Shown one piece after another: positions 1 to 64,000 of a stretch of 64,000 bases of DNA. Within the stretch, counting starts at the first letter, position 1. Every line of letters begins with the position of its first letter. The position numbers and the translations under genes are program-made. Under the pieces are notes generated by a model that was given only the letters and a program-made list of their open reading frames with translations, ran no database searches and was not told the origin of the DNA. Location of the stretch: the sequence record MT135025.1. One strand, given 5' to 3'.

Positions 1-2
1 CC

Positions 3-113
3 GTTGACGAATATGAATTCAACCGAAACGAAGAAAATCGCGTAATCAATGTACTATCGAGGGATGATGTTAGTACTTACATTAGCACATTCATGAAATT
101 AGCAGGGGTATAA
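3..113 (+). CDS. 53: 3' end of baseplate wedge protein gp53-like (partial, starts before window)
   Basis: Open frame VDEYEFNRNEENRVINVLSRDDVSTYISTFMKLAGV* ends at 113, just before the next ATG. It resembles the T4 gp53 C-terminus and lies upstream of the hub genes. Confidence 0.55.
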   Translation, partial: VDEYEFNRNEENRVINVLSRDDVSTYISTFMKLAGV

Positions 114-114
114 C

Positions 115-1386
115 ATGTTTGAAATGCGCTCCGCTAACCCAATTGAGAACTTTGTGGTTAGCAAGATTCACATACGCGGTCTTGATTTTGCAGCGTCGGT
201 GGAGAATGAAATCACACACATGGAAATTTATGAATCGCTTAACGGGTTGGTTTCTGGCATGTTCATGTTCAAGGATTCGATTGGCGTCGTTGACACAATT
301 CGAATGACTGGGTTTGAAGCAATTGACGTTGAATTTGCGTCGTATGTCGGGGAGCAAGCAAACCGAGTCTATCAAAAATCATTTCGTGCAACTGGTATTT
401 CTAGAATGCCCGCACGTACTGGTGGGTTTGAGACTGTATTGGTGCGTTTCACAAATAACTTACTGACTCTTAACGATTACGTTAAACGACCTTATGTATT
501 CAAGAAGACTAGTATTTCGAATATCATAAAAGCGATTTTGGATAATCTGGGCGATGAGAAGCCAGAATATGAAATTGAAACGTCTTTATATCAACGTGAT
601 TTTGTGACGAAGATTGGTAAACCGTACGACATTATTAAAAGTATCGTCGATCATGCTAGTACAGACGTGAATAACAGTTGTAAATTCATGTTCTATGAAG
701 ACCGCGACTCAGTTAAATTCGCATCACTTGGGTCAATTCGTGACAAAGAATATGAATACATCATCCGTAAGGGTGCTGATACGGGCGATGGTAAATGGAC
801 TTCTGGCAACACGAATACAATTACAGCATTGCGGGTTGTGGTGAAGGAACAATCTAATATGCACGAGATTTCTAGTGGTTTATTCGGATCTAGAACATAT
901 TCGCATAGTTTAATTCGGAAGAAATTGACTACAAAAGATGTTCGTAGAAATGATTATATTGCTCAAGTTGGAATTTTGAATGACCGCGCTCATATGTACA
1001 CTAATGAACTTGAGTTTGCAAGCGAAGTTCCTGAAACTGAGCAGCCATTAAACAGCATTCAGCTACTCCCGAACGATGGTTTTTACGAACATGACAACAA
1101 ACACCCACTGGGGTCTATTCACGGCGTATCTCTTATGGAGGAGACGTATTTGAAAGCTAAACAGATCATCGTTGAAATACCCGGGAACACTAACATCACG
1201 GTTGGTGACGTTGTATTTCTTGATTATCACGCGGTGACTGGTGAGAATCATTCTAGTTTAGACGCATCGGGTCGTTGGATTGTTCATGAGTTGAAGCACC
1301 GTGTTGAACCCAACTCATTTATAACTACTCTTGAATTGTCTAGTGATTCATCGGTTAATATCGCAATTGCGGGGAGCAAGAAATAA
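115..1386 (+). CDS. 27: Baseplate hub subunit, gp27/GpD-like
   Basis: 423 aa. N-terminal 'MEIYESLNGLVSGMFMFKDSIG' and C-terminal 'IVEIPGNTNITVGDVV...SGRWIVHELKHRV' fit the gp27/GpD hub fold. It is translationally coupled (TAATG) to gene 5. Confidence 0.7.
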   Translation: MFEMRSANPIENFVVSKIHIRGLDFAASVENEITHMEIYESLNGLVSGMFMFKDSIGVVDTIRMTGFEAIDVEFASYVGEQANRVYQKSFRATGISRMPARTGGFETVLVRFTNNLLTLNDYVKRPYVFKKTSISNIIKAILDNLGDEKPEYEIETSLYQRDFVTKIGKPYDIIKSIVDHASTDVNNSCKFMFYEDRDSVKFASLGSIRDKEYEYIIRKGADTGDGKWTSGNTNTITALRVVVKEQSNMHEISSGLFGSRTYSHSLIRKKLTTKDVRRNDYIAQVGILNDRAHMYTNELEFASEVPETEQPLNSIQLLPNDGFYEHDNKHPLGSIHGVSLMEETYLKAKQIIVEIPGNTNITVGDVVFLDYHAVTGENHSSLDASGRWIVHELKHRVEPNSFITTLELSSDSSVNIAIAGSKK

Positions 1387-2651
1387 TGTTTATGGGATTA
1401 GATGGGTTTGAGTGGTGGACTGGCGTTGTCGAAGATCGAACAACCGACCCACTCAAACTTGGTAGAATTAAAGTTCGAATGATTGGTCTGCACCCAGATA
1501 AGAAAAGTTCAGAACAAGGTATTCGAACTGAAGAACTGCTTTGGGTTCATCCCATGCAGTCTCTTGATAATGCAGCAATGAACGGAATCGGGAATGCTCC
1601 TATAGGCGTCGTTGAGGGAACGTGGGTTTTTGGTTTCTTCAGAGACAAGTTGCGTCAAGATGCAGTCGCCATGGGTGTATTGCCCGGGATTCCCGAAGAT
1701 TTGCCGAACGGTAGCGTTGGGTTTAATGACCCGAATGAGAAATATCCGTTAGCAGATAAGCTTAATGAGCCAGATACAAACCGTCTAGCTCGTAATGACG
1801 TTGATCCTGACGTATATGACGAAAGTCAATCTCAGACTGCGTTTGATAACGGTGAAGCGCCTTATGTATATCGACCGCACCCGATCATTGCAAGTAAAAG
1901 AGCGGCTGAAGAGAAAGAAATCCCACTTGCTGGTTACAATGCAGAGGGTCCGAAGTACGATGAGAAAGTCACGCCGTATGCAGCACAGTATCCGTACAAT
2001 CATGTTCGTGAATCAGAATCAGGACACATTCATGAGATTGATGACACAGAGGGAGCAGAGCGTCTTCATACGTATCACAGAACTGGAACGTTTGAAGAAA
2101 TTCACCCAGATGGTAGTCGAGTGACAAAGATTATAGGCGATGATTTTGAGATTGTACATAAGAATCAAAATGTGTACATCAAAGGCAACTTGAATATCAC
2201 CGTTGTTGGCGACGCGACTTTTTACTGTCAACAAAACGTTACTCAACAGATTGACGGGGACTTGAAACAGCACGTCAAGGGTAATGTTGATCAGCACGTC
2301 GAAATGAACGTGACTCAAACAGTTGACAAAGACGTTACGCAAGTCGTTCATCAGAACGTTACACAAACCGTCGATATGAATGTCACTCAGACAGTGCATC
2401 AGAACGTTACACAGACAGTTGACGGGGATGTTAATCAAACTGTGGGCGGTAACGTTCAAAGTAACGTCACGGGCGATTACACGCAGAATATCAGCGGTAA
2501 TTACACAATCACAGTGGGCGGTTCTATGTCTGAAAGTGTTAGTTCATCGTATACTCGTTCAGCAGCATCAATAAGTGATGATGGTGGTGGCGCAACTTTG
2601 AATTTAGCAGGTTCAGCAGCATTGGACGGCACAACAGTAAGTCTAGGTTAA
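1386..2651 (+). CDS. 5: Baseplate central spike gp5 (OB-fold plus triple beta-helix, no lysozyme domain)
   Basis: OB-fold 'WWTGVVEDR..DPLKLGRIKVR', 'YPYNHVRESESGHIHEIDDT..AERLHTYHRTGTFEEI', then many 8-aa VxG/VxQ beta-helix repeats. Confidence 0.95.
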   Translation: MFMGLDGFEWWTGVVEDRTTDPLKLGRIKVRMIGLHPDKKSSEQGIRTEELLWVHPMQSLDNAAMNGIGNAPIGVVEGTWVFGFFRDKLRQDAVAMGVLPGIPEDLPNGSVGFNDPNEKYPLADKLNEPDTNRLARNDVDPDVYDESQSQTAFDNGEAPYVYRPHPIIASKRAAEEKEIPLAGYNAEGPKYDEKVTPYAAQYPYNHVRESESGHIHEIDDTEGAERLHTYHRTGTFEEIHPDGSRVTKIIGDDFEIVHKNQNVYIKGNLNITVVGDATFYCQQNVTQQIDGDLKQHVKGNVDQHVEMNVTQTVDKDVTQVVHQNVTQTVDMNVTQTVHQNVTQTVDGDVNQTVGGNVQSNVTGDYTQNISGNYTITVGGSMSESVSSSYTRSAASISDDGGGATLNLAGSAALDGTTVSLG

Positions 2652-2655
2652 TTGA

Positions 2656-3141
2656 ATGGCTAGTATTACACCAACAACATTGCCAATCATTGCAGAGGGT
2701 GAGAACGTCGATGTGACGTTCTTCGCTGTTATGGATGAAGGCGAAACATTGGTTGACATAAACATCACGAATTTTATACCAAATACGGGCATCACGATTG
2801 AGGGTGCTCGTTATTACGGTCAGTATCAGGATTCGTTTGATTTGGGACCCAGTGGCTTGAAGTATCGCGACACGCGAGACAATAGCTATCATGAAGTGAG
2901 TAAATTCAGTGATTTGCCAGCGAATCCGGCTCATGGTCACGTGTATCGCTTCGAAGCGCCTAGTCCGCTGTCAACTGATTACACATACGAAGTCACAGTC
3001 AATTACGAGTATGAAGATCCACTTGTGCCTGGTGTTATCGAAGAGCGTCAGCTAATCGAAACGTTCAGTCAGACCGTAAAGGGTAAATGGGATAATTGGG
3101 CACAGCAACTTAGAGATTATATAGCAGCGGGAGGTAATTAA
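2656..3141 (+). CDS. 5.1: T4 gp5.1-like protein
   Basis: 'EGENVDVTF...GETLVDINIT...YTYEVTVNY...TVKGKWDNWAQQLR' parallels T4 5.1, in the syntenic position. Confidence 0.8.
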   Translation: MASITPTTLPIIAEGENVDVTFFAVMDEGETLVDINITNFIPNTGITIEGARYYGQYQDSFDLGPSGLKYRDTRDNSYHEVSKFSDLPANPAHGHVYRFEAPSPLSTDYTYEVTVNYEYEDPLVPGVIEERQLIETFSQTVKGKWDNWAQQLRDYIAAGGN

Positions 3142-3437
3142 TGCCAGCTTTAGCAGGTGCAGACGAACCGACTACTGGTCACGGAACATATCCACCGACA
3201 GTAGTAACAGGGGGTAGCGGGAGAGTTACAGTACAAGGCAAACCTGCGTTATCGAAAGATAACATGGTTCATGTTACGCATTGTAACACAGTTCCGAATC
3301 ATGATTGTCACGCCGGTAGTGCAGCAACGTTTAGTCCGAAAGTGTTTATTGAGGGGAGTAATGCAATCCGTATCGGCGACACATTGACGTGCGGCGATAC
3401 GGTAGCAGGTGGTGCGGGGAAGGTTACTAGTTCGTAG
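3141..3437 (+). CDS. 5.4: PAAR-repeat spike tip protein gp5.4
   Basis: 98 aa. 'TTGHGTYPPT...VTVQGKPA...HVTH...H...SPKVFIEG..AIRIGDTLTCGDTVAGG' is PAAR-like with His/Cys metal ligands. Confidence 0.92.
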   Translation: MPALAGADEPTTGHGTYPPTVVTGGSGRVTVQGKPALSKDNMVHVTHCNTVPNHDCHAGSAATFSPKVFIEGSNAIRIGDTLTCGDTVAGGAGKVTSS

Positions 3438-3786
3438 CGTTGTGCGATTTGATTCGCTCTTCACTATTCAGAGTCGTAACGTCAACTTCTTCAGCTTTGA
3501 ATGAATTATCGACCATTTTTGGTGCTTCGACAGTCGTCATTGGATCGACTTTGTATTTTGCAGTGTCGTTTACGACTTCGGTCGCTGTAGGGCGTGTGAT
3601 TGGTGATGTGAACACTTTAAACGCACCAGCAGCAAGTGTCAGAACTAGAGCTACTGCAATGATTTTGCCGTAAGGTAGTTTCAAATCAAACTTGAAGATC
3701 TTTGACAAGATGAACGCAACAAGCAAGATTAGCAGTAATGAAACGAATACGCCAACGACTGGTGCGAGAACTAATAAAAATTCCAT
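3427..3786 (-). CDS. Hypothetical membrane protein (two N-terminal hydrophobic segments)
   Basis: 119 aa with hydrophobic residues about 3-27 and 41-57. Lies downstream of the SPFH gene on the same strand. Confidence 0.75.
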   Translation of the reverse strand: MEFLLVLAPVVGVFVSLLLILLVAFILSKIFKFDLKLPYGKIIAVALVLTLAAGAFKVFTSPITRPTATEVVNDTAKYKVDPMTTVEAPKMVDNSFKAEEVDVTTLNSEERIKSHNATN

Positions 3787-3807
3787 TGTATTTTCCTATT
3801 TCGTGTG

Positions 3808-3833
3808 AAACAAAGGGGCGACATAGCCGCCCC
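3808..3833 (-). terminator. Intrinsic terminator/attenuator after the SPFH gene
   Basis: Minus strand GGGGCG-GCTATGT-CGCCCC-TTTGTTT. Confidence 0.55.
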
Positions 3834-3839
3834 GTTTGA

Positions 3840-4715
3840 TTATTTAATCGGAGTTTGCACTGCGATTTTGTCAAGCATTTCGGTAGGTACGAATACCTTG
3901 TTGTTTGATTTCGCAAGCTCACGTAGAGTTTTTTGCTCTTCTAGGAAGCGTACGTTGTTGTTCATCAGTTTGTCAGCAACCAGTTTCTTGGTTTCTGCTT
4001 CGTACAGCTCGATTTCGCGTTGACGTTTTGAAACTTCTTCACGGGTCGCAATCTGTAGCAGGTCAAGTTTACGTTGTGCTTTTACAGTATCTTCTTGCTG
4101 ACGACGTTCAGCCGATGCTTCTTGTGCAGCAGTAATCGTTTTAGGGTAAATTACGTCAGTAACACCTACGACTTTAAGAACGAATGGCGTATCTTTCAGT
4201 TCTTGATTAAGACGCTGTTTCACGAACTGGTTAAGCTTTTCACGGTTAGATGCGACTTCCGAAATGCTGTATTCAGCAATGATTGACGGAATAATCGTGT
4301 TCAGTTTAGCTCGTGCATAACGAACGAACACATCTTGCTGTGAAATCACACCTAATTGGTCAGTCTGCGATTTGAACGGCACCTTCGCAAAAACGAAGTT
4401 GTATTTCGCAGGATCGACCGCCATGGTCATTTCAACGTCGTACTTCAGCATTAGTTCGTCTTTCGGCATGAAAGTGTCAAACTTCATTTCGTAGAAGCTG
4501 TCAGATACATCAAGCAGTACTAGACGATCTGGGTAGCGCCATGCCCAATCAAGACGGAACTTAGATGGTTGACGTGGCTCTTGAGTCAAATCGAAGCCGT
4601 CTTTAGTCTGAATCTTACCAACGAAGCCGGTTGGGATTTCAGCAGGAGTACCACAGCCAGTTAGTGCGAAGCCCAGTGCTGCTACTGAAAGAAGTTTAGC
4701 GATATTTTTAAACAT
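3840..4715 (-). CDS. SPFH/Band-7 (prohibitin/HflC-like) lipoprotein
   Basis: Lipobox ALTG-C. SPFH core 'TFMPKDELMLKYDVEMTMAV...YSISEVASNREKL...VTDVIYPKTITAAQE' and a coiled-coil tail. Confidence 0.8.
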   Translation of the reverse strand: MFKNIAKLLSVAALGFALTGCGTPAEIPTGFVGKIQTKDGFDLTQEPRQPSKFRLDWAWRYPDRLVLLDVSDSFYEMKFDTFMPKDELMLKYDVEMTMAVDPAKYNFVFAKVPFKSQTDQLGVISQQDVFVRYARAKLNTIIPSIIAEYSISEVASNREKLNQFVKQRLNQELKDTPFVLKVVGVTDVIYPKTITAAQEASAERRQQEDTVKAQRKLDLLQIATREEVSKRQREIELYEAETKKLVADKLMNNNVRFLEEQKTLRELAKSNNKVFVPTEMLDKIAVQTPIK

Positions 4716-4747
4716 GTTTTGCTCTCTTAGTTAAGTTGACGATGTGA

Positions 4748-4776
4748 ATGATACGTTGTGTAGTTCAGCATGTCAA
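4748..4776 (-). promoter_or_regulatory. sigma70-type (early) promoter, proximal, for the SPFH operon
   Basis: TTGACA-17 nt-TATCAT on the minus strand. Confidence 0.8.
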
Positions 4777-4832
4777 GTTGTTTTTCACAAATTTCTCATT
4801 TTGTTTGTGCGCTTCGTTGCGCTGAGGAGTAC

Positions 4833-4861
4833 ATAGTAGGCAAAACAAATACCCCTGTCAA
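4833..4861 (-). promoter_or_regulatory. sigma70-type (early) promoter, distal
   Basis: TTGACA-17 nt-TACTAT on the minus strand. Confidence 0.8.
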
Positions 4862-4869
4862 CACTTTTC

Positions 4870-4877
4870 TATAAATA
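4870..4877 (+). promoter_or_regulatory. T4-type late promoter for gene 25
   Basis: TATAAATA upstream of the GGAG RBS and ATG 4901. Confidence 0.9.
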
Positions 4878-4900
4878 AATTTAAAATTCGGAGAAAATCT

Positions 4901-5320
4901 ATGGCAATTGCAGAGTTGAACACTCTAAAGCCAGGGAGTTACTACTTCAGTGACATCCCAGCAAATTTCGGCAAGAGTGTTGTAAACAATGACTTGAGCG
5001 CATCATATGACTTGAAAGCAATACAAGAATCAATCATCGGAATCGTGAGTACAAAGAAAGGCGAGCGACCTTTCAATCCCGAATTCGGATGTGACATCAG
5101 CAATCAGCTATTTGAAAACATTTCGCCTGCAAGTGCGTTTGCAATCAAATACAGTATTGAGAACGCGATTTCTAAATGGGAACCGCGTGTGGTGATTCAA
5201 AAGATTGAAGTTCTACCGCTTTATGACAAGAACACATACGAAATTGTGGTTCAGTATCATCTACGCACCAACTTTGATCGACTGTTTGCGCTTAAAACAA
5301 GACTTGTGAATCGTCTTTAA
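4901..5320 (+). CDS. 25: Baseplate wedge subunit gp25
   Basis: 'AIQESIIGIVSTKKGERPFNPEFGCDI..QLFEN...IENAISKWEPRV' is the GPW/gp25 signature. Confidence 0.95.
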   Translation: MAIAELNTLKPGSYYFSDIPANFGKSVVNNDLSASYDLKAIQESIIGIVSTKKGERPFNPEFGCDISNQLFENISPASAFAIKYSIENAISKWEPRVVIQKIEVLPLYDKNTYEIVVQYHLRTNFDRLFALKTRLVNRL

Positions 5321-5325
5321 TGAAC

Positions 5326-5351
5326 AGCCCGCCATTGTGCGGGCTTTTTTG
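5326..5351 (+). terminator. Intrinsic terminator after gene 25
   Basis: AGCCCGC-CATTGT-GCGGGCT followed by a T-run. Confidence 0.8.
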
Positions 5352-5404
5352 TGCATTAAATATAAGAAACGAAATTTACATAATTTTACCAACAGGGGAA
5401 TAAC

Positions 5405-7363
5405 ATGACAACTAACTCGAATTTGCCTGTTAGTTCTGGCTCGTTTGAGACAATCAAACAAGACCTTATTCAATATCTGAAAGGTCAAGACGAGTTCAAG
5501 GATTACGACTTTAAAGGTAGTCGCCTGAACGTACTAACAGATTTGCTTGCATACAACACAATGTATCTTCAGCACTACTCGAATGCAGCACTATTCGAGG
5601 GATTTATTCGCACTGCACAGAAACACAGCAGTGTGGTTCAGCACGCTCAAGATATGGGTTATGCGCCAAGCTCTTTGTCGGCAGCAACACATACTATCGG
5701 TATCAAAGCGTATCACGCTGAAAACCCAGTTGAGATCACATTAGGTACAGGTACTCGATTCAGCGCAGATGTTGATGGTGTTGATTACTACAGCTACATC
5801 GTATGGGAACCTCATATTCTAATCGGTGCGAAACAAGACCCGCTTGATCCTGCGAGTCCCTTAGTGTATCAAGACCAGATTGATTTGGTTCAAGGAACAC
5901 TAGGTCGCTATGAAACGATTTTCAGTGAAAGTGAGTCGATTACGATCAAAGACCCGGATTTAGACAGAAATTATGTTCGTGTGTTCGTAGATAATGCAGA
6001 ATGGACTAACTGGACTGACAAATCAATCGTGAACGTAACTGGTGGCTCGAATGTATTCTATCTTCGCGAAACAGTAGACGGGTACACTGAGGTTTACTTC
6101 GGCGAGGGTGTTCTGACTGATTTTACCGAGAACGCAGGTGCATACAATCCCGGTTATATCGGTGGTTTGCGACCAATTGAAGGTCAGCGCATTCGTGTTC
6201 AATACGTGAAAACATCGGGACCGCTTGCGAACGGTTCACAACGTTTCACATGGGCAGATGACATCCCGAATTTTCAATTGGATGACAAGAACATCGACGA
6301 CAATCCGAATAACGATGAGAACTTCGTGGGATCTATCGGCGGTGGTTATGCTGAAGGCACAGAACGTATTAGAGAACTCGCACCGATTTTCCGCGAGTCG
6401 CAACGTCGATGCGTGACTAAACTTGACTATGAAACGTTCGTTTCTCAGAAGTTCGGTAATATCGTTCAGGCTGTTCAAGCGTTCGGTAGCTCAGACAAGC
6501 CGGGATATGTGTTCATTTCGATTAAACCGAAAAGCGGATTGACTCTGCCTCAAGTTGCTCGTAATGACATCGAAGAATATCTGAAAGAATTTAATATTGT
6601 AACAGTAACACCTAAAGTTGTTGACCCAGATTACTTGTACATCAAGCACAACCTGAGAATCAACTACCGTACCGGTTCATTGGCTGAGGGTGCTGACTAT
6701 CTGAAAGCTCAGATCATCAATGCGATTTCAGATTACTACTACAATGAAGTGGAGATTTTCAACGCATCGTTTCACGTGTCAAAGATGTTGAGCTACGTAG
6801 ATGACGCGCACCCGTCTATTCTAGGTTCACGCTGTGACATCAGCTTGATTCGCGAATTGACCAACTTTGCACAAACTCCTATGAGTGGCTACAGTTTCTT
6901 GAACCCAATTACACCAGCAACTGTGAAGTCCGAAGACATCACGTTTACCCCGGGTAATTACAAAGTTCAAATGAGAACAACTGAAGCTCGTACTGCGCCG
7001 ACACAAGAAGATATTGGTACAATTCTATTGGGTCCATTTGCAGCAGGTGACATCACAGCGCCAGTTGACCCAGAGACTGGCTTGCCAACTGGCGCATACA
7101 CAGACAACGACTTTGATCGCGAAGTAATTGGCGGTCGCAGTCTATATTACCGTGTAGGTACAATTAACTACGCATCAGGCATGATGGACTATGACTTCAT
7201 CAACTTGGGTATCAACTCATCAGATTGGGATGTTACTGGCAACCTGATCGTGTCAGCAACGCCAACACGTGTGAATATATACACAGATGACGGTAGCTTG
7301 ATTGTATATGAGAACGAGCTGCGTCCTCAATACACAGACATCGTCCTAGAGGGTATTTCTTAA
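5405..7363 (+). CDS. 6: Baseplate wedge subunit gp6
   Basis: 652 aa. 'FETIKQDLIQYLKGQDEFKDYDFKGSRLNVLTDLLAYNT' and 'ESQRRCVTKLDYE' match T4 gp6. Confidence 0.95.
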   Translation: MTTNSNLPVSSGSFETIKQDLIQYLKGQDEFKDYDFKGSRLNVLTDLLAYNTMYLQHYSNAALFEGFIRTAQKHSSVVQHAQDMGYAPSSLSAATHTIGIKAYHAENPVEITLGTGTRFSADVDGVDYYSYIVWEPHILIGAKQDPLDPASPLVYQDQIDLVQGTLGRYETIFSESESITIKDPDLDRNYVRVFVDNAEWTNWTDKSIVNVTGGSNVFYLRETVDGYTEVYFGEGVLTDFTENAGAYNPGYIGGLRPIEGQRIRVQYVKTSGPLANGSQRFTWADDIPNFQLDDKNIDDNPNNDENFVGSIGGGYAEGTERIRELAPIFRESQRRCVTKLDYETFVSQKFGNIVQAVQAFGSSDKPGYVFISIKPKSGLTLPQVARNDIEEYLKEFNIVTVTPKVVDPDYLYIKHNLRINYRTGSLAEGADYLKAQIINAISDYYYNEVEIFNASFHVSKMLSYVDDAHPSILGSRCDISLIRELTNFAQTPMSGYSFLNPITPATVKSEDITFTPGNYKVQMRTTEARTAPTQEDIGTILLGPFAAGDITAPVDPETGLPTGAYTDNDFDREVIGGRSLYYRVGTINYASGMMDYDFINLGINSSDWDVTGNLIVSATPTRVNIYTDDGSLIVYENELRPQYTDIVLEGIS

Positions 7364-10300
7364 TGGCAAATGTATTACAGGCACCGCCAATTATGGAAGT
7401 GTCGATTAACAAATTGACACGAAACTATGCTGAACTTTCGTGGACAACCGTGGGTGAGAATTTCCGTTATGAAATTCACGTGCGCTCGGCGGTCAGTGCT
7501 GAACTGCTTTTAACGCAGCCTTTCGCGCCGTTATACCCAAACCCGTTCACGGCTGAAACACGTCTGTTTACAAACATTAACGAATCAGTGCGCTACTATC
7601 AGTGGCGCATTCGTTCAGTTTATCAAGGATTTAATCCGAGTGAATGGATTCAGTCAGACATCGGTTACACGTCTGAAACAAACGATTACGATATTGTCAC
7701 GCAAGACGAATTCACGCCTGCTAGTTCATTTATAGAAGCGCGTCTTAACAACGATAACGATCAGTATCTTAACAGCCGTAACCAGTTGCAAGCAACCTTA
7801 GTAAGACCAGGGTTTGAATTTGACCCAAATATGTTCAATGCTGATTCAGCCGCGTATTGGTTCGTTACTAACCCAGGATTTAGCGCAAATTACGGGAAAG
7901 TGCCGTCAGTTTGTCAGAGCAATAGTCGAGTGATCCCGTCGGTGATCGACGATGTGATATATGCATTCGAGCGTTGGCAACAAGTTTGTAAAGTATCAAA
8001 CGACGGTGGGAAAACATGGCAGACATACAAGGCAACCAACTCGCGTCTAGGTAGCCCTGTGTACGACTGTATCTGTAAGCAGTCTAACACGTTTAGTTAT
8101 CTTCTAGGGTACGATTACCTTATTCAGGGCGTTTCGTCTACTGACGTTGATTACTCGCATGATAACGGACTGGAATACTCACACGCTTCGGTTGATCTTA
8201 CGTTCGATAAACTAGACTTTGACTTGGGTTTTGGTTTTGATGTTGAGCGTTTCAAAGATCTTGCTATTTTACCACCACAAGTGCGTCATAAAGCAGATGC
8301 GTTCGGGGTTGATGATGTAATGACCGTTGTAACATACGGAAACACATACGTATGGCACAACAATAGAATCCCGCGTATTTTCGACAACGTTCAATCTGAC
8401 CTATACGGTGAACGTATTTTCGAAACAGTAGGTGAGTTTGACAATGAGCCGGTCTATTTCGAAGCTCGTATTGTTCAGAACGATATTAGTCGCCCAGATT
8501 TCGACGAAAATACTGCCGATGTTTGCGTGAAAAAGATTCAGTACTTTGATGATCCTGAGCAAGGTCTTGATTATCAAGATGGTCACATGTATGCGCTGGT
8601 TATAGGTGAGTGGGAGCATGATAGTAACGGCAAACGAATCGGAACTTCTGATCCAAATGAGATTCGCGGCGTATATCGTCTGAATCGCACCGCTATCATG
8701 AACGGCGACATCGTTGTAGGCTATTCAGGTCTATCTTGGGAGCGCGTATACGGTAATATTGCTGAAGAGCGTTTGCTGCTAAACGAACGTTCGGTTATTT
8801 CTCGCGATAACACTCATCTAATCGTTGGGCATGACTTGACAAAGAACTATGGTGAAGAAGGCAACCCTGCTTATGATAATCGTCAAGAATCTAGCGGCGC
8901 GCCTGGCAACTATCACTCAACTCTCGGTAGCAATTACGGCACAGTCGATGACCCGTACCTAGTTGCAGACAACGATGAAGTTGACGAAGCAGTTCGCATG
9001 TTTACTAAGCCGTTCTTTACGACTTATGTTAAGCCGATGACTCAGATTATCGCAACGAAAGACGGGAATACGTGGGATTATAAGCCACAAGATTACTACG
9101 GTTCAGCGCACTTTAACTGGATGCAGCGTGCAGAAACGCGAGATTGGAAATCGTGGGCAAACGAAATCATGTACTACAAGAAAGAGTCTATCTTCCGCCA
9201 TGATTTTGCTGATCTTGATGATGTTCGTTGGAAAGAAACGTTTAACGAAGGCGAATACACATTTGAAGCACCGAACTTATCTATTTTCGGTTTCAATGGG
9301 TATGCGGCAGGTGCAATCATTCACTCAAAGAATGATAACAAAGTGATTGGTTACTACAAGTTCCCTTATCGCGTTGACATCACCGCACCGATTCGTTGGT
9401 CGCCAGAGCGTCGTGTGATAACTGCTAGTCTGTCAAATTACACACCTGTAATCATCGAGCCGCCAGCAGAAGATCCAACGACTATGCTCGATCCTACGTT
9501 GACGCCACTGATTTACAAAATGATGCCAGAAAATTACTTAGATGCAGACGGATTTTACAAACAATTCGCGAAGCACTATTTAGATTTCATCAGTAAAGGT
9601 GACGGGACAGCGTATAATAACGTGTACAACTTGTTGAACAGCAAAAACCCGTTAGACGATCATTATACTGAATACTTGCACAAGCTTGTATATGAGCGAA
9701 ATCGTATCTTAGAGCCAGAGAAGCGCGACGCAGTTGTTAAGTTCTTCTTAGCACGCAGAGCAGACTTTTACAGCACGAAGGGTATTTTGGACTCATACAA
9801 GTTTCTGTTCAAGTTACTGTACAACGAAGATGTTGAAGTTGAGATTGAATCGCTTAACACATTTGAGTATGCAATTGTGGTGAATTCAAATGATGTAACA
9901 GATGATATTGTCGGTCGACGTATCTACTCAGGTACAGGCAATGCGGATGTTACGTATATCTCTAGACATTACATTGAGGGTAAACGTTACTGGAAATTGA
10001 CGTTGAACAACTTAATCGGTGAATTGAACATCGGTGATGTTTTGTCAATTGACGGTCTGGATTTTACCGCTACCGCGATCACTCGTGTACAAGGTGAACG
10101 AATCGACTACGACTCAAACGAGTTCTTAGATCGAAGCAAGTCATACTATGTGATGAAATTGCGTTCTGAAATGCAATTGAGTCAGTACAAAGATGATGTA
10201 ATTCGATTTGTGCATCCAATTGGATTTGGGTTTTTGGGTATTACGCTACTAACTGTACTGATCAATCATGGTATCTCAGTAGAGCACCATGAAACAATCG

Positions 10301-10860
10301 TTGATTCGTATCGTTTGATTAGATACGACAATGGTATCGGTCTAAACTTCACAGAAGAAACGTCATTACTTGACATGTATGAAGAGCGTGTTTACAACTC
10401 GTTCGGTGAGCTTCAAGTGAAGCCGCATCCGTTAGCTCTTGAAAATCCGTTAGACCATGTGATTCATGATCGTATTCTGAACACGCAAGGCGTGACAATC
10501 ACAGAATACAACGACTACTGGCGTAATGATCGCGTAATCGCCCTTGACGAATCGGTTGCGATTGATGAGCAACGATATATAGAGACAGATACGGGTGATA
10601 TTAATGACATTTGGGGTGGGAAACAGCGCGTTCTTAACCCGAATTACAACCCAACTGCGAAAATTCAACCAGCAGACGCGAACAACTCAGAGCAATGGGG
10701 AATGACGCCGTACGAACGTGCGCCTGCATTCATGTTTGACTGGTCGACAGGGGCAACGAGTATTTCAGATATGTACGAGGATACTGACTACAGACTGAAA
10801 GACAACGTAGGTAACCCATACGACCCAGAAACGCCGACTCAAAAACAAATAGGTGAATAA
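7363..10860 (+). CDS. 7: Baseplate wedge initiator gp7
   Basis: 1165 aa. N-terminal FN3-like segment, 'DFYSTKGILDSYKFLFKLLYNEDVEVEIE', 'DDVIRFVHPIGFGFLGITLLT'; synteny 6-7-8. Confidence 0.92.
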   Translation: MANVLQAPPIMEVSINKLTRNYAELSWTTVGENFRYEIHVRSAVSAELLLTQPFAPLYPNPFTAETRLFTNINESVRYYQWRIRSVYQGFNPSEWIQSDIGYTSETNDYDIVTQDEFTPASSFIEARLNNDNDQYLNSRNQLQATLVRPGFEFDPNMFNADSAAYWFVTNPGFSANYGKVPSVCQSNSRVIPSVIDDVIYAFERWQQVCKVSNDGGKTWQTYKATNSRLGSPVYDCICKQSNTFSYLLGYDYLIQGVSSTDVDYSHDNGLEYSHASVDLTFDKLDFDLGFGFDVERFKDLAILPPQVRHKADAFGVDDVMTVVTYGNTYVWHNNRIPRIFDNVQSDLYGERIFETVGEFDNEPVYFEARIVQNDISRPDFDENTADVCVKKIQYFDDPEQGLDYQDGHMYALVIGEWEHDSNGKRIGTSDPNEIRGVYRLNRTAIMNGDIVVGYSGLSWERVYGNIAEERLLLNERSVISRDNTHLIVGHDLTKNYGEEGNPAYDNRQESSGAPGNYHSTLGSNYGTVDDPYLVADNDEVDEAVRMFTKPFFTTYVKPMTQIIATKDGNTWDYKPQDYYGSAHFNWMQRAETRDWKSWANEIMYYKKESIFRHDFADLDDVRWKETFNEGEYTFEAPNLSIFGFNGYAAGAIIHSKNDNKVIGYYKFPYRVDITAPIRWSPERRVITASLSNYTPVIIEPPAEDPTTMLDPTLTPLIYKMMPENYLDADGFYKQFAKHYLDFISKGDGTAYNNVYNLLNSKNPLDDHYTEYLHKLVYERNRILEPEKRDAVVKFFLARRADFYSTKGILDSYKFLFKLLYNEDVEVEIESLNTFEYAIVVNSNDVTDDIVGRRIYSGTGNADVTYISRHYIEGKRYWKLTLNNLIGELNIGDVLSIDGLDFTATAITRVQGERIDYDSNEFLDRSKSYYVMKLRSEMQLSQYKDDVIRFVHPIGFGFLGITLLTVLINHGISVEHHETIVDSYRLIRYDNGIGLNFTEETSLLDMYEERVYNSFGELQVKPHPLALENPLDHVIHDRILNTQGVTITEYNDYWRNDRVIALDESVAIDEQRYIETDTGDINDIWGGKQRVLNPNYNPTAKIQPADANNSEQWGMTPYERAPAFMFDWSTGATSISDMYEDTDYRLKDNVGNPYDPETPTQKQIGE

Positions 10861-11884
10861 AGTGGCAAAAATTTACAGATCAACAATCACAACAGAATAT
10901 CGAGTTAACAACTTGATGAACTTCTACGAAAACGTAGGTGATGAAGACGACAAGAACACAATTTACCTTATGTTCGGTCGTAATGAGCCTTGGTCAGACC
11001 GCGAAGATGAAATAAACTTCGCGCCACCTTACCCGAACGACAGTCCAGACGGAAAAGCCGACGTTTGGGCGCGTGCGCTCGGTCTGATCAAGATTCCAAA
11101 ATCACAGCTTCGCCCTGTTCTTCCTCGTAAGGACTGGGGCGACCCTGATTTGAATAATTCGCTTCGATTCACATTCGGTGATATTGTAACAGTTAACACT
11201 ATGCCGATCAATAGTCACCCAAGTGCATTGAACGGCTACATGGTTTATCGTTGCATAGACATCCCAGAAACAGACCCGAATAACACAAACATTCGCGGTA
11301 CGTGTTCGATTGCGACAGTAACGAACAAAAATGACTGTGTAGCAGTCGGCGGTGAATGGAATGCACCGTCATCACCAGGTAACCAAGAAAACATCCCACA
11401 CGGCACAGGGAATGCAATCGAAACAGGTGATGGGTACGTATGGGAATATCTTTACACTATTCCACCGAGTGAAGTTCTTACGAACGTAACTCAAGAATAC
11501 ATCGTTTGCCCGTTCCCTGAAGACATTATCGCTGATCGTGTTGCATGGGGTCTAGATCAGAACATCGTTTTCAATGAAAACTACGATGAGACGATTTACA
11601 GTGTAGGCGCAGTGCAGTTGCGATTTCGAGCTAAACTAGCAGGTGCAGACTTCATTCACTTGTTTGGTCCCGGTAATCAGGGCTATCGCCAGATTTCGCT
11701 AGTTCAAAACCCGTTGCTGGTTCGAGAAGAAGGCGCAACGTCGGATACGAAAGCGACTGAAACACGTTATGACCCACACGAGATTCAAGCAGGGACTGGT
11801 CAGATAATTTACATGGAAAATCGCCAGCCGATTCGTAAAACACTTGACCAAGTAGAAGAGTTCAACTTGATCTACAACTTCTAA
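10853..11884 (+). CDS. 8: Baseplate wedge subunit gp8 (start may be GTG 10862)
   Basis: 'IYLMFGRNEPWSDRE...FAPPYPNDS', 'PRKDWGD', 'GDGYVWEYLYTIPP', 'IIYMENRQPIR'. Confidence 0.95.
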   Translation: MNKVAKIYRSTITTEYRVNNLMNFYENVGDEDDKNTIYLMFGRNEPWSDREDEINFAPPYPNDSPDGKADVWARALGLIKIPKSQLRPVLPRKDWGDPDLNNSLRFTFGDIVTVNTMPINSHPSALNGYMVYRCIDIPETDPNNTNIRGTCSIATVTNKNDCVAVGGEWNAPSSPGNQENIPHGTGNAIETGDGYVWEYLYTIPPSEVLTNVTQEYIVCPFPEDIIADRVAWGLDQNIVFNENYDETIYSVGAVQLRFRAKLAGADFIHLFGPGNQGYRQISLVQNPLLVREEGATSDTKATETRYDPHEIQAGTGQIIYMENRQPIRKTLDQVEEFNLIYNF

Positions 11885-11939
11885 TAAATAAAGTAAACAA
11901 CTCATTAGGCGCGTGTTCGCGCCTTTCTTGGAGATTAAG

Positions 11940-12896
11940 ATGGGACGACAAAGATTAGAAACTGGTACTGCGGGTTCGGTTGGTACTGGTGATACAATTC
12001 ACAACGGTGGTAATAAGCTGCGTGACAACTCTGACGAGTTCTACCACATTAACGCAGACTTTGAACTAACTGAAGCAGGTGAAAACTATATCCCTGCTTA
12101 CAATGACACGTCGCCACGCCCTTTTGCAGGTGGCTATTGGCAGAGAATTCCGCCAAGCTCAACTGCGGGTGGTTCAGGTGGACCGAACAACACTAACTTG
12201 CTAACATCAATCATTACTGGTGGTAAGTATGACATCGACACGTCAGCACTAGGCGGCGGGGCATCAATGACATTAAACTTGCCGAAAATCGGTACAACAG
12301 CGGGCATGGCGAAGCGCGGTGAGAGAATTGAATTTCAAAACACGACTGCGACTCTAGACACAAACCCGATTGTTATCTCACCATCAGCAGGTGATGCAAT
12401 TGTTGGTGCGACTGAACTCAACGGCACACAAATCGTTCGTAACAATTACTGCCACATAATCTGTACAGTAATTGATGATGGTACTGGTCTAGCAGGCACA
12501 CCTCAGTGGGGTGTTAAAATCATCCCAATTTTAGGTGACTTCGGTGCGCCAGTTAACGACACGATTTACACAATCCCAGAGACAGTGACAGTCACAATGC
12601 CGCTATTTGATACTTTATCGTATGCAGCGTGTAAGTTGATGGTTTACGCAGAAAACAGCGACCCAGCTCAGGGTGGTGCGGTTACTCGTCGTATGTCATC
12701 AGAATTGTTGCTGCTAAATAATGTAACAGACGTTTATATTGATGAATACTCAGTAATCAATACAGACAAAGATTTCGGTAACTTGGTTCTAATTGAACCG
12801 CGAGTTGATAATGGAACAATCGTTCTCGATATTACATCAAATGACGATAACGTGTCAATTTCAATCAAATCTATCGAAACAATCAGACTATCGTAA
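11940..12896 (+). CDS. 9: Baseplate long-tail-fibre connector gp9
   Basis: ATG 11940 after a GGAG RBS (the ORF-track start 11913 lies inside a hairpin). 'G..GSVGTGDTIHNGGNKLRDN' is the gp9 N-terminus. Confidence 0.88.
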   Translation: MGRQRLETGTAGSVGTGDTIHNGGNKLRDNSDEFYHINADFELTEAGENYIPAYNDTSPRPFAGGYWQRIPPSSTAGGSGGPNNTNLLTSIITGGKYDIDTSALGGGASMTLNLPKIGTTAGMAKRGERIEFQNTTATLDTNPIVISPSAGDAIVGATELNGTQIVRNNYCHIICTVIDDGTGLAGTPQWGVKIIPILGDFGAPVNDTIYTIPETVTVTMPLFDTLSYAACKLMVYAENSDPAQGGAVTRRMSSELLLLNNVTDVYIDEYSVINTDKDFGNLVLIEPRVDNGTIVLDITSNDDNVSISIKSIETIRLS

Positions 12897-12905
12897 GGGA
12901 CAATA

Positions 12906-15152
12906 ATGAAACAGACGATCAACGTCGGGCAAATTGTTGATGACGGTACTGGTGATTACCTACGACAAGGTGGCATTAAGACCCGTGACAATTTCGACGA
13001 AATATACAGTCACTTAGGCGACGGTAGCAGACTCTATGCTGCCGGTGCTTGGCGCAATTGGAAATTTGCTTCTACATATCTAAACGGTGATACATCGTAC
13101 AACCCTGCTAACGCTGAACTGTATTTCGACGAGAACGGCGATGGTCAGGGTCCTGAACTACATACGAATTTCGGCGAGTCATGGACAGTCGATACGTCGC
13201 TTGGTGCAGTCGATGTGTATCTCCCAAGTGGTGTTGAAGAAGCAGACTACGGTAAAGCGATTCGCGTTCGTGATGTTAAGGGTACATGGGACAAACAGCT
13301 TGTAACAATATACCCAGATTCGAAAGACTCAATCAAACGTGTTGCAGGTTCAACTCAGAACGAACTAGGCTCAGGTGCTGAATTCAGCAACGCATATCAA
13401 GATCTTGAGCTAGTGTTTACGCCACCCCGCCATTGGGAATATGTTGCTCAGAAATACGTAAACGGGCTGACATTTGGCGATGTTCCGAGCGTATTACGTC
13501 GTGCAATTATTGCACGTCAAGATCAGCGTGATTTCAACATGTCACTTGAATTGAATGGTGGCGTGTACAACCAAGCTGCGGTTGAAGTATATCGCCGCGG
13601 TAACTTGCTGTACTTCGGAAACGACCTGAATGACTTCAGTGACTACGGCTCAGTTCCGCTTCACACAGTCGAACCGTGGGTTGCTAATAACCCTGAAACG
13701 TATTACGTAGGTGACTTAGTTCGAGGGGACGTGGTTACAGGTCGTGATGACCGAGTATGGCAGTGTATTGTTGAACACAACAGCATCGGTACGTGGGAAG
13801 AGAACAACTGGGCAGAATTTGCAGATTTTCCTGATTATCAACCACATGCAGGTTCAACTGCATATTCAGTAGGTGATGTGGTTACTCAAGTTGTAGGCGG
13901 TTTTGTTCAAACATTTGAATGCTTGATTTCACACACATCAGCGGCGGGTACAACTGACTTAACTACTGATAATCGCTGGAAGCAATTGACAAATGACGAC
14001 TTAGCACCACTTGATGGGCGTACAATTCGTCTTCGATTGCCTGCAAATGAAGCAGACCCGGTCGCAATGGTCACTTATTTGAGTGACGTATCAAGCTTCC
14101 GTAGTAGCTATGTTCTGAAGTCAATCAAAGTGATTGATGAAAATAACTATGGTGTTCAAGAATCACCGGGCGCGGTTGTTAAAAAAGATTTCGTACCGGG
14201 AATGGAAGTTACACTATCAGATTTTGGTCTGCCTGAATATACTCAATTCAATACAGAAACGCTTGAAGTTCTACTTAACGGTACTCAGTTGACAAAATCA
14301 AACACTGCGGGGAATGGTGACAGCCAGAACGGTGGTGATTATGATTATGACTACATTCAAGATGCTGAAGGGCGCTGGAATACAATCGTATTTGCAGAAG
14401 CATTGGCTGATAGTGATGTGATCACAGTCAGATGGTACGATAACGTAATCGGAACTCTTTTGACATGGGATGAAGGCGATGACAACTTGCAAGAGCGTAC
14501 ACGTGAGATTTTCGTTTCTCGTGACGACTGGGCAGACGTTCGTCGATTCAACAAGATCATTTACACTGATCCACAAAACCCGTCTGCGGCTGTTACTGAA
14601 GTTCTACCGGACCCAGAGACATTTGCACCGGGTGGAACGCTAGTTTCGTTATTTGAAAGTATCTTCCCGATTGGCTCAGTGTATACGAATGCGAACAACC
14701 CGAACAACCCCGCCGATTACATGGGATTTGGTACTTGGGTTCGCTATGCGCCAGGTCGTACAATCGTGGGATGGAACCCAAATGATGATGGGAAATTCCA
14801 TCGAAACAATAACAACGAAAACATTGTTCAAGCAGGTGGTACAGGCGGTTCGATTGGCGTGACTCTTACTAAAGAGAACATCCCTGAGCTAATAAGTACA
14901 ACAAACCCTGACTACAACAGTGAAGGTGAACGCGACATTGGAAATGTCAACGAGCAATATAGCTTAGTTGCGCGTTCAGCAACATCGGGTGGTGACATTA
15001 ACTTGAACGGCTGTCTTGGTGACCCAGAGAACACAGTTCCTCTAGCTTACTACAAAGAAGAGCCAATCAAAGTCAACCACGGTCAAATCGCACAAGCAGT
15101 TGACGTAACTCAGCCATACATCACTGCATACACTTGGTTAAGGACTGCATAA
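12906..15152 (+). CDS. 10: Baseplate wedge/tail-pin protein gp10 with an inserted carbohydrate-binding region
   Basis: 'MKQTINVGQIVDDGTGDYLRQGG', C-terminal 'IFPIGSVYTNANNPNNPADYMGFGTWVRY' and 'TQPYITAYTWLRTA'. 748 aa versus about 600 aa in T4. Confidence 0.95.
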   Translation: MKQTINVGQIVDDGTGDYLRQGGIKTRDNFDEIYSHLGDGSRLYAAGAWRNWKFASTYLNGDTSYNPANAELYFDENGDGQGPELHTNFGESWTVDTSLGAVDVYLPSGVEEADYGKAIRVRDVKGTWDKQLVTIYPDSKDSIKRVAGSTQNELGSGAEFSNAYQDLELVFTPPRHWEYVAQKYVNGLTFGDVPSVLRRAIIARQDQRDFNMSLELNGGVYNQAAVEVYRRGNLLYFGNDLNDFSDYGSVPLHTVEPWVANNPETYYVGDLVRGDVVTGRDDRVWQCIVEHNSIGTWEENNWAEFADFPDYQPHAGSTAYSVGDVVTQVVGGFVQTFECLISHTSAAGTTDLTTDNRWKQLTNDDLAPLDGRTIRLRLPANEADPVAMVTYLSDVSSFRSSYVLKSIKVIDENNYGVQESPGAVVKKDFVPGMEVTLSDFGLPEYTQFNTETLEVLLNGTQLTKSNTAGNGDSQNGGDYDYDYIQDAEGRWNTIVFAEALADSDVITVRWYDNVIGTLLTWDEGDDNLQERTREIFVSRDDWADVRRFNKIIYTDPQNPSAAVTEVLPDPETFAPGGTLVSLFESIFPIGSVYTNANNPNNPADYMGFGTWVRYAPGRTIVGWNPNDDGKFHRNNNNENIVQAGGTGGSIGVTLTKENIPELISTTNPDYNSEGERDIGNVNEQYSLVARSATSGGDINLNGCLGDPENTVPLAYYKEEPIKVNHGQIAQAVDVTQPYITAYTWLRTA

Positions 15153-15838
15153 TGACAACTAAAGCAAGACATGCGTCACGAGTGTGGAGCAATGACTCGC
15201 GCATGAAGATTTTCGATCAAACAGCAATTGACGACTCGGGTTTATTCCCGGGTGGTCGCTTCAATTTCCGCGGTGCGGTATTAGGCGATTCAACAATTGA
15301 CGAAATTCAAGAAGGCGCGTGGGATCCGAACGTTCAAGCTGCAATTATGCAGCTTGCAATGGCAGCAATTTTGCCAGTCGGTACTATTATCTCGTCAACA
15401 GACGCAACGAACCCGTTTAACACGAACCAGTTCAACGAAACAATTACATTCACTGGGACTTCGGCAGTTGATAACATCAGCTTATATGGCGTTTCAGTGC
15501 AGTTGACTGTGGGCGATTCAGACAATGACATTGCAGAAAAAGTTTTCACGGCTCTGCACGCCTCGAATCTGTTTGACACCGTTCCGACAGATCACGTCGC
15601 ACCGTCAAACACGTTTCTATTGAAGCACCGCAGTTCTAGACCGCACAATCCTGCGTACTCAACGACGTTTGAAGACATTTTAGACCCAGAAGGTAGTCCA
15701 ACTGGGATTCAAGCTAAAAGCGTCGTCACGGGTTCGTCAGACGGTCAGAAGAGCTTAGGTTACGGGGAATGGGAATTGTATCACACTGATACAACAACAT
15801 TCACTGATACTGTATATTACTACAGAAGGATTGCATAA
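15152..15838 (+). CDS. 11: Baseplate wedge subunit/tail pin gp11
   Basis: ATG overlaps the gene 10 stop (TAATG). 'AAILPVGTII' and C-terminal 'LGYGEWELY...YYYRRIA'; synteny. Confidence 0.85.
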   Translation: MTTKARHASRVWSNDSRMKIFDQTAIDDSGLFPGGRFNFRGAVLGDSTIDEIQEGAWDPNVQAAIMQLAMAAILPVGTIISSTDATNPFNTNQFNETITFTGTSAVDNISLYGVSVQLTVGDSDNDIAEKVFTALHASNLFDTVPTDHVAPSNTFLLKHRSSRPHNPAYSTTFEDILDPEGSPTGIQAKSVVTGSSDGQKSLGYGEWELYHTDTTTFTDTVYYYRRIA

Positions 15839-17376
15839 TGTCAGGAACAAACATATTCACGCACGCGAGTGACGAGGCAAAATATGTTTACCTGCAACCG
15901 TTCACTTCTCCCGGTTCAGCTTTTGAAGCGGGAGGAGATGTTCAGAGTATTTTGGAGCAAATTGATCCAAGCGCATTGCTACCACTGCCGCCGTTACCTT
16001 ATGCAACTCCGACTGAGGACGGTGCAGTTGAGTACTCGACTCAAGCAGAAGCTAATGCACTTGATGATTTATTGACTGTTCTTACACCCGAAACATTAGA
16101 CGGTGTTGATCAGTTTGTATCACCAGCAACCGATACTCAGCTAGGTAACTTACTTGAATTACGTTCAAGTGATTTGACTCGAACATATGCATCGTCAGAT
16201 GCTAGTCGTTTGCTTTCATATCGTCGTCTTGAAGAAATGATGACGACTAGAAATGCACTTGCCGATGACACAACTAATGAATCTCAGGGGTTTGCTCAGT
16301 TTGCAACTCTAGCTGAATCATTAGCATACAACCCATCACGCATAATCTCGCCTATGCGAACGTGGAACTTGATTAAAAAAGAAATTCCAAACCCGTGGGC
16401 GCAAGCAACCGAGACATCAACCGGTGTCGTTAGAACAGTAGCACCGAGTGATTCATTGAAATCAGATGCTTCTATCGCGATTAGTGTCAAAGGGTTGAAT
16501 CATGTATCAGCAACAACTTCAAAGCGAGGTGCGTTTAAGTTAACACAAAACAACTATGATCGCAATGCAAGTGATGCAAACGAATATGCAATAACTCCCG
16601 GTACAATTGATAATTTATTGGCTACGGGTGATAAGGTCGGATTCTTTCAACTCCCTGCTACGTTCACAAACGACTCAACTCAAGCAACTAGTGCGGCATT
16701 AGGCTACGAACTTGCAAATAAACTGGGTCCAGATGGTGGTACGATTACAGGTACGCTTCAATGTGACAACATTTACAGTAATATTGTTACGAGACAAAAG
16801 CAATACAGCTATGGCGGCTCATATTACGTTAATGTAAGAGAAACGCGAGAAGTATTCCCGAACAATCAACTTGACGCTAAAATCGGCTTAGCAGGTCGAC
16901 CAGTCGGGAGCATTTTTCATTGTACAGAAAATGTAGACCCGAATGTTGTATTTGGCGGCGTGTGGTATAGAATCAGAGCAGGTCAAACAATGATCGGTCA
17001 AGGCACGGGCGACGATGGCGTGCGTCGTCGTTACTTCTCGGCAGGGACATATCGCGATGACGACCGAGTTACATTGTACGAGCGCCATTTGCCTAGCCAT
17101 AGTCACAAAAGCTGGGGTGAAACATACTCGGGTTCTAAATCTGCATGTGTTAAGTACGGTACATATCGAAACCCGTATGGCGTGACGTATTACTGTAAAG
17201 AATACAGCTACGTTGATTATTGGAGATTTGGTAAATCTGGCTCTCGCAATAATATAGGCATGGGTTCTACTGACCGAGATAATTACATGTATTACACATC
17301 ACCGGTAGGTGGCGGTCAAGCTCATGAAAACATGATGCCATTCTATCCCGTTTATATTTGGAGACGAGTTAAATGA
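15838..17376 (+). CDS. 12: Short tail fibre gp12, paralogue A
   Basis: 'NIFTHASDEAKYV' N-terminus, fibre repeats, collar 'PVGSIF...NPNVVFGGVW', HxH needle 'LPSHSH', end 'MPFYPVYIWRRVK'. Confidence 0.85.
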   Translation: MSGTNIFTHASDEAKYVYLQPFTSPGSAFEAGGDVQSILEQIDPSALLPLPPLPYATPTEDGAVEYSTQAEANALDDLLTVLTPETLDGVDQFVSPATDTQLGNLLELRSSDLTRTYASSDASRLLSYRRLEEMMTTRNALADDTTNESQGFAQFATLAESLAYNPSRIISPMRTWNLIKKEIPNPWAQATETSTGVVRTVAPSDSLKSDASIAISVKGLNHVSATTSKRGAFKLTQNNYDRNASDANEYAITPGTIDNLLATGDKVGFFQLPATFTNDSTQATSAALGYELANKLGPDGGTITGTLQCDNIYSNIVTRQKQYSYGGSYYVNVRETREVFPNNQLDAKIGLAGRPVGSIFHCTENVDPNVVFGGVWYRIRAGQTMIGQGTGDDGVRRRYFSAGTYRDDDRVTLYERHLPSHSHKSWGETYSGSKSACVKYGTYRNPYGVTYYCKEYSYVDYWRFGKSGSRNNIGMGSTDRDNYMYYTSPVGGGQAHENMMPFYPVYIWRRVK

Positions 17377-18794
17377 GTAAAGGAACTCAAATTTTCAATC
17401 ACGTGATTGATGATGCGGGTACGGTTACAGTTGAAGTCGCTGGTACTGCCTTTGACGGGCAGACTGGCGGCAACGATGATCTTCAGACGTGTCTTGAATT
17501 GATTCAAGATCACGCTGTTCAGCCGTTACCTGATTACCCAGTCGCGTCAACAACTGTGGCTGGTATTACGAAATTAAGTGATGAAGCCGCAGTAGTTGAT
17601 CCGCTAAACACAGATAGCGCGGTTACGCCAAGTTCGCTTGATTATTGGATGCAAAATCACGCAACTGCGACTGAATTGCAGTATGGTTTCGTAAAGCTGA
17701 TAACCGAAAGCACAATCGACACAGTAGCACCGTCAGACCCCGTAGAAGCTGCACAAAAGCACGCATTCACGTTAAAAACGCTGAACTATGCTCTTAATAC
17801 TAGATTTTACGCGACTGAATCTGACCCAGGTGCTGTGCGTCTAGCGACGAACGCGCAAGCAACGACAACAGGCACACTTTCAACGACTGTAGCAATGACG
17901 CCGCAGCGAGTTAAAGAAATGCTTGACGTGTGGGCAAATACAACTGCATCAGACGCATCCGAAACTACAAAAGGGTTGATTCGACTAGCAAACGGGACTG
18001 AAGTCAACAGTACATTAGCGACTGAAGATAACTTGGCAATTTCGCCATATCGTTTTAACTTTAGAACAGCAACTACGACTCGTAAGGCAGGGTTTTATCT
18101 ACCCGACGCTACAGTTGCCAACGCTCGTGCGTCGAACGAACATGCAGTTACAGTGGGCACATTGAATCTATTCAGTGCAAATAGTTCTCGTGTGGGTGTT
18201 GCTAAAATAGCAAATAACCTGACGACGAATGATCCGTTACAAGCTCTAAGCGCAGCAATGGGTTATAAGTTGAACAACGAGAAGATTGGCGATGCAGGTG
18301 GTACAGTCACGGGTACCCTGAAGATCAACAATGTTCAGTCAGTTGGCGGAACTCAGTTGATGACTAATGGTCTAATTGAATCGCAAGCAATGCTTAATAT
18401 GTATCCAGTCGGTTCAGTTTACATGTCGTTAGTATCAACATCACCGGCTACACTTTTCGGTGGTACATGGGCTAGATTGGCACAAGGTCGTGTTCTTGTT
18501 TCAGAGGGTTCATATGGCGGGAGAACTTTTGCAGTTCGCCAAACTGGCGGCGAGTATGAAGTTCAGCTAACTGAAGCAACAATCCCTGCTCATAAACACG
18601 CTGGCTGGGGTGAACATTACGATGGTAATGGTATAGGATTTGGTGTTGCGAAGCAATACGGTCGTAACAACCCAGGTTCTCGTAGAACAGACAGTGACAA
18701 CTATCTATACTACACATCACCAGTCGGTGGTAACCAAGCGCACAACAACGTACAGCCATACTATACTGTTTACATGTGGGAAAGAACTGCATAA
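17373..18794 (+). CDS. 12: Short tail fibre gp12, paralogue B
   Basis: 'FNHVIDDAGTV', 'ASTTVAGITKLS', 'ATESDPGAVRLAT', collar 'YPVGSVYMS..TSPATLFGGTW', 'IPAHKH', end 'QPYYTVYMWERTA'. Confidence 0.88.
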   Translation: MSKGTQIFNHVIDDAGTVTVEVAGTAFDGQTGGNDDLQTCLELIQDHAVQPLPDYPVASTTVAGITKLSDEAAVVDPLNTDSAVTPSSLDYWMQNHATATELQYGFVKLITESTIDTVAPSDPVEAAQKHAFTLKTLNYALNTRFYATESDPGAVRLATNAQATTTGTLSTTVAMTPQRVKEMLDVWANTTASDASETTKGLIRLANGTEVNSTLATEDNLAISPYRFNFRTATTTRKAGFYLPDATVANARASNEHAVTVGTLNLFSANSSRVGVAKIANNLTTNDPLQALSAAMGYKLNNEKIGDAGGTVTGTLKINNVQSVGGTQLMTNGLIESQAMLNMYPVGSVYMSLVSTSPATLFGGTWARLAQGRVLVSEGSYGGRTFAVRQTGGEYEVQLTEATIPAHKHAGWGEHYDGNGIGFGVAKQYGRNNPGSRRTDSDNYLYYTSPVGGNQAHNNVQPYYTVYMWERTA

Positions 18795-18834
18795 AGACAA
18801 GCATAGTATAGCTTGAAAGTCAATGCTAATAAAC

Positions 18835-18863
18835 GGGTGAGATTGATTTCTCACCCTTTTTTT
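18835..18863 (+). terminator. Intrinsic terminator after gene 12B
   Basis: GGGTGAGA-TTGATT-TCTCACCC-T7. Confidence 0.85.
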
Positions 18864-18888
18864 GTATGAGCGAAGCGGTAGAATGGAC

Positions 18889-18966
18889 GAGGCGGAAAAA
18901 TTCCGCATCATCTTAGTAGAATTAGTGGTTTTAGTGAAGTTAGAGATATTAGTATGATTAGTATTA
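18889..18966 (+). repeat. Dispersed non-coding element, copy 1: hairpin plus six 9-nt-spaced TTAG units
   Basis: 39 nt (18889-18927) are identical to the reverse complement of 47125-47163. TTAG occurs at 18913, 18922, 18931, 18940, 18949 and 18958. Confidence 0.9.
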
Positions 18967-18974
18967 AATACTTG

Positions 18975-19003
18975 TTTAAATCCATGAATGTACCTGCTAT
19001 TAT
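18975..19003 (+). promoter_or_regulatory. sigma70-type promoter directly after repeat copy 1
   Basis: TTTAAA-17 nt-TATTAT with a TGn extended -10. Confidence 0.55.
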
Positions 19004-19044
19004 AAACGCATAAAGACATCTCCCTCCTTGATCCTTTGTATTGC

Positions 19045-19052
19045 TATAAATA
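19045..19052 (+). promoter_or_regulatory. Late promoter for wac
   Basis: TATAAATA. Confidence 0.9.
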
Positions 19053-19091
19053 GTAGTAAGCTATGTTCATTTACAATACAAGGGAACAAAA

Positions 19092-20771
19092 ATGACAATT
19101 CAAAAGCCTATCATTACAGAGCTTAGATATGTAAATGGTCAACCAGATCCTTCTCAACGTCCCGATCAAACTCGAATTAACTGGGCTAAGAATGGTGAGA
19201 GCATCAATGGTGCTTCTGGTGACACAGTTTCTGACGGTGTGCTAAACCGCGCAGGAGTACAGATCCAAGAAAACGTTCTGAACACACATTATAATACAAA
19301 AGCACAGCAAACGACAATCGAAGAACTTGTCGATACCGTAAACGAACTGACGGGTGGTGGCGACGCAAACCTTGGTGCTCGTGTTTCTCAGACTGAATTC
19401 GATATTGATGTTCTTGAAAATCAAGTAGATGATCTTCAAGACAATGTTGGTGTACCGTCTACTATTGATGTTATGGCAACCGGTTTATATCGTCGCGCTG
19501 AAGACATCGAAGCTGATATTGGTGTTCGTAACCCAAATGACATCCCAAATGACGTTGAGAATAATGACACGATTCGTAAAGACTTGTATTTCATCAAACG
19601 TCGTATCGGTAACGACCGTAACTACGATGTCAACGGGAATTCATCTCCGAGTACAAACCCAACTGGTATGAAATATCAGATTGAAGATTTGTACAACAAA
19701 ACTGCAACGATCAATGCTGAAATTGGTGAAAACACAATCCCGTTGACAATCAATGGTCGTCTGTATGAGTTGGAGCAAAACTCACAAGTTGGTGACGTTG
19801 CTGAACTTCGTAGCGAAATCGGCGATTCTCAAGATGCAGACCCTGCTCGTACGATTTATTTGCGCCTTGACGACGCAGAAAGTGCGATTAGTGACAACTC
19901 ATCAGACATAAATTTGTTGCAACAAGAAATCGAAACTCCAACAACTGGTCTAATTGATCGCGTTTCGGCTAATGAAACTGCAATTTCAGACGGTCAGACT
20001 CAAATCACGGCTAATGCTCAGTCAATTAATGACATTACAACTGACCTTGGCTCGTACTCAGTAGGTGACGTGTATGCAGGTACGGTTAAAGCTCGTCTAT
20101 CGACGTTTAACGACGACATTTCTAATCTATGGAGCCGTTTAGGGGCTACTGACGCAGAGACTGGCACAGTGTCGTACAGAGTGGCAGGATTAGAGGCTAG
20201 TCTAGGGGATCGCGATAGTCCGGTTGAATTCACAGCGTGGTACACTATTCAAGAAAACCGTGGTCTGATTGACTCAGCTCAGTCGGATGTTGATGGTCTA
20301 TTGACTGTAGTCGGTCAGAGTGATACTGAAGTGGGTACTTTGCGTGCTCGTGTTCTTGAGCTTGAAGCCAACTTGGATTATGCAATGTTGACTTCAGACA
20401 CGCCAAACACGGCATCGTTGACAACAACACCGACAGACATGTTCAGTTTATTCAACGTTGAATCAGACGTAAGTGGTTTCACATACACAGGTGGTGTTTT
20501 GACTAGAACTGGTCTTGGTATTAAAAAGCCGATCATGTTGAACTGGGTAGTTGTTTCGCCAACTACAACAACACTTACGATTAAGATTGATATTGTCAAT
20601 CCGTCTGGTAGTGTTACTATTGAAAAAACACGTACGCTTCGTGCAGGTGCAGTTACGCCGATCAATATTGTTCACGTTGCTGACATTGAAGACACTGGTG
20701 ACATTAGTATTCTTGCTAGTACTGCGGCAAACGTTACGATTGAACACGAATCGTTCTTCATGCAACTATAA
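19092..20771 (+). CDS. wac: Fibritin (neck whiskers)
   Basis: N-terminus 'LRYVNGQPD...RINWAKNGE..NGAS......DGVLNRAGVQIQEN' as in T4 Wac, a long segmented coiled coil, and position between 12 and 13. Confidence 0.9.
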   Translation: MTIQKPIITELRYVNGQPDPSQRPDQTRINWAKNGESINGASGDTVSDGVLNRAGVQIQENVLNTHYNTKAQQTTIEELVDTVNELTGGGDANLGARVSQTEFDIDVLENQVDDLQDNVGVPSTIDVMATGLYRRAEDIEADIGVRNPNDIPNDVENNDTIRKDLYFIKRRIGNDRNYDVNGNSSPSTNPTGMKYQIEDLYNKTATINAEIGENTIPLTINGRLYELEQNSQVGDVAELRSEIGDSQDADPARTIYLRLDDAESAISDNSSDINLLQQEIETPTTGLIDRVSANETAISDGQTQITANAQSINDITTDLGSYSVGDVYAGTVKARLSTFNDDISNLWSRLGATDAETGTVSYRVAGLEASLGDRDSPVEFTAWYTIQENRGLIDSAQSDVDGLLTVVGQSDTEVGTLRARVLELEANLDYAMLTSDTPNTASLTTTPTDMFSLFNVESDVSGFTYTGGVLTRTGLGIKKPIMLNWVVVSPTTTTLTIKIDIVNPSGSVTIEKTRTLRAGAVTPINIVHVADIEDTGDISILASTAANVTIEHESFFMQL

Positions 20772-20781
20772 GGGGTAATTT

Positions 20782-21705
20782 ATGCAAGCGTATAACGCCA
20801 CATCGCCTCGTGAAATGAAAGATTTGATTTTAAGGCGCCTAGGTGCGCCTATTGTCAACGTCGAAGTATCTGAAGATCAGGTATACGACTGTATTTCTCG
20901 TGCGCTTGAATTATACATTGAGTATCACCCAGACGGTGTTAATAAAACGTATTCTATCATTTCATTATCTGAAGAGCAAGCTCAGACAGGCATCATCGAC
21001 TTGGATATCCCTGCGACTGCTATCACTAAGATTTTGCGTGCAGAAAGTTCGTTTTTCACTATGGATGGTAATGCTACTTACTCATGGTTTAGTGATTTTC
21101 TACAAGGTCTAGCTGGCGGTCCCGGTGCGGGGTCGTGTAACTCATATCATCAGGGGATGTTAGGTCAAGGTAGTCTAAGTGACTACTGGAACTTGATGTC
21201 ATACAAAAATATGTTGACTGACTTGTTATCACCTGAATACGATTATTGGTATAATGGCGTAAACAAGCAGCTTCGTATCAATGCAAACTTGAGTGCAGGT
21301 GAGCTTATTGTAGTTGAAGCATTTGTTCCTAGTGCGTTGTTGGTTTCTGAATCGGCAACTGGTATTATTGGTAACAAAGCAGCTACTATCGGCTCATATG
21401 AAGATACGACTGCACAAGAGCGTTGGGATGACCCATACAGCATTCTTCGTCAGAACAACACAATCGGTAACCCGAACCAATTCGCTGAACAAAATGCTTA
21501 TTCAGTTCGCTGGGTTAAAGACATGGCAACCGCTATGACTAAGCAAATGAACGGCGTTATCTTGAAAAAACATCAAGGGTTGCAATTGCCAGGTGGAATT
21601 ACAATTGATGGTAAGGAAATTTACGATGAGGCAACTCAAGAGATTGAGAGGCTACGTGAAGAGCTAATGTCATTGACTGTTCCACTAGGCGTATTCATGG
21701 GGTGA
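20782..21705 (+). CDS. 13: Neck protein gp13
   Basis: 'SPREMKDLILRRLGAPIVNVEVSEDQVYDCISRALELYIEYH' and 'QLPGGITIDG'. Confidence 0.95.
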   Translation: MQAYNATSPREMKDLILRRLGAPIVNVEVSEDQVYDCISRALELYIEYHPDGVNKTYSIISLSEEQAQTGIIDLDIPATAITKILRAESSFFTMDGNATYSWFSDFLQGLAGGPGAGSCNSYHQGMLGQGSLSDYWNLMSYKNMLTDLLSPEYDYWYNGVNKQLRINANLSAGELIVVEAFVPSALLVSESATGIIGNKAATIGSYEDTTAQERWDDPYSILRQNNTIGNPNQFAEQNAYSVRWVKDMATAMTKQMNGVILKKHQGLQLPGGITIDGKEIYDEATQEIERLREELMSLTVPLGVFMG

Positions 21706-21708
21706 TTT

Positions 21709-22545
21709 ATGGGAGCATACGACACTAATACGGGTGGTATGTTCGCTAAGTTAGAAAGTCAAAAAGGGTATGATCAGATTTACAACAATCACTTGGTCAA
21801 CCCTTATTTTAACTGGGTGAATCATACTAATGAGCAGAATCTAACGGACATGCTCGTAGCAGAATCAATCATCAACCGAGGGGTTGAATGTGTGTATCTG
21901 CGAAGAGAAATGGAAAAGGTCGATCTTGTGTTCGGCGAAGACCCAATGAGTAAATTCACTCAGAACTTTCGAATGTCTCTTTACGTCGAATCATTTGAAG
22001 GGTGGGATGGTGACGGCGATTGGTACAGTAAATTCGGATTTCAAGTGAATGATGAAATGAACGTCTGTATCAACCCGAAATTGTTCGCTCAACAAGGCGA
22101 CGGTAAGCAGCCGTTAATGGGTGATTTAATTTACTTCCCTCTTGCAAATAGTCTTTTTGAGATTAGTTGGATTGAGCGCGAAGACCCTTGGTATATGAAC
22201 GGTGTTCTACCTATGCGCAAGATGAAAATGACTAAATTCGTTTACTCCGGTGAAGAAATTAATCTTGAGAAGCCAGAGGCAGTCATTGATTCAATTGACG
22301 ATATTCTAAACTTTGGAGAAGATACTGACGAAATGATTGACATTGACAAAATCAATGCACTTGACGGGCGTTGGGATATTGGTATCGAACAAGGTGCTGA
22401 AATTACTCAAATCGAAGATGAAGTTGACAAGTTCTATGAGTCTGAGCAAGTCGTGCCTAGCGGCAGTGACGTTCAGCCTACAGACCCGCGCAACGCAACG
22501 ATTGGTTTCAATGTAAATAACAGTAATCCATTCGACAGTTTTTAA
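21709..22545 (+). CDS. 14: Neck protein gp14
   Basis: 'EQNLTDMLVAESIINRG', 'LVFGEDPMSKF', 'GDLIYFPLANSLFEISWIERED'. Confidence 0.95.
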   Translation: MGAYDTNTGGMFAKLESQKGYDQIYNNHLVNPYFNWVNHTNEQNLTDMLVAESIINRGVECVYLRREMEKVDLVFGEDPMSKFTQNFRMSLYVESFEGWDGDGDWYSKFGFQVNDEMNVCINPKLFAQQGDGKQPLMGDLIYFPLANSLFEISWIEREDPWYMNGVLPMRKMKMTKFVYSGEEINLEKPEAVIDSIDDILNFGEDTDEMIDIDKINALDGRWDIGIEQGAEITQIEDEVDKFYESEQVVPSGSDVQPTDPRNATIGFNVNNSNPFDSF

Positions 22546-22554
22546 GGGGGCATC

Positions 22555-23907
22555 GTGAAAGGGTATTTCTATCACAGATCGATACGAAAATACGTTCTCT
22601 TGATGGGAAACTTGTTCTCTAACATATACGTGTCTCGCGGAGACGGGTATAGAAAGGTGCCAATTACAGTTTCATCAAAGGAGCACTTTGTTGCATCTTT
22701 GAACAGTCAAGAGCTTAACGGCGACGGTAGCGTGGCAAATGTAGCTACGCTGCTACCAAGAATTGGCTTGGACATGGTTTCGTGTACGTATGACGCTACT
22801 CGAAAGACAAACATTGCAAATCGTAAGCTGACACGTGACTTTACGGGAGACCGACCTAAGTCGAACAAGTTGTTTAACCCTGTCCCTTACGACTTCGAAT
22901 TTGAAGTGAGCGTTTATACGCGACATCAGGATGATGCATTTCAGATTATAGAACAAATACTACCATACTTTCAACCTCAGTTCAATACAATGATCAAAGA
23001 GCTTGATGAAAATGAAGTTGTGGTAGACCAGCGTGATATTCCGATCATCTTAGAATCGGCTGTTCCTGAGACAACGTTCGAGGGTGCGGCTGGTGATATG
23101 AGACACATCGAATGGACGCTTAACTTGCGAATGAAAGGTTGGCTATATCCGCCTACAAACGCACAGTTTGGTGAAATCAGAACGATTTACCTAAACTTTC
23201 AAGATGAAGAACAAACGATCATTCACGCAGAGCGCGAAGCGGTTACAAGCTCTTACGACATTCTTTGGAAAGTTCGCTCAGAGGTTGAAGCACTTACTAC
23301 GTTCGGATGGCGTCATAGCGTTGATAGTCTATACGGTCTTGTATGGAACACACGTGGCGATATTGTCAGCGATCTTGAAATTGACTGGAATCGTCGATTC
23401 AGCATCACAGATGCATTGCAAATTGATTGGTCAACACGTTCAAGCGCGAGTTCTGAGCTATTGGTTGATTGGAATATTCGTGATGTCGTCGGTCGAGACT
23501 ACGATGTTGACTGGTACAACCGTCAGATCATTGAAAGCACATACGACTCGCCTTGGGGCGTATCACCAATTGCTTCTAATGAACTGGCAATCGACTGGGA
23601 TACACGTGAGTTTGTTGAACTCAACACCGACATTCAGTGGTCAGAGGGTGCAATTGCTGAAAGTAGCTTAGATGTTGTTTGGAATCGTTCTCAATATGTT
23701 GAAGCAGTGTCAGACATAGATTGGTCGACTCGCGCAGTCGTAACATCGGTCAATGACATAGATTGGTCAACACGTTCTGAACTATCGGCATCTACTGATA
23801 TTAACTACAACATGTCTTCACAAGTAACAAGCAGCTACGAAATGTACTACCTACCGGGTGAACTTGCTTGGAACTTCACTGACGTGACGTACAACATTGA
23901 AAACTAA
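22555..23907 (+). CDS. 15: Tail terminator gp15 with a long C-terminal repeat extension
   Basis: 'YFYHRSIRKYVLLMGNLFS', 'LPRIGLDM', 'NPVPYDFEFEVSVYTRHQDDAFQIIEQILPYFQPQFN'. GTG start; 450 aa versus about 270 aa in T4. Confidence 0.95.
   Translation: MKGYFYHRSIRKYVLLMGNLFSNIYVSRGDGYRKVPITVSSKEHFVASLNSQELNGDGSVANVATLLPRIGLDMVSCTYDATRKTNIANRKLTRDFTGDRPKSNKLFNPVPYDFEFEVSVYTRHQDDAFQIIEQILPYFQPQFNTMIKELDENEVVVDQRDIPIILESAVPETTFEGAAGDMRHIEWTLNLRMKGWLYPPTNAQFGEIRTIYLNFQDEEQTIIHAEREAVTSSYDILWKVRSEVEALTTFGWRHSVDSLYGLVWNTRGDIVSDLEIDWNRRFSITDALQIDWSTRSSASSELLVDWNIRDVVGRDYDVDWYNRQIIESTYDSPWGVSPIASNELAIDWDTREFVELNTDIQWSEGAIAESSLDVVWNRSQYVEAVSDIDWSTRAVVTSVNDIDWSTRSELSASTDINYNMSSQVTSSYEMYYLPGELAWNFTDVTYNIEN
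23245..23856 (+). repeat. Coding tandem repeat: 15 units of 14 aa anchored by Trp/Tyr in gp15
   Basis: W at residues 238, 252, 264, 278, 292, 306, 320, 334, 348, 362, 376, 390 and 404, then Y418 and Y432. Consensus xxLxIDWxxRxxV. Confidence 0.9.
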
Positions 23908-23912
23908 TACGT

Positions 23913-23937
23913 ATGGTCTTCTAAATATGAAGACCAT
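23913..23937 (+). promoter_or_regulatory. Perfect 9-bp hairpin whose loop holds the late-promoter core TAAATA
   Basis: ATGGTCTTC-TAAATAT-GAAGACCAT, which contains TCTAAATA. Confidence 0.6.
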
Positions 23938-23961
23938 CCTTATCTTTTTGGAGAGCTAACA

Positions 23962-24510
23962 ATGCCTATCGTAACAGGTGATTTGAAATTTAAGAAAAGT
24001 CTGCACGTAGTTGCAGCGGGACCGGGTAACGGCAATACGCATGATCTAGAAATTGATTCACTTGGTGGCGGTATTAGTGCTACTGAATTAGTGTCTGGTG
24101 AATTGCACGGTCTTTTTGATGCTGTGCCGTCAGCGGAAGCAGCATCAGGACGTGTTGAGTATCGTTTGATTTACGTACAGAACACACACGCTACATTGAC
24201 ACTGTATGATGCGAAAGTATTCATCTTTGCAAATACAGCATCGCCAGATTCAACAATCGAAATCGGTCTGGACCCTGTAGCAGGCAATGGCGTTGACTCG
24301 CTGATCTTGCTAGATGATGAAGTTGACTCAGGTAATGAATTGTCTGCGGTAGTATTCGGTGAACATTCTGATTTCGCATCAGGTCTAGACATCGGTAATC
24401 TACAAGCAGGTGAACAACGCGCCGTTTGGGTTCGTCGTACAATCAGTCCGGGTGCAGCGGCAGCGGCAGAAACTGCAACAATATCATTGCGCGGTGACAC
24501 TGACGCTTAA
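23962..24510 (+). CDS. Uncharacterised virion-type protein between 15 and 16
   Basis: 182 aa, good GGAG RBS, beta-rich. Motif 'SLGGGIS...LFDAV...EA..G.VEYRLIYVQN' of a kind seen in phage tail regions; absent from this position in T4. Confidence 0.8.
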   Translation: MPIVTGDLKFKKSLHVVAAGPGNGNTHDLEIDSLGGGISATELVSGELHGLFDAVPSAEAASGRVEYRLIYVQNTHATLTLYDAKVFIFANTASPDSTIEIGLDPVAGNGVDSLILLDDEVDSGNELSAVVFGEHSDFASGLDIGNLQAGEQRAVWVRRTISPGAAAAAETATISLRGDTDA

Positions 24511-24621
24511 ATGCTTATTTTAACGCTGTGTGCAGCTCGTACGCAGCGTTTGTCTATTTTATTGAGTGTTTGTACTCATATTATTGAAAAGACGCTCACA
24601 GAGCGTTTTAGAGAGGAACGT

Positions 24622-26932
<2,311 letters not shown>

Positions 26933-26933
26933 T

Positions 26934-26941
26934 TATAAATA
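26934..26941 (+). promoter_or_regulatory. Late promoter for gene 18
   Basis: TATAAATA. Confidence 0.9.
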
Positions 26942-26978
26942 TTGAATGAACAAACAACTTAATGGTAAGGAAAAATAA

Positions 26979-28994
26979 ATGACTCTTTTATCTCCGGGCA
27001 TCGAAAATAAAGAGATTAACCTTGCAAGTGCTATCGGTCGTGCGGCAACAGGTCGTGCGGCTATGGTGGGGAAATTTGAGTGGGGTCCAGCTTACAGCAT
27101 CACTCAGGTAACTTCAGAGTCTGACTTGGTTACTATTTTCGGTCGTCCAAACGACTATACCGCAGCTTCATTCATGACTGCAAACAACTTCTTGAAGTAT
27201 GGTAACGATCTGCGTTTGGTTCGTATCTGTGATGCAACAACTGCACAGAACGCGACTCCACTGTACAACGCAGTTGAATATACTATCGGCGCTTCAAACG
27301 GTTGTGTTGTGGGTGATGACATTACAATCACTTACTCGGGCGTTGGTGCGCTAACTGCAAAGGGTAAAGTTCTAGCAGTTGACGCTGGTAACAACAACGC
27401 TGCATCGAAGATTTTCTTGCCTTCTGCTGAAATCGTCGCTGCTGCGAAAGCTGACGGGAACTACCCGGGTGTGGGTACTATCACACTTCAGCCAACTCAA
27501 GGTGACATTGCACTAACAAACATTGAAATCATCGACACGGGTTCAGTTTACTTCCCTAACATCGAGCTTGCTTTTGATGCGTTGACAGCAATCGAAACTG
27601 AAGGCGGTGCGCTGAAATACGCTGATCTAATCGAGAAGCAAGGTTTCCCACGTCTTTCTGCACGCTATGTAGGCGACTTTGGTGATGCAATCTCAGTAGA
27701 GATCATCAACTACGCTGATTATCAGACTGCATTTGCATTCGCAGCGGGTCACACACTAGGCGACATCGAACTTCCAATCTACCCAGATGGCGGTACACGT
27801 TCGATCAACCTATCGAGCTACTTCACATTCGGTCCGTCGAACAGCAATCAATACGCTGTAATCGTTCGTGTATCTGGTGAAGTTGAAGAAGCGTTCATCG
27901 TTTCGACTAACCCAGGCGACAAAGACGTAAACGGTCAATCAATCTTCATTGATGAGTACTTTGAAAACAGTGGGTCGGCTTACATCACTGCTATCGCAGA
28001 GGGATGGAAAACTGAATCTGGTGCGTACAACTTCGGCGGTGGCTCAGATGCTAACGCGGGTGCTGACGATTGGATGTTCGGTCTAGACATGCTATCTGAC
28101 CCAGAAGTGCTTTACACTAACCTAGTTATTGCGGGTAACGCTGCGGCTGAAGAAGTTTCAATTGCTTCAACTGTTCAGAAATACGCGATTGACTCAGTTG
28201 GTAACGTTCGTCAAGACTGTGTGGTATTCGTATCTCCGCCTCAGTCACTGATTGTTAACAAGCAAGCAGGTACTGCGGTAGCGAATATTCAAGGCTGGCG
28301 TACGGGCATCGACCCTACGAATGGCCAAGCAGTAGTTGACAATCTAAATGTAAGCACAACTTACGCAGTGATTGACGGCAACTATAAGTATCAATACGAC
28401 AAGTACAACGACCGCAATCGCTGGGTTCCACTAGCAGGTGATATTGCTGGTCTATGTGCGTACACTGATCAAGTCTCACAGCCTTGGATGTCGCCAGCGG
28501 GCTTCAACCGCGGTCAGATCAAGGGCGTAAACCGTCTAGCAGTAGACTTGCGTCGTGCGCATCGTGATGCACTGTATCAAATCGGTATCAACCCTGTAGT
28601 CGGCTTTGCTGGTCAAGGTTTCGTACTGTACGGTGATAAGACTGCTACACAGCAAGCAAGTGCATTTGACCGCATCAACGTGCGTCGTCTGTTCAACTTG
28701 CTGAAGAAAGCAATCTCAGACGCTGCTAAGTACCGCCTATTTGAATTGAACGATGAGTTCACACGCTCAAGCTTCAAGTCAGAGATCGACGCTTACTTGA
28801 CTAATATTCAAGATCTAGGTGGCATATACGACTTCCGCGTTGTGTGTGATGAAACTAACAACCCTGGCTCTGTCATCGACAGAAACGAGTTTGTGGCAAG
28901 TATCTACGTGAAACCTGCTAAGTCAATCAACTTCATTACGCTGAACTTCGTAGCAACGTCAACTGACGCTGACTTCGCAGAAATCATCGGTTAA
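26979..28994 (+). CDS. 18: Tail sheath protein gp18
   Basis: 'LLSPGIENKE', 'GKFEWGPA', 'QPWMSPAGFNRG', 'FDRINVRRLF'. Confidence 0.98.
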   Translation: MTLLSPGIENKEINLASAIGRAATGRAAMVGKFEWGPAYSITQVTSESDLVTIFGRPNDYTAASFMTANNFLKYGNDLRLVRICDATTAQNATPLYNAVEYTIGASNGCVVGDDITITYSGVGALTAKGKVLAVDAGNNNAASKIFLPSAEIVAAAKADGNYPGVGTITLQPTQGDIALTNIEIIDTGSVYFPNIELAFDALTAIETEGGALKYADLIEKQGFPRLSARYVGDFGDAISVEIINYADYQTAFAFAAGHTLGDIELPIYPDGGTRSINLSSYFTFGPSNSNQYAVIVRVSGEVEEAFIVSTNPGDKDVNGQSIFIDEYFENSGSAYITAIAEGWKTESGAYNFGGGSDANAGADDWMFGLDMLSDPEVLYTNLVIAGNAAAEEVSIASTVQKYAIDSVGNVRQDCVVFVSPPQSLIVNKQAGTAVANIQGWRTGIDPTNGQAVVDNLNVSTTYAVIDGNYKYQYDKYNDRNRWVPLAGDIAGLCAYTDQVSQPWMSPAGFNRGQIKGVNRLAVDLRRAHRDALYQIGINPVVGFAGQGFVLYGDKTATQQASAFDRINVRRLFNLLKKAISDAAKYRLFELNDEFTRSSFKSEIDAYLTNIQDLGGIYDFRVVCDETNNPGSVIDRNEFVASIYVKPAKSINFITLNFVATSTDADFAEIIG

Positions 28995-29004
28995 GAGCAA
29001 TCAC

Positions 29005-29030
29005 GAGGGGCTTTTTAGCCCCTCTAAATA
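29005..29030 (+). promoter_or_regulatory. Hairpin immediately followed by late promoter TCTAAATA for gene 19
   Basis: GAGGGGCT-TTTT-AGCCCCTC-TAAATA. Confidence 0.7.
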
Positions 29031-29044
29031 AAAGGTAAGAGAAA

Positions 29045-29545
29045 ATGGCACTTAATGTAGACAACATTAAAAGAGCTTTCAGCAACGGTGATTTCGCTCG
29101 TCCTAACTTGTTCGAAGTTGAGATTCCGTATCTGGGACAGAACTTTAAATTTCAATGTCGCGCCTCTTCAATGCCGCCGGGCAGTGTTGAGAAAGTGGAA
29201 GTTTCATATCAAAACCGTAAGTACAACATTGCGGGCGACCGTACGTTCGACGATTGGAACGTTACTGTGTACAACGATGAAACTCACGACATTCGCAAGG
29301 CAATTATGGCATGGCAAGCGCGTGCTGTAGGCTTAGGCAAAGACATTTCAGGTGAAACGCCTGACCAGTACAAACGTACTGGTACAATCACACAGTTAGA
29401 CCGTAACGGTGATCCGACTACTTCGGCAACTGTATACGGAATTTTCCCAACTGTGGTGGGTGAAGTTGCGCTTGACTGGGACTCAAACAACGAGATCGAA
29501 ACGTTTGAAGTAACATTCAGCCTTGATTACTTCACATTAGATTAA
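29045..29545 (+). CDS. 19: Tail tube protein gp19
   Basis: 'GDFARPNLFEVEIP', 'GDRTFDDWNVTVYNDE', 'LDWDSNNEIETFEVTFSLDY'. Confidence 0.98.
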   Translation: MALNVDNIKRAFSNGDFARPNLFEVEIPYLGQNFKFQCRASSMPPGSVEKVEVSYQNRKYNIAGDRTFDDWNVTVYNDETHDIRKAIMAWQARAVGLGKDISGETPDQYKRTGTITQLDRNGDPTTSATVYGIFPTVVGEVALDWDSNNEIETFEVTFSLDYFTLD

Positions 29546-29552
29546 GAACAAT

Positions 29553-29574
29553 AGGGGCGTTCAGCCCCTTTATT
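29553..29574 (+). terminator. Hairpin/attenuator between genes 19 and 20
   Basis: AGGGGC-GTTCA-GCCCCT-TTATT. Confidence 0.55.
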
Positions 29575-29584
29575 GAGGTAAAAT

Positions 29585-31132
29585 ATGTTAGAGTTTATGA
29601 AATTCTGGACAAAAGAAGAAGAGCAGGACATTCAAAAAATCGAGAAAAACCCTGTCCGTTCGTTTTCTGCGCCAGATAACGTAGATGGTGCTAAAGAGAT
29701 TCATACTAACTTATTAGCACCTCAACTTGGTCATGCAATTATCCCGTCGGATGCTCAATCGGAAGGGACGATTCCGGTTAAGGAACTAATCAAGAGCTAT
29801 CGTGCTCTAGCAGAATATCACGAAGTCGATGATGCGATTCAAGAAATCGTCGATGAAGCAATCGTTTATGAAAACGATAAAGAAGTTGTGTGGTTGAACT
29901 TAGACAACACCGACTTTTCAGAAAATATCAAAGCTAAGATCAATGAAGAATTTGACCGCGTTGTAAGCTTGCTTCAAATGCGCAAACATGGTTACAAGTG
30001 GTTTAGAAAGTGGTATGTTGACTCTCGAATCTATTTCCACAAAATCTTAGACAAAGATAACAACATTATCGAATTGCGCCCGCTAAACCCGATGAAAATG
30101 GAGCTAGTGCGCGAGATTCAGAAAGAAACCATTGATGGCGTAGAAGTTGTAAAAGGAACGCTTGAGTATTACGTTTACAAGCAGTCTGACTACAAAATGC
30201 CGTCATGGATGAGCGCAACAAACCGTGCTCAGACATCATTCAGAATTCCAAAAGATGCAATTGTTTTCGCTCACAGCGGATTAATGCGCGGCTGTGCCGA
30301 TGACCCGTACATTATCGGTTATCTTGATCGTGCTATCAAGCCAGCAAACCAGTTGAAGATGCTAGAAGATGCGTTGGTAATCTATCGTCTAGCACGTGCT
30401 CCTGAACGTCGCGTATTCTATGTTGACGTTGGTAACTTGCCGACTCAGAAAGCACAGCAATACGTAAATGGCATCATGCAAAACGTTAAGAATCGTGTCG
30501 TGTATGATACACAGACTGGTCAAGTTAAGAATACGACTAATGCAATGTCAATGCTTGAAGACTACTACCTACCACGTCGAGAAGGTTCGAAGGGTACTGA
30601 GGTAAGCACACTACCTGGCGGTCAGTCGCTTGGAGACATCGAAGACGTATTGTACTTCAACCGTAAGTTGTATAAAGCAATGCGAATTCCGACATCACGC
30701 GCAGCGTCTGAAGATCAGACTGGTGGTATTAACTTCGGTCAGGGTGCAGAAATCACACGTGACGAATTGAAGTTTACTAAATTCGTGAAGCGTTTGCAAA
30801 CAAAATTCGAAACTGTAATTACCGATCCGCTTAAACATCAGTTGATTGTAAATAATATCATAACTGAAGAAGAGTGGGATGCTAATCACGAAAAACTTTA
30901 TGTTGTATTCAACCAAGACTCATATTTTGAAGAGGCTAAGGAATTAGAGATTCTAAATAGTCGTATGAACGCAATGCGTGACATTCAAGATTATGCTGGG
31001 AAATATTACAGTCATAAATACATTCAGAAAAACATTTTACGTTTGTCTGACGACCAGATTACTGCAATGCAGAAAGAAATCGACGAAGAAGAGACAAACC
31101 CAAGATTCCAACAAGACGATCAAGGATTTTAG
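29585..31132 (+). CDS. 20: Portal protein gp20
   Basis: 'EYHEVDDAIQEIVDEAIV', 'YRLARAPERRVFYVDVGNLP', 'PRREGSKGTEVSTLPGG', 'EITRDELKF'. Confidence 0.98.
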   Translation: MLEFMKFWTKEEEQDIQKIEKNPVRSFSAPDNVDGAKEIHTNLLAPQLGHAIIPSDAQSEGTIPVKELIKSYRALAEYHEVDDAIQEIVDEAIVYENDKEVVWLNLDNTDFSENIKAKINEEFDRVVSLLQMRKHGYKWFRKWYVDSRIYFHKILDKDNNIIELRPLNPMKMELVREIQKETIDGVEVVKGTLEYYVYKQSDYKMPSWMSATNRAQTSFRIPKDAIVFAHSGLMRGCADDPYIIGYLDRAIKPANQLKMLEDALVIYRLARAPERRVFYVDVGNLPTQKAQQYVNGIMQNVKNRVVYDTQTGQVKNTTNAMSMLEDYYLPRREGSKGTEVSTLPGGQSLGDIEDVLYFNRKLYKAMRIPTSRAASEDQTGGINFGQGAEITRDELKFTKFVKRLQTKFETVITDPLKHQLIVNNIITEEEWDANHEKLYVVFNQDSYFEEAKELEILNSRMNAMRDIQDYAGKYYSHKYIQKNILRLSDDQITAMQKEIDEEETNPRFQQDDQGF

Positions 31133-31144
31133 AGGTAGCAGATT

Positions 31145-31312
31145 ATGAGCTTAGAAACAATGGTAGCAGCGGCACGCGACGGTAAACTAGCAGATTTTGA
31201 AGCGCAATTCCGCCAAGAAATCGGGCAACGTGTAGCGGCTCGCATTGACGACATGAAGCAAGAGCTTGGTCGCTCAATCAAAGTAGACGGTGAAATCAAT
31301 CAGGAGGACTAA
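31145..31312 (+). CDS. 67: Prohead core protein gp67 (not in the ORF track, 55 aa)
   Basis: MSLETMVAAARDGKLADFEAQFRQEIGQRVAARIDDMKQELGRSIKVDGEINQED*. GAGG RBS, between 20 and 68, resembles T4 gp67. Confidence 0.85.
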   Translation: MSLETMVAAARDGKLADFEAQFRQEIGQRVAARIDDMKQELGRSIKVDGEINQED

Positions 31313-31803
31313 TGAAGTTCATTTCCGAAGCCGTACAAGAGAAAATGGTTGAAGACTTGGTTGAAGCAGTACTTGGCGGTCATCTTGATCGTCAAGATAT
31401 TAGCGATACAATCAAGGCGTTCGCCGAAGCTGAAGACATCGGCGTACACAGCAATAAAGACATCACAGATGAAGTCAATGTTGTTCTTGACGTGCTGAGT
31501 TCTCTTGAAAACGGATCAACATTTGAAGAAGCATGTGCAGAGTTCAATCTGTCTGAAAAACTGGTTAAGCAAGTATCTGTGGCTAATCAGAAAGCAGGCG
31601 GCCCTCTGATCTCTAAACGCATCGACCGAAAAACTGCCTCACGAAAAGCGACGCAGACGACTGGTCTAAGTAAATCGAAGAGACAAAAAACGGCTCGCAA
31701 AGCAGCTAAAACGCGCAGACGCCAAAAAGGCACAAGTGCAGAGCGAAAGGCTAATAAGTTGCGTAAAAAATCGCTGAAGAAGCGTAAGCAAATGGGGCTT
31801 TAA
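31312..31803 (+). CDS. 68: Prohead core protein gp68
   Basis: Basic C-terminus 'RKTASRKATQTTGLSKSKRQKTARKAAKTRR...RKKSLKKRKQMGL'; synteny. Confidence 0.9.
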   Translation: MKFISEAVQEKMVEDLVEAVLGGHLDRQDISDTIKAFAEAEDIGVHSNKDITDEVNVVLDVLSSLENGSTFEEACAEFNLSEKLVKQVSVANQKAGGPLISKRIDRKTASRKATQTTGLSKSKRQKTARKAAKTRRRQKGTSAERKANKLRKKSLKKRKQMGL

Positions 31804-31805
31804 TT

Positions 31806-32447
31806 ATGGAATTACAACTCTTAATTGAAGACTGGGGCGTATCGAGCTATGCAACCGCTGAGACTGGTGAAAAGCCACTTGTTGAAGCGAAAATGCCCGC
31901 TGAAAAGGGCGGCGACTTGTACATTGAAGGTATTTTCATGCAATCGAATGTCGTGAATCGTAATGGTCGCAGATATCCGAAAAAAGTCATGGAAAATGCC
32001 GTATCTAAATACATTCAAGAGCAAGTCAAGACGAATCAAGCGTTGGGCGAGCTTAATCACCCTAGCCGTTCGAACGTCGATCCTGCTGAAGCTGCAATTC
32101 GTATCACTGAGTTGTGGTGGGATGGCGATAACGTAATGGGAAAAGCAATCGTACTAAATACTCCGAAGGGACAAATCGTACGCGGTCTAATCGAAGGCGG
32201 TTGGGTTCCGGGCGTAAGTTCACGAGGTCTTGGTTCAGTTAAGCAAGTTGACGGGATCAACGAAGTACAAGACTTTCGTCTTACAGTTGGTGTGGATGTA
32301 GTGTGGGGTCCGAGTGCGCCTGCTGCATACGTTAAACCAGTAACTGAGTCAAATGAAGCTGCTAAATCAGTAAAAACAGAAGAAATTACAGAAAGTAATG
32401 ACGCTGAGTTTGCGAAACTAGCGGAAACGTTAAAAACTCTCTTATAA
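31806..32447 (+). CDS. 21: Prohead protease gp21
   Basis: 'LYIEGIFMQSNVVNRNGRRYPK', 'ALGELNHP', 'GVSSRGLGS'. Confidence 0.97.
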   Translation: MELQLLIEDWGVSSYATAETGEKPLVEAKMPAEKGGDLYIEGIFMQSNVVNRNGRRYPKKVMENAVSKYIQEQVKTNQALGELNHPSRSNVDPAEAAIRITELWWDGDNVMGKAIVLNTPKGQIVRGLIEGGWVPGVSSRGLGSVKQVDGINEVQDFRLTVGVDVVWGPSAPAAYVKPVTESNEAAKSVKTEEITESNDAEFAKLAETLKTLL

Positions 32448-32450
32448 ATA
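32443..32450 (+). promoter_or_regulatory. Late promoter for gene 22
   Basis: TATAAATA. Confidence 0.85.
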
Positions 32451-32479
32451 TATAAAACATATTTAAGGAATTGAAGAAG

Positions 32480-33322
32480 ATGCAAATCAAAGAGCAACTA
32501 CTTGAAGCGGTATCAAAAGACGATACTAAAATCACTACTGCTTTGGATGGCATTTTTGAATCAGTTGAACTTTCCGAAGATGTTCGTAATAAGTTCAGCA
32601 CTGTTTTCGAAAGTGTAATCAAGACTAAAGCCGTTGAGCTTGCCGAAGCACATATTGCTGAAGCTGCTGAAAAGGCTGAAGCAGTAATCAACGAACACAA
32701 AGAAGAGCTAAATGAAGCTGCTGAAAAATACGGCGAACATCTAGCAGAGCAAATGGCGAACAAACTTGATTCATACCTAGATCACGTTGTTGAAGCTTGG
32801 ATGGCTGAAAACAAACTAGCGGTTGAAAATGGTCTGAAAGTTTCTATGTTCGACGGCTTGATGGAAGGCATGAAAAATGTATTCATCGAGAACAACGTTC
32901 ACTGCCCAGACGAGAAGATCGACATGATCGAAGCTCTTGAAGAAAATATTCAAGACCTTGAAAGCCGTCTAGACGCAGTTATCGTCGAAAATCGCCAACA
33001 CAAAGAATACGCTAACTACGTAGAGAAAAACATCATCATCGAGCGCGTGACTGCTGGTATGGCTGAATCTCAAAAAGAGAAAGTTGCTGACCTAGCCGAG
33101 TCAATCCGCTTCGACGAGAACTTTGAAGACAATCTAAATAGTGTTATCAAGTTCGCTTCTGGTATCAAGCTTGCTGAAAAAGAAGATATGGAAGATGACA
33201 AGAAGCCGGCTGAGAAAAAAGACGGTGAAGACGACGCTGAGAAGAAAGACGACAAAGAAATGAAAGAATCCGCAGTACCATCTATGGCTGCATACTTGAA
33301 AGCTGCTCGTACTACTCGATAA
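32480..33322 (+). CDS. 22: Prohead scaffolding protein gp22
   Basis: ATG 32480 after AAGGA. 'LDGIFESVELSEDVRNKFSTVFE' and 'KLDSYLDHVVEAWMAENKLAVENGLK'; acidic coiled coil. Confidence 0.95.
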   Translation: MQIKEQLLEAVSKDDTKITTALDGIFESVELSEDVRNKFSTVFESVIKTKAVELAEAHIAEAAEKAEAVINEHKEELNEAAEKYGEHLAEQMANKLDSYLDHVVEAWMAENKLAVENGLKVSMFDGLMEGMKNVFIENNVHCPDEKIDMIEALEENIQDLESRLDAVIVENRQHKEYANYVEKNIIIERVTAGMAESQKEKVADLAESIRFDENFEDNLNSVIKFASGIKLAEKEDMEDDKKPAEKKDGEDDAEKKDDKEMKESAVPSMAAYLKAARTTR

Positions 33323-33346
33323 GCAATAAAACGTGATTTCACGTTA

Positions 33347-33354
33347 TATAAATA
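33347..33354 (+). promoter_or_regulatory. Late promoter for gene 23
   Basis: TATAAATA. Confidence 0.9.
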
Positions 33355-33392
33355 CTTTTGTAAATTTTAGAATTAATTAAGGAATCATTCAA

Positions 33393-34937
33393 ATGAACCT
33401 AACTGAAAAATGGAAAGACTTGCTTGAAGCAGAAGGTGCGGATATGCCAGAGATTGCAACTGCAACTAAGCAAAAAATCATGTCGAAAATCTTTGAAAAC
33501 CAAGATCGCGACATCAACAACGATCCGATGTATCGTGACCCGCAACTTGTTGAAGCATTCAATGCTGGTCTTAACGAAGCTGTAGTTAACGGCGACCACG
33601 GTTACGATCCTGCGAATATCGCACAAGGCGTTACTACTGGTGCAGTAACTAACATCGGCCCTACCGTAATGGGTATGGTACGTCGTGCTATTCCACAGCT
33701 TATCGCTTTCGATATTGCTGGTGTTCAGCCAATGACTGGTCCAACTAGCCAAGTATTCACACTTCGCTCAGTATACGGTAAAGATCCTCTAACTGGCGCA
33801 GAAGCATTCCATCCGACTCGTCAAGCTGACGCTTCGTTCTCTGGTCAAGCTGCTGCATCGACAATTGCAGACTTCCCAACTACTGGTGCTGCAACTGACG
33901 GTACTCCGTACAAAGCTGAAGTAACTACTTCTGGTGGCGACGTTTCAATGCGTTACTTCCTAGCACTAGGCGCTGTTACTCTAGCAGTAGCTGGTCAAAT
34001 GACTGCAACTGAATACACTGACGGTGTTGCGGGTGGTCTGCTTGTTGAAATCGACGCTGGTATGGCAACTTCTCAGGCTGAACTACAAGAGAACTTCAAC
34101 GGTTCAAGCAACAACGAGTGGAACGAAATGTCATTCCGCATCGACAAACAAGTTGTTGAAGCGAAATCTCGTCAATTGAAAGCTCAATACTCAATCGAGC
34201 TTGCGCAAGACCTACGTGCTGTACACGGTCTAGACGCTGACGCTGAACTGAGCGGTATCCTAGCTAACGAAGTAATGGTTGAACTGAACCGTGAAATCGT
34301 TAACCTAGTTAACTCTCAAGCTCAAATCGGTAAGTCTGGCTGGACTCAAGGCGCAGGTGCTGCTGGTGTGTTTGACTTCTCAGACGCAGTAGACGTGAAA
34401 GGCGCTCGTTGGGCTGGTGAAGCTTACAAAGCTCTATTGATCCAAATCGAAAAAGAAGCGAACGAAATCGGTCGTCAAACTGGTCGTGGTAACGGTAACT
34501 TCATCATTGCATCACGCAACGTAGTTTCTGCACTATCAATGACTGATACTCTTGTTGGTCCTGCTGCACAAGGTATGCAAGACGGTTCAATGAACACTGA
34601 CACTAACCAAACTGTGTTCGCGGGTGTTCTAGGCGGTCGCTTCAAAGTGTACATCGACCAATACGCAGTGAACGATTACTTCACAGTTGGTTTCAAAGGT
34701 TCTACTGAAATGGACGCTGGTGTGTTCTACTCACCTTACGTACCGCTGACTCCACTACGTGGTTCAGACAGCAAGAACTTCCAGCCAGTAATCGGGTTCA
34801 AGACTCGTTACGGTGTGCAAGTTAACCCATTCGCAGATCCAACTGCTTCGGCAACTAAAGTTGGTAACGGTGCTCCAATCGCTGCATCAATGGGCAAAAA
34901 CGCTTACTTCCGTCGCGTATTCGTTAAGGGTCTGTAA
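33393..34937 (+). CDS. 23: Major capsid protein gp23
   Basis: 'GMVRRAIPQLIAFDIAGVQPMTGPT', 'AKSRQLKAQYSIELAQDLRAVHGLDADAEL', 'FQPVIGFKTRYG'. Confidence 0.99.
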   Translation: MNLTEKWKDLLEAEGADMPEIATATKQKIMSKIFENQDRDINNDPMYRDPQLVEAFNAGLNEAVVNGDHGYDPANIAQGVTTGAVTNIGPTVMGMVRRAIPQLIAFDIAGVQPMTGPTSQVFTLRSVYGKDPLTGAEAFHPTRQADASFSGQAAASTIADFPTTGAATDGTPYKAEVTTSGGDVSMRYFLALGAVTLAVAGQMTATEYTDGVAGGLLVEIDAGMATSQAELQENFNGSSNNEWNEMSFRIDKQVVEAKSRQLKAQYSIELAQDLRAVHGLDADAELSGILANEVMVELNREIVNLVNSQAQIGKSGWTQGAGAAGVFDFSDAVDVKGARWAGEAYKALLIQIEKEANEIGRQTGRGNGNFIIASRNVVSALSMTDTLVGPAAQGMQDGSMNTDTNQTVFAGVLGGRFKVYIDQYAVNDYFTVGFKGSTEMDAGVFYSPYVPLTPLRGSDSKNFQPVIGFKTRYGVQVNPFADPTASATKVGNGAPIAASMGKNAYFRRVFVKGL

Positions 34938-34962
34938 TAGACTCTTAATTGAAACAGACAAC

Positions 34963-34989
34963 AAAGGGGACTCTTCTGAGTCCCTTTTT
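34963..34989. terminator. Bidirectional terminator between gene 23 and cca
   Basis: AAAG-GGGACTC-TTCT-GAGTCCC-TTTTT. Confidence 0.85.
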
Positions 34990-34993
34990 GCGT

Positions 34994-36091
34994 TTATAGA
35001 CTATGCAAATAATTGTAGGCGATACTGACTCGCTTATCTTCTAGAGCTTCGCCGTATGCAGGTCCCGGCTCAACGTCAACTTTGATATTTCGAGTTAGTT
35101 CAATTAACTCAGTGAGCATTTTACGCTTCACTTCATCTTTTACTTGCGATAATGCAACTTCGAACGGTAGACCTTCTTTGTATGCACCTAGTTTACGTAA
35201 AACAATGACAATCGTTTCATCAAATGCATTAGCAACGTTTAGACTCATCAAGATCTCAGATGCTTTATCAAATTGCTTAGTCGCACCGAATTTTCGAGTG
35301 TAACGATTACGATGGTCGAATGATGCCCATTTAGCAATTAGCTGCACATCTTCACACTTGAAAGGCATACGATTGTAGAACTTCAATTCAAGCAATTCGC
35401 GTGCGCTAGGTACTGCACAGAACCCAATTTGACCTAAAAATGCGAAGTACATGTGCGCGTCTTTCTCAGACAGTGCTTTTTGAGTCTCTAGCCACACACG
35501 TTCTTTAGGTAGATTCTCAAGCATACCGTCATTGATCATCTTCTTGCATAGCTCAATCGTTTCTTCTGCGACTGCAAATCCCATGCCGTAGTAACGAGCA
35601 TAGAAACGAGCAACACGCAGAACACGCAATGGGTCTTCAGCAAATGCTTCAGTCGTGTGACGAAGAATCTTATTTTTCAAGTCGTCTAGACCCCCGTACG
35701 GGTCGATGATGTCATCAGTCGAGCCCCACATGAATAGACTATTCGGTGTCATGTCTGGTATAGCCATTGAGTTGATAGTCAGATCTCGTCGAGATAAGTC
35801 GTCTTCTAACGTAACACCGTCAGTTGTGAAAGTGAAGTCAGTAGTTTTACCGCCAGTGCTACGCTCTACACGAGCAAGCGCGACTTCATTACCGTCTTTA
35901 TCAAGCCAAACAGGGAAATCAGCGCCGATTGGCTCGCCGTACATAGCCATCATTTGCTCATGCGTACAACCGGTTACTACGTAATCAATGTCTTTCGGGA
36001 ATCTAGACCAACCCTCGACATGTTTCAGAATGGAGTCGCGTACTGCGCCACCGACAATGTATTTTTTCATCAAGTTAAGATTCGCTTTCAT
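34994..36091 (-). CDS. cca: tRNA nucleotidyltransferase (CCA-adding enzyme, class II)
   Basis: 'YIVGGAVRD', 'DIDYVV', 'EVALARVER', 'LEDDLSRRDLTINSMA', 'FAEDPLRVLRVARFYARY'. Confidence 0.95.
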   Translation of the reverse strand: MKANLNLMKKYIVGGAVRDSILKHVEGWSRFPKDIDYVVTGCTHEQMMAMYGEPIGADFPVWLDKDGNEVALARVERSTGGKTTDFTFTTDGVTLEDDLSRRDLTINSMAIPDMTPNSLFMWGSTDDIIDPYGGLDDLKNKILRHTTEAFAEDPLRVLRVARFYARYYGMGFAVAEETIELCKKMINDGMLENLPKERVWLETQKALSEKDAHMYFAFLGQIGFCAVPSARELLELKFYNRMPFKCEDVQLIAKWASFDHRNRYTRKFGATKQFDKASEILMSLNVANAFDETIVIVLRKLGAYKEGLPFEVALSQVKDEVKRKMLTELIELTRNIKVDVEPGPAYGEALEDKRVSIAYNYLHSL

Positions 36092-36113
36092 TGTGCTCTC
36101 CTTTTGAACCTAT

Positions 36114-36142
36114 ACAGTACATGACTAAATAATATAAGTCAA
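36114..36142 (-). promoter_or_regulatory. Probable sigma70-type promoter for cca
   Basis: TTGACT-17 nt-TACTGT on the minus strand; the -10 is weak. Confidence 0.5.
36124..36131 (+). promoter_or_regulatory. Probable late promoter variant for the 36.1-38.8 kb operon
   Basis: ACTAAATA, sharing the TAAATA core of the other late promoters. Confidence 0.5.
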
Positions 36143-36150
36143 CCAGATTT

Positions 36151-36504
36151 ATGAGAAGATTTATGGAATACACAAAATACGAGATTCAGAAATATCGTAG
36201 TCGTAGAAGTCATGGCATCAATCTGCCAGATTACAACGGAGCGATATACATCGACTTGCCAAGTAGCCCGTGTGGGTCTGATAGCAATTACTTTGCTGTA
36301 CTGAACAGCGAAGAGCAAATCGCAGTTGAGATTGCATTTGGCGGGTATTACAACGAAACTGAGGGTGATAGAGACCCTATACCAGAAGATACCGATTTTC
36401 ATTTGATTGGTTCTCAGGGTCATTATGAAGCTCAGGGGCGAATGTTTAATAGCAACTTGCGCGTATGGCTGCGAGGGGCGGGTAAAATCACTATAATTTA
36501 CTAA
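36151..36504 (+). CDS. Hypothetical protein (start may be ATG 36163)
   Basis: 117 aa, beta-rich, directly upstream of the double-foldon fibre gene. Confidence 0.7.
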   Translation: MRRFMEYTKYEIQKYRSRRSHGINLPDYNGAIYIDLPSSPCGSDSNYFAVLNSEEQIAVEIAFGGYYNETEGDRDPIPEDTDFHLIGSQGHYEAQGRMFNSNLRVWLRGAGKITIIY

Positions 36505-36513
36505 GGGAATACT

Positions 36514-37968
36514 ATGTCAAGTATTAATATACCTGGCTTCGGCTACTCGGCTGTACCTGAATCGCCAAACGATGGGCAGCTATACGGTAGACGAAATGCC
36601 ACATGGGAGTTAATTGCTCTCTCAGACGGTGTGTTAGAAGCACCCGCAGACGGACAAGAATATGTTCGAAAAGATTTTCAATGGGTTTTGCCAACTTACC
36701 CAACTTATACCGCAAGTAATATTAGCCTAACGTCGTCGTTATTCGCGTCAACGAATGTTCACGATGCGCTTGAGGAACTTTACTACGAAAACCCACTCAA
36801 TGTCGTGCTTGTTCGCAGCGAAGATGATCTGCCAGCCCCACAACTGATCAATGGTGTGTTGACGCACAAACTCGAAGAAAAGGAATATGTCATTGATGGT
36901 AATGTTACGATTGCAAATTCACTAGGGTTTCCGGGGCCCGGGATCAGTGCAACGATTAAAGCGATAAACCGTTCAGTGTTGACTTATACTGGAACCGATG
37001 CCATGTTCTATGATCTAGGAGCACAAGGCAATATTGAAATCGCTGGTCAGACTGAGTTCCAAGCCCCGAATGCCGACATGTTCAATTTGATTTCTGGTGC
37101 GGGTGGTTTCTCATTTCAGTCACGGTATGCTGACCGATTCAATAACTGTGACCGTCTAGGTGAAGTTTACTGCGGCGGATTATCTACGATTGTGTTCAAT
37201 AACGGTACATTCAGAAACTTCAATCAAGGGCTTGTTGTTCACGACCCGGGCTTTTTTGAAGTAAACACGTTCTTCGTATTCGGAAACAATCAAGCCGGTT
37301 GCACGTACTTTACAGTACAAGGAACATCATCAACTGGCTCGATTAACATCGACACAGTGACATGTTCTATCGGGACAAATGAGACAATTTTCAATTTTAA
37401 CCCGAATATCCAAGCAACTATTGATACGATCAACGTTCGAAACTGTAGTCTTCGTGGACCACTGAACGGTACGCTATTTGCACCGGGAAGTTTGACACCT
37501 CGTGATTTCAAATTTGAAAGTCTTGGTAACACTCTTATCCCGAATACGGTTCAGGGTGGTTTGTTGTCATTATCTAGCAATGCGACACCAACTGTAGTCG
37601 GGGCAGTAAATACTCCAACACTTGCGGCAGGTACATGGGTTGTTCAAGAAACATCACATTTCCTAGGTTCAACGGGAGGTCGTTTGACTTCGCAAGTTAT
37701 TAGAGACATTTCGACTAGTATTGATGCGTCAATGACAGTTGAACCATCATCAGGTCAGGGTATCGTAATTCGCGCATACTTAGCTAAAAACGGTGTTCCG
37801 ATTGCAGCAAGTGCAAAAACAACAACTGCTGATAGCGGTAAAGCTGGATTCTTGTCACTTACATGGCAAATGGACATTTCACAAGGTGATTATATTGAGC
37901 TATTTGTCGAAAATAGAACCGGTTCAACGTCGATTATTGTCACAGATGCTACGTTACGCATCCCGTAA
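36514..37968 (+). CDS. Putative trimeric fibre/decoration protein with two foldon-like motifs, a beta-solenoid-like middle and a jelly-roll C-terminus
   Basis: 'VPESPNDGQLYGRRNATWEL' and 'VLEAPADGQEYVRKDFQWVL' compared with the T4 foldon [23 protein letters not shown]. Also 'ASNISL...ASTNVHDALEEL' and C-terminal 'AYLAKNG...MDISQGDYIELFVEN'. Confidence 0.7.
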   Translation: MSSINIPGFGYSAVPESPNDGQLYGRRNATWELIALSDGVLEAPADGQEYVRKDFQWVLPTYPTYTASNISLTSSLFASTNVHDALEELYYENPLNVVLVRSEDDLPAPQLINGVLTHKLEEKEYVIDGNVTIANSLGFPGPGISATIKAINRSVLTYTGTDAMFYDLGAQGNIEIAGQTEFQAPNADMFNLISGAGGFSFQSRYADRFNNCDRLGEVYCGGLSTIVFNNGTFRNFNQGLVVHDPGFFEVNTFFVFGNNQAGCTYFTVQGTSSTGSINIDTVTCSIGTNETIFNFNPNIQATIDTINVRNCSLRGPLNGTLFAPGSLTPRDFKFESLGNTLIPNTVQGGLLSLSSNATPTVVGAVNTPTLAAGTWVVQETSHFLGSTGGRLTSQVIRDISTSIDASMTVEPSSGQGIVIRAYLAKNGVPIAASAKTTTADSGKAGFLSLTWQMDISQGDYIELFVENRTGSTSIIVTDATLRIP

Positions 37969-38004
37969 TAAATATAATTGAATGAATAAATTTGGAGATT
38001 CACA

Positions 38005-38496
38005 ATGAGTCAATTGAAAACACACGCAGATTCACTAACTAAAGCAGAACTAGATGAGTTTGCACAAGAGTTTTACGGCATCGAGCTTGATCGTCGTAAA
38101 TCAAAAGGAGCTATGACTAAAGCTCTTCTTGAGGGTGCGGAAGGTAAAACTCCACTGAAGCAACTTCCGTGGGAAGAACTTCTTCTTGAAGAAACACCCG
38201 AGCCAGTCGTAGAGACGGAAGTCAAAGAAGAATCCGAATCTGTTAAAGTTGAGATTCCAAAAGATGATTCTTTCGAGCCTCTACCACTACCTTTCAAACG
38301 CGGGCATGAACGTTTCATGATTGCGTCTGATTCTGCCGTTGAATCGGCAAAGGGAATTGTTGCAGGTAAAGTCTCGCTTGACGATGTGCTTGCATCAGAT
38401 CTTCGCGTAGTTAAATCAATCTTGCATTATGTCGAGCAAGACGGCAAGGTGCTAGTGCGTGAAACTCGCAATAGTCAATTCATCACAATTAAATAG
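38005..38496 (+). CDS. inh: Inhibitor of prohead protease Inh, paralogue 1
   Basis: 'KAELDEFAQEFYGIELDRRKS' and end 'ILHYVEQDGKVLVRETRNSQFITIK' (T4 Inh ends YYINRDGSVLIRETRNSSFVTLK). AATAAATA at 37967. Confidence 0.9.
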   Translation: MSQLKTHADSLTKAELDEFAQEFYGIELDRRKSKGAMTKALLEGAEGKTPLKQLPWEELLLEETPEPVVETEVKEESESVKVEIPKDDSFEPLPLPFKRGHERFMIASDSAVESAKGIVAGKVSLDDVLASDLRVVKSILHYVEQDGKVLVRETRNSQFITIK

Positions 38497-38504
38497 GAAC
38501 TGAA

Positions 38505-38837
38505 ATGACAACACCAATCAACACTGATATGAACCTTGCAGTCACTCTTGATGATTTGACTGTAGCAGCGGCAATCGCTGCAAAAAGTGGGTACGATGAT
38601 GTGACAACTTCCGCACTAAATCACGCGGGTGAGTCATACATCATTGTAGACAAGCAAACTTATGAAGAGCTTAAAGCTGCGATTGAGACTGCTAGTCCGT
38701 TGAGTTCAATCACTGGTCTTTCTCAAGAATGTGTTGACATTCTAGCAGGAGCAGTTGATTCAGCAACGACACTTTGCCGCGAACACACTAACAGTCGATT
38801 CTTCCGAATCGCATGGACTGTTACAGTAACGCCATAA
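38505..38837 (+). CDS. Hypothetical protein
   Basis: 110 aa, AGGA RBS, follows inh. Confidence 0.75.
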   Translation: MTTPINTDMNLAVTLDDLTVAAAIAAKSGYDDVTTSALNHAGESYIIVDKQTYEELKAAIETASPLSSITGLSQECVDILAGAVDSATTLCREHTNSRFFRIAWTVTVTP

Positions 38838-38840
38838 TAG

Positions 38841-38867
38841 AAAAGCCCGCTAAATGCGGGCTTTTTT
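38841..38867. terminator. Bidirectional terminator
   Basis: AAAAGCCCGC-TAAAT-GCGGGCTTTTTT between convergent genes. Confidence 0.85.
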
Positions 38868-38895
38868 GTGTCTACGAGACGCGCTGTAAGCGATT

Positions 38896-40080
38896 CTAAG
38901 CGACGAACGCGACACGCTGTACGATTGTCTGTTTTTCGTCGCGAAACTCGTCGTGAGCTTTTACAGTCGCTTTTACAGTTACTGTAGTGCCGTTCTCAAT
39001 CTTTTCGCCTTCTTTATCGCGTAGACGAGTTGATCCAAACCACACGATTAGGTTGTTTTGTTCGTCGCGGAAATGATGAATGAACGTGTCGCCATAGTAG
39101 CCTTCAGATACGATGACCTTTTCAAGTGTCACATTGAAGTTTTCACGTTTTTTGATGATGCCGACGTGCTCAGATTCCGGCAACTCTGCTTTACGTTCAG
39201 CTTCGCGTTTAGCTAGAATCTCACGCTCTTTTGCTTTGTTAAAAGCCAAGATAGCTGCCGCAATGTAACCAGTCTGTTTGTACTCGATGAATGGAGCAGC
39301 ACATGACGCGATAACATTGTGCATGAAATCGTTCGTCGCTTCTTGAGTTGAAACCCATTCTAAGATCTCTTTTGCTTGCTCTTCACACTTATCGTAATCG
39401 TATTCCGCAAGCATTGCATCACGCTCTTCACGCAGTGCTGGTGAGCCAACATTAATCATGTCGATAACCCACTGACGAGTCACACCACCGCCATGGTAAC
39501 AGCCTTTGTGCTCAACATACATAGCAGCCCATGTAACAATCTGAAGTGCGTTGTATGAGATTTTACGAGAACCACCACCCCATGACTCTTCATCACCGAA
39601 ATCAGCGATTGCAGTGTAGAACGTAGCTAGTGAGTCGATGGATTTAGTTGGTAGGTAGTATTTCAAGCATGAACCGCCAACGCGCATTTCTTCTTTCGTC
39701 TCTTCATTTTGAATGACGTAGGTTACATTACGCTGACGTTTAGTGTTGCAGTGATCGCAAGTTGTGTCACCTAGAAGATGACGATGATTAGTCTCGTTGT
39801 TAGAGCGAACAAGATTTGTTGCGTGGTCAAGTTGAGTCAAGAAAGACCAACCTTTAGTTGACGGGTATTCACCGCGAATAGTAACATCAACGTAATATTC
39901 ACGATATTTTTGATGATTGATGATAATGATTTCTGAGTACACTTCACCGAACTCAAATGTGATTTCAGCAACACCAAGACGTTTTGCAATCTTGTTAGTA
40001 GATGCAACACGCGCTTCGAACTCGCTCATGTAGATTGATTTGATTGTGTAAGTGTTTTCGAATTTGTTTAGTGAAGTCAT
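38896..40080 (-). CDS. Conserved phage protein with a Cys cluster (Zn-binding) and a C-terminal OB-like domain
   Basis: 'CDHCNTKRQRNVTYV...VGGSCL' and 'SEHVG..KKRENFNVT...GYYGDTFIHHFRD..NNLIVWFGS...TVKATVKAHDEF..EKQTIVQR'. Confidence 0.75.
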   Translation of the reverse strand: MTSLNKFENTYTIKSIYMSEFEARVASTNKIAKRLGVAEITFEFGEVYSEIIIINHQKYREYYVDVTIRGEYPSTKGWSFLTQLDHATNLVRSNNETNHRHLLGDTTCDHCNTKRQRNVTYVIQNEETKEEMRVGGSCLKYYLPTKSIDSLATFYTAIADFGDEESWGGGSRKISYNALQIVTWAAMYVEHKGCYHGGGVTRQWVIDMINVGSPALREERDAMLAEYDYDKCEEQAKEILEWVSTQEATNDFMHNVIASCAAPFIEYKQTGYIAAAILAFNKAKEREILAKREAERKAELPESEHVGIIKKRENFNVTLEKVIVSEGYYGDTFIHHFRDEQNNLIVWFGSTRLRDKEGEKIENGTTVTVKATVKAHDEFRDEKQTIVQRVAFVA

Positions 40081-40122
40081 AATATTCTCTCTTGTTGTGG
40101 ACGATTCGTTTCGTTGATAGAG

Positions 40123-40151
40123 ATATTACGGCTTTTTGGTGTAGTCGTCAA
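40123..40151 (-). promoter_or_regulatory. sigma70-type (early) promoter
   Basis: TTGACG-17 nt-TAATAT upstream of the 394-aa gene. Confidence 0.8.
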
Positions 40152-40161
40152 CCAATAGATA

Positions 40162-40187
40162 CAAAAAAAGCGCAAAATGCGCTTTTT
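40162..40187. terminator. Intrinsic terminator
   Basis: AAAAAAAGCGC-AAAAT-GCGCTTTTT; the minus strand has a 7-U tract. Confidence 0.75.
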
Positions 40188-40284
40188 AATTATCAATCAG
40201 GTAAGAAATCTGCTGACTCGGGGTGAATTTGTGTTTTTCAGCACGCGCTTCAGTCAATTCAGTTGACTCTTAGGATGTTTTCAT
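40186..40284 (-). pseudogene. Short ORF interrupted by an in-frame TAA at codon 5
   Basis: Reads MKTS*ESTELTEARAEKHKFTPSQQISYLIDN*. Weak GAAGAG RBS; fills the gap between the 320-aa gene and the terminator. Confidence 0.35.
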
Positions 40285-40295
40285 TTATTGCTCTT

Positions 40296-41258
40296 CTATT
40301 TATCTAAGTTAAAAATTGTAACATCATCATGAGTCACAAACGATGGTTTGTAGCCGTATTGCGGACCAAGGCGATTGAATAACCGCTTGTACAGACTGAT
40401 TCGTTTCTCGTTCCCATCTTTGATTGATGTTGCAATTGTCTCACAGTTGTATTTCTTAGCAAAGTTCACTGTTTCATTGACTACCGTTGCAAATACTTTC
40501 ATTGGGTTTTCAGAAGCAGTCAGATCATTAGTCCAGCCACTCTCACCGCGAACTTGAAAATGCACCTCAACAGCTTGTACAAACTCAGGCGGATTGAAAT
40601 TGAAAATCTCATCATTACCACCCCAATCAATGCCTCGCGGTATTAGAATGACGCGATAAACTTGTTTACCTATCTGAAATAGACCCTCGATTGGTTTCTT
40701 GTCACCCACGGGAACGTCGCCTTTCGGGTACATGACTTTCGCGGGCTTGTCAAGTGATTCCGTCAAATTAACCGAAGACAGCCACTCGCGCCATGTCTTT
40801 TTATTTCCGATTTTCGCAAACGGAATATCGTCATGGTCTAGCCACTGTGCCGAGCGGTCATACGACTGAGAAGTATCAAATCCGCGGTAATCATCGCCAA
40901 CCCATAGCCATTTATGATGCCAGATTTGATTGACTTGACGTGGCTTAGAAACAGCACCGTCTTTGTAAGTGATCATCATACCCGCGGCTGGTTCCTGTAC
41001 AGTGTCAAATTCAACTGAGTCATAGAACGCAACGCCACCTTTTTTATAGTCAATTCGGACAATGTTCGGTGTGAATTGCGGATTTGCTATTGATACTTGA
41101 GTACGAGCATCAGCAACCATTTGCTTGAACTCGTCAGGAACATAGTCAACGTGAACATATAATGAACCGCCAATGTCTTTACCAACGCCCCATTTGCTGC
41201 GTTTTACTGCACTACCTTTTCGGGTTTTTAATGTAGCGCGTTCAAAAATTATGCTCAT
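40296..41258 (-). CDS. Two-domain hypothetical protein, probable gp21-processed internal head protein
   Basis: 320 aa. I-F-E at the N-terminus and L-T-E at residues 165-167 separate two domains; second gene of a late operon. Confidence 0.75.
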   Translation of the reverse strand: MSIIFERATLKTRKGSAVKRSKWGVGKDIGGSLYVHVDYVPDEFKQMVADARTQVSIANPQFTPNIVRIDYKKGGVAFYDSVEFDTVQEPAAGMMITYKDGAVSKPRQVNQIWHHKWLWVGDDYRGFDTSQSYDRSAQWLDHDDIPFAKIGNKKTWREWLSSVNLTESLDKPAKVMYPKGDVPVGDKKPIEGLFQIGKQVYRVILIPRGIDWGGNDEIFNFNPPEFVQAVEVHFQVRGESGWTNDLTASENPMKVFATVVNETVNFAKKYNCETIATSIKDGNEKRISLYKRLFNRLGPQYGYKPSFVTHDDVTIFNLDK

Positions 41259-41260
41259 TA

Positions 41261-41854
41261 TTACCTCGTTGCTGCGTTTGTGATATTTCTGATCATACGC
41301 ACTGCGAATTGAGTGTCGCCTGTCATGGCTGCTGACGCCGCCTTATCGACGTAAAACGTGCTATCTTCGATCATGTTCAAGTGATGGTAGATTTCACGAA
41401 AATCATGGCGGTCGAACTCTTTAGTGGTGAAACGAAGCGCGCCTGCTTTCTTGTCATCGTCGTGAACACGTTTGTATTCATCAATGACTCGAATCATTTC
41501 ACTAGCGTATTTCTTCATTTCCATGTTATCGAGCTTCAAACGTTTTGCTGCTTGAATTACCTCGTCACGAGGACGCTCAAGTTCAATCGCATCTTTAAGA
41601 ATGTTCAGGCTGTGAATGGTATTCACTGCTGCCTTTTCCATTTGTAATTTGTGATCTTCAAGCGTTCGATTATGCTTTCTCAACTCACCAGTTGCGGTAG
41701 CACTTGCAATCAAGCCAGCAAAAACTCCCCAGAACCCGCCTTTACGCTGCAAGCGTTTCTTAACTTCGCCTTTCGAACCTGCTGTAATTGCTTGAAATTG
41801 AGCCCATTTGCCGCTTTTTCTTGCTTTATCCATTTCTGTTAAAAATTCAATCAT
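41261..41854 (-). CDS. Hypothetical helical protein, probable internal head protein
   Basis: 197 aa. Begins MIEFLTE-M, has a Gly-rich hydrophobic 'GGFWGVFAGLIASATATG', and a late promoter upstream. Confidence 0.75.
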   Translation of the reverse strand: MIEFLTEMDKARKSGKWAQFQAITAGSKGEVKKRLQRKGGFWGVFAGLIASATATGELRKHNRTLEDHKLQMEKAAVNTIHSLNILKDAIELERPRDEVIQAAKRLKLDNMEMKKYASEMIRVIDEYKRVHDDDKKAGALRFTTKEFDRHDFREIYHHLNMIEDSTFYVDKAASAAMTGDTQFAVRMIRNITNAATR

Positions 41855-41879
41855 AGTTTTAACCCCTTATTGTTTACTG

Positions 41880-41887
41880 TATTTAGA
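41880..41887 (-). promoter_or_regulatory. Late promoter variant
   Basis: TCTAAATA on the minus strand, about 25 nt upstream of ATG 41854. Confidence 0.75.
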
Positions 41888-41895
41888 CGTAAACG

Positions 41896-41922
41896 AAAAA
41901 AGGGCGACCGAAGTCACCCTTT
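41896..41922 (-). terminator. Intrinsic terminator with a UUCG loop
   Basis: Minus strand AAAGGGTGAC-TTCG-GTCGCCCTTTTTT. Confidence 0.85.
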
Positions 41923-41936
41923 AACAGTTGGTTAAA

Positions 41937-42563
41937 TTAACCGTAGATTGCTTTGATGTTATCAAAGAACGAAGAAGATTTATTTACCTTCGCGATTACG
42001 TAGGTAGCATTCATCCGAACCATGTTCGATACGTTGATTTTTTCAAGCTCTTCTTTATCGAGATTTGCATCAGTGACAAGTTTTAGAATGTCGCGTGCAT
42101 TGTCTCGCAATGCAATTGATGTCAGATAGCGAATTTGCTGCTTTGCTTCAAGTGATTTGAATGCATCAATCGCATCTTGACCAGCAACTGCAACTGAAAG
42201 ACCCAGCCCGCGATTAAGTGCGCGAGTCAAAAGCTTCTCCATGCCTTCGATTGGCTTGCGTGGCGTCGCTCGTTTTGGGATGTCGATAGCTAGACGACCT
42301 TTGTTTTTCAGCGAGTAAACGTGAACTTCACGAACGCCGTACTTCTCAAATCGTGTTACGATGATCTCATCAGAGTTCTGTACGTTATCTTGTACACGTC
42401 GTCGTAGAGTTTCGTTGTACTCGCCGCCATTTAGTGCATAGACAAGTTCAGCAACGGTTAGATCACGATGTGAAAGTAGCTCGATAATCGCAGGGCGAAA
42501 GTTTTTGCTGCTAACTTTGTCATTTGAAGCAAGTGCTTTGCGTACGATTTCAACGTTTTTCAT
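41937..42563 (-). CDS. Hypothetical protein with a possible N-terminal winged-helix domain
   Basis: 'RPAIIELLSHRDLTVAELVYAL...RRRVQDNVQ....IVTRFEKYGVREVHVYSL' has ArsR-like wHTH spacing. Confidence 0.65.
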   Translation of the reverse strand: MKNVEIVRKALASNDKVSSKNFRPAIIELLSHRDLTVAELVYALNGGEYNETLRRRVQDNVQNSDEIIVTRFEKYGVREVHVYSLKNKGRLAIDIPKRATPRKPIEGMEKLLTRALNRGLGLSVAVAGQDAIDAFKSLEAKQQIRYLTSIALRDNARDILKLVTDANLDKEELEKINVSNMVRMNATYVIAKVNKSSSFFDNIKAIYG

Positions 42564-42579
42564 AATATATTTCTCTCAA

Positions 42580-42855
42580 TTAAATTTCTTTCTCGACGGG
42601 AACTTGAATTTCATCAAATTGCGTATCGTGGTATTGCTCATACGCTTCGTGAAAGCTATCAAGTTCATCGTCAACTATAATCTGTTCGCCGGTCTCGAAA
42701 ACATACATGATGCTATCGTATAAACCAGTGGCAGTATTGTACATTGGTTCAGTTGTGAATCTCACACCGCACGGCGTGAAAAGCTCAATTCTGACTTCAG
42801 GGACTGGGACTTGCTCTGCATTGTGTACTGCAAAGGCTTGTTCTAATCTAGTCAT
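42580..42855 (-). CDS. Hypothetical acidic protein
   Basis: 91 aa from ATG 42855 after a GAGAG RBS. Confidence 0.7.
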   Translation of the reverse strand: MTRLEQAFAVHNAEQVPVPEVRIELFTPCGVRFTTEPMYNTATGLYDSIMYVFETGEQIIVDDELDSFHEAYEQYHDTQFDEIQVPVEKEI

Positions 42856-42916
42856 AATGTGCTCTCTGTATTGTCTCAACGAAAACAAGTTTAGGTCAAG
42901 ACAATACTAATGTCAA

Positions 42917-43405
42917 TTACTTTTTGCGCCATTTTGCAAGTTTTTCATCGTATTCACTGTGCTTCCACAAATCAAACACGATAGTACCGCTCTGGAACCA
43001 CCACACAAGTGAGATTGTATCATTCAGCTTAGGATCTTTAGGGTTCTTTCCTAAGTAAAGCTCAGTACTCGGGTGCGAGTGGTAGATTGCTTTTTTGACA
43101 GCGAACTTATATCCGCCTTCTGGCATACCAATTTCTTTTGGTGGGTAGATATTACCCAGATACGCTACTTGATATACTGTGTTTTTGAACACAACACGAG
43201 CCGAGTCAATATTGAAAAGCAAGTTTTGATACTTAGCAGCATTCGGGGCAATCTTCCATTTATTCTTAGGCTTGGTTTCGAGTAGTTTATCAATCTCGGG
43301 TTCTGGTATCAATTTACCGAGATTGTGATTTCCCCATTCTTCCTCAAGAGAAAGACTAATATGAATGCCGTAAAGCGTGTTTTCATATTCGTTAAATCGA
43401 AGCAT
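42917..43405 (-). CDS. Hypothetical protein, probable internal head protein with a RelE/YafQ/HigB-like C-terminal motif
   Basis: N-terminus MLRFNEY...LSLEE and C-terminus 'IYHSH...NDTISLVWWFQSGTIVFDLWKHSEYD'. Confidence 0.7.
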   Translation of the reverse strand: MLRFNEYENTLYGIHISLSLEEEWGNHNLGKLIPEPEIDKLLETKPKNKWKIAPNAAKYQNLLFNIDSARVVFKNTVYQVAYLGNIYPPKEIGMPEGGYKFAVKKAIYHSHPSTELYLGKNPKDPKLNDTISLVWWFQSGTIVFDLWKHSEYDEKLAKWRKK

Positions 43406-43409
43406 GTTG

Positions 43410-43916
43410 TTACCTCAGATAAGTGAAGCTATTTGAATTGCGTTCATGAACTAACAATTCACCGCGAAGCTTAACCCAATGTTCAATTGTCTTTAGATCG
43501 TGCGAGTCTCGACGACCGATGTGCCAATCATGAATGATTTCAGCCGATAACGGTTGATATAATTCATCACCGCGACGATATGTAGGCATCCATTTAGGTT
43601 TGAATTCATCTTCGACCTTAATCGCATCAACTGGATCGACTAGAACTACGTCAACACGTTCTAAATGCTCGTGAGATTCAACGTCAACGAATTCAGTGTC
43701 TTTGGCATCTGATTCATCGACTAAATCACAACGAGTCTCAGAATCAATTACAGCGCATTCTAGCGGTACTTCGGTTTGAGATACGATTTCATGAGCGATA
43801 AGCTCTTCGATCATTTTGCTCTTGGTAAGTGATTTGTCAAGTTCGATGTCATAATGTTTCAACGCGAATTCAGCGACACCTCGCTTAGTCTGTTTCTTTA
43901 GATATTCAGTAATCAT
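43410..43916 (-). CDS. inh: Inh-like protein, paralogue 2
   Basis: ATG 43916 after AGGA. 'VAEFALKHYDIELDKSLTKSKMIEEL' and end 'IEHWVKLRGELLVHERNSNSFTYLR'. Confidence 0.75.
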   Translation of the reverse strand: MITEYLKKQTKRGVAEFALKHYDIELDKSLTKSKMIEELIAHEIVSQTEVPLECAVIDSETRCDLVDESDAKDTEFVDVESHEHLERVDVVLVDPVDAIKVEDEFKPKWMPTYRRGDELYQPLSAEIIHDWHIGRRDSHDLKTIEHWVKLRGELLVHERNSNSFTYLR

Positions 43917-43924
43917 ATTATTCC

Positions 43925-44131
43925 TTAGCAATTAATAGTGACCCATTCGTTTTGGTTCAAGTCAAAGAATGTCAGAGTATCGACACAACGTTCATTCTTC
44001 CTCATTTCTTCGCGATTCGTTTCAAGAACAGGCAAATAATGCTTGCACAATGTGGCGTGATATTGGCACCCGTCGCGTTCTAATTTAAGACATCCTTGCG
44101 TCATACAGGACATCATTTCTTCTCGTGTCAT
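43925..44131 (-). CDS. Small protein, possibly WYL_2/Sm-like family
   Basis: 'HATLCKHYLP...TLTFFDLNQNEWVTI' resembles the xTL..lp...vfDlexxxW pattern. Confidence 0.55.
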   Translation of the reverse strand: MTREEMMSCMTQGCLKLERDGCQYHATLCKHYLPVLETNREEMRKNERCVDTLTFFDLNQNEWVTINC

Positions 44132-44144
44132 GATTTTAGACCTC

Positions 44145-44152
44145 TATAAATA
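44145..44152 (+). promoter_or_regulatory. Late promoter for uvsW
   Basis: TATAAATA. uvsW is also late-expressed in T4. Confidence 0.85.
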
Positions 44153-44162
44153 CAGTTATACA

Positions 44163-44170
44163 TATTTAGA
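44163..44170 (-). promoter_or_regulatory. Late promoter variant for the 68aa-inh2-162aa operon
   Basis: TCTAAATA on the minus strand. Confidence 0.7.
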
Positions 44171-44194
44171 CAAAACTCGCATAGAGAGAAAAAC

Positions 44195-45718
44195 ATGACA
44201 GATATTAAAATTGAGTACTTCGATGAGAGTTATGCGAGAGTCGTAGCCGAGCCAAGCATTACTCATGAAATGATTGATTACTTTTCATTTCTAACTGACG
44301 GGTACAAATTCAACCCTAAATTTAAAATGGGCATATGGGATGGCAAGATTCGACTAATGACGTATCAAGGTCTATTACCATACGGTCTAGTCGGTCAAGC
44401 TAAAGCGTTTGCATCAAACATGATGTACACGATTGAAACTGATCCACTACTTGATCCGATTGAGAAAATTTCTCGTGAAGATTTTGAAGCATGGGTTGCT
44501 TCTCTTGATATTTACGGTGGCAGCAATAAAATTAGCCCGTACTGGTATCAAATGGATTCAGTATTTCACGGTATTAACAATCAGCACAGCCTTTTGAATC
44601 TACCAACATCTGCGGGTAAGTCGCTGATTCAGTCACTTTTGACACGTTGGTTTTTAGAAAATCACGAAGCTCAGAAAGTGTTGATTATCGTCCCAACGAC
44701 TGCACTAGTTCAGCAAATGCGTGACGACTTTTTAGACTATCGCTTGTTTGAACATGGTGACATATATCAAATTCGAGGTGGCGTAGATAGAGACGCAATC
44801 GGAGATTGTCGTATTGTTGTTTCAACATGGCAATCGGCTGTTAAGCAAGATAAAGCATGGTTCGATCAGTTCGGTATGCTTCTAGTCGATGAATGTCACT
44901 TAGCAACGGGTAAGTCGCTTGACGGCATCATCAAAAAAATGACCAGTTGTGAATACAAAATCGGTCTTACTGGTTCACTTAGAGACGGTAAAGCTAATAT
45001 TCTACAGTACGTGGGTTCATTTGGTGATATTTTCAGACCTGTATCGACTGCACAGCTAATGGAAGAAGGGCAAGTAACTGATCTGAAGATCAATTGCTTG
45101 ATGCTTGAATATCCTCAGCCACTACGTGATGAAATGAAAGGCAGTTCATATCAAGAAGAAATGAAATTCATTCTTGAGAACAAACAGCGAAATCGTTACC
45201 TGATTAAGCTTGCTCATCATCTGAGTGCTAAGAAAGGCGAGAACACGCTATTACTGTTCAAGAACATCAAACATGGTAAATTGCTTTACGAAGCATTGAA
45301 GAAAGTATACGACCCTGAGAAAGTGTTCTACGTATCAGGTGAAACTAAGACTGACGACCGTACACATGTTAAGAAAATTGCAGAAGATATTGACGGGGCA
45401 GTTATTGTCGCATCATACGGTGTATTCTCGACTGGTATCAGTATCAAGAAACTACACAACGTAATTTTCGCACACCCGACAAAGAGTAAGATCATCAACT
45501 TACAGTCGATTGGTCGTATTCTACGTAAGCACGGTTCGAAAGTTACTGCGAAGCTGTTTGACATTATCGACAACTTAGCGATCAAGCCGAAACGAGCTAA
45601 CGCTAAGAAGCCGTATACGCATGTCAATTATACTATGAAGCATGGGATGCAGCGTATTGAGCTTTACAACCAAGAAGAGTTCAAGTACGCAGTCAAAAAA
45701 GTTGACCTTGCTGCATAA
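44195..45718 (+). CDS. uvsW: UvsW DNA/RNA-DNA helicase
   Basis: 'WDGKIRL', 'PYWYQ', 'LPTSAGKSLI', 'VDECH', 'GLTGS', 'ASYGVFSTGISIK', 'LQSIGRILR'. Confidence 0.97.
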   Translation: MTDIKIEYFDESYARVVAEPSITHEMIDYFSFLTDGYKFNPKFKMGIWDGKIRLMTYQGLLPYGLVGQAKAFASNMMYTIETDPLLDPIEKISREDFEAWVASLDIYGGSNKISPYWYQMDSVFHGINNQHSLLNLPTSAGKSLIQSLLTRWFLENHEAQKVLIIVPTTALVQQMRDDFLDYRLFEHGDIYQIRGGVDRDAIGDCRIVVSTWQSAVKQDKAWFDQFGMLLVDECHLATGKSLDGIIKKMTSCEYKIGLTGSLRDGKANILQYVGSFGDIFRPVSTAQLMEEGQVTDLKINCLMLEYPQPLRDEMKGSSYQEEMKFILENKQRNRYLIKLAHHLSAKKGENTLLLFKNIKHGKLLYEALKKVYDPEKVFYVSGETKTDDRTHVKKIAEDIDGAVIVASYGVFSTGISIKKLHNVIFAHPTKSKIINLQSIGRILRKHGSKVTAKLFDIIDNLAIKPKRANAKKPYTHVNYTMKHGMQRIELYNQEEFKYAVKKVDLAA

Positions 45719-45726
45719 TAGATACG

Positions 45727-45754
45727 AAAAAGGGAGCAAATTGCTCCCTTTTTT
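45727..45754. terminator. Bidirectional terminator
   Basis: AAAAAGGGAGCAA-A-TTGCTCCCTTTTTT. Confidence 0.8.
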
Positions 45755-45755
45755 A

Positions 45756-45866
45756 TTAGTCAGAAAAGATTGCCGAGAGAATCGCACCGATTAACTCGAA
45801 CAGAAATTCAAATGGCGCCCAGAGCCAGTCGAAAAACCCACGATCTCGTTTACGATCTCTGCTCAT
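45756..45866 (-). CDS. 36-aa small membrane peptide (not in the ORF track)
   Basis: MSRDRKRDRGFFDWLWAPFEFLFELIGAILSAIFSD*. Basic N-terminus plus an amphipathic/hydrophobic helix; AAGG RBS. Confidence 0.65.
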   Translation of the reverse strand: MSRDRKRDRGFFDWLWAPFEFLFELIGAILSAIFSD

Positions 45867-45870
45867 ACCT

Positions 45871-46041
45871 TTACCCGTTTAGAAGTTGTGTTTCGACAAG
45901 TTGCTGATCGCCGCCAGATTCAGAAATAGCCATTTCTGCTAGATGTTGCTGACATTGACCTGCGTGAACTGTGCCTTGTGGCGTATCAATCGTGACATCG
46001 CCTTCTTTGATAGGTTGCTTGCATACAACACAATGTGCCAT
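45871..46041 (-). CDS. uvsY.-2: T4 uvsY.-2-like small Zn-ribbon protein
   Basis: MAHCVVCKQPI...TPQGTVHAGQC...ISES....LVETQLL matches T4 uvsY.-2 (CVVCKTPI...GPVHPGPC...ETQLL). Confidence 0.85.
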   Translation of the reverse strand: MAHCVVCKQPIKEGDVTIDTPQGTVHAGQCQQHLAEMAISESGGDQQLVETQLLNG

Positions 46042-46214
46042 TAGTCTAACCCCGATTTTGTAAGTGATTGGTAGAGTGCGAAGTCGTTGACTTGCAATGA
46101 GCCATTCAATTCCCACCCGTCGTTTAGTAGCTCTTGCACCTCTTCTTCGAATTCATCTGCGAACTCGTGACGCCGAGATACTACTTTGTATTTATGTCTA
46201 AGCCAGTTCTGCAT
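46041..46214 (-). CDS. 57-aa protein, DUF1737-like (not in the ORF track)
   Basis: MQNWLRHKYKVVSRRHEFADEFEEEVQELLNDGWELNGSLQVNDFALYQSLTKSGLD*. Motif V..LL.DGWEL.G...YQ; coupled to both neighbours. Confidence 0.65.
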   Translation of the reverse strand: MQNWLRHKYKVVSRRHEFADEFEEEVQELLNDGWELNGSLQVNDFALYQSLTKSGLD

Positions 46215-46215
46215 A

Positions 46216-46629
46216 CTACATACCTATTGCTAGTTTGAATAGAGCAGACGCTTTACCACCATCGAAAACTTTACCTGTAGCCTTTAGAGCGCCCATTAGT
46301 TTGCCCATATCACGCATAGAATCTGCACCAGTTTCTAGCACGAAGTTGGAAACAAACGTGTCTAGCTCTGAATCAGATATTTTTGCTGGTAGCAAAGACT
46401 CAAGAACAGCGTTTTCAGCGTTCAGAATGTCAACATGGTCGCCCTGTGCGTGTTCAAGTGCGAGTTTGTTGTTGTCGATTGCGCTTGAGATCACTTTGAT
46501 GCAAGATTCATCATCGTGTTTTTGACGACGGTCAAGTTCACCCATAATGACACCCAAGACAGACGCAACTGCGTTGTTGCGGTCTTTACGAGCTTGTAGG
46601 CGTGTTGCTTTGATTGTTTCGATGATCAT
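46216..46629 (-). CDS. GatB/YqeY domain protein
   Basis: 'ARKDRN...SVLG.IMGEL', 'ENAVLESLLPAKISDSEL', 'GADSMRDMGKLMGALK....FDGG.AS' is the YqeY pattern. Confidence 0.88.
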   Translation of the reverse strand: MIIETIKATRLQARKDRNNAVASVLGVIMGELDRRQKHDDESCIKVISSAIDNNKLALEHAQGDHVDILNAENAVLESLLPAKISDSELDTFVSNFVLETGADSMRDMGKLMGALKATGKVFDGGKASALFKLAIGM

Positions 46630-47039
46630 ACTATACCACTCTCAATTTTTCTATTATCAATAATGTGTTTAATTGTGAAGCCCATTTGGCTAATGCCTTT
46701 CAAAGCTTCTTCGATGAAAGATAACACATCTTTCATGTGTTGAAAACGTGCAATCGCTAATTGAAGAGCTTCATCACCAGCGAGTGCGTATTTCATTTCA
46801 CTTTTTTCAACGATAAAATCACAAACTTCATCGTCATGCTTGCCGCTATAAAAGAGCCAGCGGTCTTTTCTCACTGCTTCCATTTTCATTTCAGCTTTAA
46901 TAAGAAGCTGTCTTGCATCGGCTCTATATGCAAGCCACTTTGCATGAAGTACTGGGATTCGAATAGCTGCTGTTTCTAGTGCAGTCGTATCGATCTTAAC
47001 GTCTTCATGGTATTCTGCTTTTAAATCTTGTAACTTCAT
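46626..47039 (-). CDS. uvsY: Recombination mediator UvsY
   Basis: 'MKLQDLKAEYHEDVKIDTTALE......P.LHAKWL', 'YSG', 'EKSEMK..LAGD', 'ALKGISQMGFTIKHIID.RKIESG'. Confidence 0.95.
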   Translation of the reverse strand: MKLQDLKAEYHEDVKIDTTALETAAIRIPVLHAKWLAYRADARQLLIKAEMKMEAVRKDRWLFYSGKHDDEVCDFIVEKSEMKYALAGDEALQLAIARFQHMKDVLSFIEEALKGISQMGFTIKHIIDNRKIESGIV

Positions 47040-47059
47040 ATAATACCCTCGCTTCATCA

Positions 47060-47088
47060 AGTATACATATCAAACGGGTTTTTGTAAA
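47060..47088 (-). promoter_or_regulatory. sigma70-type uvsY promoter abutting repeat copy 2
   Basis: (GTG)TTTACA-17 nt-TATACT on the minus strand. Confidence 0.8.
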
Positions 47089-47090
47089 CA

Positions 47091-47163
47091 CGAATCTCAC
47101 TAATACTTCTAATATCACTAAAAGCACTAATTCTACTAAGATGATGCGGAATTTTTCCGCCTC
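47091..47163 (-). repeat. Dispersed non-coding element, copy 2: hairpin plus 9-nt-spaced TTAG units
   Basis: Minus strand GAGGCGGAAAAATTCCGCATCATC TTAGTAGAA TTAGTGCTT TTAGTGATA TTAGAAGTA TTAGTGAGA TTCG. Aligns without gaps to copy 1. Confidence 0.9.
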
Positions 47164-47182
47164 TTACCTTTGCTTCGCGTAT

Positions 47183-47204
47183 AAAAAAAGCCCCGAAGGG
47201 CTTT
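47183..47204 (-). terminator. Intrinsic terminator after gene 35
   Basis: Minus strand AAAGCCC-TTCG-GGGCTTTTTTT. Confidence 0.9.
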
Positions 47205-47205
47205 C

Positions 47206-49890
47206 TTATTGCATTGCGTAATCAATCGCAGTGATTGTGTCTTCATAGAAACAAGCAACTTTGACTTCAGACACGATAGGCAAAGCCCACATTGTCTGAC
47301 TTTCAGTTACAGATCCCTCATCACGATAGCGCAAGAACATCTTGGCGTGGTCTGATTTCCATCTGTAGAAGCTAACTGCGTTCGTTGTGTATGAACCAAC
47401 GCCTTTTGCTGTTAAGCTACTTGGATCATCTTCAGGGTTGTAAACGCCGAAGTAGTTTTCATATTTGTCTTGGAACGCTTGATGTTGAGCATCTGTCCAC
47501 GTATGCGGTAGAATGAATGCTTGCATCAGAATCCATTTTCCGTTAGCGGCTGGGAAGTTATCAACACGATCAATCGTTGCAAATGTTGAAGCATCTGTCC
47601 CATCAGCTAATTTCAATGTGCTAAACGCATCAGCGCCATCTTTGACTCGACAACTAAAATGTAAATAACCCGCGTCTTTATCAATTGAGTTTACCCACAA
47701 TGACAAGAAGTATGGTCTTGTCGGGTCAATATTGATTTCAGACATTTCAATCATTGATTGTGTGCCTGTAGAGCGCGTGAAACACTTCTCACCATTCGAA
47801 AGAACATAATTCCCCCAATGAACGTTATCTGTTTCTCTGACTGGCATATTGACATTCTCGTATAGATTCGAGTTCGAGTTGTATGCATTAAACCAGCTTG
47901 TGTCATTCACTACGTTGCCTGATATTGGTGAATTTACAATATCTTGAGCAGCTAGACCATTTATATTCGAAATCAAATGAGGAGTTCCGCTAGGAACTGC
48001 AAACCCGCCTTTGTAAACGAGTGCATAATCGAAGTACTCTTGGTCAAGATCTGACCAAACGCCAAATGTAACTGCACCTGCTGGGACTTGAACAAAAAAC
48101 TCTTGAGTTTCGAATAATTCCGATGACCCGAAGAAAATATTCTGCCTTGCAACTTCAGTGTTCACTGCATTGTACATTCTCAAGTTACACGACTTCGTAC
48201 CGCCACCGATAGCAGTAGTTCTATCAATACACGCTCTTACTTTGTAGATCAGGTATTGACCTTCAACAACACCGAAGTCAGATAGATTGTATCGAGTATC
48301 AACGGGTACCGTATCACGTGCTAGAAGCGCGTTTCCGAATCCTGCTGAACCGATTCCGTCTTTGTCTTCGAATGCAGTATCAACAATGCTGTCGCCGTCT
48401 GACGGGTGGTCGAATATACATCGATCATATACAATACCTAAATCAGCACGACCGAATGCTGCATAACTGTAGCTGTATTGGCTGAAGTACGAACTTCCTC
48501 TATACTCGACGGGATTGTATTGATTGATTGCAGCATCAACCGCCACATCGCCGTACATCGAACCGTTCGATACGATGATGAATATTTCATTCGTCAGGTT
48601 ATTCAACGCATTGACGAAGTTTCCGCGTTCAGTTGAACTACTCAAAAGATACTTGCTGCTTGTTTTCACTGTCAAATCATCATTCATAATCAGAAGACGA
48701 ATTTGATATGCTTGTTTAGTTTCGGGCGTGAATAGACTAATATCATTCAAATAACATGATGCTAGATTCGAACTACCGTTTGCAACACCAGTAGCAACTA
48801 GACGATAATTGTTATTCGAGAACTCGCGAATGTGTCTAGCCGCAAGTTCATATTCACCTACTCGTGATCCTACAGGCGCATAGATCCACAATTCAGTTAC
48901 ATTGACTGTTTGTCCGGGACCTGGCGTAGAGCCGCCCGACGCAGCTTGCGCACCGATTGCATAATACCAGTTTGAGTGATTCACTGACCCATCAGCAAGT
49001 GAGTTTGAGCCTGTGTTGTACTCAATACCACCCCAATACTGAACGTCAGATTGGATTGAAATCGCTTCGTAGCCACGAACCCCACCAGTACGAGCATCAT
49101 AATCCCCTGTGTAGTTTTTAATCAACGGAGCATCGGAAATCATGAAGTTAGTCAACCAACGTTTTCCAGTTGGTAGTTTAGCAACATCTGACGTATACCC
49201 ACAATACCAGTACATATTACTTGTTGACAGAGTACTAGGCGTCGTGAAACGAGCATAATGACGCTTCCATAGAATTCCATCAACTATGCGTTCATTGCCG
49301 GCTGACTCAAACACATCACCCGGGATGTGACCTAGTGTATATGGGTTTGATGCACCGTCATACCAGCGAGAATGAAACAGAGCTGCGGTATCATGATCAG
49401 TATCGACTTCATATCCAACCCAACATGACATTGTGTATGTTCGATTCGGAAGAAGTCGAGTTTGTGGAACTGAAAATACAATTTGATCGAAGATCGCCGC
49501 AGTTGGCTGTTCGACGACGTATTTTGATGACCCTGGGTTTTCTTTTTCAACAACGACCCATGATCCTGTTTTTGTCGTTTGTTCAGTAACAAATTGACCA
49601 CCAGCCAGGTTACCGTTTGTCAGATACTGACCTACTCCTTTCGCTGCGAAGTTGTTACTTTGTTTCCAAATATTCGTAATGCCGACTTCAGGGTAATGCA
49701 GCTTGAATTGGAATTTACCGTCCTCACGACGAAATTCTTCAAGTGAGTTTAACGCACTGAATTTGGCTTCAATGTCGGGATCCGTCCCGACACTTCTAGC
49801 CTCAGCATCGGAGGTGAAAAATACACCTCCTGTAGAATCATGGCGAAAGATTAGTAACCAATCGCCTTCACGTTTAAGTCTTTCGTACAT
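47206..49890 (-). CDS. 35: Long-tail-fibre hinge protein gp35-like, enlarged with lectin-like domains
   Basis: Directly follows gene 34. The central part 'FVNALNNLTNEIFIIVSNGS...YSYAAFG' resembles gp35; 894 aa versus about 370 aa in T4. Confidence 0.7.
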   Translation of the reverse strand: MYERLKREGDWLLIFRHDSTGGVFFTSDAEARSVGTDPDIEAKFSALNSLEEFRREDGKFQFKLHYPEVGITNIWKQSNNFAAKGVGQYLTNGNLAGGQFVTEQTTKTGSWVVVEKENPGSSKYVVEQPTAAIFDQIVFSVPQTRLLPNRTYTMSCWVGYEVDTDHDTAALFHSRWYDGASNPYTLGHIPGDVFESAGNERIVDGILWKRHYARFTTPSTLSTSNMYWYCGYTSDVAKLPTGKRWLTNFMISDAPLIKNYTGDYDARTGGVRGYEAISIQSDVQYWGGIEYNTGSNSLADGSVNHSNWYYAIGAQAASGGSTPGPGQTVNVTELWIYAPVGSRVGEYELAARHIREFSNNNYRLVATGVANGSSNLASCYLNDISLFTPETKQAYQIRLLIMNDDLTVKTSSKYLLSSSTERGNFVNALNNLTNEIFIIVSNGSMYGDVAVDAAINQYNPVEYRGSSYFSQYSYSYAAFGRADLGIVYDRCIFDHPSDGDSIVDTAFEDKDGIGSAGFGNALLARDTVPVDTRYNLSDFGVVEGQYLIYKVRACIDRTTAIGGGTKSCNLRMYNAVNTEVARQNIFFGSSELFETQEFFVQVPAGAVTFGVWSDLDQEYFDYALVYKGGFAVPSGTPHLISNINGLAAQDIVNSPISGNVVNDTSWFNAYNSNSNLYENVNMPVRETDNVHWGNYVLSNGEKCFTRSTGTQSMIEMSEINIDPTRPYFLSLWVNSIDKDAGYLHFSCRVKDGADAFSTLKLADGTDASTFATIDRVDNFPAANGKWILMQAFILPHTWTDAQHQAFQDKYENYFGVYNPEDDPSSLTAKGVGSYTTNAVSFYRWKSDHAKMFLRYRDEGSVTESQTMWALPIVSEVKVACFYEDTITAIDYAMQ

Positions 49891-49898
49891 AAGTCACC

Positions 49899-52800
49899 TT
49901 AAATTGCGTGACCGAATGTGAACTCCAGCACGCCTTGATTGTTTGTTGACATTCTTACAGAGCCAACTTGAATGTAGTCTCTGTATTTAACGTTGTCACC
50001 AGTACCGCCATCTGGCGTGAACAAGTCAATTCGCTCAGATAGAGTCTTACCTGCACCAGCCGATAGAGCTTGGTGTGGGTCTGAAGCATTCACTGGGTCT
50101 GCTGTACGTACATCACTTGTTACTTGAACAATACCTGGGTTCGTACGACTTGACTTGATTAGTCGGTCGTTCGAGATCGTACCGCTTGTGATGTTCTCAC
50201 CTGAGTGATTGTGACTATTGTCGTTAACTTGCACGTTTGTAGAAACGTTTCCGCTTCCGTCAATTGTGAAGTTACCAGTCAAGTCGCCAGTGAACGTCAC
50301 TGTACGCGCTGTAACCCACTTCTCAGCCGCTTTTGCTACGTTATTGATACCCAAGTACTTCTGACGAAGTGTACCTGCTGCTGGGCTTGAATAAGTCCCG
50401 TATGTTGCATCAACGTTTGCGCTTGATTCGTTTTCAGTAACTGTGCTACCGAAAGTCGCACCACTTGCTTGTGTAGTATAACCAGACGAATTAACTTGCC
50501 AGCGAACAAAATCAGCCGCGCCTTGAATCGAGAACGTAGCAGTTGATGAAGCACCGCTTCCCCCGACGCGAATGCGGGGAGCAGAATCAAACCAATCTAG
50601 CTTAACAATATCACCAGTCGGTGCATTCTGTACTTGAAGCCAGCCACCTGCATTAATTTCGACGTTTTTAGCATTGAACGTATAAGTTCCGTTGATCGTT
50701 TGATTAATATCACGACGAGCAAACTGAGTACTGTCTAAACCATCTAGCAATTCTGAGTCATCAGCCTTTGCATTCAATGGCAAGTAGTTGCGCAATGCAT
50801 AATGCAAGCTGTACGGCGTAACTGCATACGGGGTACGCAAGTAAGCTGTATATGCTTGAGTTGAACCGTCAGTGCTGTTACCAACGAATGTTTCTGCTGG
50901 CGTAGCTAGACGAACAACACCGAAGCGTGTTTCATCAGAACGTGAATTCGTAGAAGTACGAGTCCAACGAAGCAAGTCTTTTGGCGATACGTAAACTGGT
51001 GTGTTATCAACGCCACCGATTGTTGCAGTGTCAATTTCAGCATTTGTTGCACGACGAACAATACCGTATTGTGTTTCGGTTGCACGACGACGATCAAGCG
51101 TCAATGGTGTGACGATTTTATCGGCTGCCGCTGCGGTACCGTCCCAAGACGTACCGTTCCATGTTTGCTGAACTTTAGCTTCTGTTTCAGTCGCTGTTTC
51201 TAGTGTACCACGTTGCGTTGTTGTTGCAAGTGCAATTTCTAGATTGATGCCGTTCCAAATGTCACCTGTATGTGAGATACCCGATACGCCGTAACCCGCG
51301 CCTTGAGCAACGCCATCACTAGTAAAGTGATCATATGCAAGCCATGTTGCAACTTTCAGAGGCGTAGCGATACGTGTATCATCAGTCCCTGCGTCAACTT
51401 CTACTTGAGTTGCAATCTCAGCTACACCTCGACGAGATTCAGTCGCTGTACGACTGTTTAATGTCTCCGGTGTAACGAAAACAGTTGTCCACGCTTCCCC
51501 TGTCCCGCTGATTGCGTTTGTTTCAGCTTGAGTTGCTGAACGTGCAATACCGCGAATTGTTGAGCTTGCTTTCCACGCTGCTAATTTCTTAGGCGTGATG
51601 ATTGCATCATCAACTGTTGAGTCGTTTACACGAAGCTCAGTGGTCTTAGCAACCCATAGAGTACCCGGTTGGTTCTCAGTAGCTCGATATTCATCAAGCA
51701 TTTTCGGAGTTACAATGCGAAGATGATCAGTTTTGTCATATACAGTATCAACAACACCGTTAACTGTTCTGTCAGAACGCATATTTGCAGTAGAAGCTAC
51801 TGTGCCATTAGCGTTAATGTTGTTTGACGCCTTGACAAGTTCTGCAACGCCTGTTAAATTCTCTTCCGCTTGCGCAGCATGAAACTTTTTAGGCGTGATC
51901 ACTTGCACATCATTAGTTGTGCTACGTGTTTCAGTCTGTGTTGCAATTTCAACAACACCGCGACGTGTTTCAGTTGCTGTACGAGCGTTCAAGCTTCTCG
52001 GCGTGATCATGATGTCATGACGGAATGCACTATCTGGGTAACGAACTAACGCGCCAGAACGTGATTCTTCAAGTGCTTCATCGACACCTAGAGTCGCGAT
52101 ACGAGCCATACCGACTTGATCTTCGGCTGCACGACGTGCATCTAAAGTTTCAACGGTAATTACGTGATCTTTCAACGGACTCTGATCAGCCCATGGTTTT
52201 GCAACATCTTCTGGATGTGCATATTCAATGCCGTGAGCTAGAGCCTCAGTTGGGTCAGCTAGTGGCACGATACCCGGACGTTTTCGGTGAAGTTCATCTG
52301 CAATGTCGATACGAGTTGCAATGTTACCGAATGACCATACTTTACGAGTTCCGTCATAGTACAGTACGAATGAGTAACCGCTGTCATAGTCGCTAATATC
52401 GAACGATTCTACGAAGAATGGAACGAAATCGACGTAATGACGATATTTTTGATAACGGTAAGTCTCGAAGTCCAAGAATACTTTGTATTCATCTGGGCCG
52501 TGACCTGGGTCATCATCACCAAAATTCGGGTGAACTTGAACTGTTACAGGTTTGTGCGCAGTCTTGTTGTGTGAAATCTCGATCCAGTCACCATCAACTG
52601 GTTTTTCTGGTAGCGTGATTGTCATTGCACTAACTGCATCAGCGATTTCAATCGCGTAACGAGTACGTGGTTTTAGCGTAACTGCACTTGATTCACCCAC
52701 ATAGTTCCACAAATGCGGGTTGTTCGCAATAGTGATAACCCAAACGCCAGTGCCGTTGTCATCAATAAACGTGATGTCAGCTCCACCTATTGTGTCTAAG

Positions 52801-53669
52801 CTGATTACTGCACTGCGATCACCTGAAACAGGGTCTTGAACAACCTGACCTACTGCTGTTGGTCGAACGCCGATTTGAATTGTCGTTTGACTTTCAAGAT
52901 ATGCAACATCTTTAAGATGAATTGTATCGCCCACGTTCGGGTGTAGCGGTAGAGAGATCGCGATTGTTTTTACTGAACCTTCGTATGTGACAGTTTCACC
53001 TACGTTCGTAAAGTAACCACCAGTAGTTAGATAGCCACCTTGTTGACTTGGATGGCTGTCATCTAGGTACGTGTGGTATAGTTGCTGTTCAATTTGATAC
53101 GTCCATGCAATCCCGTTGTACACAAGATAAATTGTACTGTTCGGGCGATTGAATGATAGACTTGCATCAGATTGAATTCCGCCATTAATGCCATACGACT
53201 GAATAGTTAGACCGCCTGCTGCTGCAATCGTACATGGGTAAGTCGATAGAATACCGCGCCCATCTTTGATTGTAACAGTATCGCCGGTTAATGGCGTTTC
53301 TGGTAGTGTAATTGTAATTGCTGAACTAGCTGTCAACAATAAGAAGTCACCTACGTTTGCACCAACTGAAGAATCTGTATCTTCCCACTCTGGGTCGGTA
53401 CGCATCTTCTTCCACTTCTGTGGGTCAAATGGTTCGGGCGCGGTGATTTCAATGATGTTTTTGTAGAGACGTTGGTTAAATTCAACGATGAAATCTACTT
53501 TGTAGTGCGCTCGTGATGGATCATACTCTTGAACAGTGTTTTCATCAATGAAGTAGCCTTGGTTAATACCGTCGAGCAATTCATCTACTCGTGGGTTTGC
53601 TACGTTAATTACATTTTGACCACTTGCATCAAGACCTGACGCACGAAATGCTCTGCGGAATTCCGACAT
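49899..53669 (-). CDS. 34: Long tail fibre proximal subunit gp34
   Basis: ATG 53669 after GGAG gives 1256 aa. 'FRASGLDASGQNVINVA', many 'ATETRRGVVEIATQ.E' repeats, 'DSELLDGLDSTQFARRDINQT'. Confidence 0.95.
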   Translation of the reverse strand: MSEFRRAFRASGLDASGQNVINVANPRVDELLDGINQGYFIDENTVQEYDPSRAHYKVDFIVEFNQRLYKNIIEITAPEPFDPQKWKKMRTDPEWEDTDSSVGANVGDFLLLTASSAITITLPETPLTGDTVTIKDGRGILSTYPCTIAAAGGLTIQSYGINGGIQSDASLSFNRPNSTIYLVYNGIAWTYQIEQQLYHTYLDDSHPSQQGGYLTTGGYFTNVGETVTYEGSVKTIAISLPLHPNVGDTIHLKDVAYLESQTTIQIGVRPTAVGQVVQDPVSGDRSAVISLDTIGGADITFIDDNGTGVWVITIANNPHLWNYVGESSAVTLKPRTRYAIEIADAVSAMTITLPEKPVDGDWIEISHNKTAHKPVTVQVHPNFGDDDPGHGPDEYKVFLDFETYRYQKYRHYVDFVPFFVESFDISDYDSGYSFVLYYDGTRKVWSFGNIATRIDIADELHRKRPGIVPLADPTEALAHGIEYAHPEDVAKPWADQSPLKDHVITVETLDARRAAEDQVGMARIATLGVDEALEESRSGALVRYPDSAFRHDIMITPRSLNARTATETRRGVVEIATQTETRSTTNDVQVITPKKFHAAQAEENLTGVAELVKASNNINANGTVASTANMRSDRTVNGVVDTVYDKTDHLRIVTPKMLDEYRATENQPGTLWVAKTTELRVNDSTVDDAIITPKKLAAWKASSTIRGIARSATQAETNAISGTGEAWTTVFVTPETLNSRTATESRRGVAEIATQVEVDAGTDDTRIATPLKVATWLAYDHFTSDGVAQGAGYGVSGISHTGDIWNGINLEIALATTTQRGTLETATETEAKVQQTWNGTSWDGTAAAADKIVTPLTLDRRRATETQYGIVRRATNAEIDTATIGGVDNTPVYVSPKDLLRWTRTSTNSRSDETRFGVVRLATPAETFVGNSTDGSTQAYTAYLRTPYAVTPYSLHYALRNYLPLNAKADDSELLDGLDSTQFARRDINQTINGTYTFNAKNVEINAGGWLQVQNAPTGDIVKLDWFDSAPRIRVGGSGASSTATFSIQGAADFVRWQVNSSGYTTQASGATFGSTVTENESSANVDATYGTYSSPAAGTLRQKYLGINNVAKAAEKWVTARTVTFTGDLTGNFTIDGSGNVSTNVQVNDNSHNHSGENITSGTISNDRLIKSSRTNPGIVQVTSDVRTADPVNASDPHQALSAGAGKTLSERIDLFTPDGGTGDNVKYRDYIQVGSVRMSTNNQGVLEFTFGHAI

Positions 53670-53709
53670 TTCATTGCTCCTTTGTTTAGATATGCAATTC
53701 GCTATGTTA

Positions 53710-53717
53710 TATTTAGA
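53710..53717 (-). promoter_or_regulatory. Late promoter variant for genes 34-35
   Basis: TCTAAATA on the minus strand, about 40 nt upstream of ATG 53669. Confidence 0.75.
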
Positions 53718-53748
53718 CACACGATATACACATATAGGAAACGGTAAC

Positions 53749-54681
53749 ATGAGTTTAGAGGGTTTCTTCAAACGAAAGACAAAATCGTTTGACGGCTTGC
53801 CAGCGGGGGTTAATCTCGTTGACTTCAGTCAGATTGTTTTGAGTACAATCATGGCGACATACAAGCCAACTGACTTGCTTACAGTCGATTTGATTCGGCA
53901 TATCGTTTTGAACACGCTACGAAGTAACGTGCTTAAAAACAAGATTAAATATCCACGCATCATCTTGTGTATTGATAACGGCAAAGGCGGTTATTGGCGA
54001 AAGAAAGAAGCATGGTATTACAAATTCAAGCGTAGTGAACAGCGTGACGAATCTGGTTGGGATTTTGAGACTATTTTCGATGCAATGGCACAAATCAAAG
54101 ACGAGATAAAGCAGAATATGCCGTATTACGTCATGGACATTGAAGGCGTTGAAGCCGATGACCATATTGGTGTGCTGACTAATTACTACGTGAGCAAAAA
54201 CGTACCAGTTTTGATTACTTCTTCGGATGGCGACTTTACTCAGTTGCACACAAGCAAACTTGTAAGTCAATGGTCACCTATTCAGAAGAAGTGGGTCAAG
54301 CCAAAACATGGTTCACCAGAAATGGACATCATGTACAAGTGCATCAAAGGCGATAAGAAAGACGGAATAGCTCCGTTGAAAGCGCCGAGCGATCACTACA
54401 CGCATGGCGATGGTCGACGAGCGCCTTCTGTTCGCAAAGAAGAGCTTCGCACGCTCATGACATCAACGCCAGAAGAGCTTAAAAAGCTTTTAACCGACGA
54501 GCAGTACGCTCGTTATGAAGAAAATAGAAAATTGTTAGATTTTGCGTTTATCCCTGAGCATATCAGTGATAGTATTATCGAACAGTTTGAAACGCAAAAG
54601 CCGGCTCCTCGCAGTAAAATCATGATGTATTTCGCTTCTAAGAAGTTAGATAAGCTGATTGAGAGCATGAGCGAATTTTAA
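53749..54681 (+). CDS. rnh: T4-type RNase H / 5'-3' exonuclease
   Basis: 'LVDFSQIVLST', 'DNGKGGYWRK..AWYYKFKR', 'EADDHIGVL', 'SSDGDFTQL', 'KGDKKDGI'. Confidence 0.95.
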   Translation: MSLEGFFKRKTKSFDGLPAGVNLVDFSQIVLSTIMATYKPTDLLTVDLIRHIVLNTLRSNVLKNKIKYPRIILCIDNGKGGYWRKKEAWYYKFKRSEQRDESGWDFETIFDAMAQIKDEIKQNMPYYVMDIEGVEADDHIGVLTNYYVSKNVPVLITSSDGDFTQLHTSKLVSQWSPIQKKWVKPKHGSPEMDIMYKCIKGDKKDGIAPLKAPSDHYTHGDGRRAPSVRKEELRTLMTSTPEELKKLLTDEQYARYEENRKLLDFAFIPEHISDSIIEQFETQKPAPRSKIMMYFASKKLDKLIESMSEF

Positions 54682-54763
54682 AAAAAGTGTTTAGAACGAA
54701 ACGTGCTGCTGTATAATGAGCAGCACGAAACAACGACATTGAACAAAACATATTGAGGTAACG

Positions 54764-55036
54764 ATGGACATTCTTGAATACGAAACAATTTCAACTCCGC
54801 AAGACAAGCAAGAAGTAGTTAACATGGTTAAGGAAGCTTCTGCATCTTTGTTGCGTATTGATTCTGAGCGCGATCTTATCAAAGACATTGCAAACCGCGC
54901 AAAAGAAGAATTTGAGATCAAGCCTGCTGATTTCAATAAAGTTGTGAAAATGTATCACAAGCAAAACCGCCAAGAAGAACAGGCGAAGTACGAGAAGATC
55001 GACAATCTATACGAGAAGCTATTTGATGAAGAGTGA
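54764..55036 (+). CDS. dsbA: dsDNA-binding protein DsbA (T4)
   Basis: 'MVKEAS...IKDIANRAKEEFEIKPADFNKVVKMYHKQNR'. Synteny rnh-dsbA-33; consensus TATAAT at 54712. Confidence 0.9.
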   Translation: MDILEYETISTPQDKQEVVNMVKEASASLLRIDSERDLIKDIANRAKEEFEIKPADFNKVVKMYHKQNRQEEQAKYEKIDNLYEKLFDEE

Positions 55037-55319
55037 AGACTACGTTCTTAAAGAAGAGCTTGGTGATTTAGTGCCACCTATTAAAGGTAGCCTTAGACAG
55101 CAAATCTCTCTAGAAATTGAAGAGATTTACAATAGCTGTCCCGCCATGACCTATCTTGAAGCGTGTTTATTCTTTATTGAGCAATACGATTACGACATTA
55201 GTCGCTTCCCGTATCTGATTAATCAGACGTTGCGAGACAAAATTGAGACTGAGGCGATAAATGAAAAGACTATTAGAAGTCGATTTGGTTCTGCCTCGGA
55301 CTTGGGTCAATGGGTATAG
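55026..55319 (+). CDS. 33: Late transcription coactivator gp33
   Basis: 'ISLEIEE......MTYLEACLFFIEQY......LRDKIETEAINEKTIR'; synteny. Confidence 0.85.
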   Translation: MKSEDYVLKEELGDLVPPIKGSLRQQISLEIEEIYNSCPAMTYLEACLFFIEQYDYDISRFPYLINQTLRDKIETEAINEKTIRSRFGSASDLGQWV

Positions 55320-55911
55320 CGTATTTCGCGTCTATTGCGCTGTCAAAGCGCATATGGGTGGCAAGTACGACATCTCCAAGTACAAACTCGGGATGAAAAC
55401 ACCTAGATCTGCGTTCGAGAAGCGTTCAGATAAGGTGTTTTTTGAACGGCTAGCCAAACGGCTAACATTGAACGATTGCTATCAGTTGCTTGTTAGCAAC
55501 TTAGCAGCTAACCCGAACGCTATCTCATACGAGATAGCGGGTGCTGACGCCCATGAATTCTGGTTGAAACATACGGGATTTTTGGAAATTTACAGTCAAC
55601 ACTACAAAAACGAGTTACTTTCGATTTTTACTCTTATAAATAAAGAGAATAAAAAATTCAAAGATTTGTTTAGAGGCGAAGGGCATCCAGTTATAATGCA
55701 ACTCGTATTACGAAACACTATCTCGATTGAGACGTTCGTAATTCTGAATAGACTTTTGAACTTCGTCCCTGTAATCGACAAGACATACAGTGATGACATT
55801 TTCTGGCACGAGTTCAAGACGCGAGCTTTAGCATACGATAAGTTGCTGAAAATCGACGAAGAACTTGCGAAAGAATTGTTTATTCAAGTAAAAAATCAAA
55901 GTAAAATATAA
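55261..55911 (+). CDS. 59: Helicase loader gp59
   Basis: 'NGYSVFRVYCAVKAHMGGKYDISKY' and 'FEKRSDKVFFERLAKR'. Confidence 0.93.
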   Translation: MKRLLEVDLVLPRTWVNGYSVFRVYCAVKAHMGGKYDISKYKLGMKTPRSAFEKRSDKVFFERLAKRLTLNDCYQLLVSNLAANPNAISYEIAGADAHEFWLKHTGFLEIYSQHYKNELLSIFTLINKENKKFKDLFRGEGHPVIMQLVLRNTISIETFVILNRLLNFVPVIDKTYSDDIFWHEFKTRALAYDKLLKIDEELAKELFIQVKNQSKI

Positions 55912-55966
55912 AACACAATACGATACAATATCATACTATACTATACAATACAAGGTAATATACAAT
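55912..55966 (+). promoter_or_regulatory. Unstructured pentamer-repeat leader of gene 32 (probable autogenous translational operator)
   Basis: ACAAT ACGAT ACAAT ATCAT ACTAT ACTAT ACAAT ACAAG GTAAT before the ATG. Confidence 0.7.
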
Positions 55967-56878
55967 ATGTCTATGTTCAAACGCAAATCTCCAGCACAAC
56001 TTCAAGAAAAACTAGAAAAAATGTCAAGCAAAAAGTCATTTGACAACGCTGACGAGTGGAAACTAACCACTGATAAACTAGGTAACGGTTCTGCGGTGAT
56101 TCGCTTCCTTCCTGCAAAAGGCGAAGACGACCTACCATTCGTAAAAATCTTCACTCACGGTTTCAAAGAAAACGGCAACTGGTTCATCGAAAACTGTCCA
56201 TCGACTATCGATCTTCCTTGTCCATGCTGTGCAGCTAACGGCGAGCTTTGGAAAACTGAGAACGAAGACAATCAAAACATTGCGCGTAAACGCAAGCGTA
56301 CTCTTTCATACTGGGCTAATATCGTTGTAATCAAAGATGACGCAGCGCCAGAAAATGAAGGCAAAGTTTTCAAATACCGCTTCGGTAAGAAAATTCTTGA
56401 CAAGATCACTCAAGCTGCTCAAGCAGACGAAGATCTAGGTGTACCGGGCATGGACGTGACTTGTGTATTCGACGGTGCTAACTTCAGCTTGAAAGCTAAG
56501 AAAGTATCTGGTTTCCCTAACTACGACGACTCTAAATTCGGCCCAAGCACTGAGCTATACGGCGGTGACGAAGCTAAACTTAAAGAAGTTTGGGATGCAA
56601 TGCACGATCTGAACGCAATCATTGCGCCTTCAGCTTTCAAATCAGAAGCTGAACTACAGAAACGCTTCTTGCAAGTAACTGGTGCGGCTCAGCCAAAAGC
56701 ATCGGCTGCTCAGAATCTTGAAGCGCAACTGAACACTTCTGCACCTGCTCAAGCAAATGCTCCAAAAGCGGCTGCTAAGCCAGCGGCATCAGTAGACGTT
56801 GATTCAGAGCCAGTAACTGACTCTGTTGACGACGAGCTAGACGCACTGCTTGCTGACCTAGAGCTAGGCGACGATTAA
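55967..56878 (+). CDS. 32: ssDNA-binding protein gp32
   Basis: 'MFKRKSPAQL', 'GNGSAVIRFLP', 'HGFKENGNWFIENCPST', acidic C-terminus. Confidence 0.97.
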   Translation: MSMFKRKSPAQLQEKLEKMSSKKSFDNADEWKLTTDKLGNGSAVIRFLPAKGEDDLPFVKIFTHGFKENGNWFIENCPSTIDLPCPCCAANGELWKTENEDNQNIARKRKRTLSYWANIVVIKDDAAPENEGKVFKYRFGKKILDKITQAAQADEDLGVPGMDVTCVFDGANFSLKAKKVSGFPNYDDSKFGPSTELYGGDEAKLKEVWDAMHDLNAIIAPSAFKSEAELQKRFLQVTGAAQPKASAAQNLEAQLNTSAPAQANAPKAAAKPAASVDVDSEPVTDSVDDELDALLADLELGDD

Positions 56879-56885
56879 TGAATAG

Positions 56886-56910
56886 AAAGGGGCTTAACAG
56901 CCCCTTTGTT
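56886..56910 (+). terminator. Hairpin terminator after gene 32
   Basis: AAAGGGGCT-TAAC-AGCCCCTTT-GTT. Confidence 0.7.
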
Positions 56911-56928
56911 CTCTCTATAGGAGATTAA

Positions 56929-57474
56929 ATGAAAGTTCAAATCGTTTTTGCACATGCTATGAGCAAATCACCACATGCCCCTTTTGGCAATCAAAACGCA
57001 CTCCCTTGGAAACACAATAAAGAAGACTTAGTACGATTTAAAGCCGCGACAATGAATAGCGTGCTTGTAATGGGTTCTAAGACGTTTGAATCACTGCCGG
57101 GTAAGTTGCCCCATCGTCCTCACATTGTGCTTAGTAGCAGCGATACAGCGACGGCTAGAAATGGTCAGCGTGCCGATGTTTACTGTTCGTGTGACGACTT
57201 CGGAGCGTTAATTAAGAACATCGAAAATGTTTATCTTATCGAAGGCTTTGATAAAATAAGTGTTATCGGTGGCCCTAGTGTTATCGAGTCTGCATTACCT
57301 TTTGCAGACTGCATATATAAAACTACAATCGTTGAAGAAATTGAATCGTACGACGTTACAATTGATTTGACTAAAATATTCTGGCATTTCCCTCACATAG
57401 TGGAATCAGAGGTCGTTGAATGTCAAAATGGCTCAACGATTTTCATTGAAAAGTTAACAAAGGGTGACTTATGA
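56929..57474 (+). CDS. frd: Dihydrofolate reductase
   Basis: 'FGNQNALPWKH.KEDL..FKAAT....VMGSKTFESLPGKLP.R' and 'VIGGPS'. Confidence 0.95.
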   Translation: MKVQIVFAHAMSKSPHAPFGNQNALPWKHNKEDLVRFKAATMNSVLVMGSKTFESLPGKLPHRPHIVLSSSDTATARNGQRADVYCSCDDFGALIKNIENVYLIEGFDKISVIGGPSVIESALPFADCIYKTTIVEEIESYDVTIDLTKIFWHFPHIVESEVVECQNGSTIFIEKLTKGDL

Positions 57475-58199
57475 TTTTTAAGAACAACATTGGATGGTAT
57501 GCAGGGGCAGGTTCTGTACGTCATGATTTCTACATCAACGGCCCGATTGAAGAGCCAAGCGATTATGAAGAAATGCTTCAGATTCTACATACCGCGTCTG
57601 AAACGGACTTGGTTTACTTGCACTTGAACACACCTGGCGGTAACTTTGCTGCTGCTTGTCAAATCTGTGATGCAATCATGCAATCTAAAGCGGGCGCGGT
57701 TATTGCGTGCGCTGAAGGTGAAGTATGTAGTGCAGGTACTATGATTTTCCTTGCTTGTAACGGCTGGCACGTATCGCCATTTGCAACGTTTATGTTCCAC
57801 ACATCTAGCGGTGGTCAAATCGGTAAAATGCCTGACACGTTGAAACAAGCTAAGGCACATGAAGAGCATCTTAACCGCGTTTGTGGTTTGCTTTACGAGC
57901 CGTTCTTCGATGCTGACGAAATCGACGAGATCATCAACCATAACCAAGACTTGTGGTTGACGCCAGACGAAGTTACTGAGCGTCTACAGCTTATGTCTAA
58001 GAAATTCGAATCAGACATGAAAGAAGCTGAAGAAAAAATTGCCGGTGACATCGAAGCTCAACTAGAAGAGCAAATTGCCGAGCGTGTTGCTGAAGAGCTT
58101 CGCAAGCTGAAAGAAGATCCTGAAGACGAAGAAGTTGAAGAGATTGAAGAGATTGAAGAAAAGCCGAAGCGCAAACGCAAAACTGCGAAAAAAGCCTAG
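57471..58199 (+). CDS. ClpP-like peptidase
   Basis: 'LHLNTPGG', catalytic Ser in 'VCSAGTMIFL', His in 'FMFHT', Asp in 'QDLWLTPDE'. Confidence 0.88.
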   Translation: MIFKNNIGWYAGAGSVRHDFYINGPIEEPSDYEEMLQILHTASETDLVYLHLNTPGGNFAAACQICDAIMQSKAGAVIACAEGEVCSAGTMIFLACNGWHVSPFATFMFHTSSGGQIGKMPDTLKQAKAHEEHLNRVCGLLYEPFFDADEIDEIINHNQDLWLTPDEVTERLQLMSKKFESDMKEAEEKIAGDIEAQLEEQIAERVAEELRKLKEDPEDEEVEEIEEIEEKPKRKRKTAKKA

Positions 58200-58266
58200 T
58201 TTAGTTTCTGTTGTAATTTAAGGGGTGGCAATTTGCTGCTCCTTTCTTAGTTAAAAGGTAAAAAAA

Positions 58267-59367
58267 ATGTCAGATTTAATGAAATCACTGAAAAAGTCTA
58301 GCACTTCTGGTTACGCGCAAGTTCTTTCTGAAAGCCAGTTTATGTTTGACAAAGACCACACTCGTACGTATGTACCTGCGATTAACATTGCATTCAGTGG
58401 TGAAGTAGATGGTGGCTTGACTTCAGGGTTAACTGTTCTAGCGGGTCCATCTAAGCACTTTAAATCAAACTTAGGTCTAGTCGGCGTCGCTGCTTATCTG
58501 AAGAAGTACCCAGACGCAGTTTGTGTGTTCATTGATACAGAATTCGGTATTACACCGTCATATTTGCGTTCTCAAGGGGTTGACCCAGACCGCGTTCTTC
58601 ATATACAATGTGAGAGCGTTGAGCGTATGAAGTTTGAAATGGCTAATCAGCTTAAAGATCTTGCAGAGCGTAAGCGTGCGAAGAAAGCGGGTGAAGAGCC
58701 AGACCGCGTTATCTTCTTCATTGACTCGGTTGGTAACGTAGCATCAGCAAAAGAAATCGACGACGCTCAAAACGAGAAGTCGGTTGCTGATATGTCACGT
58801 GCGAAGCAGTTGAAATCATTGTTTCGTATCATCACGCCGTATTTCACAATGCTAGACATTCCTTGTATTGCGATCAACCACACGTATCAGACACAAGAAA
58901 TCTACTCAAAAACTGTCATGTCTGGTGGTACGGGTATCATGTATTCTGCTGATACGGTAATCATTCTTGGTAAGCAACAAGAAAAAGACGGCAAAGACAT
59001 CATCGGTTATCACTTCATCATGAACATCGAGAAATCGCGTTTCGTGAAAGAGAAAATGAAAGTTCCGTTGACTGTTACATACGAAAACGGTATCGACCCG
59101 TTCTCTGGTCTTCTTGACATTGCTCTTCAGACTGGTCACGTTGTTAAGCCGTCTAACGGATGGTATCAGCGTGCGACTGTTGACGAAGAAACTGGTGAAA
59201 TGATCGTCGAAGAAAAGAAATATCGCGCAAAAGAAACGCAGACTATTTCTTTCTGGAAAGACATCATCAATTCGCCTACGTTCAAAGAAGGCGTCAAGCG
59301 CATTTACTGCCTCGGTCAATTAGACGAATCTGAACTATTCGGCGAAGTTGACAGCCTATTCGACTAA
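58267..59367 (+). CDS. uvsX: RecA-like recombinase UvsX
   Basis: 'LAGPSKHFKS', 'IFFIDSVGN', 'ADMSRAKQLKSLFR', 'SGGTGIMYSADT'. Confidence 0.97.
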   Translation: MSDLMKSLKKSSTSGYAQVLSESQFMFDKDHTRTYVPAINIAFSGEVDGGLTSGLTVLAGPSKHFKSNLGLVGVAAYLKKYPDAVCVFIDTEFGITPSYLRSQGVDPDRVLHIQCESVERMKFEMANQLKDLAERKRAKKAGEEPDRVIFFIDSVGNVASAKEIDDAQNEKSVADMSRAKQLKSLFRIITPYFTMLDIPCIAINHTYQTQEIYSKTVMSGGTGIMYSADTVIILGKQQEKDGKDIIGYHFIMNIEKSRFVKEKMKVPLTVTYENGIDPFSGLLDIALQTGHVVKPSNGWYQRATVDEETGEMIVEEKKYRAKETQTISFWKDIINSPTFKEGVKRIYCLGQLDESELFGEVDSLFD

Positions 59368-59426
59368 TACCCACGAGACCCGTTGATTTGTCAGCGGGTC
59401 TTTTAGCCATTTGAGGACGCCAAATT

Positions 59427-59729
59427 ATGTCACCGACTCAAGCTAGTGAAATACTGACTGAACTACAAGAACGAGTGAAATTTAGTATCATGATTGATGA
59501 TATTGAAGTTTATATCACTGATATTATAGTAGATAATAGCGGGAGACTCAAAATTGAATTTGTTACTCAACATCCAGACAAAGAAGATCAAATTCGTCCG
59601 CATGTTGAGGCATGTATTATGAAACTTATTAGTGAAGAACAAAAACGTAACGGGGTAGAAGAACAATGCAAATCGAGAAGTCGATTTTCTCAAATCTTAT
59701 CGAAAATCAAGAGTACTTTGCTACCGTAA
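59427..59729 (+). CDS. 40: Head vertex assembly chaperone gp40
   Basis: 'VYITDI....GRLKIEF.......QIRPHVEACI' compared with T4 gp40 'VYVTKL...GKVVMDF......ELAPHVEKCI'; between uvsX and 41. Confidence 0.8.
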   Translation: MSPTQASEILTELQERVKFSIMIDDIEVYITDIIVDNSGRLKIEFVTQHPDKEDQIRPHVEACIMKLISEEQKRNGVEEQCKSRSRFSQILSKIKSTLLP

Positions 59730-61066
59730 TCCCGCACTTAAAGAAAGAGTATTTTCAGTCAACTGCTCATCAGCACATTTTCATGATGATTAAGAATCAC
59801 GCGGATGAGTATAAACGTCGTGCAACGCCTGAAGTGCTTAAAGTATGTCTTGAATCTCTCACGGGGATTAGTGAATACGACTATGCGGAAATTCAGCAAA
59901 CTATTAATGAATTAGATCCACATCCGAGCCATGATTTGCGTTGGCTCATTGACATGACTGAACAGTTTTGTATTGAACAAAGTGTTTTCAACGCCCTGAG
60001 TGAATCATTAGCGATTCAAGAAAACGCAGCAAAGCCACTTGATCAACAAAACAAGCGTATTAAGCCGCTAGGCGCGATTCCCGAATTAATGCGTGACGCG
60101 CTCAACGTGTGTTTTGATACGTCAGTAGGTCATGATTATTTTGAAGACTGGGAACCTCGATACAAATCATATATCGAGAAAGCAGCAAAAATCCCGTTCA
60201 AAATGAACATTCTTAACAAGATCACTCAAGGTGGTGTTGAAAGAAGTACTCTGAATCTTCTTCTAGCGGGTTCTAACGTCGGTAAATCACTTGCATTATG
60301 TCACTTAGCGACTGAGTATCTTCTGCAAGGCTACAACGTTCTATACATCAGTATGGAAATGAGTGAAGCGGCAGTATCGAAGCGTATTGATGCCAACTTA
60401 ATGGACATCAGTATGGACGATTTCGATACTATTACTGAAAAAACATACGGCAACAAGATTCAGAATCTTGAGAAGAAAACTCAAGGTAAGTTATTCATCA
60501 AACAGTTCCCAACGGCTGGTGCTAACGTAACTCACTTCAACACGCTCATGAACGAGCTTCGTACGAAGAAGAACGTTATTCCAGACATCGTGATTGTCGA
60601 TTACTTGGGTATCTGTGCGAGTTCTCGTGTAAGCAGTTCTGAAAACACATACGTACACGTTAAAGCAATCGCTGAAGAGATTCGTGGTTTTGCTGTTGAA
60701 CACAACGTAGCTGTTTGGTCTGCTGCTCAGACTACACGTAACGCATGGGATGCAAGCGACATGGGAATGGGTGACATTGCTGAATCGGCTGGTCTTGCAC
60801 ATACTGCTGACTTGATTCTAGGTATAATGGAAACTGAAGAAACAGTTGCACTTGGACAACAACGAGTCAAGCAGATTAAGTCGCGTTATGCCGACCGAAA
60901 TCAAGATCAGACATTTATGATTGCTGTTAATAAAGGCAAACAACGATGGGGTGATATTGATGGTACAGCGAATTATTCAGCGCCTGCTCAGTCTCAAGCG
61001 AAATCGGCGTCTCCTTTCGCGCAGAAGAAAGAATCGTCGGCAAAAGCAGAGGCGGTAAATTGGTAG
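59666..61066 (+). CDS. 41: Replicative helicase gp41
   Basis: 'LAGSNVGKSLALC', 'YISMEMSE', 'IVDYLGIC', 'WSAAQTTR', 'ESAGLAHTAD', 'KSRY'. Confidence 0.97.
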   Translation: MQIEKSIFSNLIENQEYFATVIPHLKKEYFQSTAHQHIFMMIKNHADEYKRRATPEVLKVCLESLTGISEYDYAEIQQTINELDPHPSHDLRWLIDMTEQFCIEQSVFNALSESLAIQENAAKPLDQQNKRIKPLGAIPELMRDALNVCFDTSVGHDYFEDWEPRYKSYIEKAAKIPFKMNILNKITQGGVERSTLNLLLAGSNVGKSLALCHLATEYLLQGYNVLYISMEMSEAAVSKRIDANLMDISMDDFDTITEKTYGNKIQNLEKKTQGKLFIKQFPTAGANVTHFNTLMNELRTKKNVIPDIVIVDYLGICASSRVSSSENTYVHVKAIAEEIRGFAVEHNVAVWSAAQTTRNAWDASDMGMGDIAESAGLAHTADLILGIMETEETVALGQQRVKQIKSRYADRNQDQTFMIAVNKGKQRWGDIDGTANYSAPAQSQAKSASPFAQKKESSAKAEAVNW

Positions 61067-61305
61067 AGATCATCGGGTCTAAGTATTGTCTGGCGTGTCG
61101 CAAATTATGTGAGACGCTAGACAATAGAGACATTAAATACACATTTTATGACGCATTTGTTCCAAATGAACGCTATGTGATTCTTCAGAAAATTGCTGAA
61201 GACGAAGGTTATATTGCCCACCCGATAGCGTTCTACAACGGCGAATGCCTTGGCGAGGGTGTGAGCGTCTTATCTCGCATCGACAAACGGTTAGAAGAGG
61301 AATGA
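61060..61305 (+). CDS. Glutaredoxin-like protein
   Basis: CLAC (CxxC) motif, 'HPIAFYNGECLG', next to nrdD; TTG start. Confidence 0.8.
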   Translation: MVEIIGSKYCLACRKLCETLDNRDIKYTFYDAFVPNERYVILQKIAEDEGYIAHPIAFYNGECLGEGVSVLSRIDKRLEEE

Positions 61306-63141
61306 ATGAAAGACGACATTTTAGACATTGTTAGCGGTTCGGGTAATATTAAAGAAAATGCCAATAAAGACTCGAAAGTGATCCCTACAATGCGTGACTT
61401 GGTAGCTGGTACAGTGTCGAAACAATATGCACTGGAAGAATATCTACCGAAGCACATTGCAGACGCTCATATCGACGGCGATATTCATTTTCACGACCTT
61501 GATTATAGCCCACTATTCCCGCAATTCAACTGTATGCTTATCGACATCAAGGGGATGTTCGAAGGTGGGTTCAAAATGGGTAACGCTGAAATTGAAGAGC
61601 CAAATAGCATTGCGACTGCTGCGACTATCGTAACTCAGATCATTCAGCAAGTAAGCAGCCACATCTATGGCGGCAACACAATCAATCGCATCGACGAAGT
61701 GCTTGCTCCTTATGTTCGCAAGTCGTACTACAAATGGTTAGAAATCGGTCGAGAAGAACATCCAGATTCAGATTCAAAAGCCGCGATCTTTGCTCGTAAA
61801 CGTGTTGAGAAAGAAACGTATGATGCGTTTCAGACTTTTGAATACCAAGTCAATACAATGCAGACTTCAAATGGTCAGACACCATTCACGACAATCAACT
61901 TCGGTTTAGGTACTTCGTGGGAAGAGAAACTGATTCAGAAAAGCATTCTGCAAAATCGTATTGCTGGTCTAGGTAAGACTAAGAAAACTGCTATCTTCCC
62001 GAAACTTGTTTTCACGTTGAAAGACGGTGTTAACTTGAAAGAAGGTGATCCTTGTTACGGAATCAAGAAGCTTGCTCTTGAGTGTGCAAGTAAACGCATG
62101 TACCCGGACATTTTGAACTATGAAAAGCTAGTTGAAACAACTGGCGGATTCAAGTCGCCTATGGGATGTCGTTCATTCTTGGGTGAATGGAAAAATGAAG
62201 ATGGCGAAACTGTATTCGACGGTCGTAATAACTTAGGTGTTGTTTCTATAAACATCCCGCGTATTGCAATCGAAGCGTCGGGAGACACTGAACGTTTCTT
62301 CGAGATCTTGCACGAACGTTGTACACTAGCTTACGAAGCGTTGATGTTGCGTATCAAGCGTTTTGACGATGTTACTGCATCAGTTGCACCGATTCTGTAC
62401 TGTGAAGGCGCTATGGGCGTACGCTTGAAGCCAACTGATAAAGTCAGTGAAGTGTTCAAGAACGGTCGCGCAAGTATCTCACTCGGTTACATCGGTCTGC
62501 ATGAGGCTGTAACGCTGCTTTCGCCTGACAAAGACATGCACACATTCGAGTCGCAGCACAAGCAATTCCTTGCTGAAAAGATTGTTGAGACGCTTAGAGC
62601 GTACACAGACGCATGGAAAGAACTGACTGGCTACGGATTCAGTCTATACAGCACGCCAAGCGAATCGCTATGTGATCGTTTCTGTCGTCTCGATCAAGAG
62701 AAATACGGTATCATTACGGGTATCAACGACAAAGACTATTACACGAACTCGTTTCACTTAGATGTGTTCAAGAAAGTGAATCCGTTCGAGAAGATTGATT
62801 TCGAAGCAGCATACCCAATTCATGCGAATGGTGGTTTCATCTGCTATGCTGAATTCCCGAACATGCGAGACAACATCAAAGGTCTAGAGCGCGTATGGGA
62901 TTACGCATATAAGAAAGTTGCGTACTTCGGCACAAACACGCCGATTGACCAGTGTACTTGTGGTTGGTCTGGTGAAGCACATACAGACTCTGAGGGTTAT
63001 TCATGTCCTGTATGTGGCGAACGCGACCCTGAAAAACTACACGTGACACGTCGTGTCTGTGGCTATCTCGGTAACCCAGGTGCTCGTGGATGGAATCACG
63101 GAAAGACGGTCGAAATGCAAAATCGAGTTAAACACTGTTAA
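61306..63141 (+). CDS. nrdD: Anaerobic ribonucleoside-triphosphate reductase
   Basis: 'HFHDLD', 'NCMLID', 'QTPFTTINFG', 'MGCRSFL', 'GRNNLGVVSIN', 'YYTNSFH', glycyl-radical loop 'RRVCGYLG'. Confidence 0.98.
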   Translation: MKDDILDIVSGSGNIKENANKDSKVIPTMRDLVAGTVSKQYALEEYLPKHIADAHIDGDIHFHDLDYSPLFPQFNCMLIDIKGMFEGGFKMGNAEIEEPNSIATAATIVTQIIQQVSSHIYGGNTINRIDEVLAPYVRKSYYKWLEIGREEHPDSDSKAAIFARKRVEKETYDAFQTFEYQVNTMQTSNGQTPFTTINFGLGTSWEEKLIQKSILQNRIAGLGKTKKTAIFPKLVFTLKDGVNLKEGDPCYGIKKLALECASKRMYPDILNYEKLVETTGGFKSPMGCRSFLGEWKNEDGETVFDGRNNLGVVSINIPRIAIEASGDTERFFEILHERCTLAYEALMLRIKRFDDVTASVAPILYCEGAMGVRLKPTDKVSEVFKNGRASISLGYIGLHEAVTLLSPDKDMHTFESQHKQFLAEKIVETLRAYTDAWKELTGYGFSLYSTPSESLCDRFCRLDQEKYGIITGINDKDYYTNSFHLDVFKKVNPFEKIDFEAAYPIHANGGFICYAEFPNMRDNIKGLERVWDYAYKKVAYFGTNTPIDQCTCGWSGEAHTDSEGYSCPVCGERDPEKLHVTRRVCGYLGNPGARGWNHGKTVEMQNRVKHC

Positions 63142-63142
63142 G

Positions 63143-63166
63143 AAAGCGCCTTCGGGCGCTTTTTTT
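63143..63166 (+). terminator. Intrinsic terminator after nrdD
   Basis: AAAGCGCC-TTCG-GGCGCTTTTTTT. Confidence 0.92.
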
Positions 63167-63186
63167 GTTTTTGTCGGAGAAAAAGG

Positions 63187-63215
63187 TTGCAACGCGAATC
63201 AGAAGTGCGTAATAT
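63187..63215 (+). promoter_or_regulatory. sigma70-type (early) promoter
   Basis: TTGCAA-17 nt-TAATAT after an A-rich UP-like tract. Confidence 0.75.
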
Positions 63216-63258
63216 TAACTTCATCGAGACGACATCGACTAACAGAGAGAGAAACATT

Positions 63259-63678
63259 ATGCTATACATCAACTTGACTACTTGCAGCGTAACATATGAA
63301 CATTCAGTAGCTGAACTGTGGCGTATTCGAGACGGTCACAATGTTGAATCTAGATGGGATTGGGGTTCACTAGAGCGAGTTACTGAAGTCTGCAATATGC
63401 TTGATCAAGATCTATACATGGTGACAGACGCAGGTTCGGGTTGTTCACCGCGCTTTGACATTATCAAAAAGCCACGTGTAGGTGATTCAGTTAGCTATTG
63501 TTTCAATGGTGACAGCCGTCCCGACGGTGAAATCACTAAGATTTCAAAAACAATGAAGATGATTACGACATCAACTGGCAGCAAATACTATCGCCGTAAG
63601 TTGACTGGTCGATGGGTTCGGGGCGGCTGTTGGACGTTAGTACACGGTCATGTGTCTAAAATGAATGAGGAATTTTAA
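63259..63678 (+). CDS. Hypothetical early protein
   Basis: ATG 63259 after GAGAG (the ORF-track start lies in the promoter). 139 aa. Confidence 0.75.
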   Translation: MLYINLTTCSVTYEHSVAELWRIRDGHNVESRWDWGSLERVTEVCNMLDQDLYMVTDAGSGCSPRFDIIKKPRVGDSVSYCFNGDSRPDGEITKISKTMKMITTSTGSKYYRRKLTGRWVRGGCWTLVHGHVSKMNEEF

Positions 63679-64000
63679 TGTATTTCCCACGAGAACGAAG
63701 AGTTCCTGTCATGCAGCCAACGCCTTTAGCTGTTGGCAGTATGGTTCGAGTATACGTTGATCAAAAACAATATCTCGGTGCTAAATTTGTGTATCAAGGC
63801 GAGTGTGAAGAGTACATTCTGTATGATTACATGAACACTGAGACTTTCATCATCGAGAATGGTCTAATACGCACAAACACAAGCGGATTATTGATCTCTC
63901 GCATCGAAGAGCAAGAAACGTGTCAAGAACTGTTTATGCACGACGGTGTCCTGTCATACAATACAGAAAAAATTGAAACGAAGATGGAACATGTTCGTAT
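63678..64000 (+). CDS. Hypothetical early protein, partial (runs off the window)
   Basis: TAATG coupling; open frame MYFPRERRVPVMQPTPLAVG... to the end of the window. Confidence 0.7.
   Translation, partial: MYFPRERRVPVMQPTPLAVGSMVRVYVDQKQYLGAKFVYQGECEEYILYDYMNTETFIIENGLIRTNTSGLLISRIEEQETCQELFMHDGVLSYNTEKIETKMEHVR

Follow-up and report, generated by a model that had tools for sequence, protein, structure and literature searches.

A tandem pair of CBM5/12-type modules inserted in the baseplate protein gp10 of one clade of Vibrio phages

Why is gp10 of a Vibrio phage considerably longer than gp10 of T4, what is the additional part made of, and what might it do for the virion? The gene in question lies in a window of 64,000 nucleotides (the whole stretch of DNA analysed, from sequence record MT135025.1), which comes from Vibrio phage V07, a KVP40-like phage. 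An earlier note on this DNA had pointed to two repeats resembling chitin-binding modules inside gp10 and had proposed that they tether virions to glycan-rich surfaces. The residues on which it relied (253-361, at 13662-13988) read in the gp10 ORF exactly as they were quoted there.

The identity of the carrier protein is supported from several sides. It matches phrog_958 (baseplate wedge subunit) with E 5e-197 and chains of the T4 gp10 structure with E 2e-78 (phmmer, PDB chains), and its gene shows 98.8% DNA identity to annotated gene 10 of KVP40. Three Pfam domains were detected, T4_gp9_10_N (PF07880, residues 2-181, 89.6 bits), Gp10_D3 (PF22670, 46.8 bits) and Gp10_C (PF21939, residues 582-747, 136.6 bits), all of them exceeding their own cut-offs. 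Pfam searches with the flanking ORFs returned Phage-Gp8, T4_gp9_10_N/C, GP11 and a Gp10_C-type gp12, so that the T4-type gene order gp8-gp9-gp10-gp11-gp12 is present around the gene. Coordinates of the relevant features are listed in Table 1.

Table 1. Position of gp10, its insertions and repeats, and neighbouring genes in the window.
Feature	Position	Strand	Basis
gp9 (long tail fibre connector), upstream of gp10	11913..12896	+	Pfam T4_gp9_10_N, T4_gp9_10_C
gp10, baseplate wedge subunit / tail pin gene	12906..15152	+	748 aa; ORF list, Pfam, PHROGs, T4 gp10 chains
Small second insertion, gp10 N-terminal domain, residues 57-80	13074..13145	+	phmmer gap vs T4 and Klebsiella phage KP1 gp10
Insertion vs T4-type gp10, residues 250-363, housing both modules	13653..13994	+	phmmer break; split tblastn matches
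R1, residues 255-306, CBM5/12-like	13668..13823	+	alignments A3, A5, A7; model; Pfam stretch in homologues
R2, residues 307-362, CBM12/ChiA1-type	13824..13991	+	Pfam stretch 317-348; 1ED7 alignment; VIA-align
gp11 (tail pin), downstream; partner of gp10 in T4	15134..15838	+	Pfam GP11 E 9e-126
gp12-position short tail fibre gene	15838..17376	+	follows gp11; Gp10_C-type C-terminal domain

Comparison with T4 gp10 locates the additional part precisely. The length excess, previously estimated at about 150 residues, amounts to 146 (748 versus 602 residues) and is made up of the main insert of ~114 aa, 24 aa in the N-terminal domain and small indels. The phmmer alignment to 5hx2_G and 9f4a_FA is interrupted exactly at residues 250-363. 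Since residues 1-249 correspond to T4 gp10 1-214 and residues 364-748 to T4 220-602 (phmmer, 5hx2_G), this segment is a clean insertion, placed between T4 residues 214 and 220, and it appears equally clean in the alignment with gp10 of Klebsiella phage KP1. The insertion-tolerant loop, situated between the N-terminal and D3 Pfam domains, is taken to be domain D2. An Aeromonas phage carries an unrelated insert in its gp10 at the same site. As a separate observation, a Pfam T4_gp9_10_C match in gp10 of Aeromonas phage AS-zj raised the idea that the Vibrio-phage insert splits a gp9-C-like domain; this match is the sole basis of the idea, because neither BLAST nor phmmer detected any similarity between the gp9 C-terminal domain and gp10, whether the insert was included or removed.

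Upon closer examination, the insert proved to consist of two diverged repeats, R1 and R2, as the earlier note had claimed; their relationship is detected by hhalign with E 2.3e-4, and Y, V, C, H and W are invariant when both are stacked in one alignment. The invariant residues of R1 are W258, Y266, V272, C287, H291, W297 and W302, and its hairpin exceeds that of related phage repeats by 6 residues. In R2 the key residues are Y320, V326, C339, H343-T-S345 and W358, the spacing from H to W being identical to that of the chitin-binding domain of chitinase ChiA1. The column of ChiA1 Trp687, the key tryptophan of that domain, is occupied in R1 by W297, which is Trp in every member, and in R2 by Thr349; the latter position holds Thr in V07, KVP40 and D479, whereas most relatives have Tyr there and one has Asn.

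Does this pattern reflect real kinship with CBM5/12? In Pfam, the insert alone hits CBM_5_12 (PF02839), the family named in the earlier note, with E 1.6e-5, a borderline match whose 25.3 bits fall below the gathering cut-off of 26.2 (16.1 bits when whole gp10 is used). Nine homologues score 11-25 bits, all just below the same cut-off, with the matched stretch at 264-300, i.e. in R1, and CBM_5_12 is the sole extra Pfam family recurring in all 10 clade members. Such sub-threshold scores speak for the alternative that the pattern is coincidental and the insert a linker or a small domain of another kind. A profile of the repeats (A5), searched against 1.84 billion proteins, speaks strongly against coincidence: it found 239 proteins at E<=1e-3 and 51 at E<=1e-10, the latter almost all CBM_5_12 proteins, and CBM_5_12 is above threshold in 90 of the 95 matches checked (44/46 and 46/49). 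No chitinase or other glycoside hydrolase domain occurs among these 95. In the PDB, A5 matches the chitin-binding domain of ChiA1 best (1ED7, E 2.4e-4); in favour of coincidence, the same profile also draws immunoglobulin CH1 domains through the motif Y-x-C-x-V-x-H (E 0.006-0.5).

The gp10 repeats align column by column with tandem phage repeats, and this alignment spans the whole module, not one motif. The joint profile made of both (A7) reaches the tandem CBM12 of Vibrio chitooligosaccharide deacetylase (COD) with E 3.6e-11 and 1ED7 with E 2e-7, so that homology to recognised CBM5/12 members is found at the profile level. The narrow-family profile of gp10 inserts alone (A2) gave nothing significant in the PDB, where 1ED7 appeared with E 0.57 amid antibody and photosystem noise and neither Vibrio COD nor chitinases were reached. 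A word-indexed search for small stand-alone relatives of 70-222 aa found none. A lead from the ESM Atlas pointed to viral CBM_5_12 clusters (score 0.86).

The predicted fold leads in the same direction. The first AlphaFold2 model, computed from 10 clade sequences, was unusable (pLDDT 44), which might again be held in favour of a chance pattern. A model from an alignment enriched in CBM_5_12 repeats reached pLDDT 87.2 (89-96 in R1), with three strands per repeat; because the enriched alignment was needed, this model does not count as independent evidence of homology. It displays, chiefly in R2, the small antiparallel beta-sheet fold (~45-55 aa) of CBM5/12. VIA-align superposed R2 on 4tx8 with Z 7.7 (rmsd 1.8 over 49), on the CBM12 of Vibrio COD with Z 7.0-7.5 and on the binding domains of ChiC, ChiB and ChiA1 with Z 5.4-6.6, whereas unrelated folds did not exceed Z 3.1; all these values lie below 8, a range in which the structure tool warns of common arrangements. 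R1 taken separately gave a weak match (CBM5 1aiw, Z 3.6). Foldseek and two VIA-align searches returned essentially just CBM5/12 and phage fibre or baseplate modules, from Z 7.7 to ~5, and the search independent of Foldseek puts CBM5/12 first, well apart from other folds.

At the level of sequence profiles and modelled structure, homology of the gp10 insert to CBM5/12, more precisely to its CBM12/ChiA1 type, is supported; the modules follow the motif ...Y-x-x-G-D-x-V...[YWF]-x-C-x-x-x-H-[TN]-S...W. The chance reading is close to refuted, and we regard it as highly improbable.

Next, we examined the distribution of the insert. It is restricted to the Vibrio schizoT4 clade, being present in 51 of the 1472 phage records with a gp10 homologue and in 51 of the 53 such records from Vibrio. 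In the ~1400 other T4-like phages, tblastn matches fall into two pieces flanking the insert position. No contrast between marine and enteric T4-like phages, a comparison proposed in the earlier note, shows up as such; the insert instead marks one Vibrio-phage clade, in a survey that may have missed very divergent cyanophage gp10. A scan of IMG/VR for further insert-bearing loci yielded one, a VH7D-like phage, and in the KVP40 record neither the repeat profile nor PF02839 turned up any copies of the repeats beyond the two in gp10.

The insert is kept under purifying selection (dN/dS ~0.13). Its values of 0.12-0.14 compare with 0.05-0.11 for the rest of gp10, and its identity within the clade is 61-88% versus 68-91% for gp10 overall. 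Its GC content does not differ from that of the remaining gene and so gives no hint of recent transfer; a recent capture from the host is not indicated either, the profile built from gp10 inserts alone failing to reach Vibrio COD. A single insertion event in the ancestor of the KVP40/nt-1-type Vibrio phages would have brought the module pair into the insertion-tolerant loop of gp10.

What could such modules do on the baseplate? The T4 baseplate contains 18 gp10 chains, and gp10, gp11 and gp12 form its periphery, the gp10-gp11-gp12 unit turning towards the cell on attachment (PMC3004832). Because of these 18 chains, the Vibrio phage baseplate would bear 36 modules, in six trimers on the peripheral pins, if the T4 stoichiometry is conserved here. 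If exposed there, they might act as a weak, multivalent glycan adhesin, adding avidity for a polysaccharide surface as the baseplate nears it. LPS or capsule on the Vibrio envelope would be candidate targets, as would polymers of GlcNAc; CBMs inserted in baseplate proteins of other phages offer a possible parallel. Taken as a whole, we lean towards a tandem CBM5/12-type pair of the tail-fibre-array subtype, acquired once and most likely serving as a weak multivalent glycan adhesin.

A different role is suggested by the surroundings of the insert. In T4, gp11 grips the middle domain of gp10 with its fingers (PMC3004832), and for this reason an insert in that domain should lie near other proteins. 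The modules may therefore contact gp11, gp12, gp7 or a clade-specific fibre and stabilise or regulate the pins while binding no glycan. This reading agrees with the strong constraint on the insert, with the presence of an unrelated insert at the same site in the Aeromonas phage, and with solved structures in which this fold recurs (baseplate and fibre complexes of phages Milano, 7-7-1, Pa193 and PhiTE; the Anabaena contractile injection system). The same small fold is also found within structural proteins of the T4 family itself, as the insertion domain that gp23 and gp24 of the T4 capsid carry (6uzc Z 5.7-6.5, 5vf3 Z 5.6, 1yue Z 4.4); there it contacts neighbouring subunits. In sequence, no similarity between this domain and the gp10 repeats was detected. 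However, the somewhat faster evolution of the insert is more in keeping with an exposed part than with a packed interface, the ~1400 insert-free phages make the same pin, and the relatives of the modules are mostly fibre arrays, typical adhesion devices. A purely structural role seems to us rather doubtful, if worth keeping in mind.

The glycan adhesin could also be read more narrowly, with chitin, one of the surfaces named in the earlier note, as the target: the 36 modules would hold virions on chitin particles and exoskeletons where vibrios settle, in a 'sit and wait' manner comparable to the adherence of Hoc to mucus. By fold and by sequence family the modules group with proteins already proven to bind chitin (the ChiA1 chitin-binding domain, the CBM12 of Vibrio COD, chitinase CBM5), R2 shares with ChiA1 the spacing from His to Trp and 34% identity in the structural alignment, the aligned Trp is kept in R1 throughout, and the insert is confined to phages of vibrios. 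On the other hand, the nearest relatives are phage fibre repeats, the 95 matches checked include no chitinase or other glycoside hydrolase domain, the insert-only profile falls short of Vibrio COD and chitinases, and R2 of V07 has no aromatic residue in the Trp687 column. Ligands vary among CBM5/12 members, and the fold accordingly does not give specificity. The step from vibrios colonising chitin to the gp10 modules is ecological reasoning only. We consider a chitin tether unlikely.

In a wider sense, the pin protein of T4-type phages, usually viewed as a conserved scaffold, has a domain-insertion hot spot at T4 residues 214/220, and one major clade of broad-host-range Vibrio phages displays a carbohydrate-binding-type module pair there. 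Glycan binding by the modules would make them an extra adsorption determinant of phages under development for aquaculture use against Vibrio parahaemolyticus, V. alginolyticus and V. harveyi, and possibly a link to phage retention on chitin or biofilm surfaces. Should the chitin reading be true, chitin particles would be phage-loaded traps, and Vibrio-phage ecology would have to reckon with a new factor on marine snow and exoskeletons. The gp10 finding is solid and its novelty moderate, since both CBM-decorated baseplate proteins and CBM5/12-like phage modules are already known and the function here is one that we infer. In the literature searched, no earlier CBM decoration of T4-type gp10 was found, nor any prior description under KVP40 gp10 and chitin, CBM5/12 in phage tails, or KVP40 receptors, nor a published assay of the modules on chitin or another insoluble polysaccharide.

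Among known systems, the CBM12 of Bacillus circulans chitinase A1 (1ED7) is a module of ~45 residues with the same pattern, Y-x-x-G-x-x-V ... Y-x-C-x-x-x-H-T-S-x-x-G ... W, and superposes on R2 with Z 5.4 and rmsd 2.1 over 44 of 45 residues. The gp10 hairpins are longer (by 6 residues in R1 and 4 in R2), R1 is 4 residues shorter past the aligned Trp, R2 of V07 has Thr in place of Trp687, and the gp10 modules lie within a virion protein whereas that of ChiA1 is appended to an enzyme. Vibrio chitooligosaccharide deacetylases (3WX7, 4NY2/4NZ1, 8YFP), which are proteins of the host genus, resemble gp10 in carrying two modules of this fold one after the other, and their CBM12 pair is the top Foldseek match across both modules (prob 1.00, E ~1e-4). 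Their rmsd is 1.4-1.8 over 45-49 residues, yet identity is just 17-22%, the Cys of the gp10 and phage repeats is missing, and the orientation between modules is unlike that of the gp10 model (rmsd ~12 over both).

The T4 Hoc-mucus model is a conceptual parallel alone, consisting in many copies of a weak glycan-binding module on a virion; Hoc carries Ig-like domains on the head, the gp10 modules are CBM5/12-like and belong to the baseplate. The architecture is shared by baseplates of other phages in which a conserved scaffold bears additional CBMs not present in its homologues. In Bacillus myophage Vp4, the CBMs inserted in Gp119 (baseplate wedge 3) have been proposed to aid host binding (PMC11406892), and the 'evolved' Dit/Tal of siphophages are CBM-decorated baseplate proteins for which binding of host polysaccharide is proposed (PMC7533335, PMC4742702). 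These cases differ from gp10 in their folds (e.g. CBM16-, CBM22-like), their Gram-positive hosts and their carrier proteins.

The closest sequence relatives, with E down to 6e-35, are not chitinases but CBM_5_12 arrays of phage tail-fibre proteins (phrog_9851, 5073, 8147 and 11373; metagenomic proteins P0012, P0013, P0017 and P0033). The genes of the array proteins adjoin tail genes on phage contigs, the proteins match PHROGs 'tail fiber protein' families, and their repeats have in common with those of gp10 the nearly invariant W, Y, V, C, H-T-S and W columns. In the tail-fibre proteins 6-17 repeats make up the whole fibre, while in gp10 two are embedded in a conserved baseplate wedge protein; these widespread, unstudied arrays are thereby tied to a well-placed and experimentally tractable example.

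Over the gp10 gene, the window matches Vibrio phage V07 with 100% identity and KVP40 with 98.8%. All three domains of T4 gp10 were found in its product by Pfam (T4_gp9_10_N at 2-181, Gp10_D3, and Gp10_C at 582-747), phrog_958 'baseplate wedge subunit' matches it over the full length in PHROGs, and the surrounding gene order is gp8-gp9-gp10-gp11-gp12. The region 13662-13988, singled out in an earlier note, corresponds to gp10 residues 253-361, and the peptides quoted from it were read correctly. The gene in the gp12 position (window 15838-17376) ends in a C-terminal Gp10_C-type domain (Pfam PF21939, E 3e-10), consistent with the common fold described for gp10, gp11 and gp12 in the literature.

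Positions of the gp10 gene and of the two repeats in its insert
Feature	Position	Strand	Description
gp10	12906..15152	+	ORF, 748 aa
R1	gp10 residues 255-306		repeat 1 of insert
R2	gp10 residues 307-362		repeat 2 of insert

Compared with all PDB chains by phmmer, gp10 residues 1-249 pair with T4 gp10 1-214 and residues 364-748 with T4 gp10 220-602, and the alignment with gp10 of Klebsiella phage KP1 (9f4a) breaks at the same place. Residues 250-363 thus have no counterpart in T4 and KP1 gp10 and form an inserted segment, as the first reading of the sequence had proposed. Pfam domain limits place the insertion after the N-terminal gp9/gp10 domain and before D3, in what is taken to be domain D2. 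A second insertion relative to T4 and KP1 gp10, comprising 24 Asp/Gly/Asn-rich residues, is located in the N-terminal domain (gp10 residues 57-80, window 13074-13145; 58-96% identity across the clade).

By tblastn, 1472 phage records were found to contain a homologue of gp10; among the matches listed, nearly all consist of two pieces flanking the insert and span about 1800 bases (about 600 aa). The insert itself occurs in only 51 records, every one a Vibrio phage of KVP40/nt-1 type, and in only nine 90%-identity clusters, each of 746-749 aa, within a collection of 5.8 billion proteins. It is retained in frame in all clade members, with 61-88% amino-acid identity (68-91% for whole gp10), dN/dS of 0.12-0.14 (0.05-0.11 in the remainder of the gene; dS is near saturation), and the GC content of the surrounding gp10 gene. 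These figures mark the insert as functional, as old within this clade and as under somewhat weaker constraint than the gp10 scaffold. In the Ceceduovirus Aeromonas phage AS-zj (NC_048673, L021:101-2236), the 712-aa gp10 carries at exactly the same site a different, unrelated insertion of about 110 aa, in which a Pfam scan found no family. Insertion at this point is thus recurrent, and gp10 apparently tolerates added segments here. The AS-zj segment downstream matches Pfam T4_gp9_10_C with 31.8 bits.

The two repeats recognized in the earlier note are confirmed by profile-profile comparison (R1 against R2, E 2.3e-4), and stacking the repeats of six phages leaves Y, V, C, H and W without variation. 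Their assignment to CBM5/12 would be borderline if judged from single sequences. CBM_5_12 is indeed the Pfam family matched by the insert alone, at 25.3 bits (E 1.6e-5), falling short of the 26.2-bit cut-off, and whole gp10 reaches 16.1 bits. All nine homologues have a sub-threshold CBM_5_12 match, the sole extra family recurring in every one, and for one a faint precomputed match is on record. A narrow-family profile did not reach CBM5/12 members in the PDB; the best PDB match of the stacked-repeat profile A5, built from R1 and R2, is the ChiA1 chitin-binding domain 1ED7 (E 2.4e-4). A5 also matches unrelated antibody (immunoglobulin) CH1 domains (E 0.006-0.5; repeat in window 13824-13991), a motif-level false positive due to the Y-x-C-x-V-x-H-x-x-S core of the repeats.

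At the level of sequence profiles, we regard as decisive for the proposed homology an exhaustive A5 search of 1.84 billion representative proteins, which yielded 239 proteins at E<=1e-3, 51 of them at E<=1e-10; 90 of the 95 matches scanned exceed the Pfam threshold for CBM_5_12, mostly in many copies each. Tandem repeats from four of these proteins could be aligned column by column with the gp10 pair, and the resulting joint profile A7 matches the tandem CBM12 of Vibrio chitooligosaccharide deacetylases (E 3.6e-11) and 1ED7 (E 2e-7). The CBM5/12 pattern noticed initially thus reflects homology, and chance resemblance is essentially excluded.

An AlphaFold2 model of the insert, leaning on an enriched alignment full of CBM5/12 family members, has mean pLDDT of 87.2 and three strands per repeat; this check, suggested earlier, thus gave a confident model. 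In Foldseek, the top rank goes to the tandem CBM12 of Vibrio deacetylases, and fibre/baseplate proteins of phages 7-7-1 and Milano come next. In VIA-align, R2 matches the CBM of a Chromobacterium chitinase (Z 7.7, rmsd 1.8 over 49 residues, 29% identity), the Vibrio deacetylase CBM12 (Z 7.0-7.5) and the binding domains of ChiC, ChiB and ChiA1 (Z 5.4-6.6), while unrelated folds stay at Z<=3.1 in a Foldseek-independent search of 48,161 chains. These values, below 8, are modest, which is no surprise in a domain of 50 residues, and they concern R2, R1 on its own being scarcely tested. R2 is the closest architectural match to the ChiA1 domain, the distance between the H-T-S His and the last Trp being the same in both. 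At the position of ChiA1 Trp687, which we take to be essential for chitin binding, R2 of V07 has Thr (most relatives Tyr, one Asn). At this position R1 has an invariant Trp (W297), and a Glu comes next, as in ChiA1. The hairpin of R1 is longer and its tail shorter.

The closest relatives of the repeats are not enzymes but metagenomic proteins with 6-17 repeats, encoded on phage contigs beside tail genes. Phage-tail_3, Phage_BR0599, Collar and terminase genes are among the neighbours, as is, in one case, a series of several CBM_5_12 genes. In PHROGs, these proteins have matches to 'tail fiber protein' families and, less strongly, to one 'head decoration' family. Among the 95 scanned matches, the repeats co-occur with Collar, Collagen, Peptidase_S74 and Sipho_Gp37 domains, and no glycoside hydrolase domain was seen. 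Two metagenomic phage contigs (L018:9127-14412, L020:4763-13152) contain four or five successive CBM_5_12-repeat genes adjoining PhoH and amidase genes; these runs look like cassettes of exchangeable fibre genes, and one is interrupted by an IS605 OrfB/Cas12f-like gene (L020:7646-8809).

In T4, the 18 copies of gp10 are arranged as trimers and make up the baseplate periphery jointly with gp11 and gp12; during the conformational switch of the baseplate, the gp10-gp11-gp12 unit swings towards the cell by about 100 degrees (PMC3004832). If this arrangement is conserved, six pins would display 36 modules. Their most likely role, which we consider somewhat probable, is that of a weak, multivalent glycan adhesin, which would strengthen attachment to a polysaccharide surface through avidity; plausible ligands are GlcNAc polymers and the LPS or capsule of the host. 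A precedent exists in other phages with CBM insertions in their baseplate proteins (PMC11406892). The chitin tether proposed originally is a special case of such an adhesin and seems quite unlikely. A serious, if fairly improbable, rival is that the modules are purely structural, for which speak the location of gp11 near the gp10 middle domain and the precedent of T4 capsid proteins gp23 and gp24, whose insertion domain has the same fold as the gp10 modules.

Apart from the gp10 modules, the same small fold occurs in solved baseplate/fibre complexes of phages Milano, 7-7-1, Pa193 and PhiTE and of cyanophages Pam1 and A-1(L). In the T4-like Klebsiella phage KP1 variant Lilla1, a baseplate protein of 617 aa (PDB 9f4a chain Le) has it at residues 47-93 (Z 4.8), which hints at a CBM5/12-like fold elsewhere in T4-type baseplates. 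No earlier description of the gp10 insert was found in the searchable literature. Baseplate proteins decorated with CBMs, and fibre repeats of CBM5/12 type, were already known from phages; to these the insert adds a new, clearly delimited example in a T4-type pin protein.

Follow-up and report, generated by a model that had tools for sequence, protein, structure and literature searches.

KVP40-like Vibrio phages carry, at six places in each complete genome, a conserved non-coding module of ~100 nt that joins two small hairpins to an array of 9-nt TTAG repeats. Strong selection acts on the whole element, and its reading is strand-specific. From sequence comparison, our preferred though tentative explanation is that it may act in these phages as a strand-specific cis module of the origin type, used for unwinding or priming. 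We observed its anatomy, copy number and orientation, its conservation, its low duplex stability, the covariation within its hairpin, and its presence in bacterial islands, some of which carry clamp or clamp-loader genes.

The stretch of DNA analysed, hereafter the window, comprises positions 1-64000 of Vibrio phage V07 (MT135025.1), which is KVP40-like and shares 99% identity with KVP40 in the regions compared. The records of V05, V07 and V09 (MT135024-MT135026) are 157, 349 and 244 kb long, and those of their relatives are about 245 kb. The odd lengths and the strand arrangement of V05 are likely to be assembly artefacts, and the source record of the window is likely to be reliable mainly for local sequence.

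Anatomy of the element

The window contains two copies of the element on opposite strands (Table 1). The pair reported by the first-pass annotation is real: it forms an inverted repeat (18882-18965 and 47087-47170; 84 nt, 86% complementary) that is by far the longest repeat of the 64 kb window. A stretch of 39 nt, running from the hairpin to the second TTAG unit, is identical in both copies. TTAG recurs at exact 9-nt spacing, from 18913 in copy 1 and from 47139 downwards in copy 2, and a four-unit TTAG pattern (≤1 mismatch) matches solely these two copies, with an expected number of 0.00 from 100 shuffles. The GCGAAGC motifs, the AAA-loop hairpins and the promoter-like hexamers all lie where they had been placed, and the annotated neighbours are those that had been named (12-2 then wac, 35 then uvsY); matches to sigma70-like hexamers are, taken singly, no rarer than chance. 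A terminator had also been claimed upstream of each copy. That of copy 1 was recovered by a scan, and that of copy 2 can be read from the letters and is absent from the scan list.

Table 1. Coordinates of the two copies and their surroundings in the window
Feature	Position	Strand	Basis
Intrinsic terminator of gene 12-2, upstream of copy 1	18835..18863	+	Scan (8-pair stem, T run); annotation
GCGAAGC, copy 1	18870..18876	+	Read from sequence
9-bp hairpin, copy 1, AAA loop, one G.A mismatch	arms 18889-18897, 18901-18909	+	Sequence, folding, pair counts
Array, copy 1: six 9-nt TTAG units, zero C, 76% A+T	18913..18966	+	Pattern scan, unit alignment, stability
Sigma70-like promoter TTTAAA-17-TATTAT, downstream of copy 1	18975..19003	+	Scan; relatives by eye
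T4-type late promoter box TATAAATA before wac (ATG 19092)	19045..19052	+	Outside repeat; sequence and annotation
Intrinsic terminator of gene 35, upstream of copy 2: short GC stem, TTCG loop, T run	47183..47204	-	By reading; annotation
GCGAAGC, copy 2	47172..47178	-	Read from sequence
9-bp hairpin, copy 2, AAA loop	47143..47163	-	Sequence, pair counts
Array, copy 2: five TTAG units and a sixth, TTCG; 70% A+T	47086..47139	-	Pattern scan, unit alignment, stability
Sigma70-like promoter TTTACA-17-TATACT, abutting the copy 2 array; uvsY ATG 47039	47060..47088	-	Scan, sequence, annotation

On the sense strand, the order is often the terminator of the upstream gene, GCGAAGC, a spacer of 9-16 nt, a 9-bp hairpin with an AAA loop, CATC, and the array. 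The terminator part differs between copies. Most phage copies have GCGAAGC ahead of the hairpin; at two loci it falls within the last codons of the upstream ORF. The sequence forms a very stable DNA mini-hairpin, reported at priming sites of phages and plasmids, and its RNA counterpart is much weaker (PMC13037366). Because KVP40 has 60 GCGAAGC sites, mostly in coding sequence on the sense strand, the motif alone is not diagnostic.

Across 34 copies, 88.5% of hairpin cells are paired. Two adjacent pairs show a double compensatory change from GC to CG, a variant that probably had a single origin and spread later, and the G.U and U.G (G.T) wobbles allow pairing solely on the sense strand. Set beside single-strand initiation signals, the element has hairpin motifs, and has them on one strand. 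The 3′ arm of the hairpin exists in two versions that are swapped between genomes at the same locus, which shows gene conversion among copies.

Of 26 phage arrays, 19 have six units; the range is four to seven, and unit number varies by 9-nt steps. The unit consensus is TTAG-W-R-R-W-W, with a TTAG core conserved at 99-100% and a period of exactly 9 nt, so that the element has evenly spaced direct repeats with a conserved core, as iteron arrays do. The first-pass annotation had described the bases between the TTAG units as diverging while TTAG and its spacing were kept; the conservation of core and spacing holds, and the free divergence does not, as the units are conserved position by position. 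Phage spacers contain 148 G versus 14 C, against a background of 22.6% G and 19.6% C. The two arrays of the window are 70-76% A+T (window, 57%), are the least stable 54-mers within 400 nt on either side, and belong to the least stable 0.17% and 0.8% of all 54-mers in the window. Each thus offers an A+T-rich, easily unwound tract of ~50 bp like those of T4-type R-loop origins. The view that the element is a conserved, selected non-coding module is borne out. A coding role was rejected: TAG recurs in one frame, the other frames lack a conserved ORF, and start codons differ between copies. We regard the short hypothetical proteins annotated over the element in some records as artefacts.

Six copies in KVP40-like phages

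A 108-nt query matched 292 places in 51 records, all of them KVP40-like Vibrio phages (Schizotequatrovirus, and nt-1 of Mylasvirus), and none in other phage records. The element had initially been described from two copies, with a search for further ones proposed; across the KVP40-like records, the count is six per complete genome. In KVP40 the sites are KVP40.0061/nrdH, the position after KVP40.0135, KVP40.0251/0252, genes 3/1, 12-2/wac, and 35/uvsY. All six copies share the orientation of their flanking genes, as would be expected if the sense strand or a sense RNA counts. The element is ~90% identical across phages, and the flanking genes only about 80%. Our collection of 28 phage copies was drawn from V07, KVP40, VH7D, VS1, nt-1, F86, K566, D483, 1.081.O and one metagenomic relative.

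In IMG/VR, the specific pattern matched KVP40 and VH7D alone. Generic matches to the TTAG period in the same resource were set aside as unrelated tandem repeats, mostly from giant-virus bins. The plasmid collection yielded no match to the element. A host origin was also rejected: the strict pattern found no true copy of the element in 185,579 species-representative genomes, and the islands described below were reached via a metagenome match and then via a protein. Literature searches returned no description of a hairpin-plus-array element and, outside the 2003 KVP40 genome paper, none of transcript mapping or origins in KVP40-like phages.

Two further occurrences were recorded. In phage 1.081.O, the whole element is tandemly duplicated ~165 nt apart between gene 3 and gene 1 (401-680 of the fetched locus L141), and the hairpin of the second tandem copy has two wobble pairs. 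Metagenome contigs Ga0302167, Ga0302209 and Ga0302162, which belong to an unrelated family, carry a TTAG-rich array whose first 17 bases equal those of the phage array and which is irregularly spaced and lacks a hairpin.

An intrinsic terminator stands upstream of four of the six KVP40 copies. None is found at the 79-kb and 129-kb loci, where the element is therefore transcribed inside an operon. A sigma70-like promoter follows the array at five of the six loci, after gaps of 2, 2, 13, about 25 and about 28 nt, and at four (nrdH, gene 1, wac and uvsY) a stem-loop is followed by a sigma70-like promoter, a Shine-Dalgarno sequence and a start. Three of the six loci are early-type promoters within late-gene blocks, one of them at uvsY beside 34-35. 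By eye, both hexamers of the wac-side promoter hold their position in nt-1, F86, K566 and the metagenomic relative while the spacer between them changes, and we take this promoter as real because its hexamers are kept in divergent relatives. It lies ~40 nt upstream of the wac late promoter (Table 1), which suggests that wac, or a short leader RNA, may be transcribed before late times too. No good -35 lies upstream of the phage copies, so that these do not show the T4 oriF and oriG layout of a promoter that reads into an unwinding element. As the adjacent phage promoter is downstream and points away, the array is not its R-loop region.

At the 129-kb type of locus there is no promoter in five lineages (KVP40, VH7D, VS1, D483 and nt-1), and in each of these the last unit holds a Shine-Dalgarno sequence and adjoins the start codon. 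At this promoterless locus nt-1 has a different downstream gene, and its homology to KVP40 breaks off precisely where the array ends. Homology between KVP40 and D48x likewise stops at the array. The element is thus associated with exchange borders between related phages. Past the 79-kb copy (KVP40 ~79376-79900), the RefSeq table lists no gene for ~690 nt. A start codon and a good promoter (TTGACA-17-TACTAT) follow this copy, and the region may contain an unannotated ORF.

The suggestion that recombination between the two copies would invert the head-tail block was not upheld, with inversion junctions at the element in none of the genomes. The wac and uvsY loci are on opposite strands in 18 of the 19 genomes listed and on the same strand in V05; since both V05 junctions are intact, the element is not the V05 breakpoint.

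Related arrays in Vibrio and Photobacterium islands

Two contigs from one metagenome scan carry the module and nothing else KVP40-like at the DNA level. In one of these, Thoeris and a PstI-type restriction-modification system are accompanied by an unnamed 382-aa protein that is preceded by ~22-nt iterons, and the module and iterons of this contig lie within one 800-nt non-coding region. Homologues of the 382-aa protein occur on chromosomal contigs of many Vibrio species and Photobacterium. Eleven island loci were fetched via this protein, nine of which carry the array (seven distinct arrays); the seven distinct arrays and the two contigs give nine array-bearing islands or island-like contigs. 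The islands belong to a family of ~12 kb, exemplified by that of V. alginolyticus GCA_049394175.1 (locus L158, 4600-17300), with a conserved gene of 325-386 aa; the further loci are L159-L163, L166-L169, L145 and L146.

Identity to phage arrays is 88-95% in the nine array-bearing loci fetched and 89-95% in the nine distinct islands or contigs. The V. cyclitrophicus array most resembles that of phage F86, whose host clade is related, and the arrays of the V. alginolyticus and V. parahaemolyticus types most resemble those of KVP40. In all nine, the array lies upstream of the unnamed conserved gene and is co-oriented with it; iterons precede this gene in seven of the nine, in six copies in five of those. 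GCGAAGC occurs upstream of every island array, with further GCGAAGC and CCGAAGG on the same strand. Across the hairpin position, all nine have TTGGAM or ATGGAC, 16-17 nt, and YATCAT or TCTCAT. In seven of them this promoter scores 9-10 of 12 against the sigma70 consensus and its predicted RNA start is the first TTAG unit; the other two score 6-7. Three of the seven strong-promoter islands have lost the hairpin and kept the promoter. In one 21-kb island locus, the array is the least stable 54-mer of the whole locus.

The islands also carry a large serine recombinase and a small resolvase. The cargo beside the conserved gene varies: it may be a clamp loader resembling gp44, a gp45-like sliding clamp that shares 44% identity with that of KVP40, the Thoeris system, or genes of unknown type. 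Two related islands lack the array and have other iterons together with VapE-like and AAA genes. The conserved protein had no match in Pfam, PADLOC, NCBIfam or PDB, and a fold search with its AlphaFold model (pLDDT 60) was empty. The iteron sequence shifts in step with the variant of the adjacent protein (L146 3082-3223; L167 3638-3763; L169 3415-3552), which supports the conserved protein as a putative iteron-binding initiator. A candidate binder of the array was considered in KVP40.0297 (191 aa, specific to the KVP40 clade; L005 11014-11589), the N-terminal 70 residues of which resemble a conserved 77-aa island protein (L160 7182-7415, phrog_15749). It was set aside as a weak candidate, having few relatives and a phage homologue that one source labels with a transmembrane helix.

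Viewed as possible satellites, the islands present a large serine recombinase, iterons and a conserved gene, phage-derived gp44 or gp45 homologues and the cis module. They look like an undescribed family of satellites or defence islands tied to KVP40-like phages. We found no published description of them, and PICMI satellites are a different family.

Candidate roles of the element

In the origin-type explanation that we prefer, two small hairpins on the transcribed-sense strand precede a 54-nt, near-C-free and A+T-rich array of six units, which would be the site of duplex opening. The hairpins would fold on the displaced sense strand and hold it open, and the open region would be single-stranded DNA or an RNA-DNA hybrid with sense RNA. 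A phage replication factor would read this region sequence-specifically and load the T4-type replisome, and islands would use the module to have themselves copied by the machinery of the infecting phage. That the duplex opens, that priming and factor binding take place and that any replication occurs is what we infer from several observations. Among phage records, the six copies are confined to KVP40-like phages, the hairpin is kept by compensatory change and sense-only wobbles, GCGAAGC is of a kind reported at priming sites, and the arrays are local minima of duplex stability. Three loci combine early-type promoters with late-gene blocks, which resembles T4. In the islands, the module lies in the iteron and putative initiator region as the only DNA of the locus that resembles the phage and, in the seven with a high-scoring promoter, reproduces the layout of T4 oriF and oriG. 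Some array-bearing islands encode gp45 or gp44 homologues, and the two array-less ones have VapE-like and AAA genes instead, a link between array and cargo that is based on about ten loci.

T4 provides the closest known origins. It has ori(uvsY) and ori(34), and its early synthesis mostly begins in late-gene regions; oriF and oriG consist of a promoter and then an unwinding element, for which no specific sequence is required, and the origins have been reported without a common motif, one known iteron cluster being without a settled role (PMC3016281). The element resembles T4 R-loop origins in its size of ~100 bp, its easily melted A+T-rich tract, its occurrence several times per genome and often in late-gene blocks, the copy at uvsY beside 34-35, and the promoter directly before the array in most island copies. 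Unlike them, it is one highly conserved module that recurs six times, no MotA-type box was seen in it, and in phage copies the visible promoter is downstream and faces away. The earlier idea of a promoter R-loop origin as in T4 agrees with the promoter-then-array layout of the islands and is not supported by the direction of the phage promoters. With the T4 iteron cluster, the element shares even, short direct repeats that are kept in relatives, an early promoter nearby and no proven role; its 9-nt rather than 12-nt period, its six dispersed copies rather than one locus, and its attached hairpins set the two apart by description.

Other origins offer partial likenesses. The complementary-strand origin of phage G4 and RSF1010 ssiA likewise have stable GAA-loop hairpins on one strand by an unstructured tract, and islands have CCGAAGG besides GCGAAGC as such hairpins. 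Those sites, unlike the element, serve single-stranded genomes or plasmid strands with known primases (PMC13037366), and GCGAAGC is also common in KVP40 coding DNA. As in iteron-plasmid origins, the island array melts more easily than any other tract of its non-coding region, which also holds about six 22-nt iterons before a conserved gene. The array differs in lying ~500 nt from the iterons, in not being the island's own iteron, and in being common to phages that lack the island conserved gene. Of the earlier proposal of two iteron-bearing origins, the origin-type role remains plausible, given the stability minimum, the iteron and initiator region of the islands, and their promoter-array layout, and the count of two does not.

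We hold the origin-type reading tentatively because it has serious weak points in the promoters, the terminators, the sequence-independence of T4 unwinding elements and a translation leader. Phage arrays lack a good incoming promoter, and four stand behind intrinsic terminators; with terminators upstream and the promoter facing away, an R-loop of the oriF type is unsupported in the phage itself. As the array is conserved unit by unit, whereas T4 unwinding elements are sequence-free, something more specific must be read. At one locus, in five lineages, the array is a leader and ribosome-binding region. Islands might keep the module merely as homology to a six-copy phage sequence, and the island gene on the iteron side has no recognisable fold. 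Even so, the module is important enough that islands linked to T4-type replication proteins retain it almost unchanged where their origin lies. A narrower proposal takes it as a sequence-specific signal for replication start in Schizotequatrovirus and Mylasvirus, mimicked by Vibrio and Photobacterium islands that have a T4-type clamp or clamp loader of their own and would thereby be copied by the infecting replisome; this is possible but on balance doubtful.

Among alternatives, which need not be mutually exclusive with an origin-type role or with one another, it is rather unlikely that the array is bound as duplex by an oligomeric phage or host regulator of the downstream early-type promoter. 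The promoters of nrdH-24-55, of the gene after KVP40.0135, and of gene 1, wac and uvsY would then form a special class, and islands would borrow the array to sense infection. Small oligomeric repressors are known to bind runs of short direct repeats placed ahead of promoters, and a promoter 2 to ~28 nt past the array at five loci, the positional conservation of the wac hexamers and the co-orientation with transcription all agree with such control. However, the distance from array to -35 varies, one locus is promoterless in all five lineages, and the 9-bp period is not in helical phase. Duplex binding would also leave hairpin covariation and sense-strand wobbles unexplained, and in islands the promoter precedes the array and none lies close downstream. 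Most other predicted early promoters of these phages, as listed for PeSLs, lack the element (PMC4122927). The wobble pairs and the sense orientation of every copy would suit an RNA element, in which a stem-loop and a C-free track, (UUAG plus five bases) x 6, would be bound by a protein or serve as a ribosome landing site and so set stability or translation. The 79-kb and 129-kb loci, transcribed within operons and without upstream terminators, fit this, as do the Shine-Dalgarno sequence in the last unit at the 129-kb type of locus and the island promoters, most of which would place the array at the 5′ end of the RNA. In Bacillus, the ring proteins TRAP and HutP read spaced UAG/GAG triplets. 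We nevertheless consider such a role improbable. Four of six copies lie behind a terminator and ahead of a promoter, so that most transcripts of neighbouring genes would lack the element. Rfam 15 gave nothing near the gathering score (best E-value 1.3, from unrelated eukaryotic families), the sense-RNA fold of the whole element is no better than that of shuffles (z = -1.0), a candidate binder is not known, and GCGAAGC is a DNA-type hairpin (PMC13037366).

The closest published description is that of PeSLs, a stem-loop terminator and a sigma70-like early promoter described for nt-1 and KVP40 (Arbiol 2010; Comeau 2014, PMC4122927). As described there, PeSLs are likewise multi-copy, lie at gene-block borders and are tied to indels and the exchange of modules. 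Their number is far larger than that of the six-copy element, and the description has no hairpin-plus-9-nt array between stem-loop and promoter. Two of the six loci, moreover, have no terminator and one no promoter. The PeSL description covers the terminator-promoter setting and not the array insert, the six-copy distribution or the island copies. The element could in principle be a recombination cassette of this kind, a multi-copy homology at gene-block borders with no separate reader, which would drive gene conversion, let co-infecting phages swap modules, and promote exchange with islands, to which it could give a homology handle. The mobile regulatory cassette suggested by the first-pass annotation has support here: gene conversion exchanges hairpin-arm variants among copies, and the homology of KVP40 with nt-1 or D48x stops exactly at the array. 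The tandem duplication in 1.081.O, the 9-nt steps in unit count and the terminator-and-promoter setting, which matches that of PeSLs (PMC4122927), point the same way. Homology alone needs no covarying hairpin, strict 9-nt period or fixed orientation, and it explains neither the avoidance of C nor an element more conserved than its flanking genes. With no inversion between oppositely oriented copies, and with no such array in PeSLs as published (PMC4122927), we regard a cassette without a reader as distinctly improbable. T4 origins, for their part, have been reported as recombination hotspots. A site for the small terminase subunit, where packaging would start and which islands would mimic, is very improbable. 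Arrays of short phased repeats are packaging sites in some other phages. T4-type packaging is described as sequence-independent, however, the six sites face both genome directions, none lies near terminase genes, and hairpin covariation and the origin-region context in islands would be unaccounted for. That satellites often mimic packaging sites (PMC10803314) is in favour of such a site.

If the element is a sequence-specific start signal that the islands mimic, it would be the first origin motif shared within any T4-type phage, and in the islands T4-type phages would have their first satellites or parasites. A conserved six-copy module would give a defined sequence at which to map replication, unwinding or factor binding. 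Should its role prove to be in regulation or recombination, the element still marks precisely where modules meet in these genomes. Its presence in islands with clamp or clamp-loader genes points to an undescribed interplay between large virulent Vibrio phages and the mobile elements of their hosts, which matters for phage ecology and for employing these broad-host-range phages in aquaculture.

Follow-up and report, generated by a model that had tools for sequence, protein, structure and literature searches.

Tandem 14-residue tryptophan units on the tail terminator gp15 of a KVP40-like vibriophage, and a linked gene for a 182-residue protein

The tail terminator of Vibrio phage V07, gp15, ends in an arm (residues 231–450) that consists of 16 units of 14 residues, 13 with a Trp and 3 with a Tyr at the same place. 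V07 is a KVP40-like Schizotequatrovirus and is the source of the window, the 64,000-nt stretch of record MT135025.1 that we analysed. Judging from sequence searches, the 14-residue Trp repeat is a large, uncurated family of phage tail or fibre proteins. There is also strong genomic support, from gene neighbourhoods, for its genetic coupling in many unrelated phages to the gene for a 182-aa protein, which in V07 lies next to gene 15. Our preferred reading is that the arms of gp15 form six compact lobes of repeats where the neck meets the sheath and that these lobes work with the 182-aa protein, a predicted beta-sandwich. We infer the fold, where the lobes lie in the virion, and the physical contact, and we hold the reading as a whole to be about evenly balanced between right and wrong.

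The core of the protein was identified by several independent comparisons. The Pfam model T4-gp15_tss (PF16724) matches residues 4–232 with 255.3 bits (the cut-off is 25), phrog_227 matches gp15 with E = 3.5e-91, and the solved structure of T4 gp15 (4huh/3j2m) matches residues 1–222 with E = 6e-53. When we compared alignments of arm-bearing and canonical gp15 proteins with hhalign, residues 1–232 were aligned with a probability of 100%. The gene order wac, gp13, gp14, gp15, terminase is kept, with one extra gene ahead of gp16 (as found with Pfam and PHROG on the neighbouring ORFs), and gene 15 is located between the gp14 and terminase genes. T4 gp15 (PDB 4huh, 3j2m, 9mkb; PMC12929629) is alike in both respects: its N-terminal 230 residues are homologous, and its gene comes after gp13 and gp14. 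However, gene 16 comes directly after gene 15 in T4 and in six other canonical phages, and no gene for a 182-aa protein lies between them. Neither do these phages have the arm (T4 gp15 has 272 aa, and the six other canonical proteins have 269–277 aa), which bears out the original prediction's statement about T4. Few tail proteins of T4-type phages are as conserved as gp15.

Table 1. Features of the gene 15 locus, with positions in the window.
Feature	Position	Strand	Basis or remark
Gene 15, tail terminator / tail sheath stabiliser	22555..23907	+	450 aa, GTG start; PF16724, phrog_227, T4 gp15 structure matches
gp15 core, residues 1–230	22555..23244	+	homologous to T4 gp15 ring-forming core
Proximal three repeat units (Trp238, 252, 264; gaps 14, 12)	23248..23367	+	best-conserved part of arm
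Ten Trp units, residues 272–411, variable body of array	23368..23787	+	strict 14-residue spacing; copy number varies
C-terminal tail: three Tyr-type units (Tyr418, 432, 446) and conserved last tripeptide	23788..23904	+	register; relatives
Terminator-like hairpin between gene 15 and 182-aa gene	23913..23937	+	9-bp stem, then T-rich run
182-aa gene, phrog_13135 family, predicted beta-sandwich	23962..24510	+	phrog_13135 E 3.5e-112; AlphaFold2; synteny
Second terminator-like hairpin, directly 3′ of 182-aa gene	24522..24550	+	12-bp stem and T run

The arm and the stop codon together occupy positions 23245–23907. The in-register Trp residues are at 238, 252, 264, 278, 292, 306, 320, 334, 348, 362, 376, 390, and 404 (gaps of 14, 12, and then ten of 14). 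Tyr418, Tyr432, and Tyr446 continue this register, and Trp439 is out of register. The original prediction had described the 13 Trp and the single interval of 12 correctly, but it counted two Tyr units where there are three, and hence 15 units instead of 16. Eleven pairs of adjacent Trp are exactly 14 residues apart; among 100,000 shuffles of residues 231–450, none reached 11, and the maximum was 5. The periodicity of the Trp residues is far beyond chance. Tandem Repeats Finder reported no tandem repeat in the DNA of the arm, and the first 13 units share, in pairwise comparison, a mean of 40% of their nucleotides and 27% of their residues. The period is thus held at the protein level while the DNA has diverged, as the original prediction had proposed.

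Among ~2,000 phage records with gp15, the arm is confined to this clade of vibriophages. Its length across these relatives ranges from 123 to 290 aa, and sister phages whose gp15 cores are 74–97% identical have anywhere from ~8 to ~21 units. Identity to the proteins of the window is 21–61% for the arm, 57–97% for the gp15 core, and 45–89% for the 182-aa protein, so the arm evolves much faster than the gp15 core. Some features of the arm are nevertheless kept. W252, R253, and W264 are invariant in 11 of 11 arm-bearing gp15 proteins, the proximal spacing of 14 and then 12 is found again in most relatives, and the terminal tripeptide is mostly conserved, with E449 nearly invariant. The distant phage EniLVp02 has both an arm, in which Phe or Tyr replaces Trp, and a 182-family gene. 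In the literature, we found no paper on the arm of KVP40 gp15, and none on virion proteomics or cryo-EM of the neck for KVP40-type phages.

Outside of gp15, the arm matches 420 representative proteins (clusters) at E ≤ 1e-3, with 147 at E ≤ 1e-10 and a best match of 1e-37. Among the best 150 of these 420 matches, the proteins are 270–2702 aa long, 14 is the commonest spacing between Trp residues in 149, there are up to 37 Trp gaps of 14 per protein, and BLASTP found no gp15 core. The searches also work in the other direction: a repeat HMM built from other family members matches gp15 with E = 1.3e-25 (its sole match within the window), and a three-unit HMM from other proteins matches residues 272–411 with domain E-values down to 1e-8. 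The longest arrays in the family have ~45 units. Arrays lie mostly near the C-terminus, largely in tail proteins of uncultured phages, and are often followed by a tail of 35–55 residues after the last Trp. gp15 shares this layout, with a C-terminal array and then 46 residues after the last in-register Trp. Of 45 family members that we sampled, 26 are matched by phrog_6079 (“tail protein”), which also matches gp15 residues 213–422. The N-terminal parts of the repeat proteins are diverse (DUF4082, Laminin_G_3, Beta_helix, and the gp15 core; 58 clusters), and a gpJ-like tail protein of non-contractile Casjensviridae phages also bears the repeat. In sum, the phrog_6079-type proteins and the proteins of uncultured phages (P0005–P0154) share with gp15 the 14-residue Trp unit, an array near the C-terminus, often a short tail, and a linked phrog_13135 gene. 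They differ from gp15 in having an N-terminus that is lectin-like, beta-helical, DUF4082, or unassigned, in having arrays of up to ~45 units, and in having the partner gene upstream, whereas the partner gene of gp15 is downstream. Of 50,697 phage records, only 53 have the repeat. It is covered by neither a Pfam nor an NCBIfam model, and we found no paper that describes a Trp repeat of 14 residues in the tails of phages.

Across 3,527 units, counting from the Trp, the preferred residues are Leu at -4 (40%), Leu at -2 (49%), Val at +2 (48%), Arg at +3 (52%), Val at +6 (47%), and Gly, Ser, or Thr at +7 (60%). Read from these preferences, the pattern is a hydrophobic/polar alternation, as in a beta-strand that is part of a sheet. 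AlphaFold2, run on the arm with an alignment of 40 sequences, gave a model with a pTM of 0.63 and a pLDDT of 70–77 in the middle (mean 64; the other four models were at 40–54). In this model, each unit is a strand of ~11 residues with a turn of 3 residues, and a strand starts every 14 residues. Given one such strand per unit and such short turns, the strands would pair with each other, and so the array would be tens of Å long, as compared to ~630 Å if extended. We have moderate confidence in the prediction that the arm is a compact all-beta domain.

The type of all-beta domain is less clear-cut. The best TM-scores of the arm model against the PDB, 0.39–0.42, were for SufB/SufD-type proteins, with non-significant Foldseek E-values of 1.5–2.6, and the fold searches with the model gave nothing significant (the best E was 0.12 in the PDB and 1.3e-3 in BFVD). 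In SufD, each turn of a flattened beta-helix comprises two strands (PMC6006206). The long strands and very short turns that SufD/SufB (PDB 5awf) and the arm model have in common would suit two 14-residue units per turn; however, there is no sequence relation, SufD is an Fe-S assembly protein that lacks a Trp ladder, and the likeness is in shape only. We therefore suggest, weakly, that the arm model comes closest to a flattened beta-helix, in which each turn would consist of two units and the whole would be ~35–40 Å long. An antiparallel ribbon, ~70 Å wide, would be a possible alternative fold. A closed beta-barrel or fixed ring was rejected as the main reading because the number of units varies more than two-fold. 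To tell the ribbon and a parallel beta-helix apart, we compared units at lag 1 and lag 2 for covariation; same-position signals that arise from family composition and recent duplication dominated, and after shuffling within proteins, weak signals near the turns alone remained. A sequence search of solved structures with the arm gave no match. The triple beta-spiral of adenovirus and reovirus fibres and the YadA-type beta-roll were absent from the best 50 fold matches in PDB and BFVD and gave no Pfam hit; the arm was predicted as a monomer, so trimeric folds were unable to form in the model.

The 182-aa gene starts 54 nt 3′ of gene 15, on the same strand, and is bracketed by the two terminator-like hairpins (Table 1). 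Its product has no sequence match in Pfam, NCBIfam, or the PDB. AlphaFold2 predicts an all-beta protein (pLDDT 82.6, pTM 0.83). The family has a conserved N-terminal strand (M1, I3, D7, and S13 are nearly invariant), which is joined by a low-confidence Gly-rich loop. Fold matches include the TasA fibre, type 1 pilins, and an archaeal thread (8aur, 5iqo, 7pnb), all of them weak (E of 2.5e-3 to 3e-2, TM of 0.28–0.33). The size of the 182-aa protein is constant regardless of the length of the array.

We identified 61 loci in IMG/VR that contain a 182-family gene with at least 2.5 kb of downstream sequence, and 45 of these also contain an ORF with a repeat array. The array ORFs at IMG/VR loci are all on the same strand as the 182-family gene, 46 of 48 are downstream of it, and 18 start within 75 nt. 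In the reverse test, a 182-family gene was present at most 3.5 kb upstream for five of the five repeat proteins that we checked, and among cultured phages, the repeat and the 182-family gene occur in the same vibriophage records. The co-occurrence of the repeat and the 182-aa family across genomes, which had been raised in the original prediction, is thus strongly positive. There are exceptions: at 16 of the 61 loci, no array lies within 10 kb; a 182-family gene with no array nearby is present in an N4-like Alteromonas phage; and a Tyr-type array with no 182-family gene in the 6-kb flanks is present in two Aeromonas Casjensviridae phages. We found no third conserved gene after the array genes (the neighbours of 93–114 aa are mutually unrelated). 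In most phages, the 182-family gene is upstream of the array gene and often in a neighbourhood of head genes, which suggests that it encodes a virion protein. The synteny itself fits a structural partner and a folding factor alike.

The role of the small C-terminal domain of T4 gp15 in capping the sheath was recognised only recently. This domain consists of three antiparallel strands that join the sheet of gp18, and it touches only the top ring of the sheath (PMC12929629). The arm of V07 gp15 starts at the position of this domain and is also predicted to be all beta-strand. The two differ in that the T4 part has ~45 residues, 3 strands, and no periodic Trp, while the arm has 220 residues and 16 periodic units. 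We considered whether the arm could be an expansion of the C-terminal strands of T4 gp15 itself, and we dropped this idea because the profile alignment of canonical and arm-bearing gp15 ends at residue 232, where the arm starts, and leaves the three-stranded domain unaligned with the first units. We keep “same position” alone.

According to our preferred reading, residues 231–450 would be 16 tandem amphipathic beta-strand units, each a strand of ~11 residues plus the short turn, that stack into a compact all-beta repeat domain. The Trp residues and the other hydrophobic residues on the same face would be buried, and Asp, Asn, and Arg would be on the exposed face. Since the array begins exactly at the position of the three-stranded domain of T4, the six array domains should form lobes that surround the junction of neck and sheath. 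Judging by position only, it is probably the three conserved strands at the start that dock onto the sheath. The repeat proteins share no part other than the array, and the most likely binding site of the 182-aa protein is therefore the array, which it would cap, bridge, or help to fold. Pairs of fibre and partner genes are known, such as the T4 long tail fibre gp37 with gp38/gp57A. As may be the case for the array and the 182-aa gene, this is a repetitive, beta-rich, fibre-type protein beside a small conserved protein that it needs. We found no relation in sequence or fold, and in our case it is a core tail-completion protein, not a fibre, that has acquired the repeat. The arm is very probably an extra feature of the virion that T4 and the six other canonical phages lack, which agrees with the original prediction.

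The original prediction had also offered a more specific geometry, in which six extended arms run down the exterior of the sheath, with each 14-residue unit spanning one ring of ~40 Å and plugging a Trp into it. The dimensions are suitable, as 14 extended residues span ~42–48 Å and the rise per ring is well established to be ~40 Å, and the C-terminal domain of T4 gp15 does contact the sheath, but that contact is limited to the top ring (PMC12929629). Furthermore, the repeat is found on hundreds of proteins that have no gp15 core, and it is common in proteins whose heads are lectin-like or beta-helical, as well as in proteins of phages that seem from their tail genes to be non-contractile. The ~8 to ~21 units among close relatives, the sheet-strand alternation within the unit, and the pairing of the units with each other in the AlphaFold2 model (tens of Å, not ~630 Å) also argue against extended arms, and we consider them extremely improbable. 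A contact with the sheath could instead involve the whole array as an enlarged clamp that extends the beta-sheet of gp15 and gp18 sideways, and the six arms might even meet in a closed ring that encircles the sheath at its top. This is in keeping with the edge-to-edge joining of the T4 domain to the gp18 sheet (PMC12929629), with the shared starting point, and with the all-strand AlphaFold2 model. However, a closed ring needs a fixed number of strands, relatives with near-identical cores differ more than two-fold in the length of the arm, and the array is also present on proteins that are unrelated to sheaths, so we view a clamp of this kind as very unlikely.

Two other explanations give the 182-aa protein a different part. 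As the original prediction had offered as its alternative, the array could be a ruler or scaffold, with one copy of the 182-aa protein binding or polymerising for every fixed number of units; the number of repeats would then determine how large the resulting collar or six filaments are. The tight linkage of the array and the 182-family gene points this way, as do the predicted beta-sandwich with its conserved N-terminal strand on a low-confidence Gly-rich loop and the fold matches to filament subunits that assemble by strand donation. But those matches are weak (TM of ~0.3), and about a quarter of the 182-family loci have no array nearby; a ruler or scaffold seems quite unlikely to us. Alternatively, the array could be an autonomous, exposed decoration or adhesin (for example, one that binds polysaccharides) that is displayed six-fold at the neck, and the 182-aa protein could be no more than a dedicated folding helper, absent from the virion. 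The sequence and length of the arm change quickly, as is seen in exposed modules, and the 182-aa protein is far more conserved. Also, many family members join the array to lectin-like or beta-helix domains that are typical of host-surface binders, and it is well established that a chaperone gene often accompanies a phage fibre gene. Yet the Trp face also includes Leu, Ile, and Val, so that it looks like a buried core and not like a platform for binding sugars; there was no match to a carbohydrate-binding family; and the position of the 182-family gene, which is mostly upstream of the array gene and often among head genes, suggests a virion protein. We judge an exposed decoration to be unlikely.

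A broader version of the preferred reading is possible, and we propose it tentatively, as less likely than not. The array and the phrog_13135 protein may be a widespread, undescribed, two-component phage appendage. In KVP40-type phages, the array would be fused to the tail terminator and would give a six-fold collar of lobes at the neck-sheath junction, loaded or capped by the small protein, which might attach through donation of its conserved N-terminal strand; nothing in T4 would correspond to this collar, and it would be different from the collar of fibritin.

The whole clade of large marine vibriophages bears a 25-kDa repeat domain at the position where T4 gp15 docks onto the sheath, so their neck-sheath junction should look unlike that of T4. 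The repeat also marks a large family of phage tail proteins that is absent from curated libraries and has a conserved partner gene, and the phrog_6079 type and phrog_13135, both “hypothetical protein” families, gain a joint role that can be tested. For annotators, our analysis provides a reason against calling the DNA of the arm a CRISPR array. One GenBank record labels it as such.

Gene 15 lies in a region that matches Vibrio phage V07 at 100% identity, with unchanged coordinates, and is 99.9% identical to KVP40, a T4-type phage (Schizotequatrovirus; host genus Vibrio). It is preceded by the genes for fibritin, gp13, and gp14 and is followed by an ORF for a 182-aa protein and then by both terminase genes. 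The start codon of gene 15 is likely the GTG at 22555, because the resulting product aligns with T4 gp15 from residue 1. Of the eight relatives examined, six also fit this start, and a seventh, phage 1.081.O, has an ATG at the equivalent position; database entries use an internal ATG that is 16 codons later, which gives a protein of 434 aa. (The V07 GenBank record, MT135025.1, is 349,331 bp long, as compared to 244–250 kb for every other KVP40-like genome; additional or duplicated sequence may be present in this assembly.)

Features of the window and of loci from other phages
Feature	Location	Details
Gene 15	22555-23907	Pfam T4-gp15_tss, residues 4-232, 255 bits; solved T4 gp15, residues 1-222, E 6e-53
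Terminator-like hairpin, first	23913-23937	flanks 182-aa gene
182-aa gene	23962-24510 (+)	
Terminator-like hairpin, second	24522-24550	flanks 182-aa gene
159-aa homologue of the 182-aa protein, Alteromonas phage PT15-A5	L016 5953-6432	N4-like podophage (Schitoviridae); two genes upstream of portal gene
gpJ-like tail protein, Aeromonas phage BUCT552	L009 1981-6411	~15-17 near-identical 14-residue Tyr units at end
gpJ-like tail protein, Aeromonas phage PhAER-6	L010 2158-6420	~15-17 near-identical 14-residue Tyr units at end

The 13 tryptophans of gp15 run from residue 238 to residue 404, with one gap of 14 and one of 12 followed by ten of 14, and Tyr418, Tyr432, and Tyr446 continue the register. 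Within the C-terminal 220 residues, 11 pairs of Trp have a spacing of 14, versus at most five in 100,000 shuffles. The original prediction had thus described the array correctly overall, except that it counted two Tyr units instead of three. The arm region has no tandem repeat at the DNA level, and the mean identity between units is 40% for DNA and 27% for protein.

Gp15 itself is a known protein, and the form with the arm (residues 231–450) is a variant of it. Canonical gp15 proteins (from T4 and six other phages) have 269–277 aa. Homologues of gp15 are present in 2,045 phage records, of which just 41 cover 80% or more of the 450-aa query. When searched on its own, the arm matched 51 Vibrio phage records and two Aeromonas records. 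Among nine relatives, the arm has 123–290 residues (roughly 8 to 21 units), and its identity to the window is 21%–61%, as compared to 57%–97% for the core (residues 1–230) and 45%–89% for the 182-aa protein. The conserved part of the arm is its first three units, with the 14/12 spacing, and W252, R253, and W264 do not vary. In the distant Vibrio phage EniLVp02, the arm has 11 units with the same period and with Phe/Tyr instead of Trp. In Vibrio phage 1.081.O (MG592456.1), the DNA that encodes the arm (L006 2772–2965) is annotated as "CRISPR spacers 2-6", which is almost certainly a false call that was caused by the 42-nt period.

The 14-residue repeat is a general module that is found beyond gp15. 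With the arm as the query, a full HMMER search identified 420 representative proteins at E ≤ 1e-3, with a lowest E-value of 1e-37. Among the 150 best matches, none contained the gp15 core, and 14 was the commonest Trp spacing in 149. The array is mostly at the C-terminal end, often followed by a tail of 35–55 residues, and the longest arrays, in related loci, have about 45 units. The N-terminal parts fall into 58 similarity clusters and include DUF4082, concanavalin-like lectin domains, and a right-handed beta-helix, among others. In two Casjensviridae phages of Aeromonas, a Tyr-type array ends a gpJ-like tail protein of 1,420–1,476 aa. The repeat is not modelled in Pfam or NCBIfam; 26 of 45 sampled members of the family match phrog_6079 ("tail protein"). 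The libraries and literature that we searched do not appear to describe the family or its partner gene. The C-terminal tails may be modules in their own right that can be exchanged: the tail of P0012, a repeat protein from an uncultured phage, is 54% identical (residues 1045–1090) to part of a hypothetical protein from four Rhodobacter phages (including RcPutin and RcRios, gene 14) that lack the array.

The original prediction had proposed asking whether the repeat co-occurs with the family of the 182-aa protein (phrog_13135), and by and large it does. Among 80 IMG/VR loci that encode a homologue, 42 have an ORF in which five or more Trp pairs are exactly 14 residues apart, and a repeat HMM finds an array in 48. 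With at least 2.5 kb of downstream sequence, the proportion is 45 of 61, which leaves 16 exceptions. Every array ORF shares its strand with the 182-family gene, 46 of the 48 are downstream of it, and 18 start within 75 nt; the total flanking sequence was similar on either side (603 kb upstream versus 541 kb downstream). Conversely, in all five cases with an inspectable upstream contig, a 182-family gene lies at most 3.5 kb upstream of the repeat protein. For comparison, 53 of 50,697 phage records contain the repeat. There is no repeat-array ORF near the 182-family gene in the 12-kb PT15-A5 locus, and no 182-family gene in the 6-kb flanks of the BUCT552 and PhAER-6 arrays. These repeat proteins share no part other than the array, which is therefore likely the target of the small 182-family protein.

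Across 3,527 units, and counting from the Trp, the column shares are Leu at -4 (40%) and -2 (49%), Val at +2 (48%), Arg at +3 (52%), Val at +6 (47%), and Gly, Ser, or Thr at +7 (60%), while odd positions have Asp, Asn, and Arg. In sequence, the pattern is that of an amphipathic beta-strand that turns at +7 to -5. An AlphaFold2 model of gp15 residues 216–450, from an alignment of 39 family members, has moderate confidence (mean pLDDT 64, 70–77 over the middle, pTM 0.63). In the model, strands of about 11 residues start once per 14 residues, with 3-residue turns between them, which suggests that the units pair with each other and make the arm a compact repeat domain. Fold searches with this model gave no significant match: the top TM-scores (0.39–0.42) were for SufB/SufD-type proteins, and other leading matches were parallel beta-helices. 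In the flattened beta-helix of SufD, each turn consists of two strands (PMC6006206), which points to two units per turn for the arm and a predicted length of roughly 35–40 Å for 16 units. A possible alternative is an antiparallel ribbon that is about 70 Å wide. As either helix or ribbon, the predicted arm is an order of magnitude smaller than the ~630 Å of an extended arm. The originally proposed arrangement, in which each sheath ring takes up one Trp, is very unlikely.

The array was also proposed to be a scaffold on which the 182-aa protein forms filaments, and we give this a low probability. AlphaFold2 predicts that the 182-aa protein is a beta-sandwich (pLDDT 82.6, pTM 0.83), with a conserved N-terminal strand joined via a low-confidence Gly-rich loop. 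Its weak fold matches (E from 2.5e-3, TM about 0.3) include several strand-donation filament subunits, along with the N-terminal domain of GH123, but this likeness is only a lead. Instead, the arms of gp15 would form six compact repeat domains per virion at the neck-sheath junction and would act together with the 182-aa protein. As we infer the fold, the location, and the contact alike, we consider the chances of this to be about even. In the T4 virion, the C-terminal domain of gp15 is a sheet of three antiparallel strands, and in the top sheath ring this sheet joins two gp18 strands that belong to the C-terminal domain of gp18 (PMC12929629). When canonical and arm-bearing gp15 are aligned as profiles, the alignment extends to residue 232 and ends there, which implies that the arm begins at the position of the first strand of this domain; the two share a starting point, but the match covers nothing beyond it. 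Given their position, the conserved first three units may dock onto gp18.

In canonical T4-type phages (T4 and six others), gene 16 directly follows gene 15, while in the window the 182-aa gene and two hairpins lie between them, as if a cassette had been inserted. No late-promoter motif was found from 19045 to 26934. The 182-family has at least 110 metagenome homologues of 131–259 aa (mostly 165–182 aa), and in other phages the gene is often beside head genes. The small terminase ORF (24511–25170) extends back to the stop codon of the 182-aa gene, but Pfam matches it only from residue 44 onward, and its start is probably the ATG at 24622; the second hairpin falls within the N-terminal extension. 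At another locus (L101 1653–2390), a clear 182-family protein (E 1e-63) is encoded on the plus strand, where the gene caller had instead predicted a 138-aa gene in the minus orientation.

Follow-up and report, generated by a model that had tools for sequence, protein, structure and literature searches.

A probable trimeric accessory fibre with tandem N-terminal foldon-type units in KVP40-type vibriophages

Analysis of a 64,000-nucleotide stretch of sequence record MT135025.1 (hereafter the window, in which all features described lie on the plus strand) indicates that the 484-aa protein encoded directly upstream of inh is likely to be a modular homotrimeric accessory fibre, or tailspike-like adhesin, of KVP40-type vibriophage particles. 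The domain content of the protein, the repeat family to which it belongs, the swapping of its modules and the variable location of its cassette were observed, and the fibre encoded at the same locus of phage 6E35.1a is present in virions (PMC12028318). The gene represents a clean natural case of a foldon-type motif in tandem at the N-terminus, and the two-gene cassette to which it belongs is a candidate accessory adhesin module of broad-host-range KVP40-like phages. KVP40-like phages are studied for use in aquaculture.

Fibre Gene and Domain Organization

The fibre gene (36514..37968, stop included) is 98.6% identical to KVP40.0366 (NP_899611.1), which is annotated as a "hypothetical protein" in every record; the literature searches conducted here gave nothing about KVP40.0366 or KVP40.0365, about head fibres in KVP40 or about Schizotequatrovirus particles studied by cryo-EM. 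The gene is located between g23 and inh, beside head genes. As the original prediction stated, the gene encoding the prohead protease inhibitor, inh (38005..38496; phrog_8608, E 2e-77), follows directly 3' of the fibre gene; it lies outside the cassette, and the slot 3' of inh is occupied by a 110-aa ORF (38505-38837).

The protein opens with a head peptide (MSSINIPG..., residues 1-13, 36514..36552), a candidate element for virion anchoring or partner recognition, in which 9 of 13 positions are invariant among 7 homologues. Two foldon-type units follow, unit 1 at residues 14-34 (36553..36615), supported by HMMER alignment, repeat period and shuffles, and unit 2 at residues 40-60 (36631..36693), which is the nearer to the T4 foldon. 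Their conserved prolines (residues 18 and 44) give a period of 26 aa and, in register, 10 of 21 residues are identical between the units, a level matched by none of 200,000 composition-preserving shuffles, with 6 identical residues in the next-best 21-mer of the protein. Aligned by HMMER with solved T4 foldon chains (e.g., 1rfo), unit 2 has the same residue at 14 of 18 core positions, against about 10 of 19 positions in unit 1. Both units, their spacing and the 14 matching positions had been read from the letters alone, and the shuffle test and the alignment bear these readings out. An engineered protein in which two T4 foldons stand in tandem (8wtj/8wro) is matched by residues 8-60 at E = 1.5e-6, compared to E of about 0.006 for unit 2 by itself against foldon chains. 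The Pfam family Fibritin_C (PF07921) matches residues 40-59 only, with 18.9 bits (E 0.0018), and does not reach its gathering score of 21; a Fibritin_C match at E<=0.01 is found in 7/7 KVP40-type homologues (best 2.2e-4). The N-terminal 60 residues are the best-conserved region of the protein (67% invariant among 7 homologues, compared to 41% in the C-terminal knob), and residues 1-34 share 54% identity with the N-terminus of the otherwise unrelated fibre of VH1_2019. In the AlphaFold2 prediction, which is of a monomer, unit 2 forms a beta hairpin (51-53/56-58) with pLDDT of about 68, and the N-terminal 40 residues, including unit 1, have pLDDT below 50.

Residues 61-96 (36694..36801) constitute a variable linker, with merely 12% of residues 61-100 invariant among homologues. 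The NISL-type fibre motif that had been noticed in this region is present as an "NISL...NVHDALEEL" stretch at residues 67-89, and the model has a helix (NVHDALEEL) at residues 82-92. The mean pLDDT over the 484 aa is 85.7 and exceeds 88 for residues 101-484, which are predicted to fold into a right-handed, tailspike-like beta-helix (residues ~97-340, 36802..37533) and a TNF/C1q-like jelly-roll knob (residues ~341-484, 37534..37965), the boundary between them being approximate to about +/-10 residues. Foldseek matches of the beta-helix include CBA120 TSP4 (5w6h, E 1.8e-7), K2-2 TSP, AM24 and Kp7 gp52, with 8iq5, 5w5p, 7xyc and 8oq0 among the matched structures, and "pectate lyase superfamily" phage proteins; the global TM-scores with tailspikes are low (0.15-0.28), so the likeness to depolymerase tailspikes is generic.

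Regarding the knob, the last ~145 residues match members of the C1q and TNF families of trimers, including BxpB (8d02), ExsFA, BclA (3twi), EDA-A1 (1rj7) and the C1q domain of Caprin-2 (4oum, TM 0.71). The Foldseek alignments with 8d02, 1rj7, 3twi, 4oum and 4qqp have a probability of 1.0 and target TM-scores of 0.57-0.71 over 142-152 columns, and the modelled knob has the ten-strand jelly roll of about 130-150 residues. Residues 308-483 are also 31% identical to a "TNF-like domain protein" of Vibrio phage 1.077.O. A search of the PDB with a sequence profile of the whole family gave no matches, and the body was identified by fold comparison only. The model and the fold comparison agree with the beta-solenoid-like region and C1q/BclA-like C-terminus of the original prediction. 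The 484-aa protein is likely to be a trimeric fibre-like protein, as had been proposed, given its TNF/C1q-type and foldon-type trimer modules and tailspike-like beta-helix. The protein carries its C-terminal TNF-like trimer domain besides the foldon-type units.

Foldon-Type Repeats in Fibres and Fibritin

The foldon is among the most used trimerization tags in protein engineering and is usually viewed as a single C-terminal domain of fibritin. The original prediction cited the foldon of T4 as such a domain. Among phage fibres at large, 1,167 cluster representatives match the foldon-type repeat at E<=1e-3, with up to 14 units each and at any position. At least 2 units were found in 149/149 family members examined and at least 4 in 129 of them, mostly with periods of 21-30 aa; arrays begin within 30 residues of the N-terminus in 11 members, and of 10 members sampled, 9 score above the Fibritin_C threshold of Pfam. 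Domains co-occurring with the repeat include T4_gp9_10_N, Phage_tail_C, Gp53-like_C, Collagen and YadA_stalk, and tandem units are present in the fibritin of Serratia phage CHI14 (5) and in the tail fibre of Pseudomonas phage Noxifer (4). Judged from sequence, the foldon-type unit thus recurs in tandem across many phage fibres and is not a fibritin speciality, and such units make up a large, poorly described repeat family. The 484-aa protein, with two units, a period within the usual range and a fibre-type body, falls within this family and is in this respect fairly ordinary, since the repeat is common in phage fibres. Foldon-tipped P22 needles are an engineered construct and irrelevant here.

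The fibritin gene of the window, wac (19092..20771; phrog_1056), encodes a protein with a non-foldon C-terminal domain. Neither a Fibritin_C match nor a phmmer match to either foldon-type unit was found in it, in agreement with the earlier reading of this fibritin as lacking a foldon, and the other reading frames of the window have no Fibritin_C or unit match either. The different C-terminal domain of wac could be explained if the N-terminal units of the fibre had been captured from the phage's own fibritin, a scenario which appears most improbable. More than 1,000 diverse fibres have such units, whether N-terminal, internal or C-terminal, the best matches to residues 1-76 outside the family are multi-repeat proteins (40-54% identity) and not fibritin tails, and unit number ranges from 0 to 4 across sister cassettes. 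Several fibritins have 2-5 foldon copies (PMC3797505 and the repeat search conducted here), two foldon motifs having already been described in JS98-type fibritins (PMC3797505), and the foldon is replaced by other C-terminal domains in all more distant fibritins, SchizoT-even included (PMC3797505). An exchange with wac is therefore not needed, because the repeat is common in phage fibres and several fibritins are multi-copy; similarly, no local donor-recipient event has to be invoked, because foldon replacement is general in distant fibritins. Of the proposed module exchange, the exchangeability of body and N-terminus holds, and an origin from the phage's own fibritin is dispensable.

The Two-Gene Cassette

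Directly upstream of the fibre gene lies a small gene, KVP40.0365 (36151..36504, alternative start 36163; phrog_14406, E 5e-56), encoding 117 aa. One copy of phrog_14406 is present in 50 Schizotequatrovirus-type records, directly 5' of a fibre gene wherever examined, and homologues form only 3 clusters among 5.8 billion proteins, so that the small protein is nearly restricted to Schizotequatroviruses. The model of the 117-aa protein is a beta-sandwich (pLDDT 75.9) with a best Foldseek E of 3.8e-3 to generic folds (PirA, PliG), and the family profile gave nothing significant against the PDB. Across these loci, the cassette is composed of the small beta-sandwich gene followed by an MSSIxLPG fibre gene with 0-4 foldon-type units and a variable body. 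The motif MSSI-x-L/I-P/T-G opens all five cassette fibre types having it and is absent elsewhere in the window and the loci; foldon-type units occur in 4/5 fibre types, and the intergenic spacer is 8-15 nt (9 nt in 4/5 types). At least five unrelated fibre bodies are found behind the common N-terminal head in Schizotequatroviruses. The sister cassettes of VH1_2019/ValKK3/VH7D (571 aa), 1.081.O (411 aa), VS1 (489 aa) and D479 (604 aa) have the phrog_14406 gene upstream and the MSSI head, as here, but differ in their unrelated bodies, unit numbers (0, 1, 2 or 4) and genome positions. Since unit number varies in this way, the units appear to act as optional stalk modules, which weakens the suggestion that the foldons nucleate the trimer.

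The site of the cassette also varies. It is found near a tRNA cluster in VH1_2019, ValKK3 and VH7D, adjoins nrdAB in 1.081.O and lies more than 100 kb from inh in VS1, while in VH1_2019, VH7D, ValKK3, PVA23 and 1.081.O inh directly follows cca (or its unannotated slot) with no cassette between. In PVA23 no cassette is detectable, so the fibre is probably dispensable and its role perhaps marginal. Regarding expression, a coding-strand TAAATA core (36126..36131 in the window), possibly of a T4-type late promoter, precedes the small gene by ~15-45 nt in 7/7 cassette versions examined. The full T4 late promoter octamer TATAAATA was not found before the cassette (2 mismatches; 6-nt core only), and scans for sigma-70-type promoters and terminators performed no better than on shuffles. 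The cassette is probably transcribed late, if the TAAATA core has a promoter role.

Outside the Schizotequatroviruses, homologues of the body (46-57% identity) carry other N-termini, namely T4_gp9_10_N (four homologues), DUF2793 (one) or a collagen-like stretch (one). Those of unrelated podoviruses, SU10-like and P22-like, are encoded amid the head-tail and tail genes, and one is encoded directly after a Phage-tail_3/Rcc01698_C gene of an RcGTA-like siphovirus.

Proposed Role and Comparison with Known Systems

In the proposed accessory fibre, the head peptide (residues 1-13) would anchor the protein to the virion, perhaps with the small protein assisting as a chaperone or an adaptor. The two foldon-type beta-hairpin units (14-60) would stack as a short trimeric stalk, continued by the variable one-helix linker (61-96) and the right-handed beta-helix (about 97-340), and the TNF/C1q-like trimeric knob (about 341-484) would display the most variable surface, with beta-helix and knob binding a ligand such as a glycan of the host surface. 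We infer that the 484-aa allele forms trimers and is incorporated into virions. As the site of attachment, the tail or neck is the leading candidate though somewhat short of evenly probable, the capsid is a serious but lesser possibility, and another site, or absence from the virion, is rather unlikely. A location of the fibre on the particle would extend the parts list of T4-type virions.

Virion data are available for phage 6E35.1a, whose fibre at the same locus is not homologous to the 484-aa fibre and has no MSSI head. With 414/637 spectral counts this fibre is second to the major capsid protein and exceeds portal, sheath and fibritin (PMC12028318 Table S4), in a dataset in which counts do not track copy number (portal > sheath). 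The authors listed it with the "long tail fibers, collar & whiskers" and predicted that it binds a receptor (PMC12028318), and VP6E351A_0012, the homologue of the 117-aa protein, is missing from the 94 proteins that were identified in the purified particles (PMC12028318 Table S4). The 6E35.1a cassette also encodes a 90-aa virion protein, whose identity as a detached head or foldon was considered and rejected (pairwise E 0.023, no Pfam match).

The original prediction favoured a head fibre or appendage in place of Hoc, with the 117-aa protein as a possible adaptor to the capsid; such a fibre would be anchored to the gp23/gp24 lattice. The trimeric fibre in this proposal is likely, the Hoc-like position is not conserved, and as a whole it is possible but doubtful. 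The position of the gene beside head genes would suit it, as would the very short N-terminal head, unlike the usual 50-150-aa anchor domains of tail fibres. No Hoc-family protein was seen at the locus, and the fibre protein itself has no match to the Hoc PHROG or to Ig-type Pfam families, phrog_1149 recognizing a genuine Hoc, that of phage F31, at E 7e-138. Against a head fibre, the cassette is at non-head loci in close relatives, and body homologues are located among tail and head-tail genes, four of them with baseplate-type gp9/10 N-termini. The reasoning from gene order is not supported either: T4 hoc had been placed directly before inh, and in the T-even relative F31 inh (2943-3611 of locus L023) is followed by hoc (3621-5039), that is, hoc is 3' of inh and the fibre gene 5'. 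With the cassette elsewhere in relatives and no Hoc-family match, the term "hoc position" is thus not warranted. The abundance of the unrelated 6E35.1a fibre hints at many copies per particle (PMC12028318), but the counts do not follow copy number and its authors grouped it with tail and collar fibres (PMC12028318). The role of the 117-aa protein as capsid adaptor is weakened by the absence of its homologue from the proteins detected in 6E35.1a particles (PMC12028318) and by a beta-sandwich fold with no significant structural match. A related and unlikely scenario is a Schizotequatrovirus plug-in fibre system, in which the head peptide and the stacked foldon-type units would attach a trimeric fibre to the capsid surface or vertices, perhaps using the co-encoded small beta-sandwich protein, with adhesin body and cassette address freely exchanged; if true, a T4-type phage would decorate its head with trimeric fibres that take over the function of Hoc.

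The resemblance of the beta-helix to depolymerase tailspikes and the relative without a cassette could alternatively be accommodated by a soluble, late-made glycan-binding or depolymerizing protein released at lysis. This is improbable: an N-terminal head conserved across unrelated bodies is more in keeping with docking than with a free enzyme, other phages encode body homologues inside their structural gene modules, and 6E35.1a virions contain the alternative fibre of this locus as a major protein (PMC12028318). An accessory fibre of the particle is thus the preferred reading.

Among known systems, T4 Hoc resembles the 484-aa fibre in that its gene adjoins inh and is probably dispensable. Hoc is a monomeric chain of Ig-like domains which attaches to mature capsids at the centre of gp23 hexamers, whereas the 484-aa fibre has no Ig-like domains and is a predicted trimer, and in the T-even relative the hoc gene is on the opposite side of inh. 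The foldon of T4 fibritin has the same hairpin-type motif, its key positions (Pro, Asp-Gly, Tyr, Arg, Trp, Leu) included, but is C-terminal in a neck protein after a coiled coil, whereas here the units are N-terminal, without a coiled coil and in a separate gene. Tandem arrays, as in the CHI14 fibritin, the Noxifer tail fibre and about 1,100 metagenomic proteins, share the repeat, its period and the association with fibre or tail domains; unlike these, the 484-aa fibre has only two units, which are preceded by a 13-residue head peptide specific to Schizotequatroviruses.

Regarding the body, a homologous beta-helix and jelly roll (27-57% identity) are found in podovirus and siphovirus fibres, examples being P0012 (SU10-like contig), P0020 (P22-like contig), P0021 (RcGTA-like contig) and, in 1.077.O, the "TNF-like domain protein"; such fibres have gp9/10-type, DUF2793 or other anchors in place of the MSSI head and foldon-type units. 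The jelly-roll fold of the knob is shared with the C1q/TNF-like knobs of BclA, BxpB/ExsFA and the central spike of phage phi812; unlike solved C1q/TNF members, to which it has no detectable sequence similarity, the fibre knob is fused to a beta-helix instead of a collagen-like stalk.

The fibre gene and its foldon-like units

The window matches bases 1-64000 of Vibrio phage V07 (MT135025.1), a KVP40-like Schizotequatrovirus, with full identity. The fibre gene, at 36514..37968 on the plus strand, encodes a 484-aa protein with 98.6% identity to KVP40.0366 (NP_899611.1), which is labelled 'hypothetical protein' there and in all other records. Its neighbours are gp23 (33393-34937, plus strand), a CCA-adding tRNA nucleotidyltransferase gene (cca; 34994-36091, minus strand), a 117-aa ORF (36151-36504, plus strand) of the function-unknown family phrog_14406, whose stop codon lies 9 nt before the fibre gene, then the prohead protease inhibitor gene inh (38005-38496; phrog_8608, E 2e-77) and, directly 3' of inh, a 110-aa ORF (38505-38837, plus strand; phrog_13922). 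A second inh-like gene is located 5 kb away (43410-43931, minus strand; KVP40.0376, annotated 'prohead protease inhibitor', with a phrog_8608 homologue in phage 6E35.1a). The short tail fibre gene is duplicated, as an adjacent gp12-like pair at 15838-17376 and 17373-18794 (plus strand), each with phrog_910 'tail collar fiber' and Gp10_C matches. The MT135025.1 record, at 349,331 bp and carrying an UNVERIFIED_ORG flag, is about 100 kb above the 244-258 kb of all its relatives; the excess points to concatenation or an artefact of assembly.

Two related foldon-like units at residues 14-34 and 40-60, with a period of 26 aa, were confirmed. They are identical at 10 of 21 residues in register, a value equalled in none of 200,000 shuffles, while the next-best 21-mer of the protein reaches 6. 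Against solved structures, residues 8-60 matched an engineered protein with two tandem T4 foldons (E = 1.5e-6) and residues 40-60 matched isolated foldon chains (E about 0.006); alignment to the latter reproduced the noted agreement of unit 2 with the T4 foldon at 14 of 18 core positions, and gave an identity of about 10/19 for unit 1. The Pfam Fibritin_C score, 18.9 bits, is slightly below the 21-bit threshold. Across seven KVP40-type homologues (73-96% overall identity), 67% of the first 60 residues are invariant, compared with 12% of residues 61-100, 61% of the beta-helix and 41% of the C-terminal domain. The window fibritin (wac; 19092-20771, plus strand; phrog_1056 over residues 2-544) indeed lacks a foldon: no Fibritin_C match was found and its C-terminus is a different domain, beta-rich (residues ~445-559), unrelated to the foldon and without a Pfam match. 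The units have no match in any of the remaining reading frames of the window.

Residues 1-76 were scanned with HMMER against all 1.84 billion representative proteins: 1,167 passed E<=1e-3, of which 240 also passed E<=1e-10, and single proteins matched in as many as 11 stretches. Among the best 149 non-family matches, all have at least two units and 129 at least four (median 5, maximum 14), mostly with a period of 21-30 aa; the first unit is within 30 residues of the N-terminus in 11 of the 149, and the last unit has 150 residues or more behind it in 87. Nine of ten sampled repeat proteins pass the Fibritin_C threshold through summed repeats, and other domains in the sampled proteins include T4_gp9_10_N, Phage_tail_C, Gp53-like_C, and Collagen or YadA_stalk. 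Five tandem units form the C-terminal end of the wac/fibritin of Serratia phage CHI14 (1208-2962 of the fetched locus); the Pseudomonas phage Noxifer tail fibre carries four, ahead of its C-terminal domain. By these matches, the foldon-like unit is widespread as a phage-fibre repeat and no speciality of fibritin. Pfam and InterPro already detect tandem foldon-type repeats, the ValKK3 and 1.081.O fibres being annotated via the fibritin C-terminal superfamily; among solved structures no natural tandem array was found, the tandem matches being engineered proteins only.

A two-gene cassette with changeable site and body

The chief new point is that the small gene for the 117-aa protein (KVP40.0365) and the fibre gene directly 3' of it form a two-gene cassette of which both site and body change. 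Homologues of the 117-aa protein form just three clusters in 5.8 billion proteins and occur in one copy apiece in 50 Schizotequatrovirus-type records, and the fibre gene lies 8-15 nt downstream of the small gene at every locus examined. In KVP40 and V07 the cassette is located between cca and inh and the 484-aa fibre has two units; in VH1_2019, ValKK3 and VH7D (also phi-Grn1, phi-ST2 and XZ1) it is about 57 kb from inh, adjoining a tRNA cluster in VH1_2019, and the fibre (571 aa) has one unit and an unrelated body. The cassette adjoins nrdAB in 1.081.O (411 aa, four units), is more than 100 kb from inh in VS1 (489 aa, two units) and adjoins cca in D479 (604 aa, no units). Phages with the cassette elsewhere have inh directly after the cca gene or an unannotated cca slot. 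Between g23 and cca, 1.081.O has an inserted restriction-endonuclease-like gene (1743-3182 of the fetched locus), perhaps for a homing endonuclease.

All five cassette fibre types share the N-terminus MSSI-x-L/I-P/T-G (the MSSI head, residues 1-13 of the fibre), a motif absent elsewhere in the window, the fetched loci and the 149 repeat proteins. The first 34-37 residues of the window and VH1_2019 fibres show 54% identity, and past there the two are unrelated. In V. crassostreae phages of the 6E35.1a type the cca-inh locus retains the small gene; next come a 90-aa gene and a 621-aa fibre that is unrelated and has neither MSSI head nor units. PVA23 (ON190025.1) is the sole Schizotequatrovirus record in which no small-protein gene was detectable, nor were the 484-aa or 571-aa fibre types; if its assembly is complete, it is a natural cassette-free comparator.

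In all seven cassette versions the coding strand has a TAAATA core about 15-45 nt 5' of the small gene, and a complete late-promoter octamer was not found upstream of the window cassette. Exact TATAAATA sites occur at 4870, 19045, 26934, 32443, 33347, 44145 and 55635, all seven on the plus strand, a count equalled in 1 of 100 shuffles; the six checked sites precede the start codons of an ORF at 4901, wac, gp18, gp22, gp23 and uvsW by about 30-50 nt, a placement that fits T4-type late promoters.

No description was found of the Schizotequatrovirus cassette itself, of its mobility and N-terminal head, or of how large the repeat family is; every part of the fibre is already of a known kind.

Predicted fold and homologues of the body

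The AlphaFold2 monomer model (32-sequence alignment; mean pLDDT 85.7, pTM 0.71) has pLDDT above 88 for residues 101-484, between 53 and 72 for 41-100 and below 50 for 1-40. Unit 2 forms a hairpin (51-53/56-58), and the 'NVHDALEEL' stretch noted originally is present as a helix at residues 82-92. Foldseek against the PDB found beta-helix tailspikes as matches of the body (CBA120 TSP4, E 1.8e-7; K2-2 TSP, AM24, Kp7 gp52 and APK09), with low global TM-scores of 0.15-0.28, and TNF/C1q-like jelly rolls as matches of the last ~145 residues (BxpB, ExsFA, BclA, EDA-A1, C1QL, Caprin-2 C1q, the phi812 central spike knob and a cyanophage A4 tail protein; target TM 0.57-0.71). A viral structure library contained whole-body analogues and many phage proteins named 'C1q domain' or 'pectate lyase superfamily'; by sequence profile alone, the family had no PDB match. 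The model and these matches thus support the solenoid with a C1q/BclA-like end as a confident predicted fold.

Among homologues of residues ~77-484 (phrog_16509) the N-terminus varies: four have a gp9/10-type one, one has DUF2793 and another a collagen-like stretch. Their genes lie 3' of adaptor and 'Phage_stabilise' genes in an SU10-like podovirus, ahead of 'Phage_stabilise' in a P22-like podovirus, ahead of a head-closure gene in a Zobellviridae vibriophage (annotated 'TNF-like domain protein') and immediately behind a Phage-tail_3/Rcc01698_C gene in an RcGTA-like siphovirus. By homology, the body is a fibre module common to structural gene modules of unrelated phages.

Possible roles and the hoc position

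We propose that the protein is a homotrimeric accessory fibre. The head peptide, conserved across unrelated bodies, would dock it to the particle or a partner; the two foldon-type units, by analogy with the solved foldon, would form a short trimeric stalk; and the beta-helix and variable TNF-like knob, given their fold and the tail-fibre contexts of homologues, may bind a surface ligand. The predicted nucleation of trimers by the N-terminal foldons was not upheld: because sister fibres carry 0-4 units, these are better read as optional stalk or spacer modules than as an essential nucleus.

The virion evidence is indirect: mass spectrometry of purified 6E35.1a particles gave the 621-aa locus fibre spectral counts of 414/637, behind the major capsid protein only (1070/1264) and above portal (165/280), sheath (81/154) and fibritin (105/149), counts that are not proportional to copy number since portal exceeds sheath (PMC12028318 Table S4). 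They show virion presence, not location, of a fibre allele non-homologous to the 484-aa fibre; the authors grouped it with 'long tail fibers, collar & whiskers' and called it a predicted receptor-binding protein (PMC12028318). The particles also contain the 90-aa protein (10/13) and a homologue of the window 110-aa ORF (24/40). The 94 proteins listed do not include the 117-aa protein's homologue (PMC12028318 Table S4), which speaks against the suggested capsid adaptor. The model of the 117-aa protein (four sequences; pLDDT 75.9, pTM 0.72) is a small beta sandwich whose best structural matches, PirA and PliG (E 3.8e-3, TM ~0.5), are uninformative. As the protein is strictly tied to the fibre gene and undetected in particles, an assembly helper fits at least as well as an adaptor.

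The fibre had also been placed at the hoc position as a replacement of Hoc, and no Hoc-family or Ig-type signature was found in the 484-aa protein. The 110-aa ORF, at the orientation-aware 'hoc position', is kept in all Schizotequatrovirus records searched. Position is weak evidence for a Hoc-like role, since the orientation of inh relative to g23 differs from that in T4 and the cassette changes loci. In Mosigvirus F31, a T-even relative, inh is followed directly at its 3' side by a Hoc-like gene of the same strand (phrog_1149, E 7e-138). In the window it is the 110-aa ORF that holds the 3' slot, with the fibre gene placed 5'. The fibre gene does adjoin inh, and a map read from g23 gives the order 'X, inh, ..., uvsW', like that of T4.
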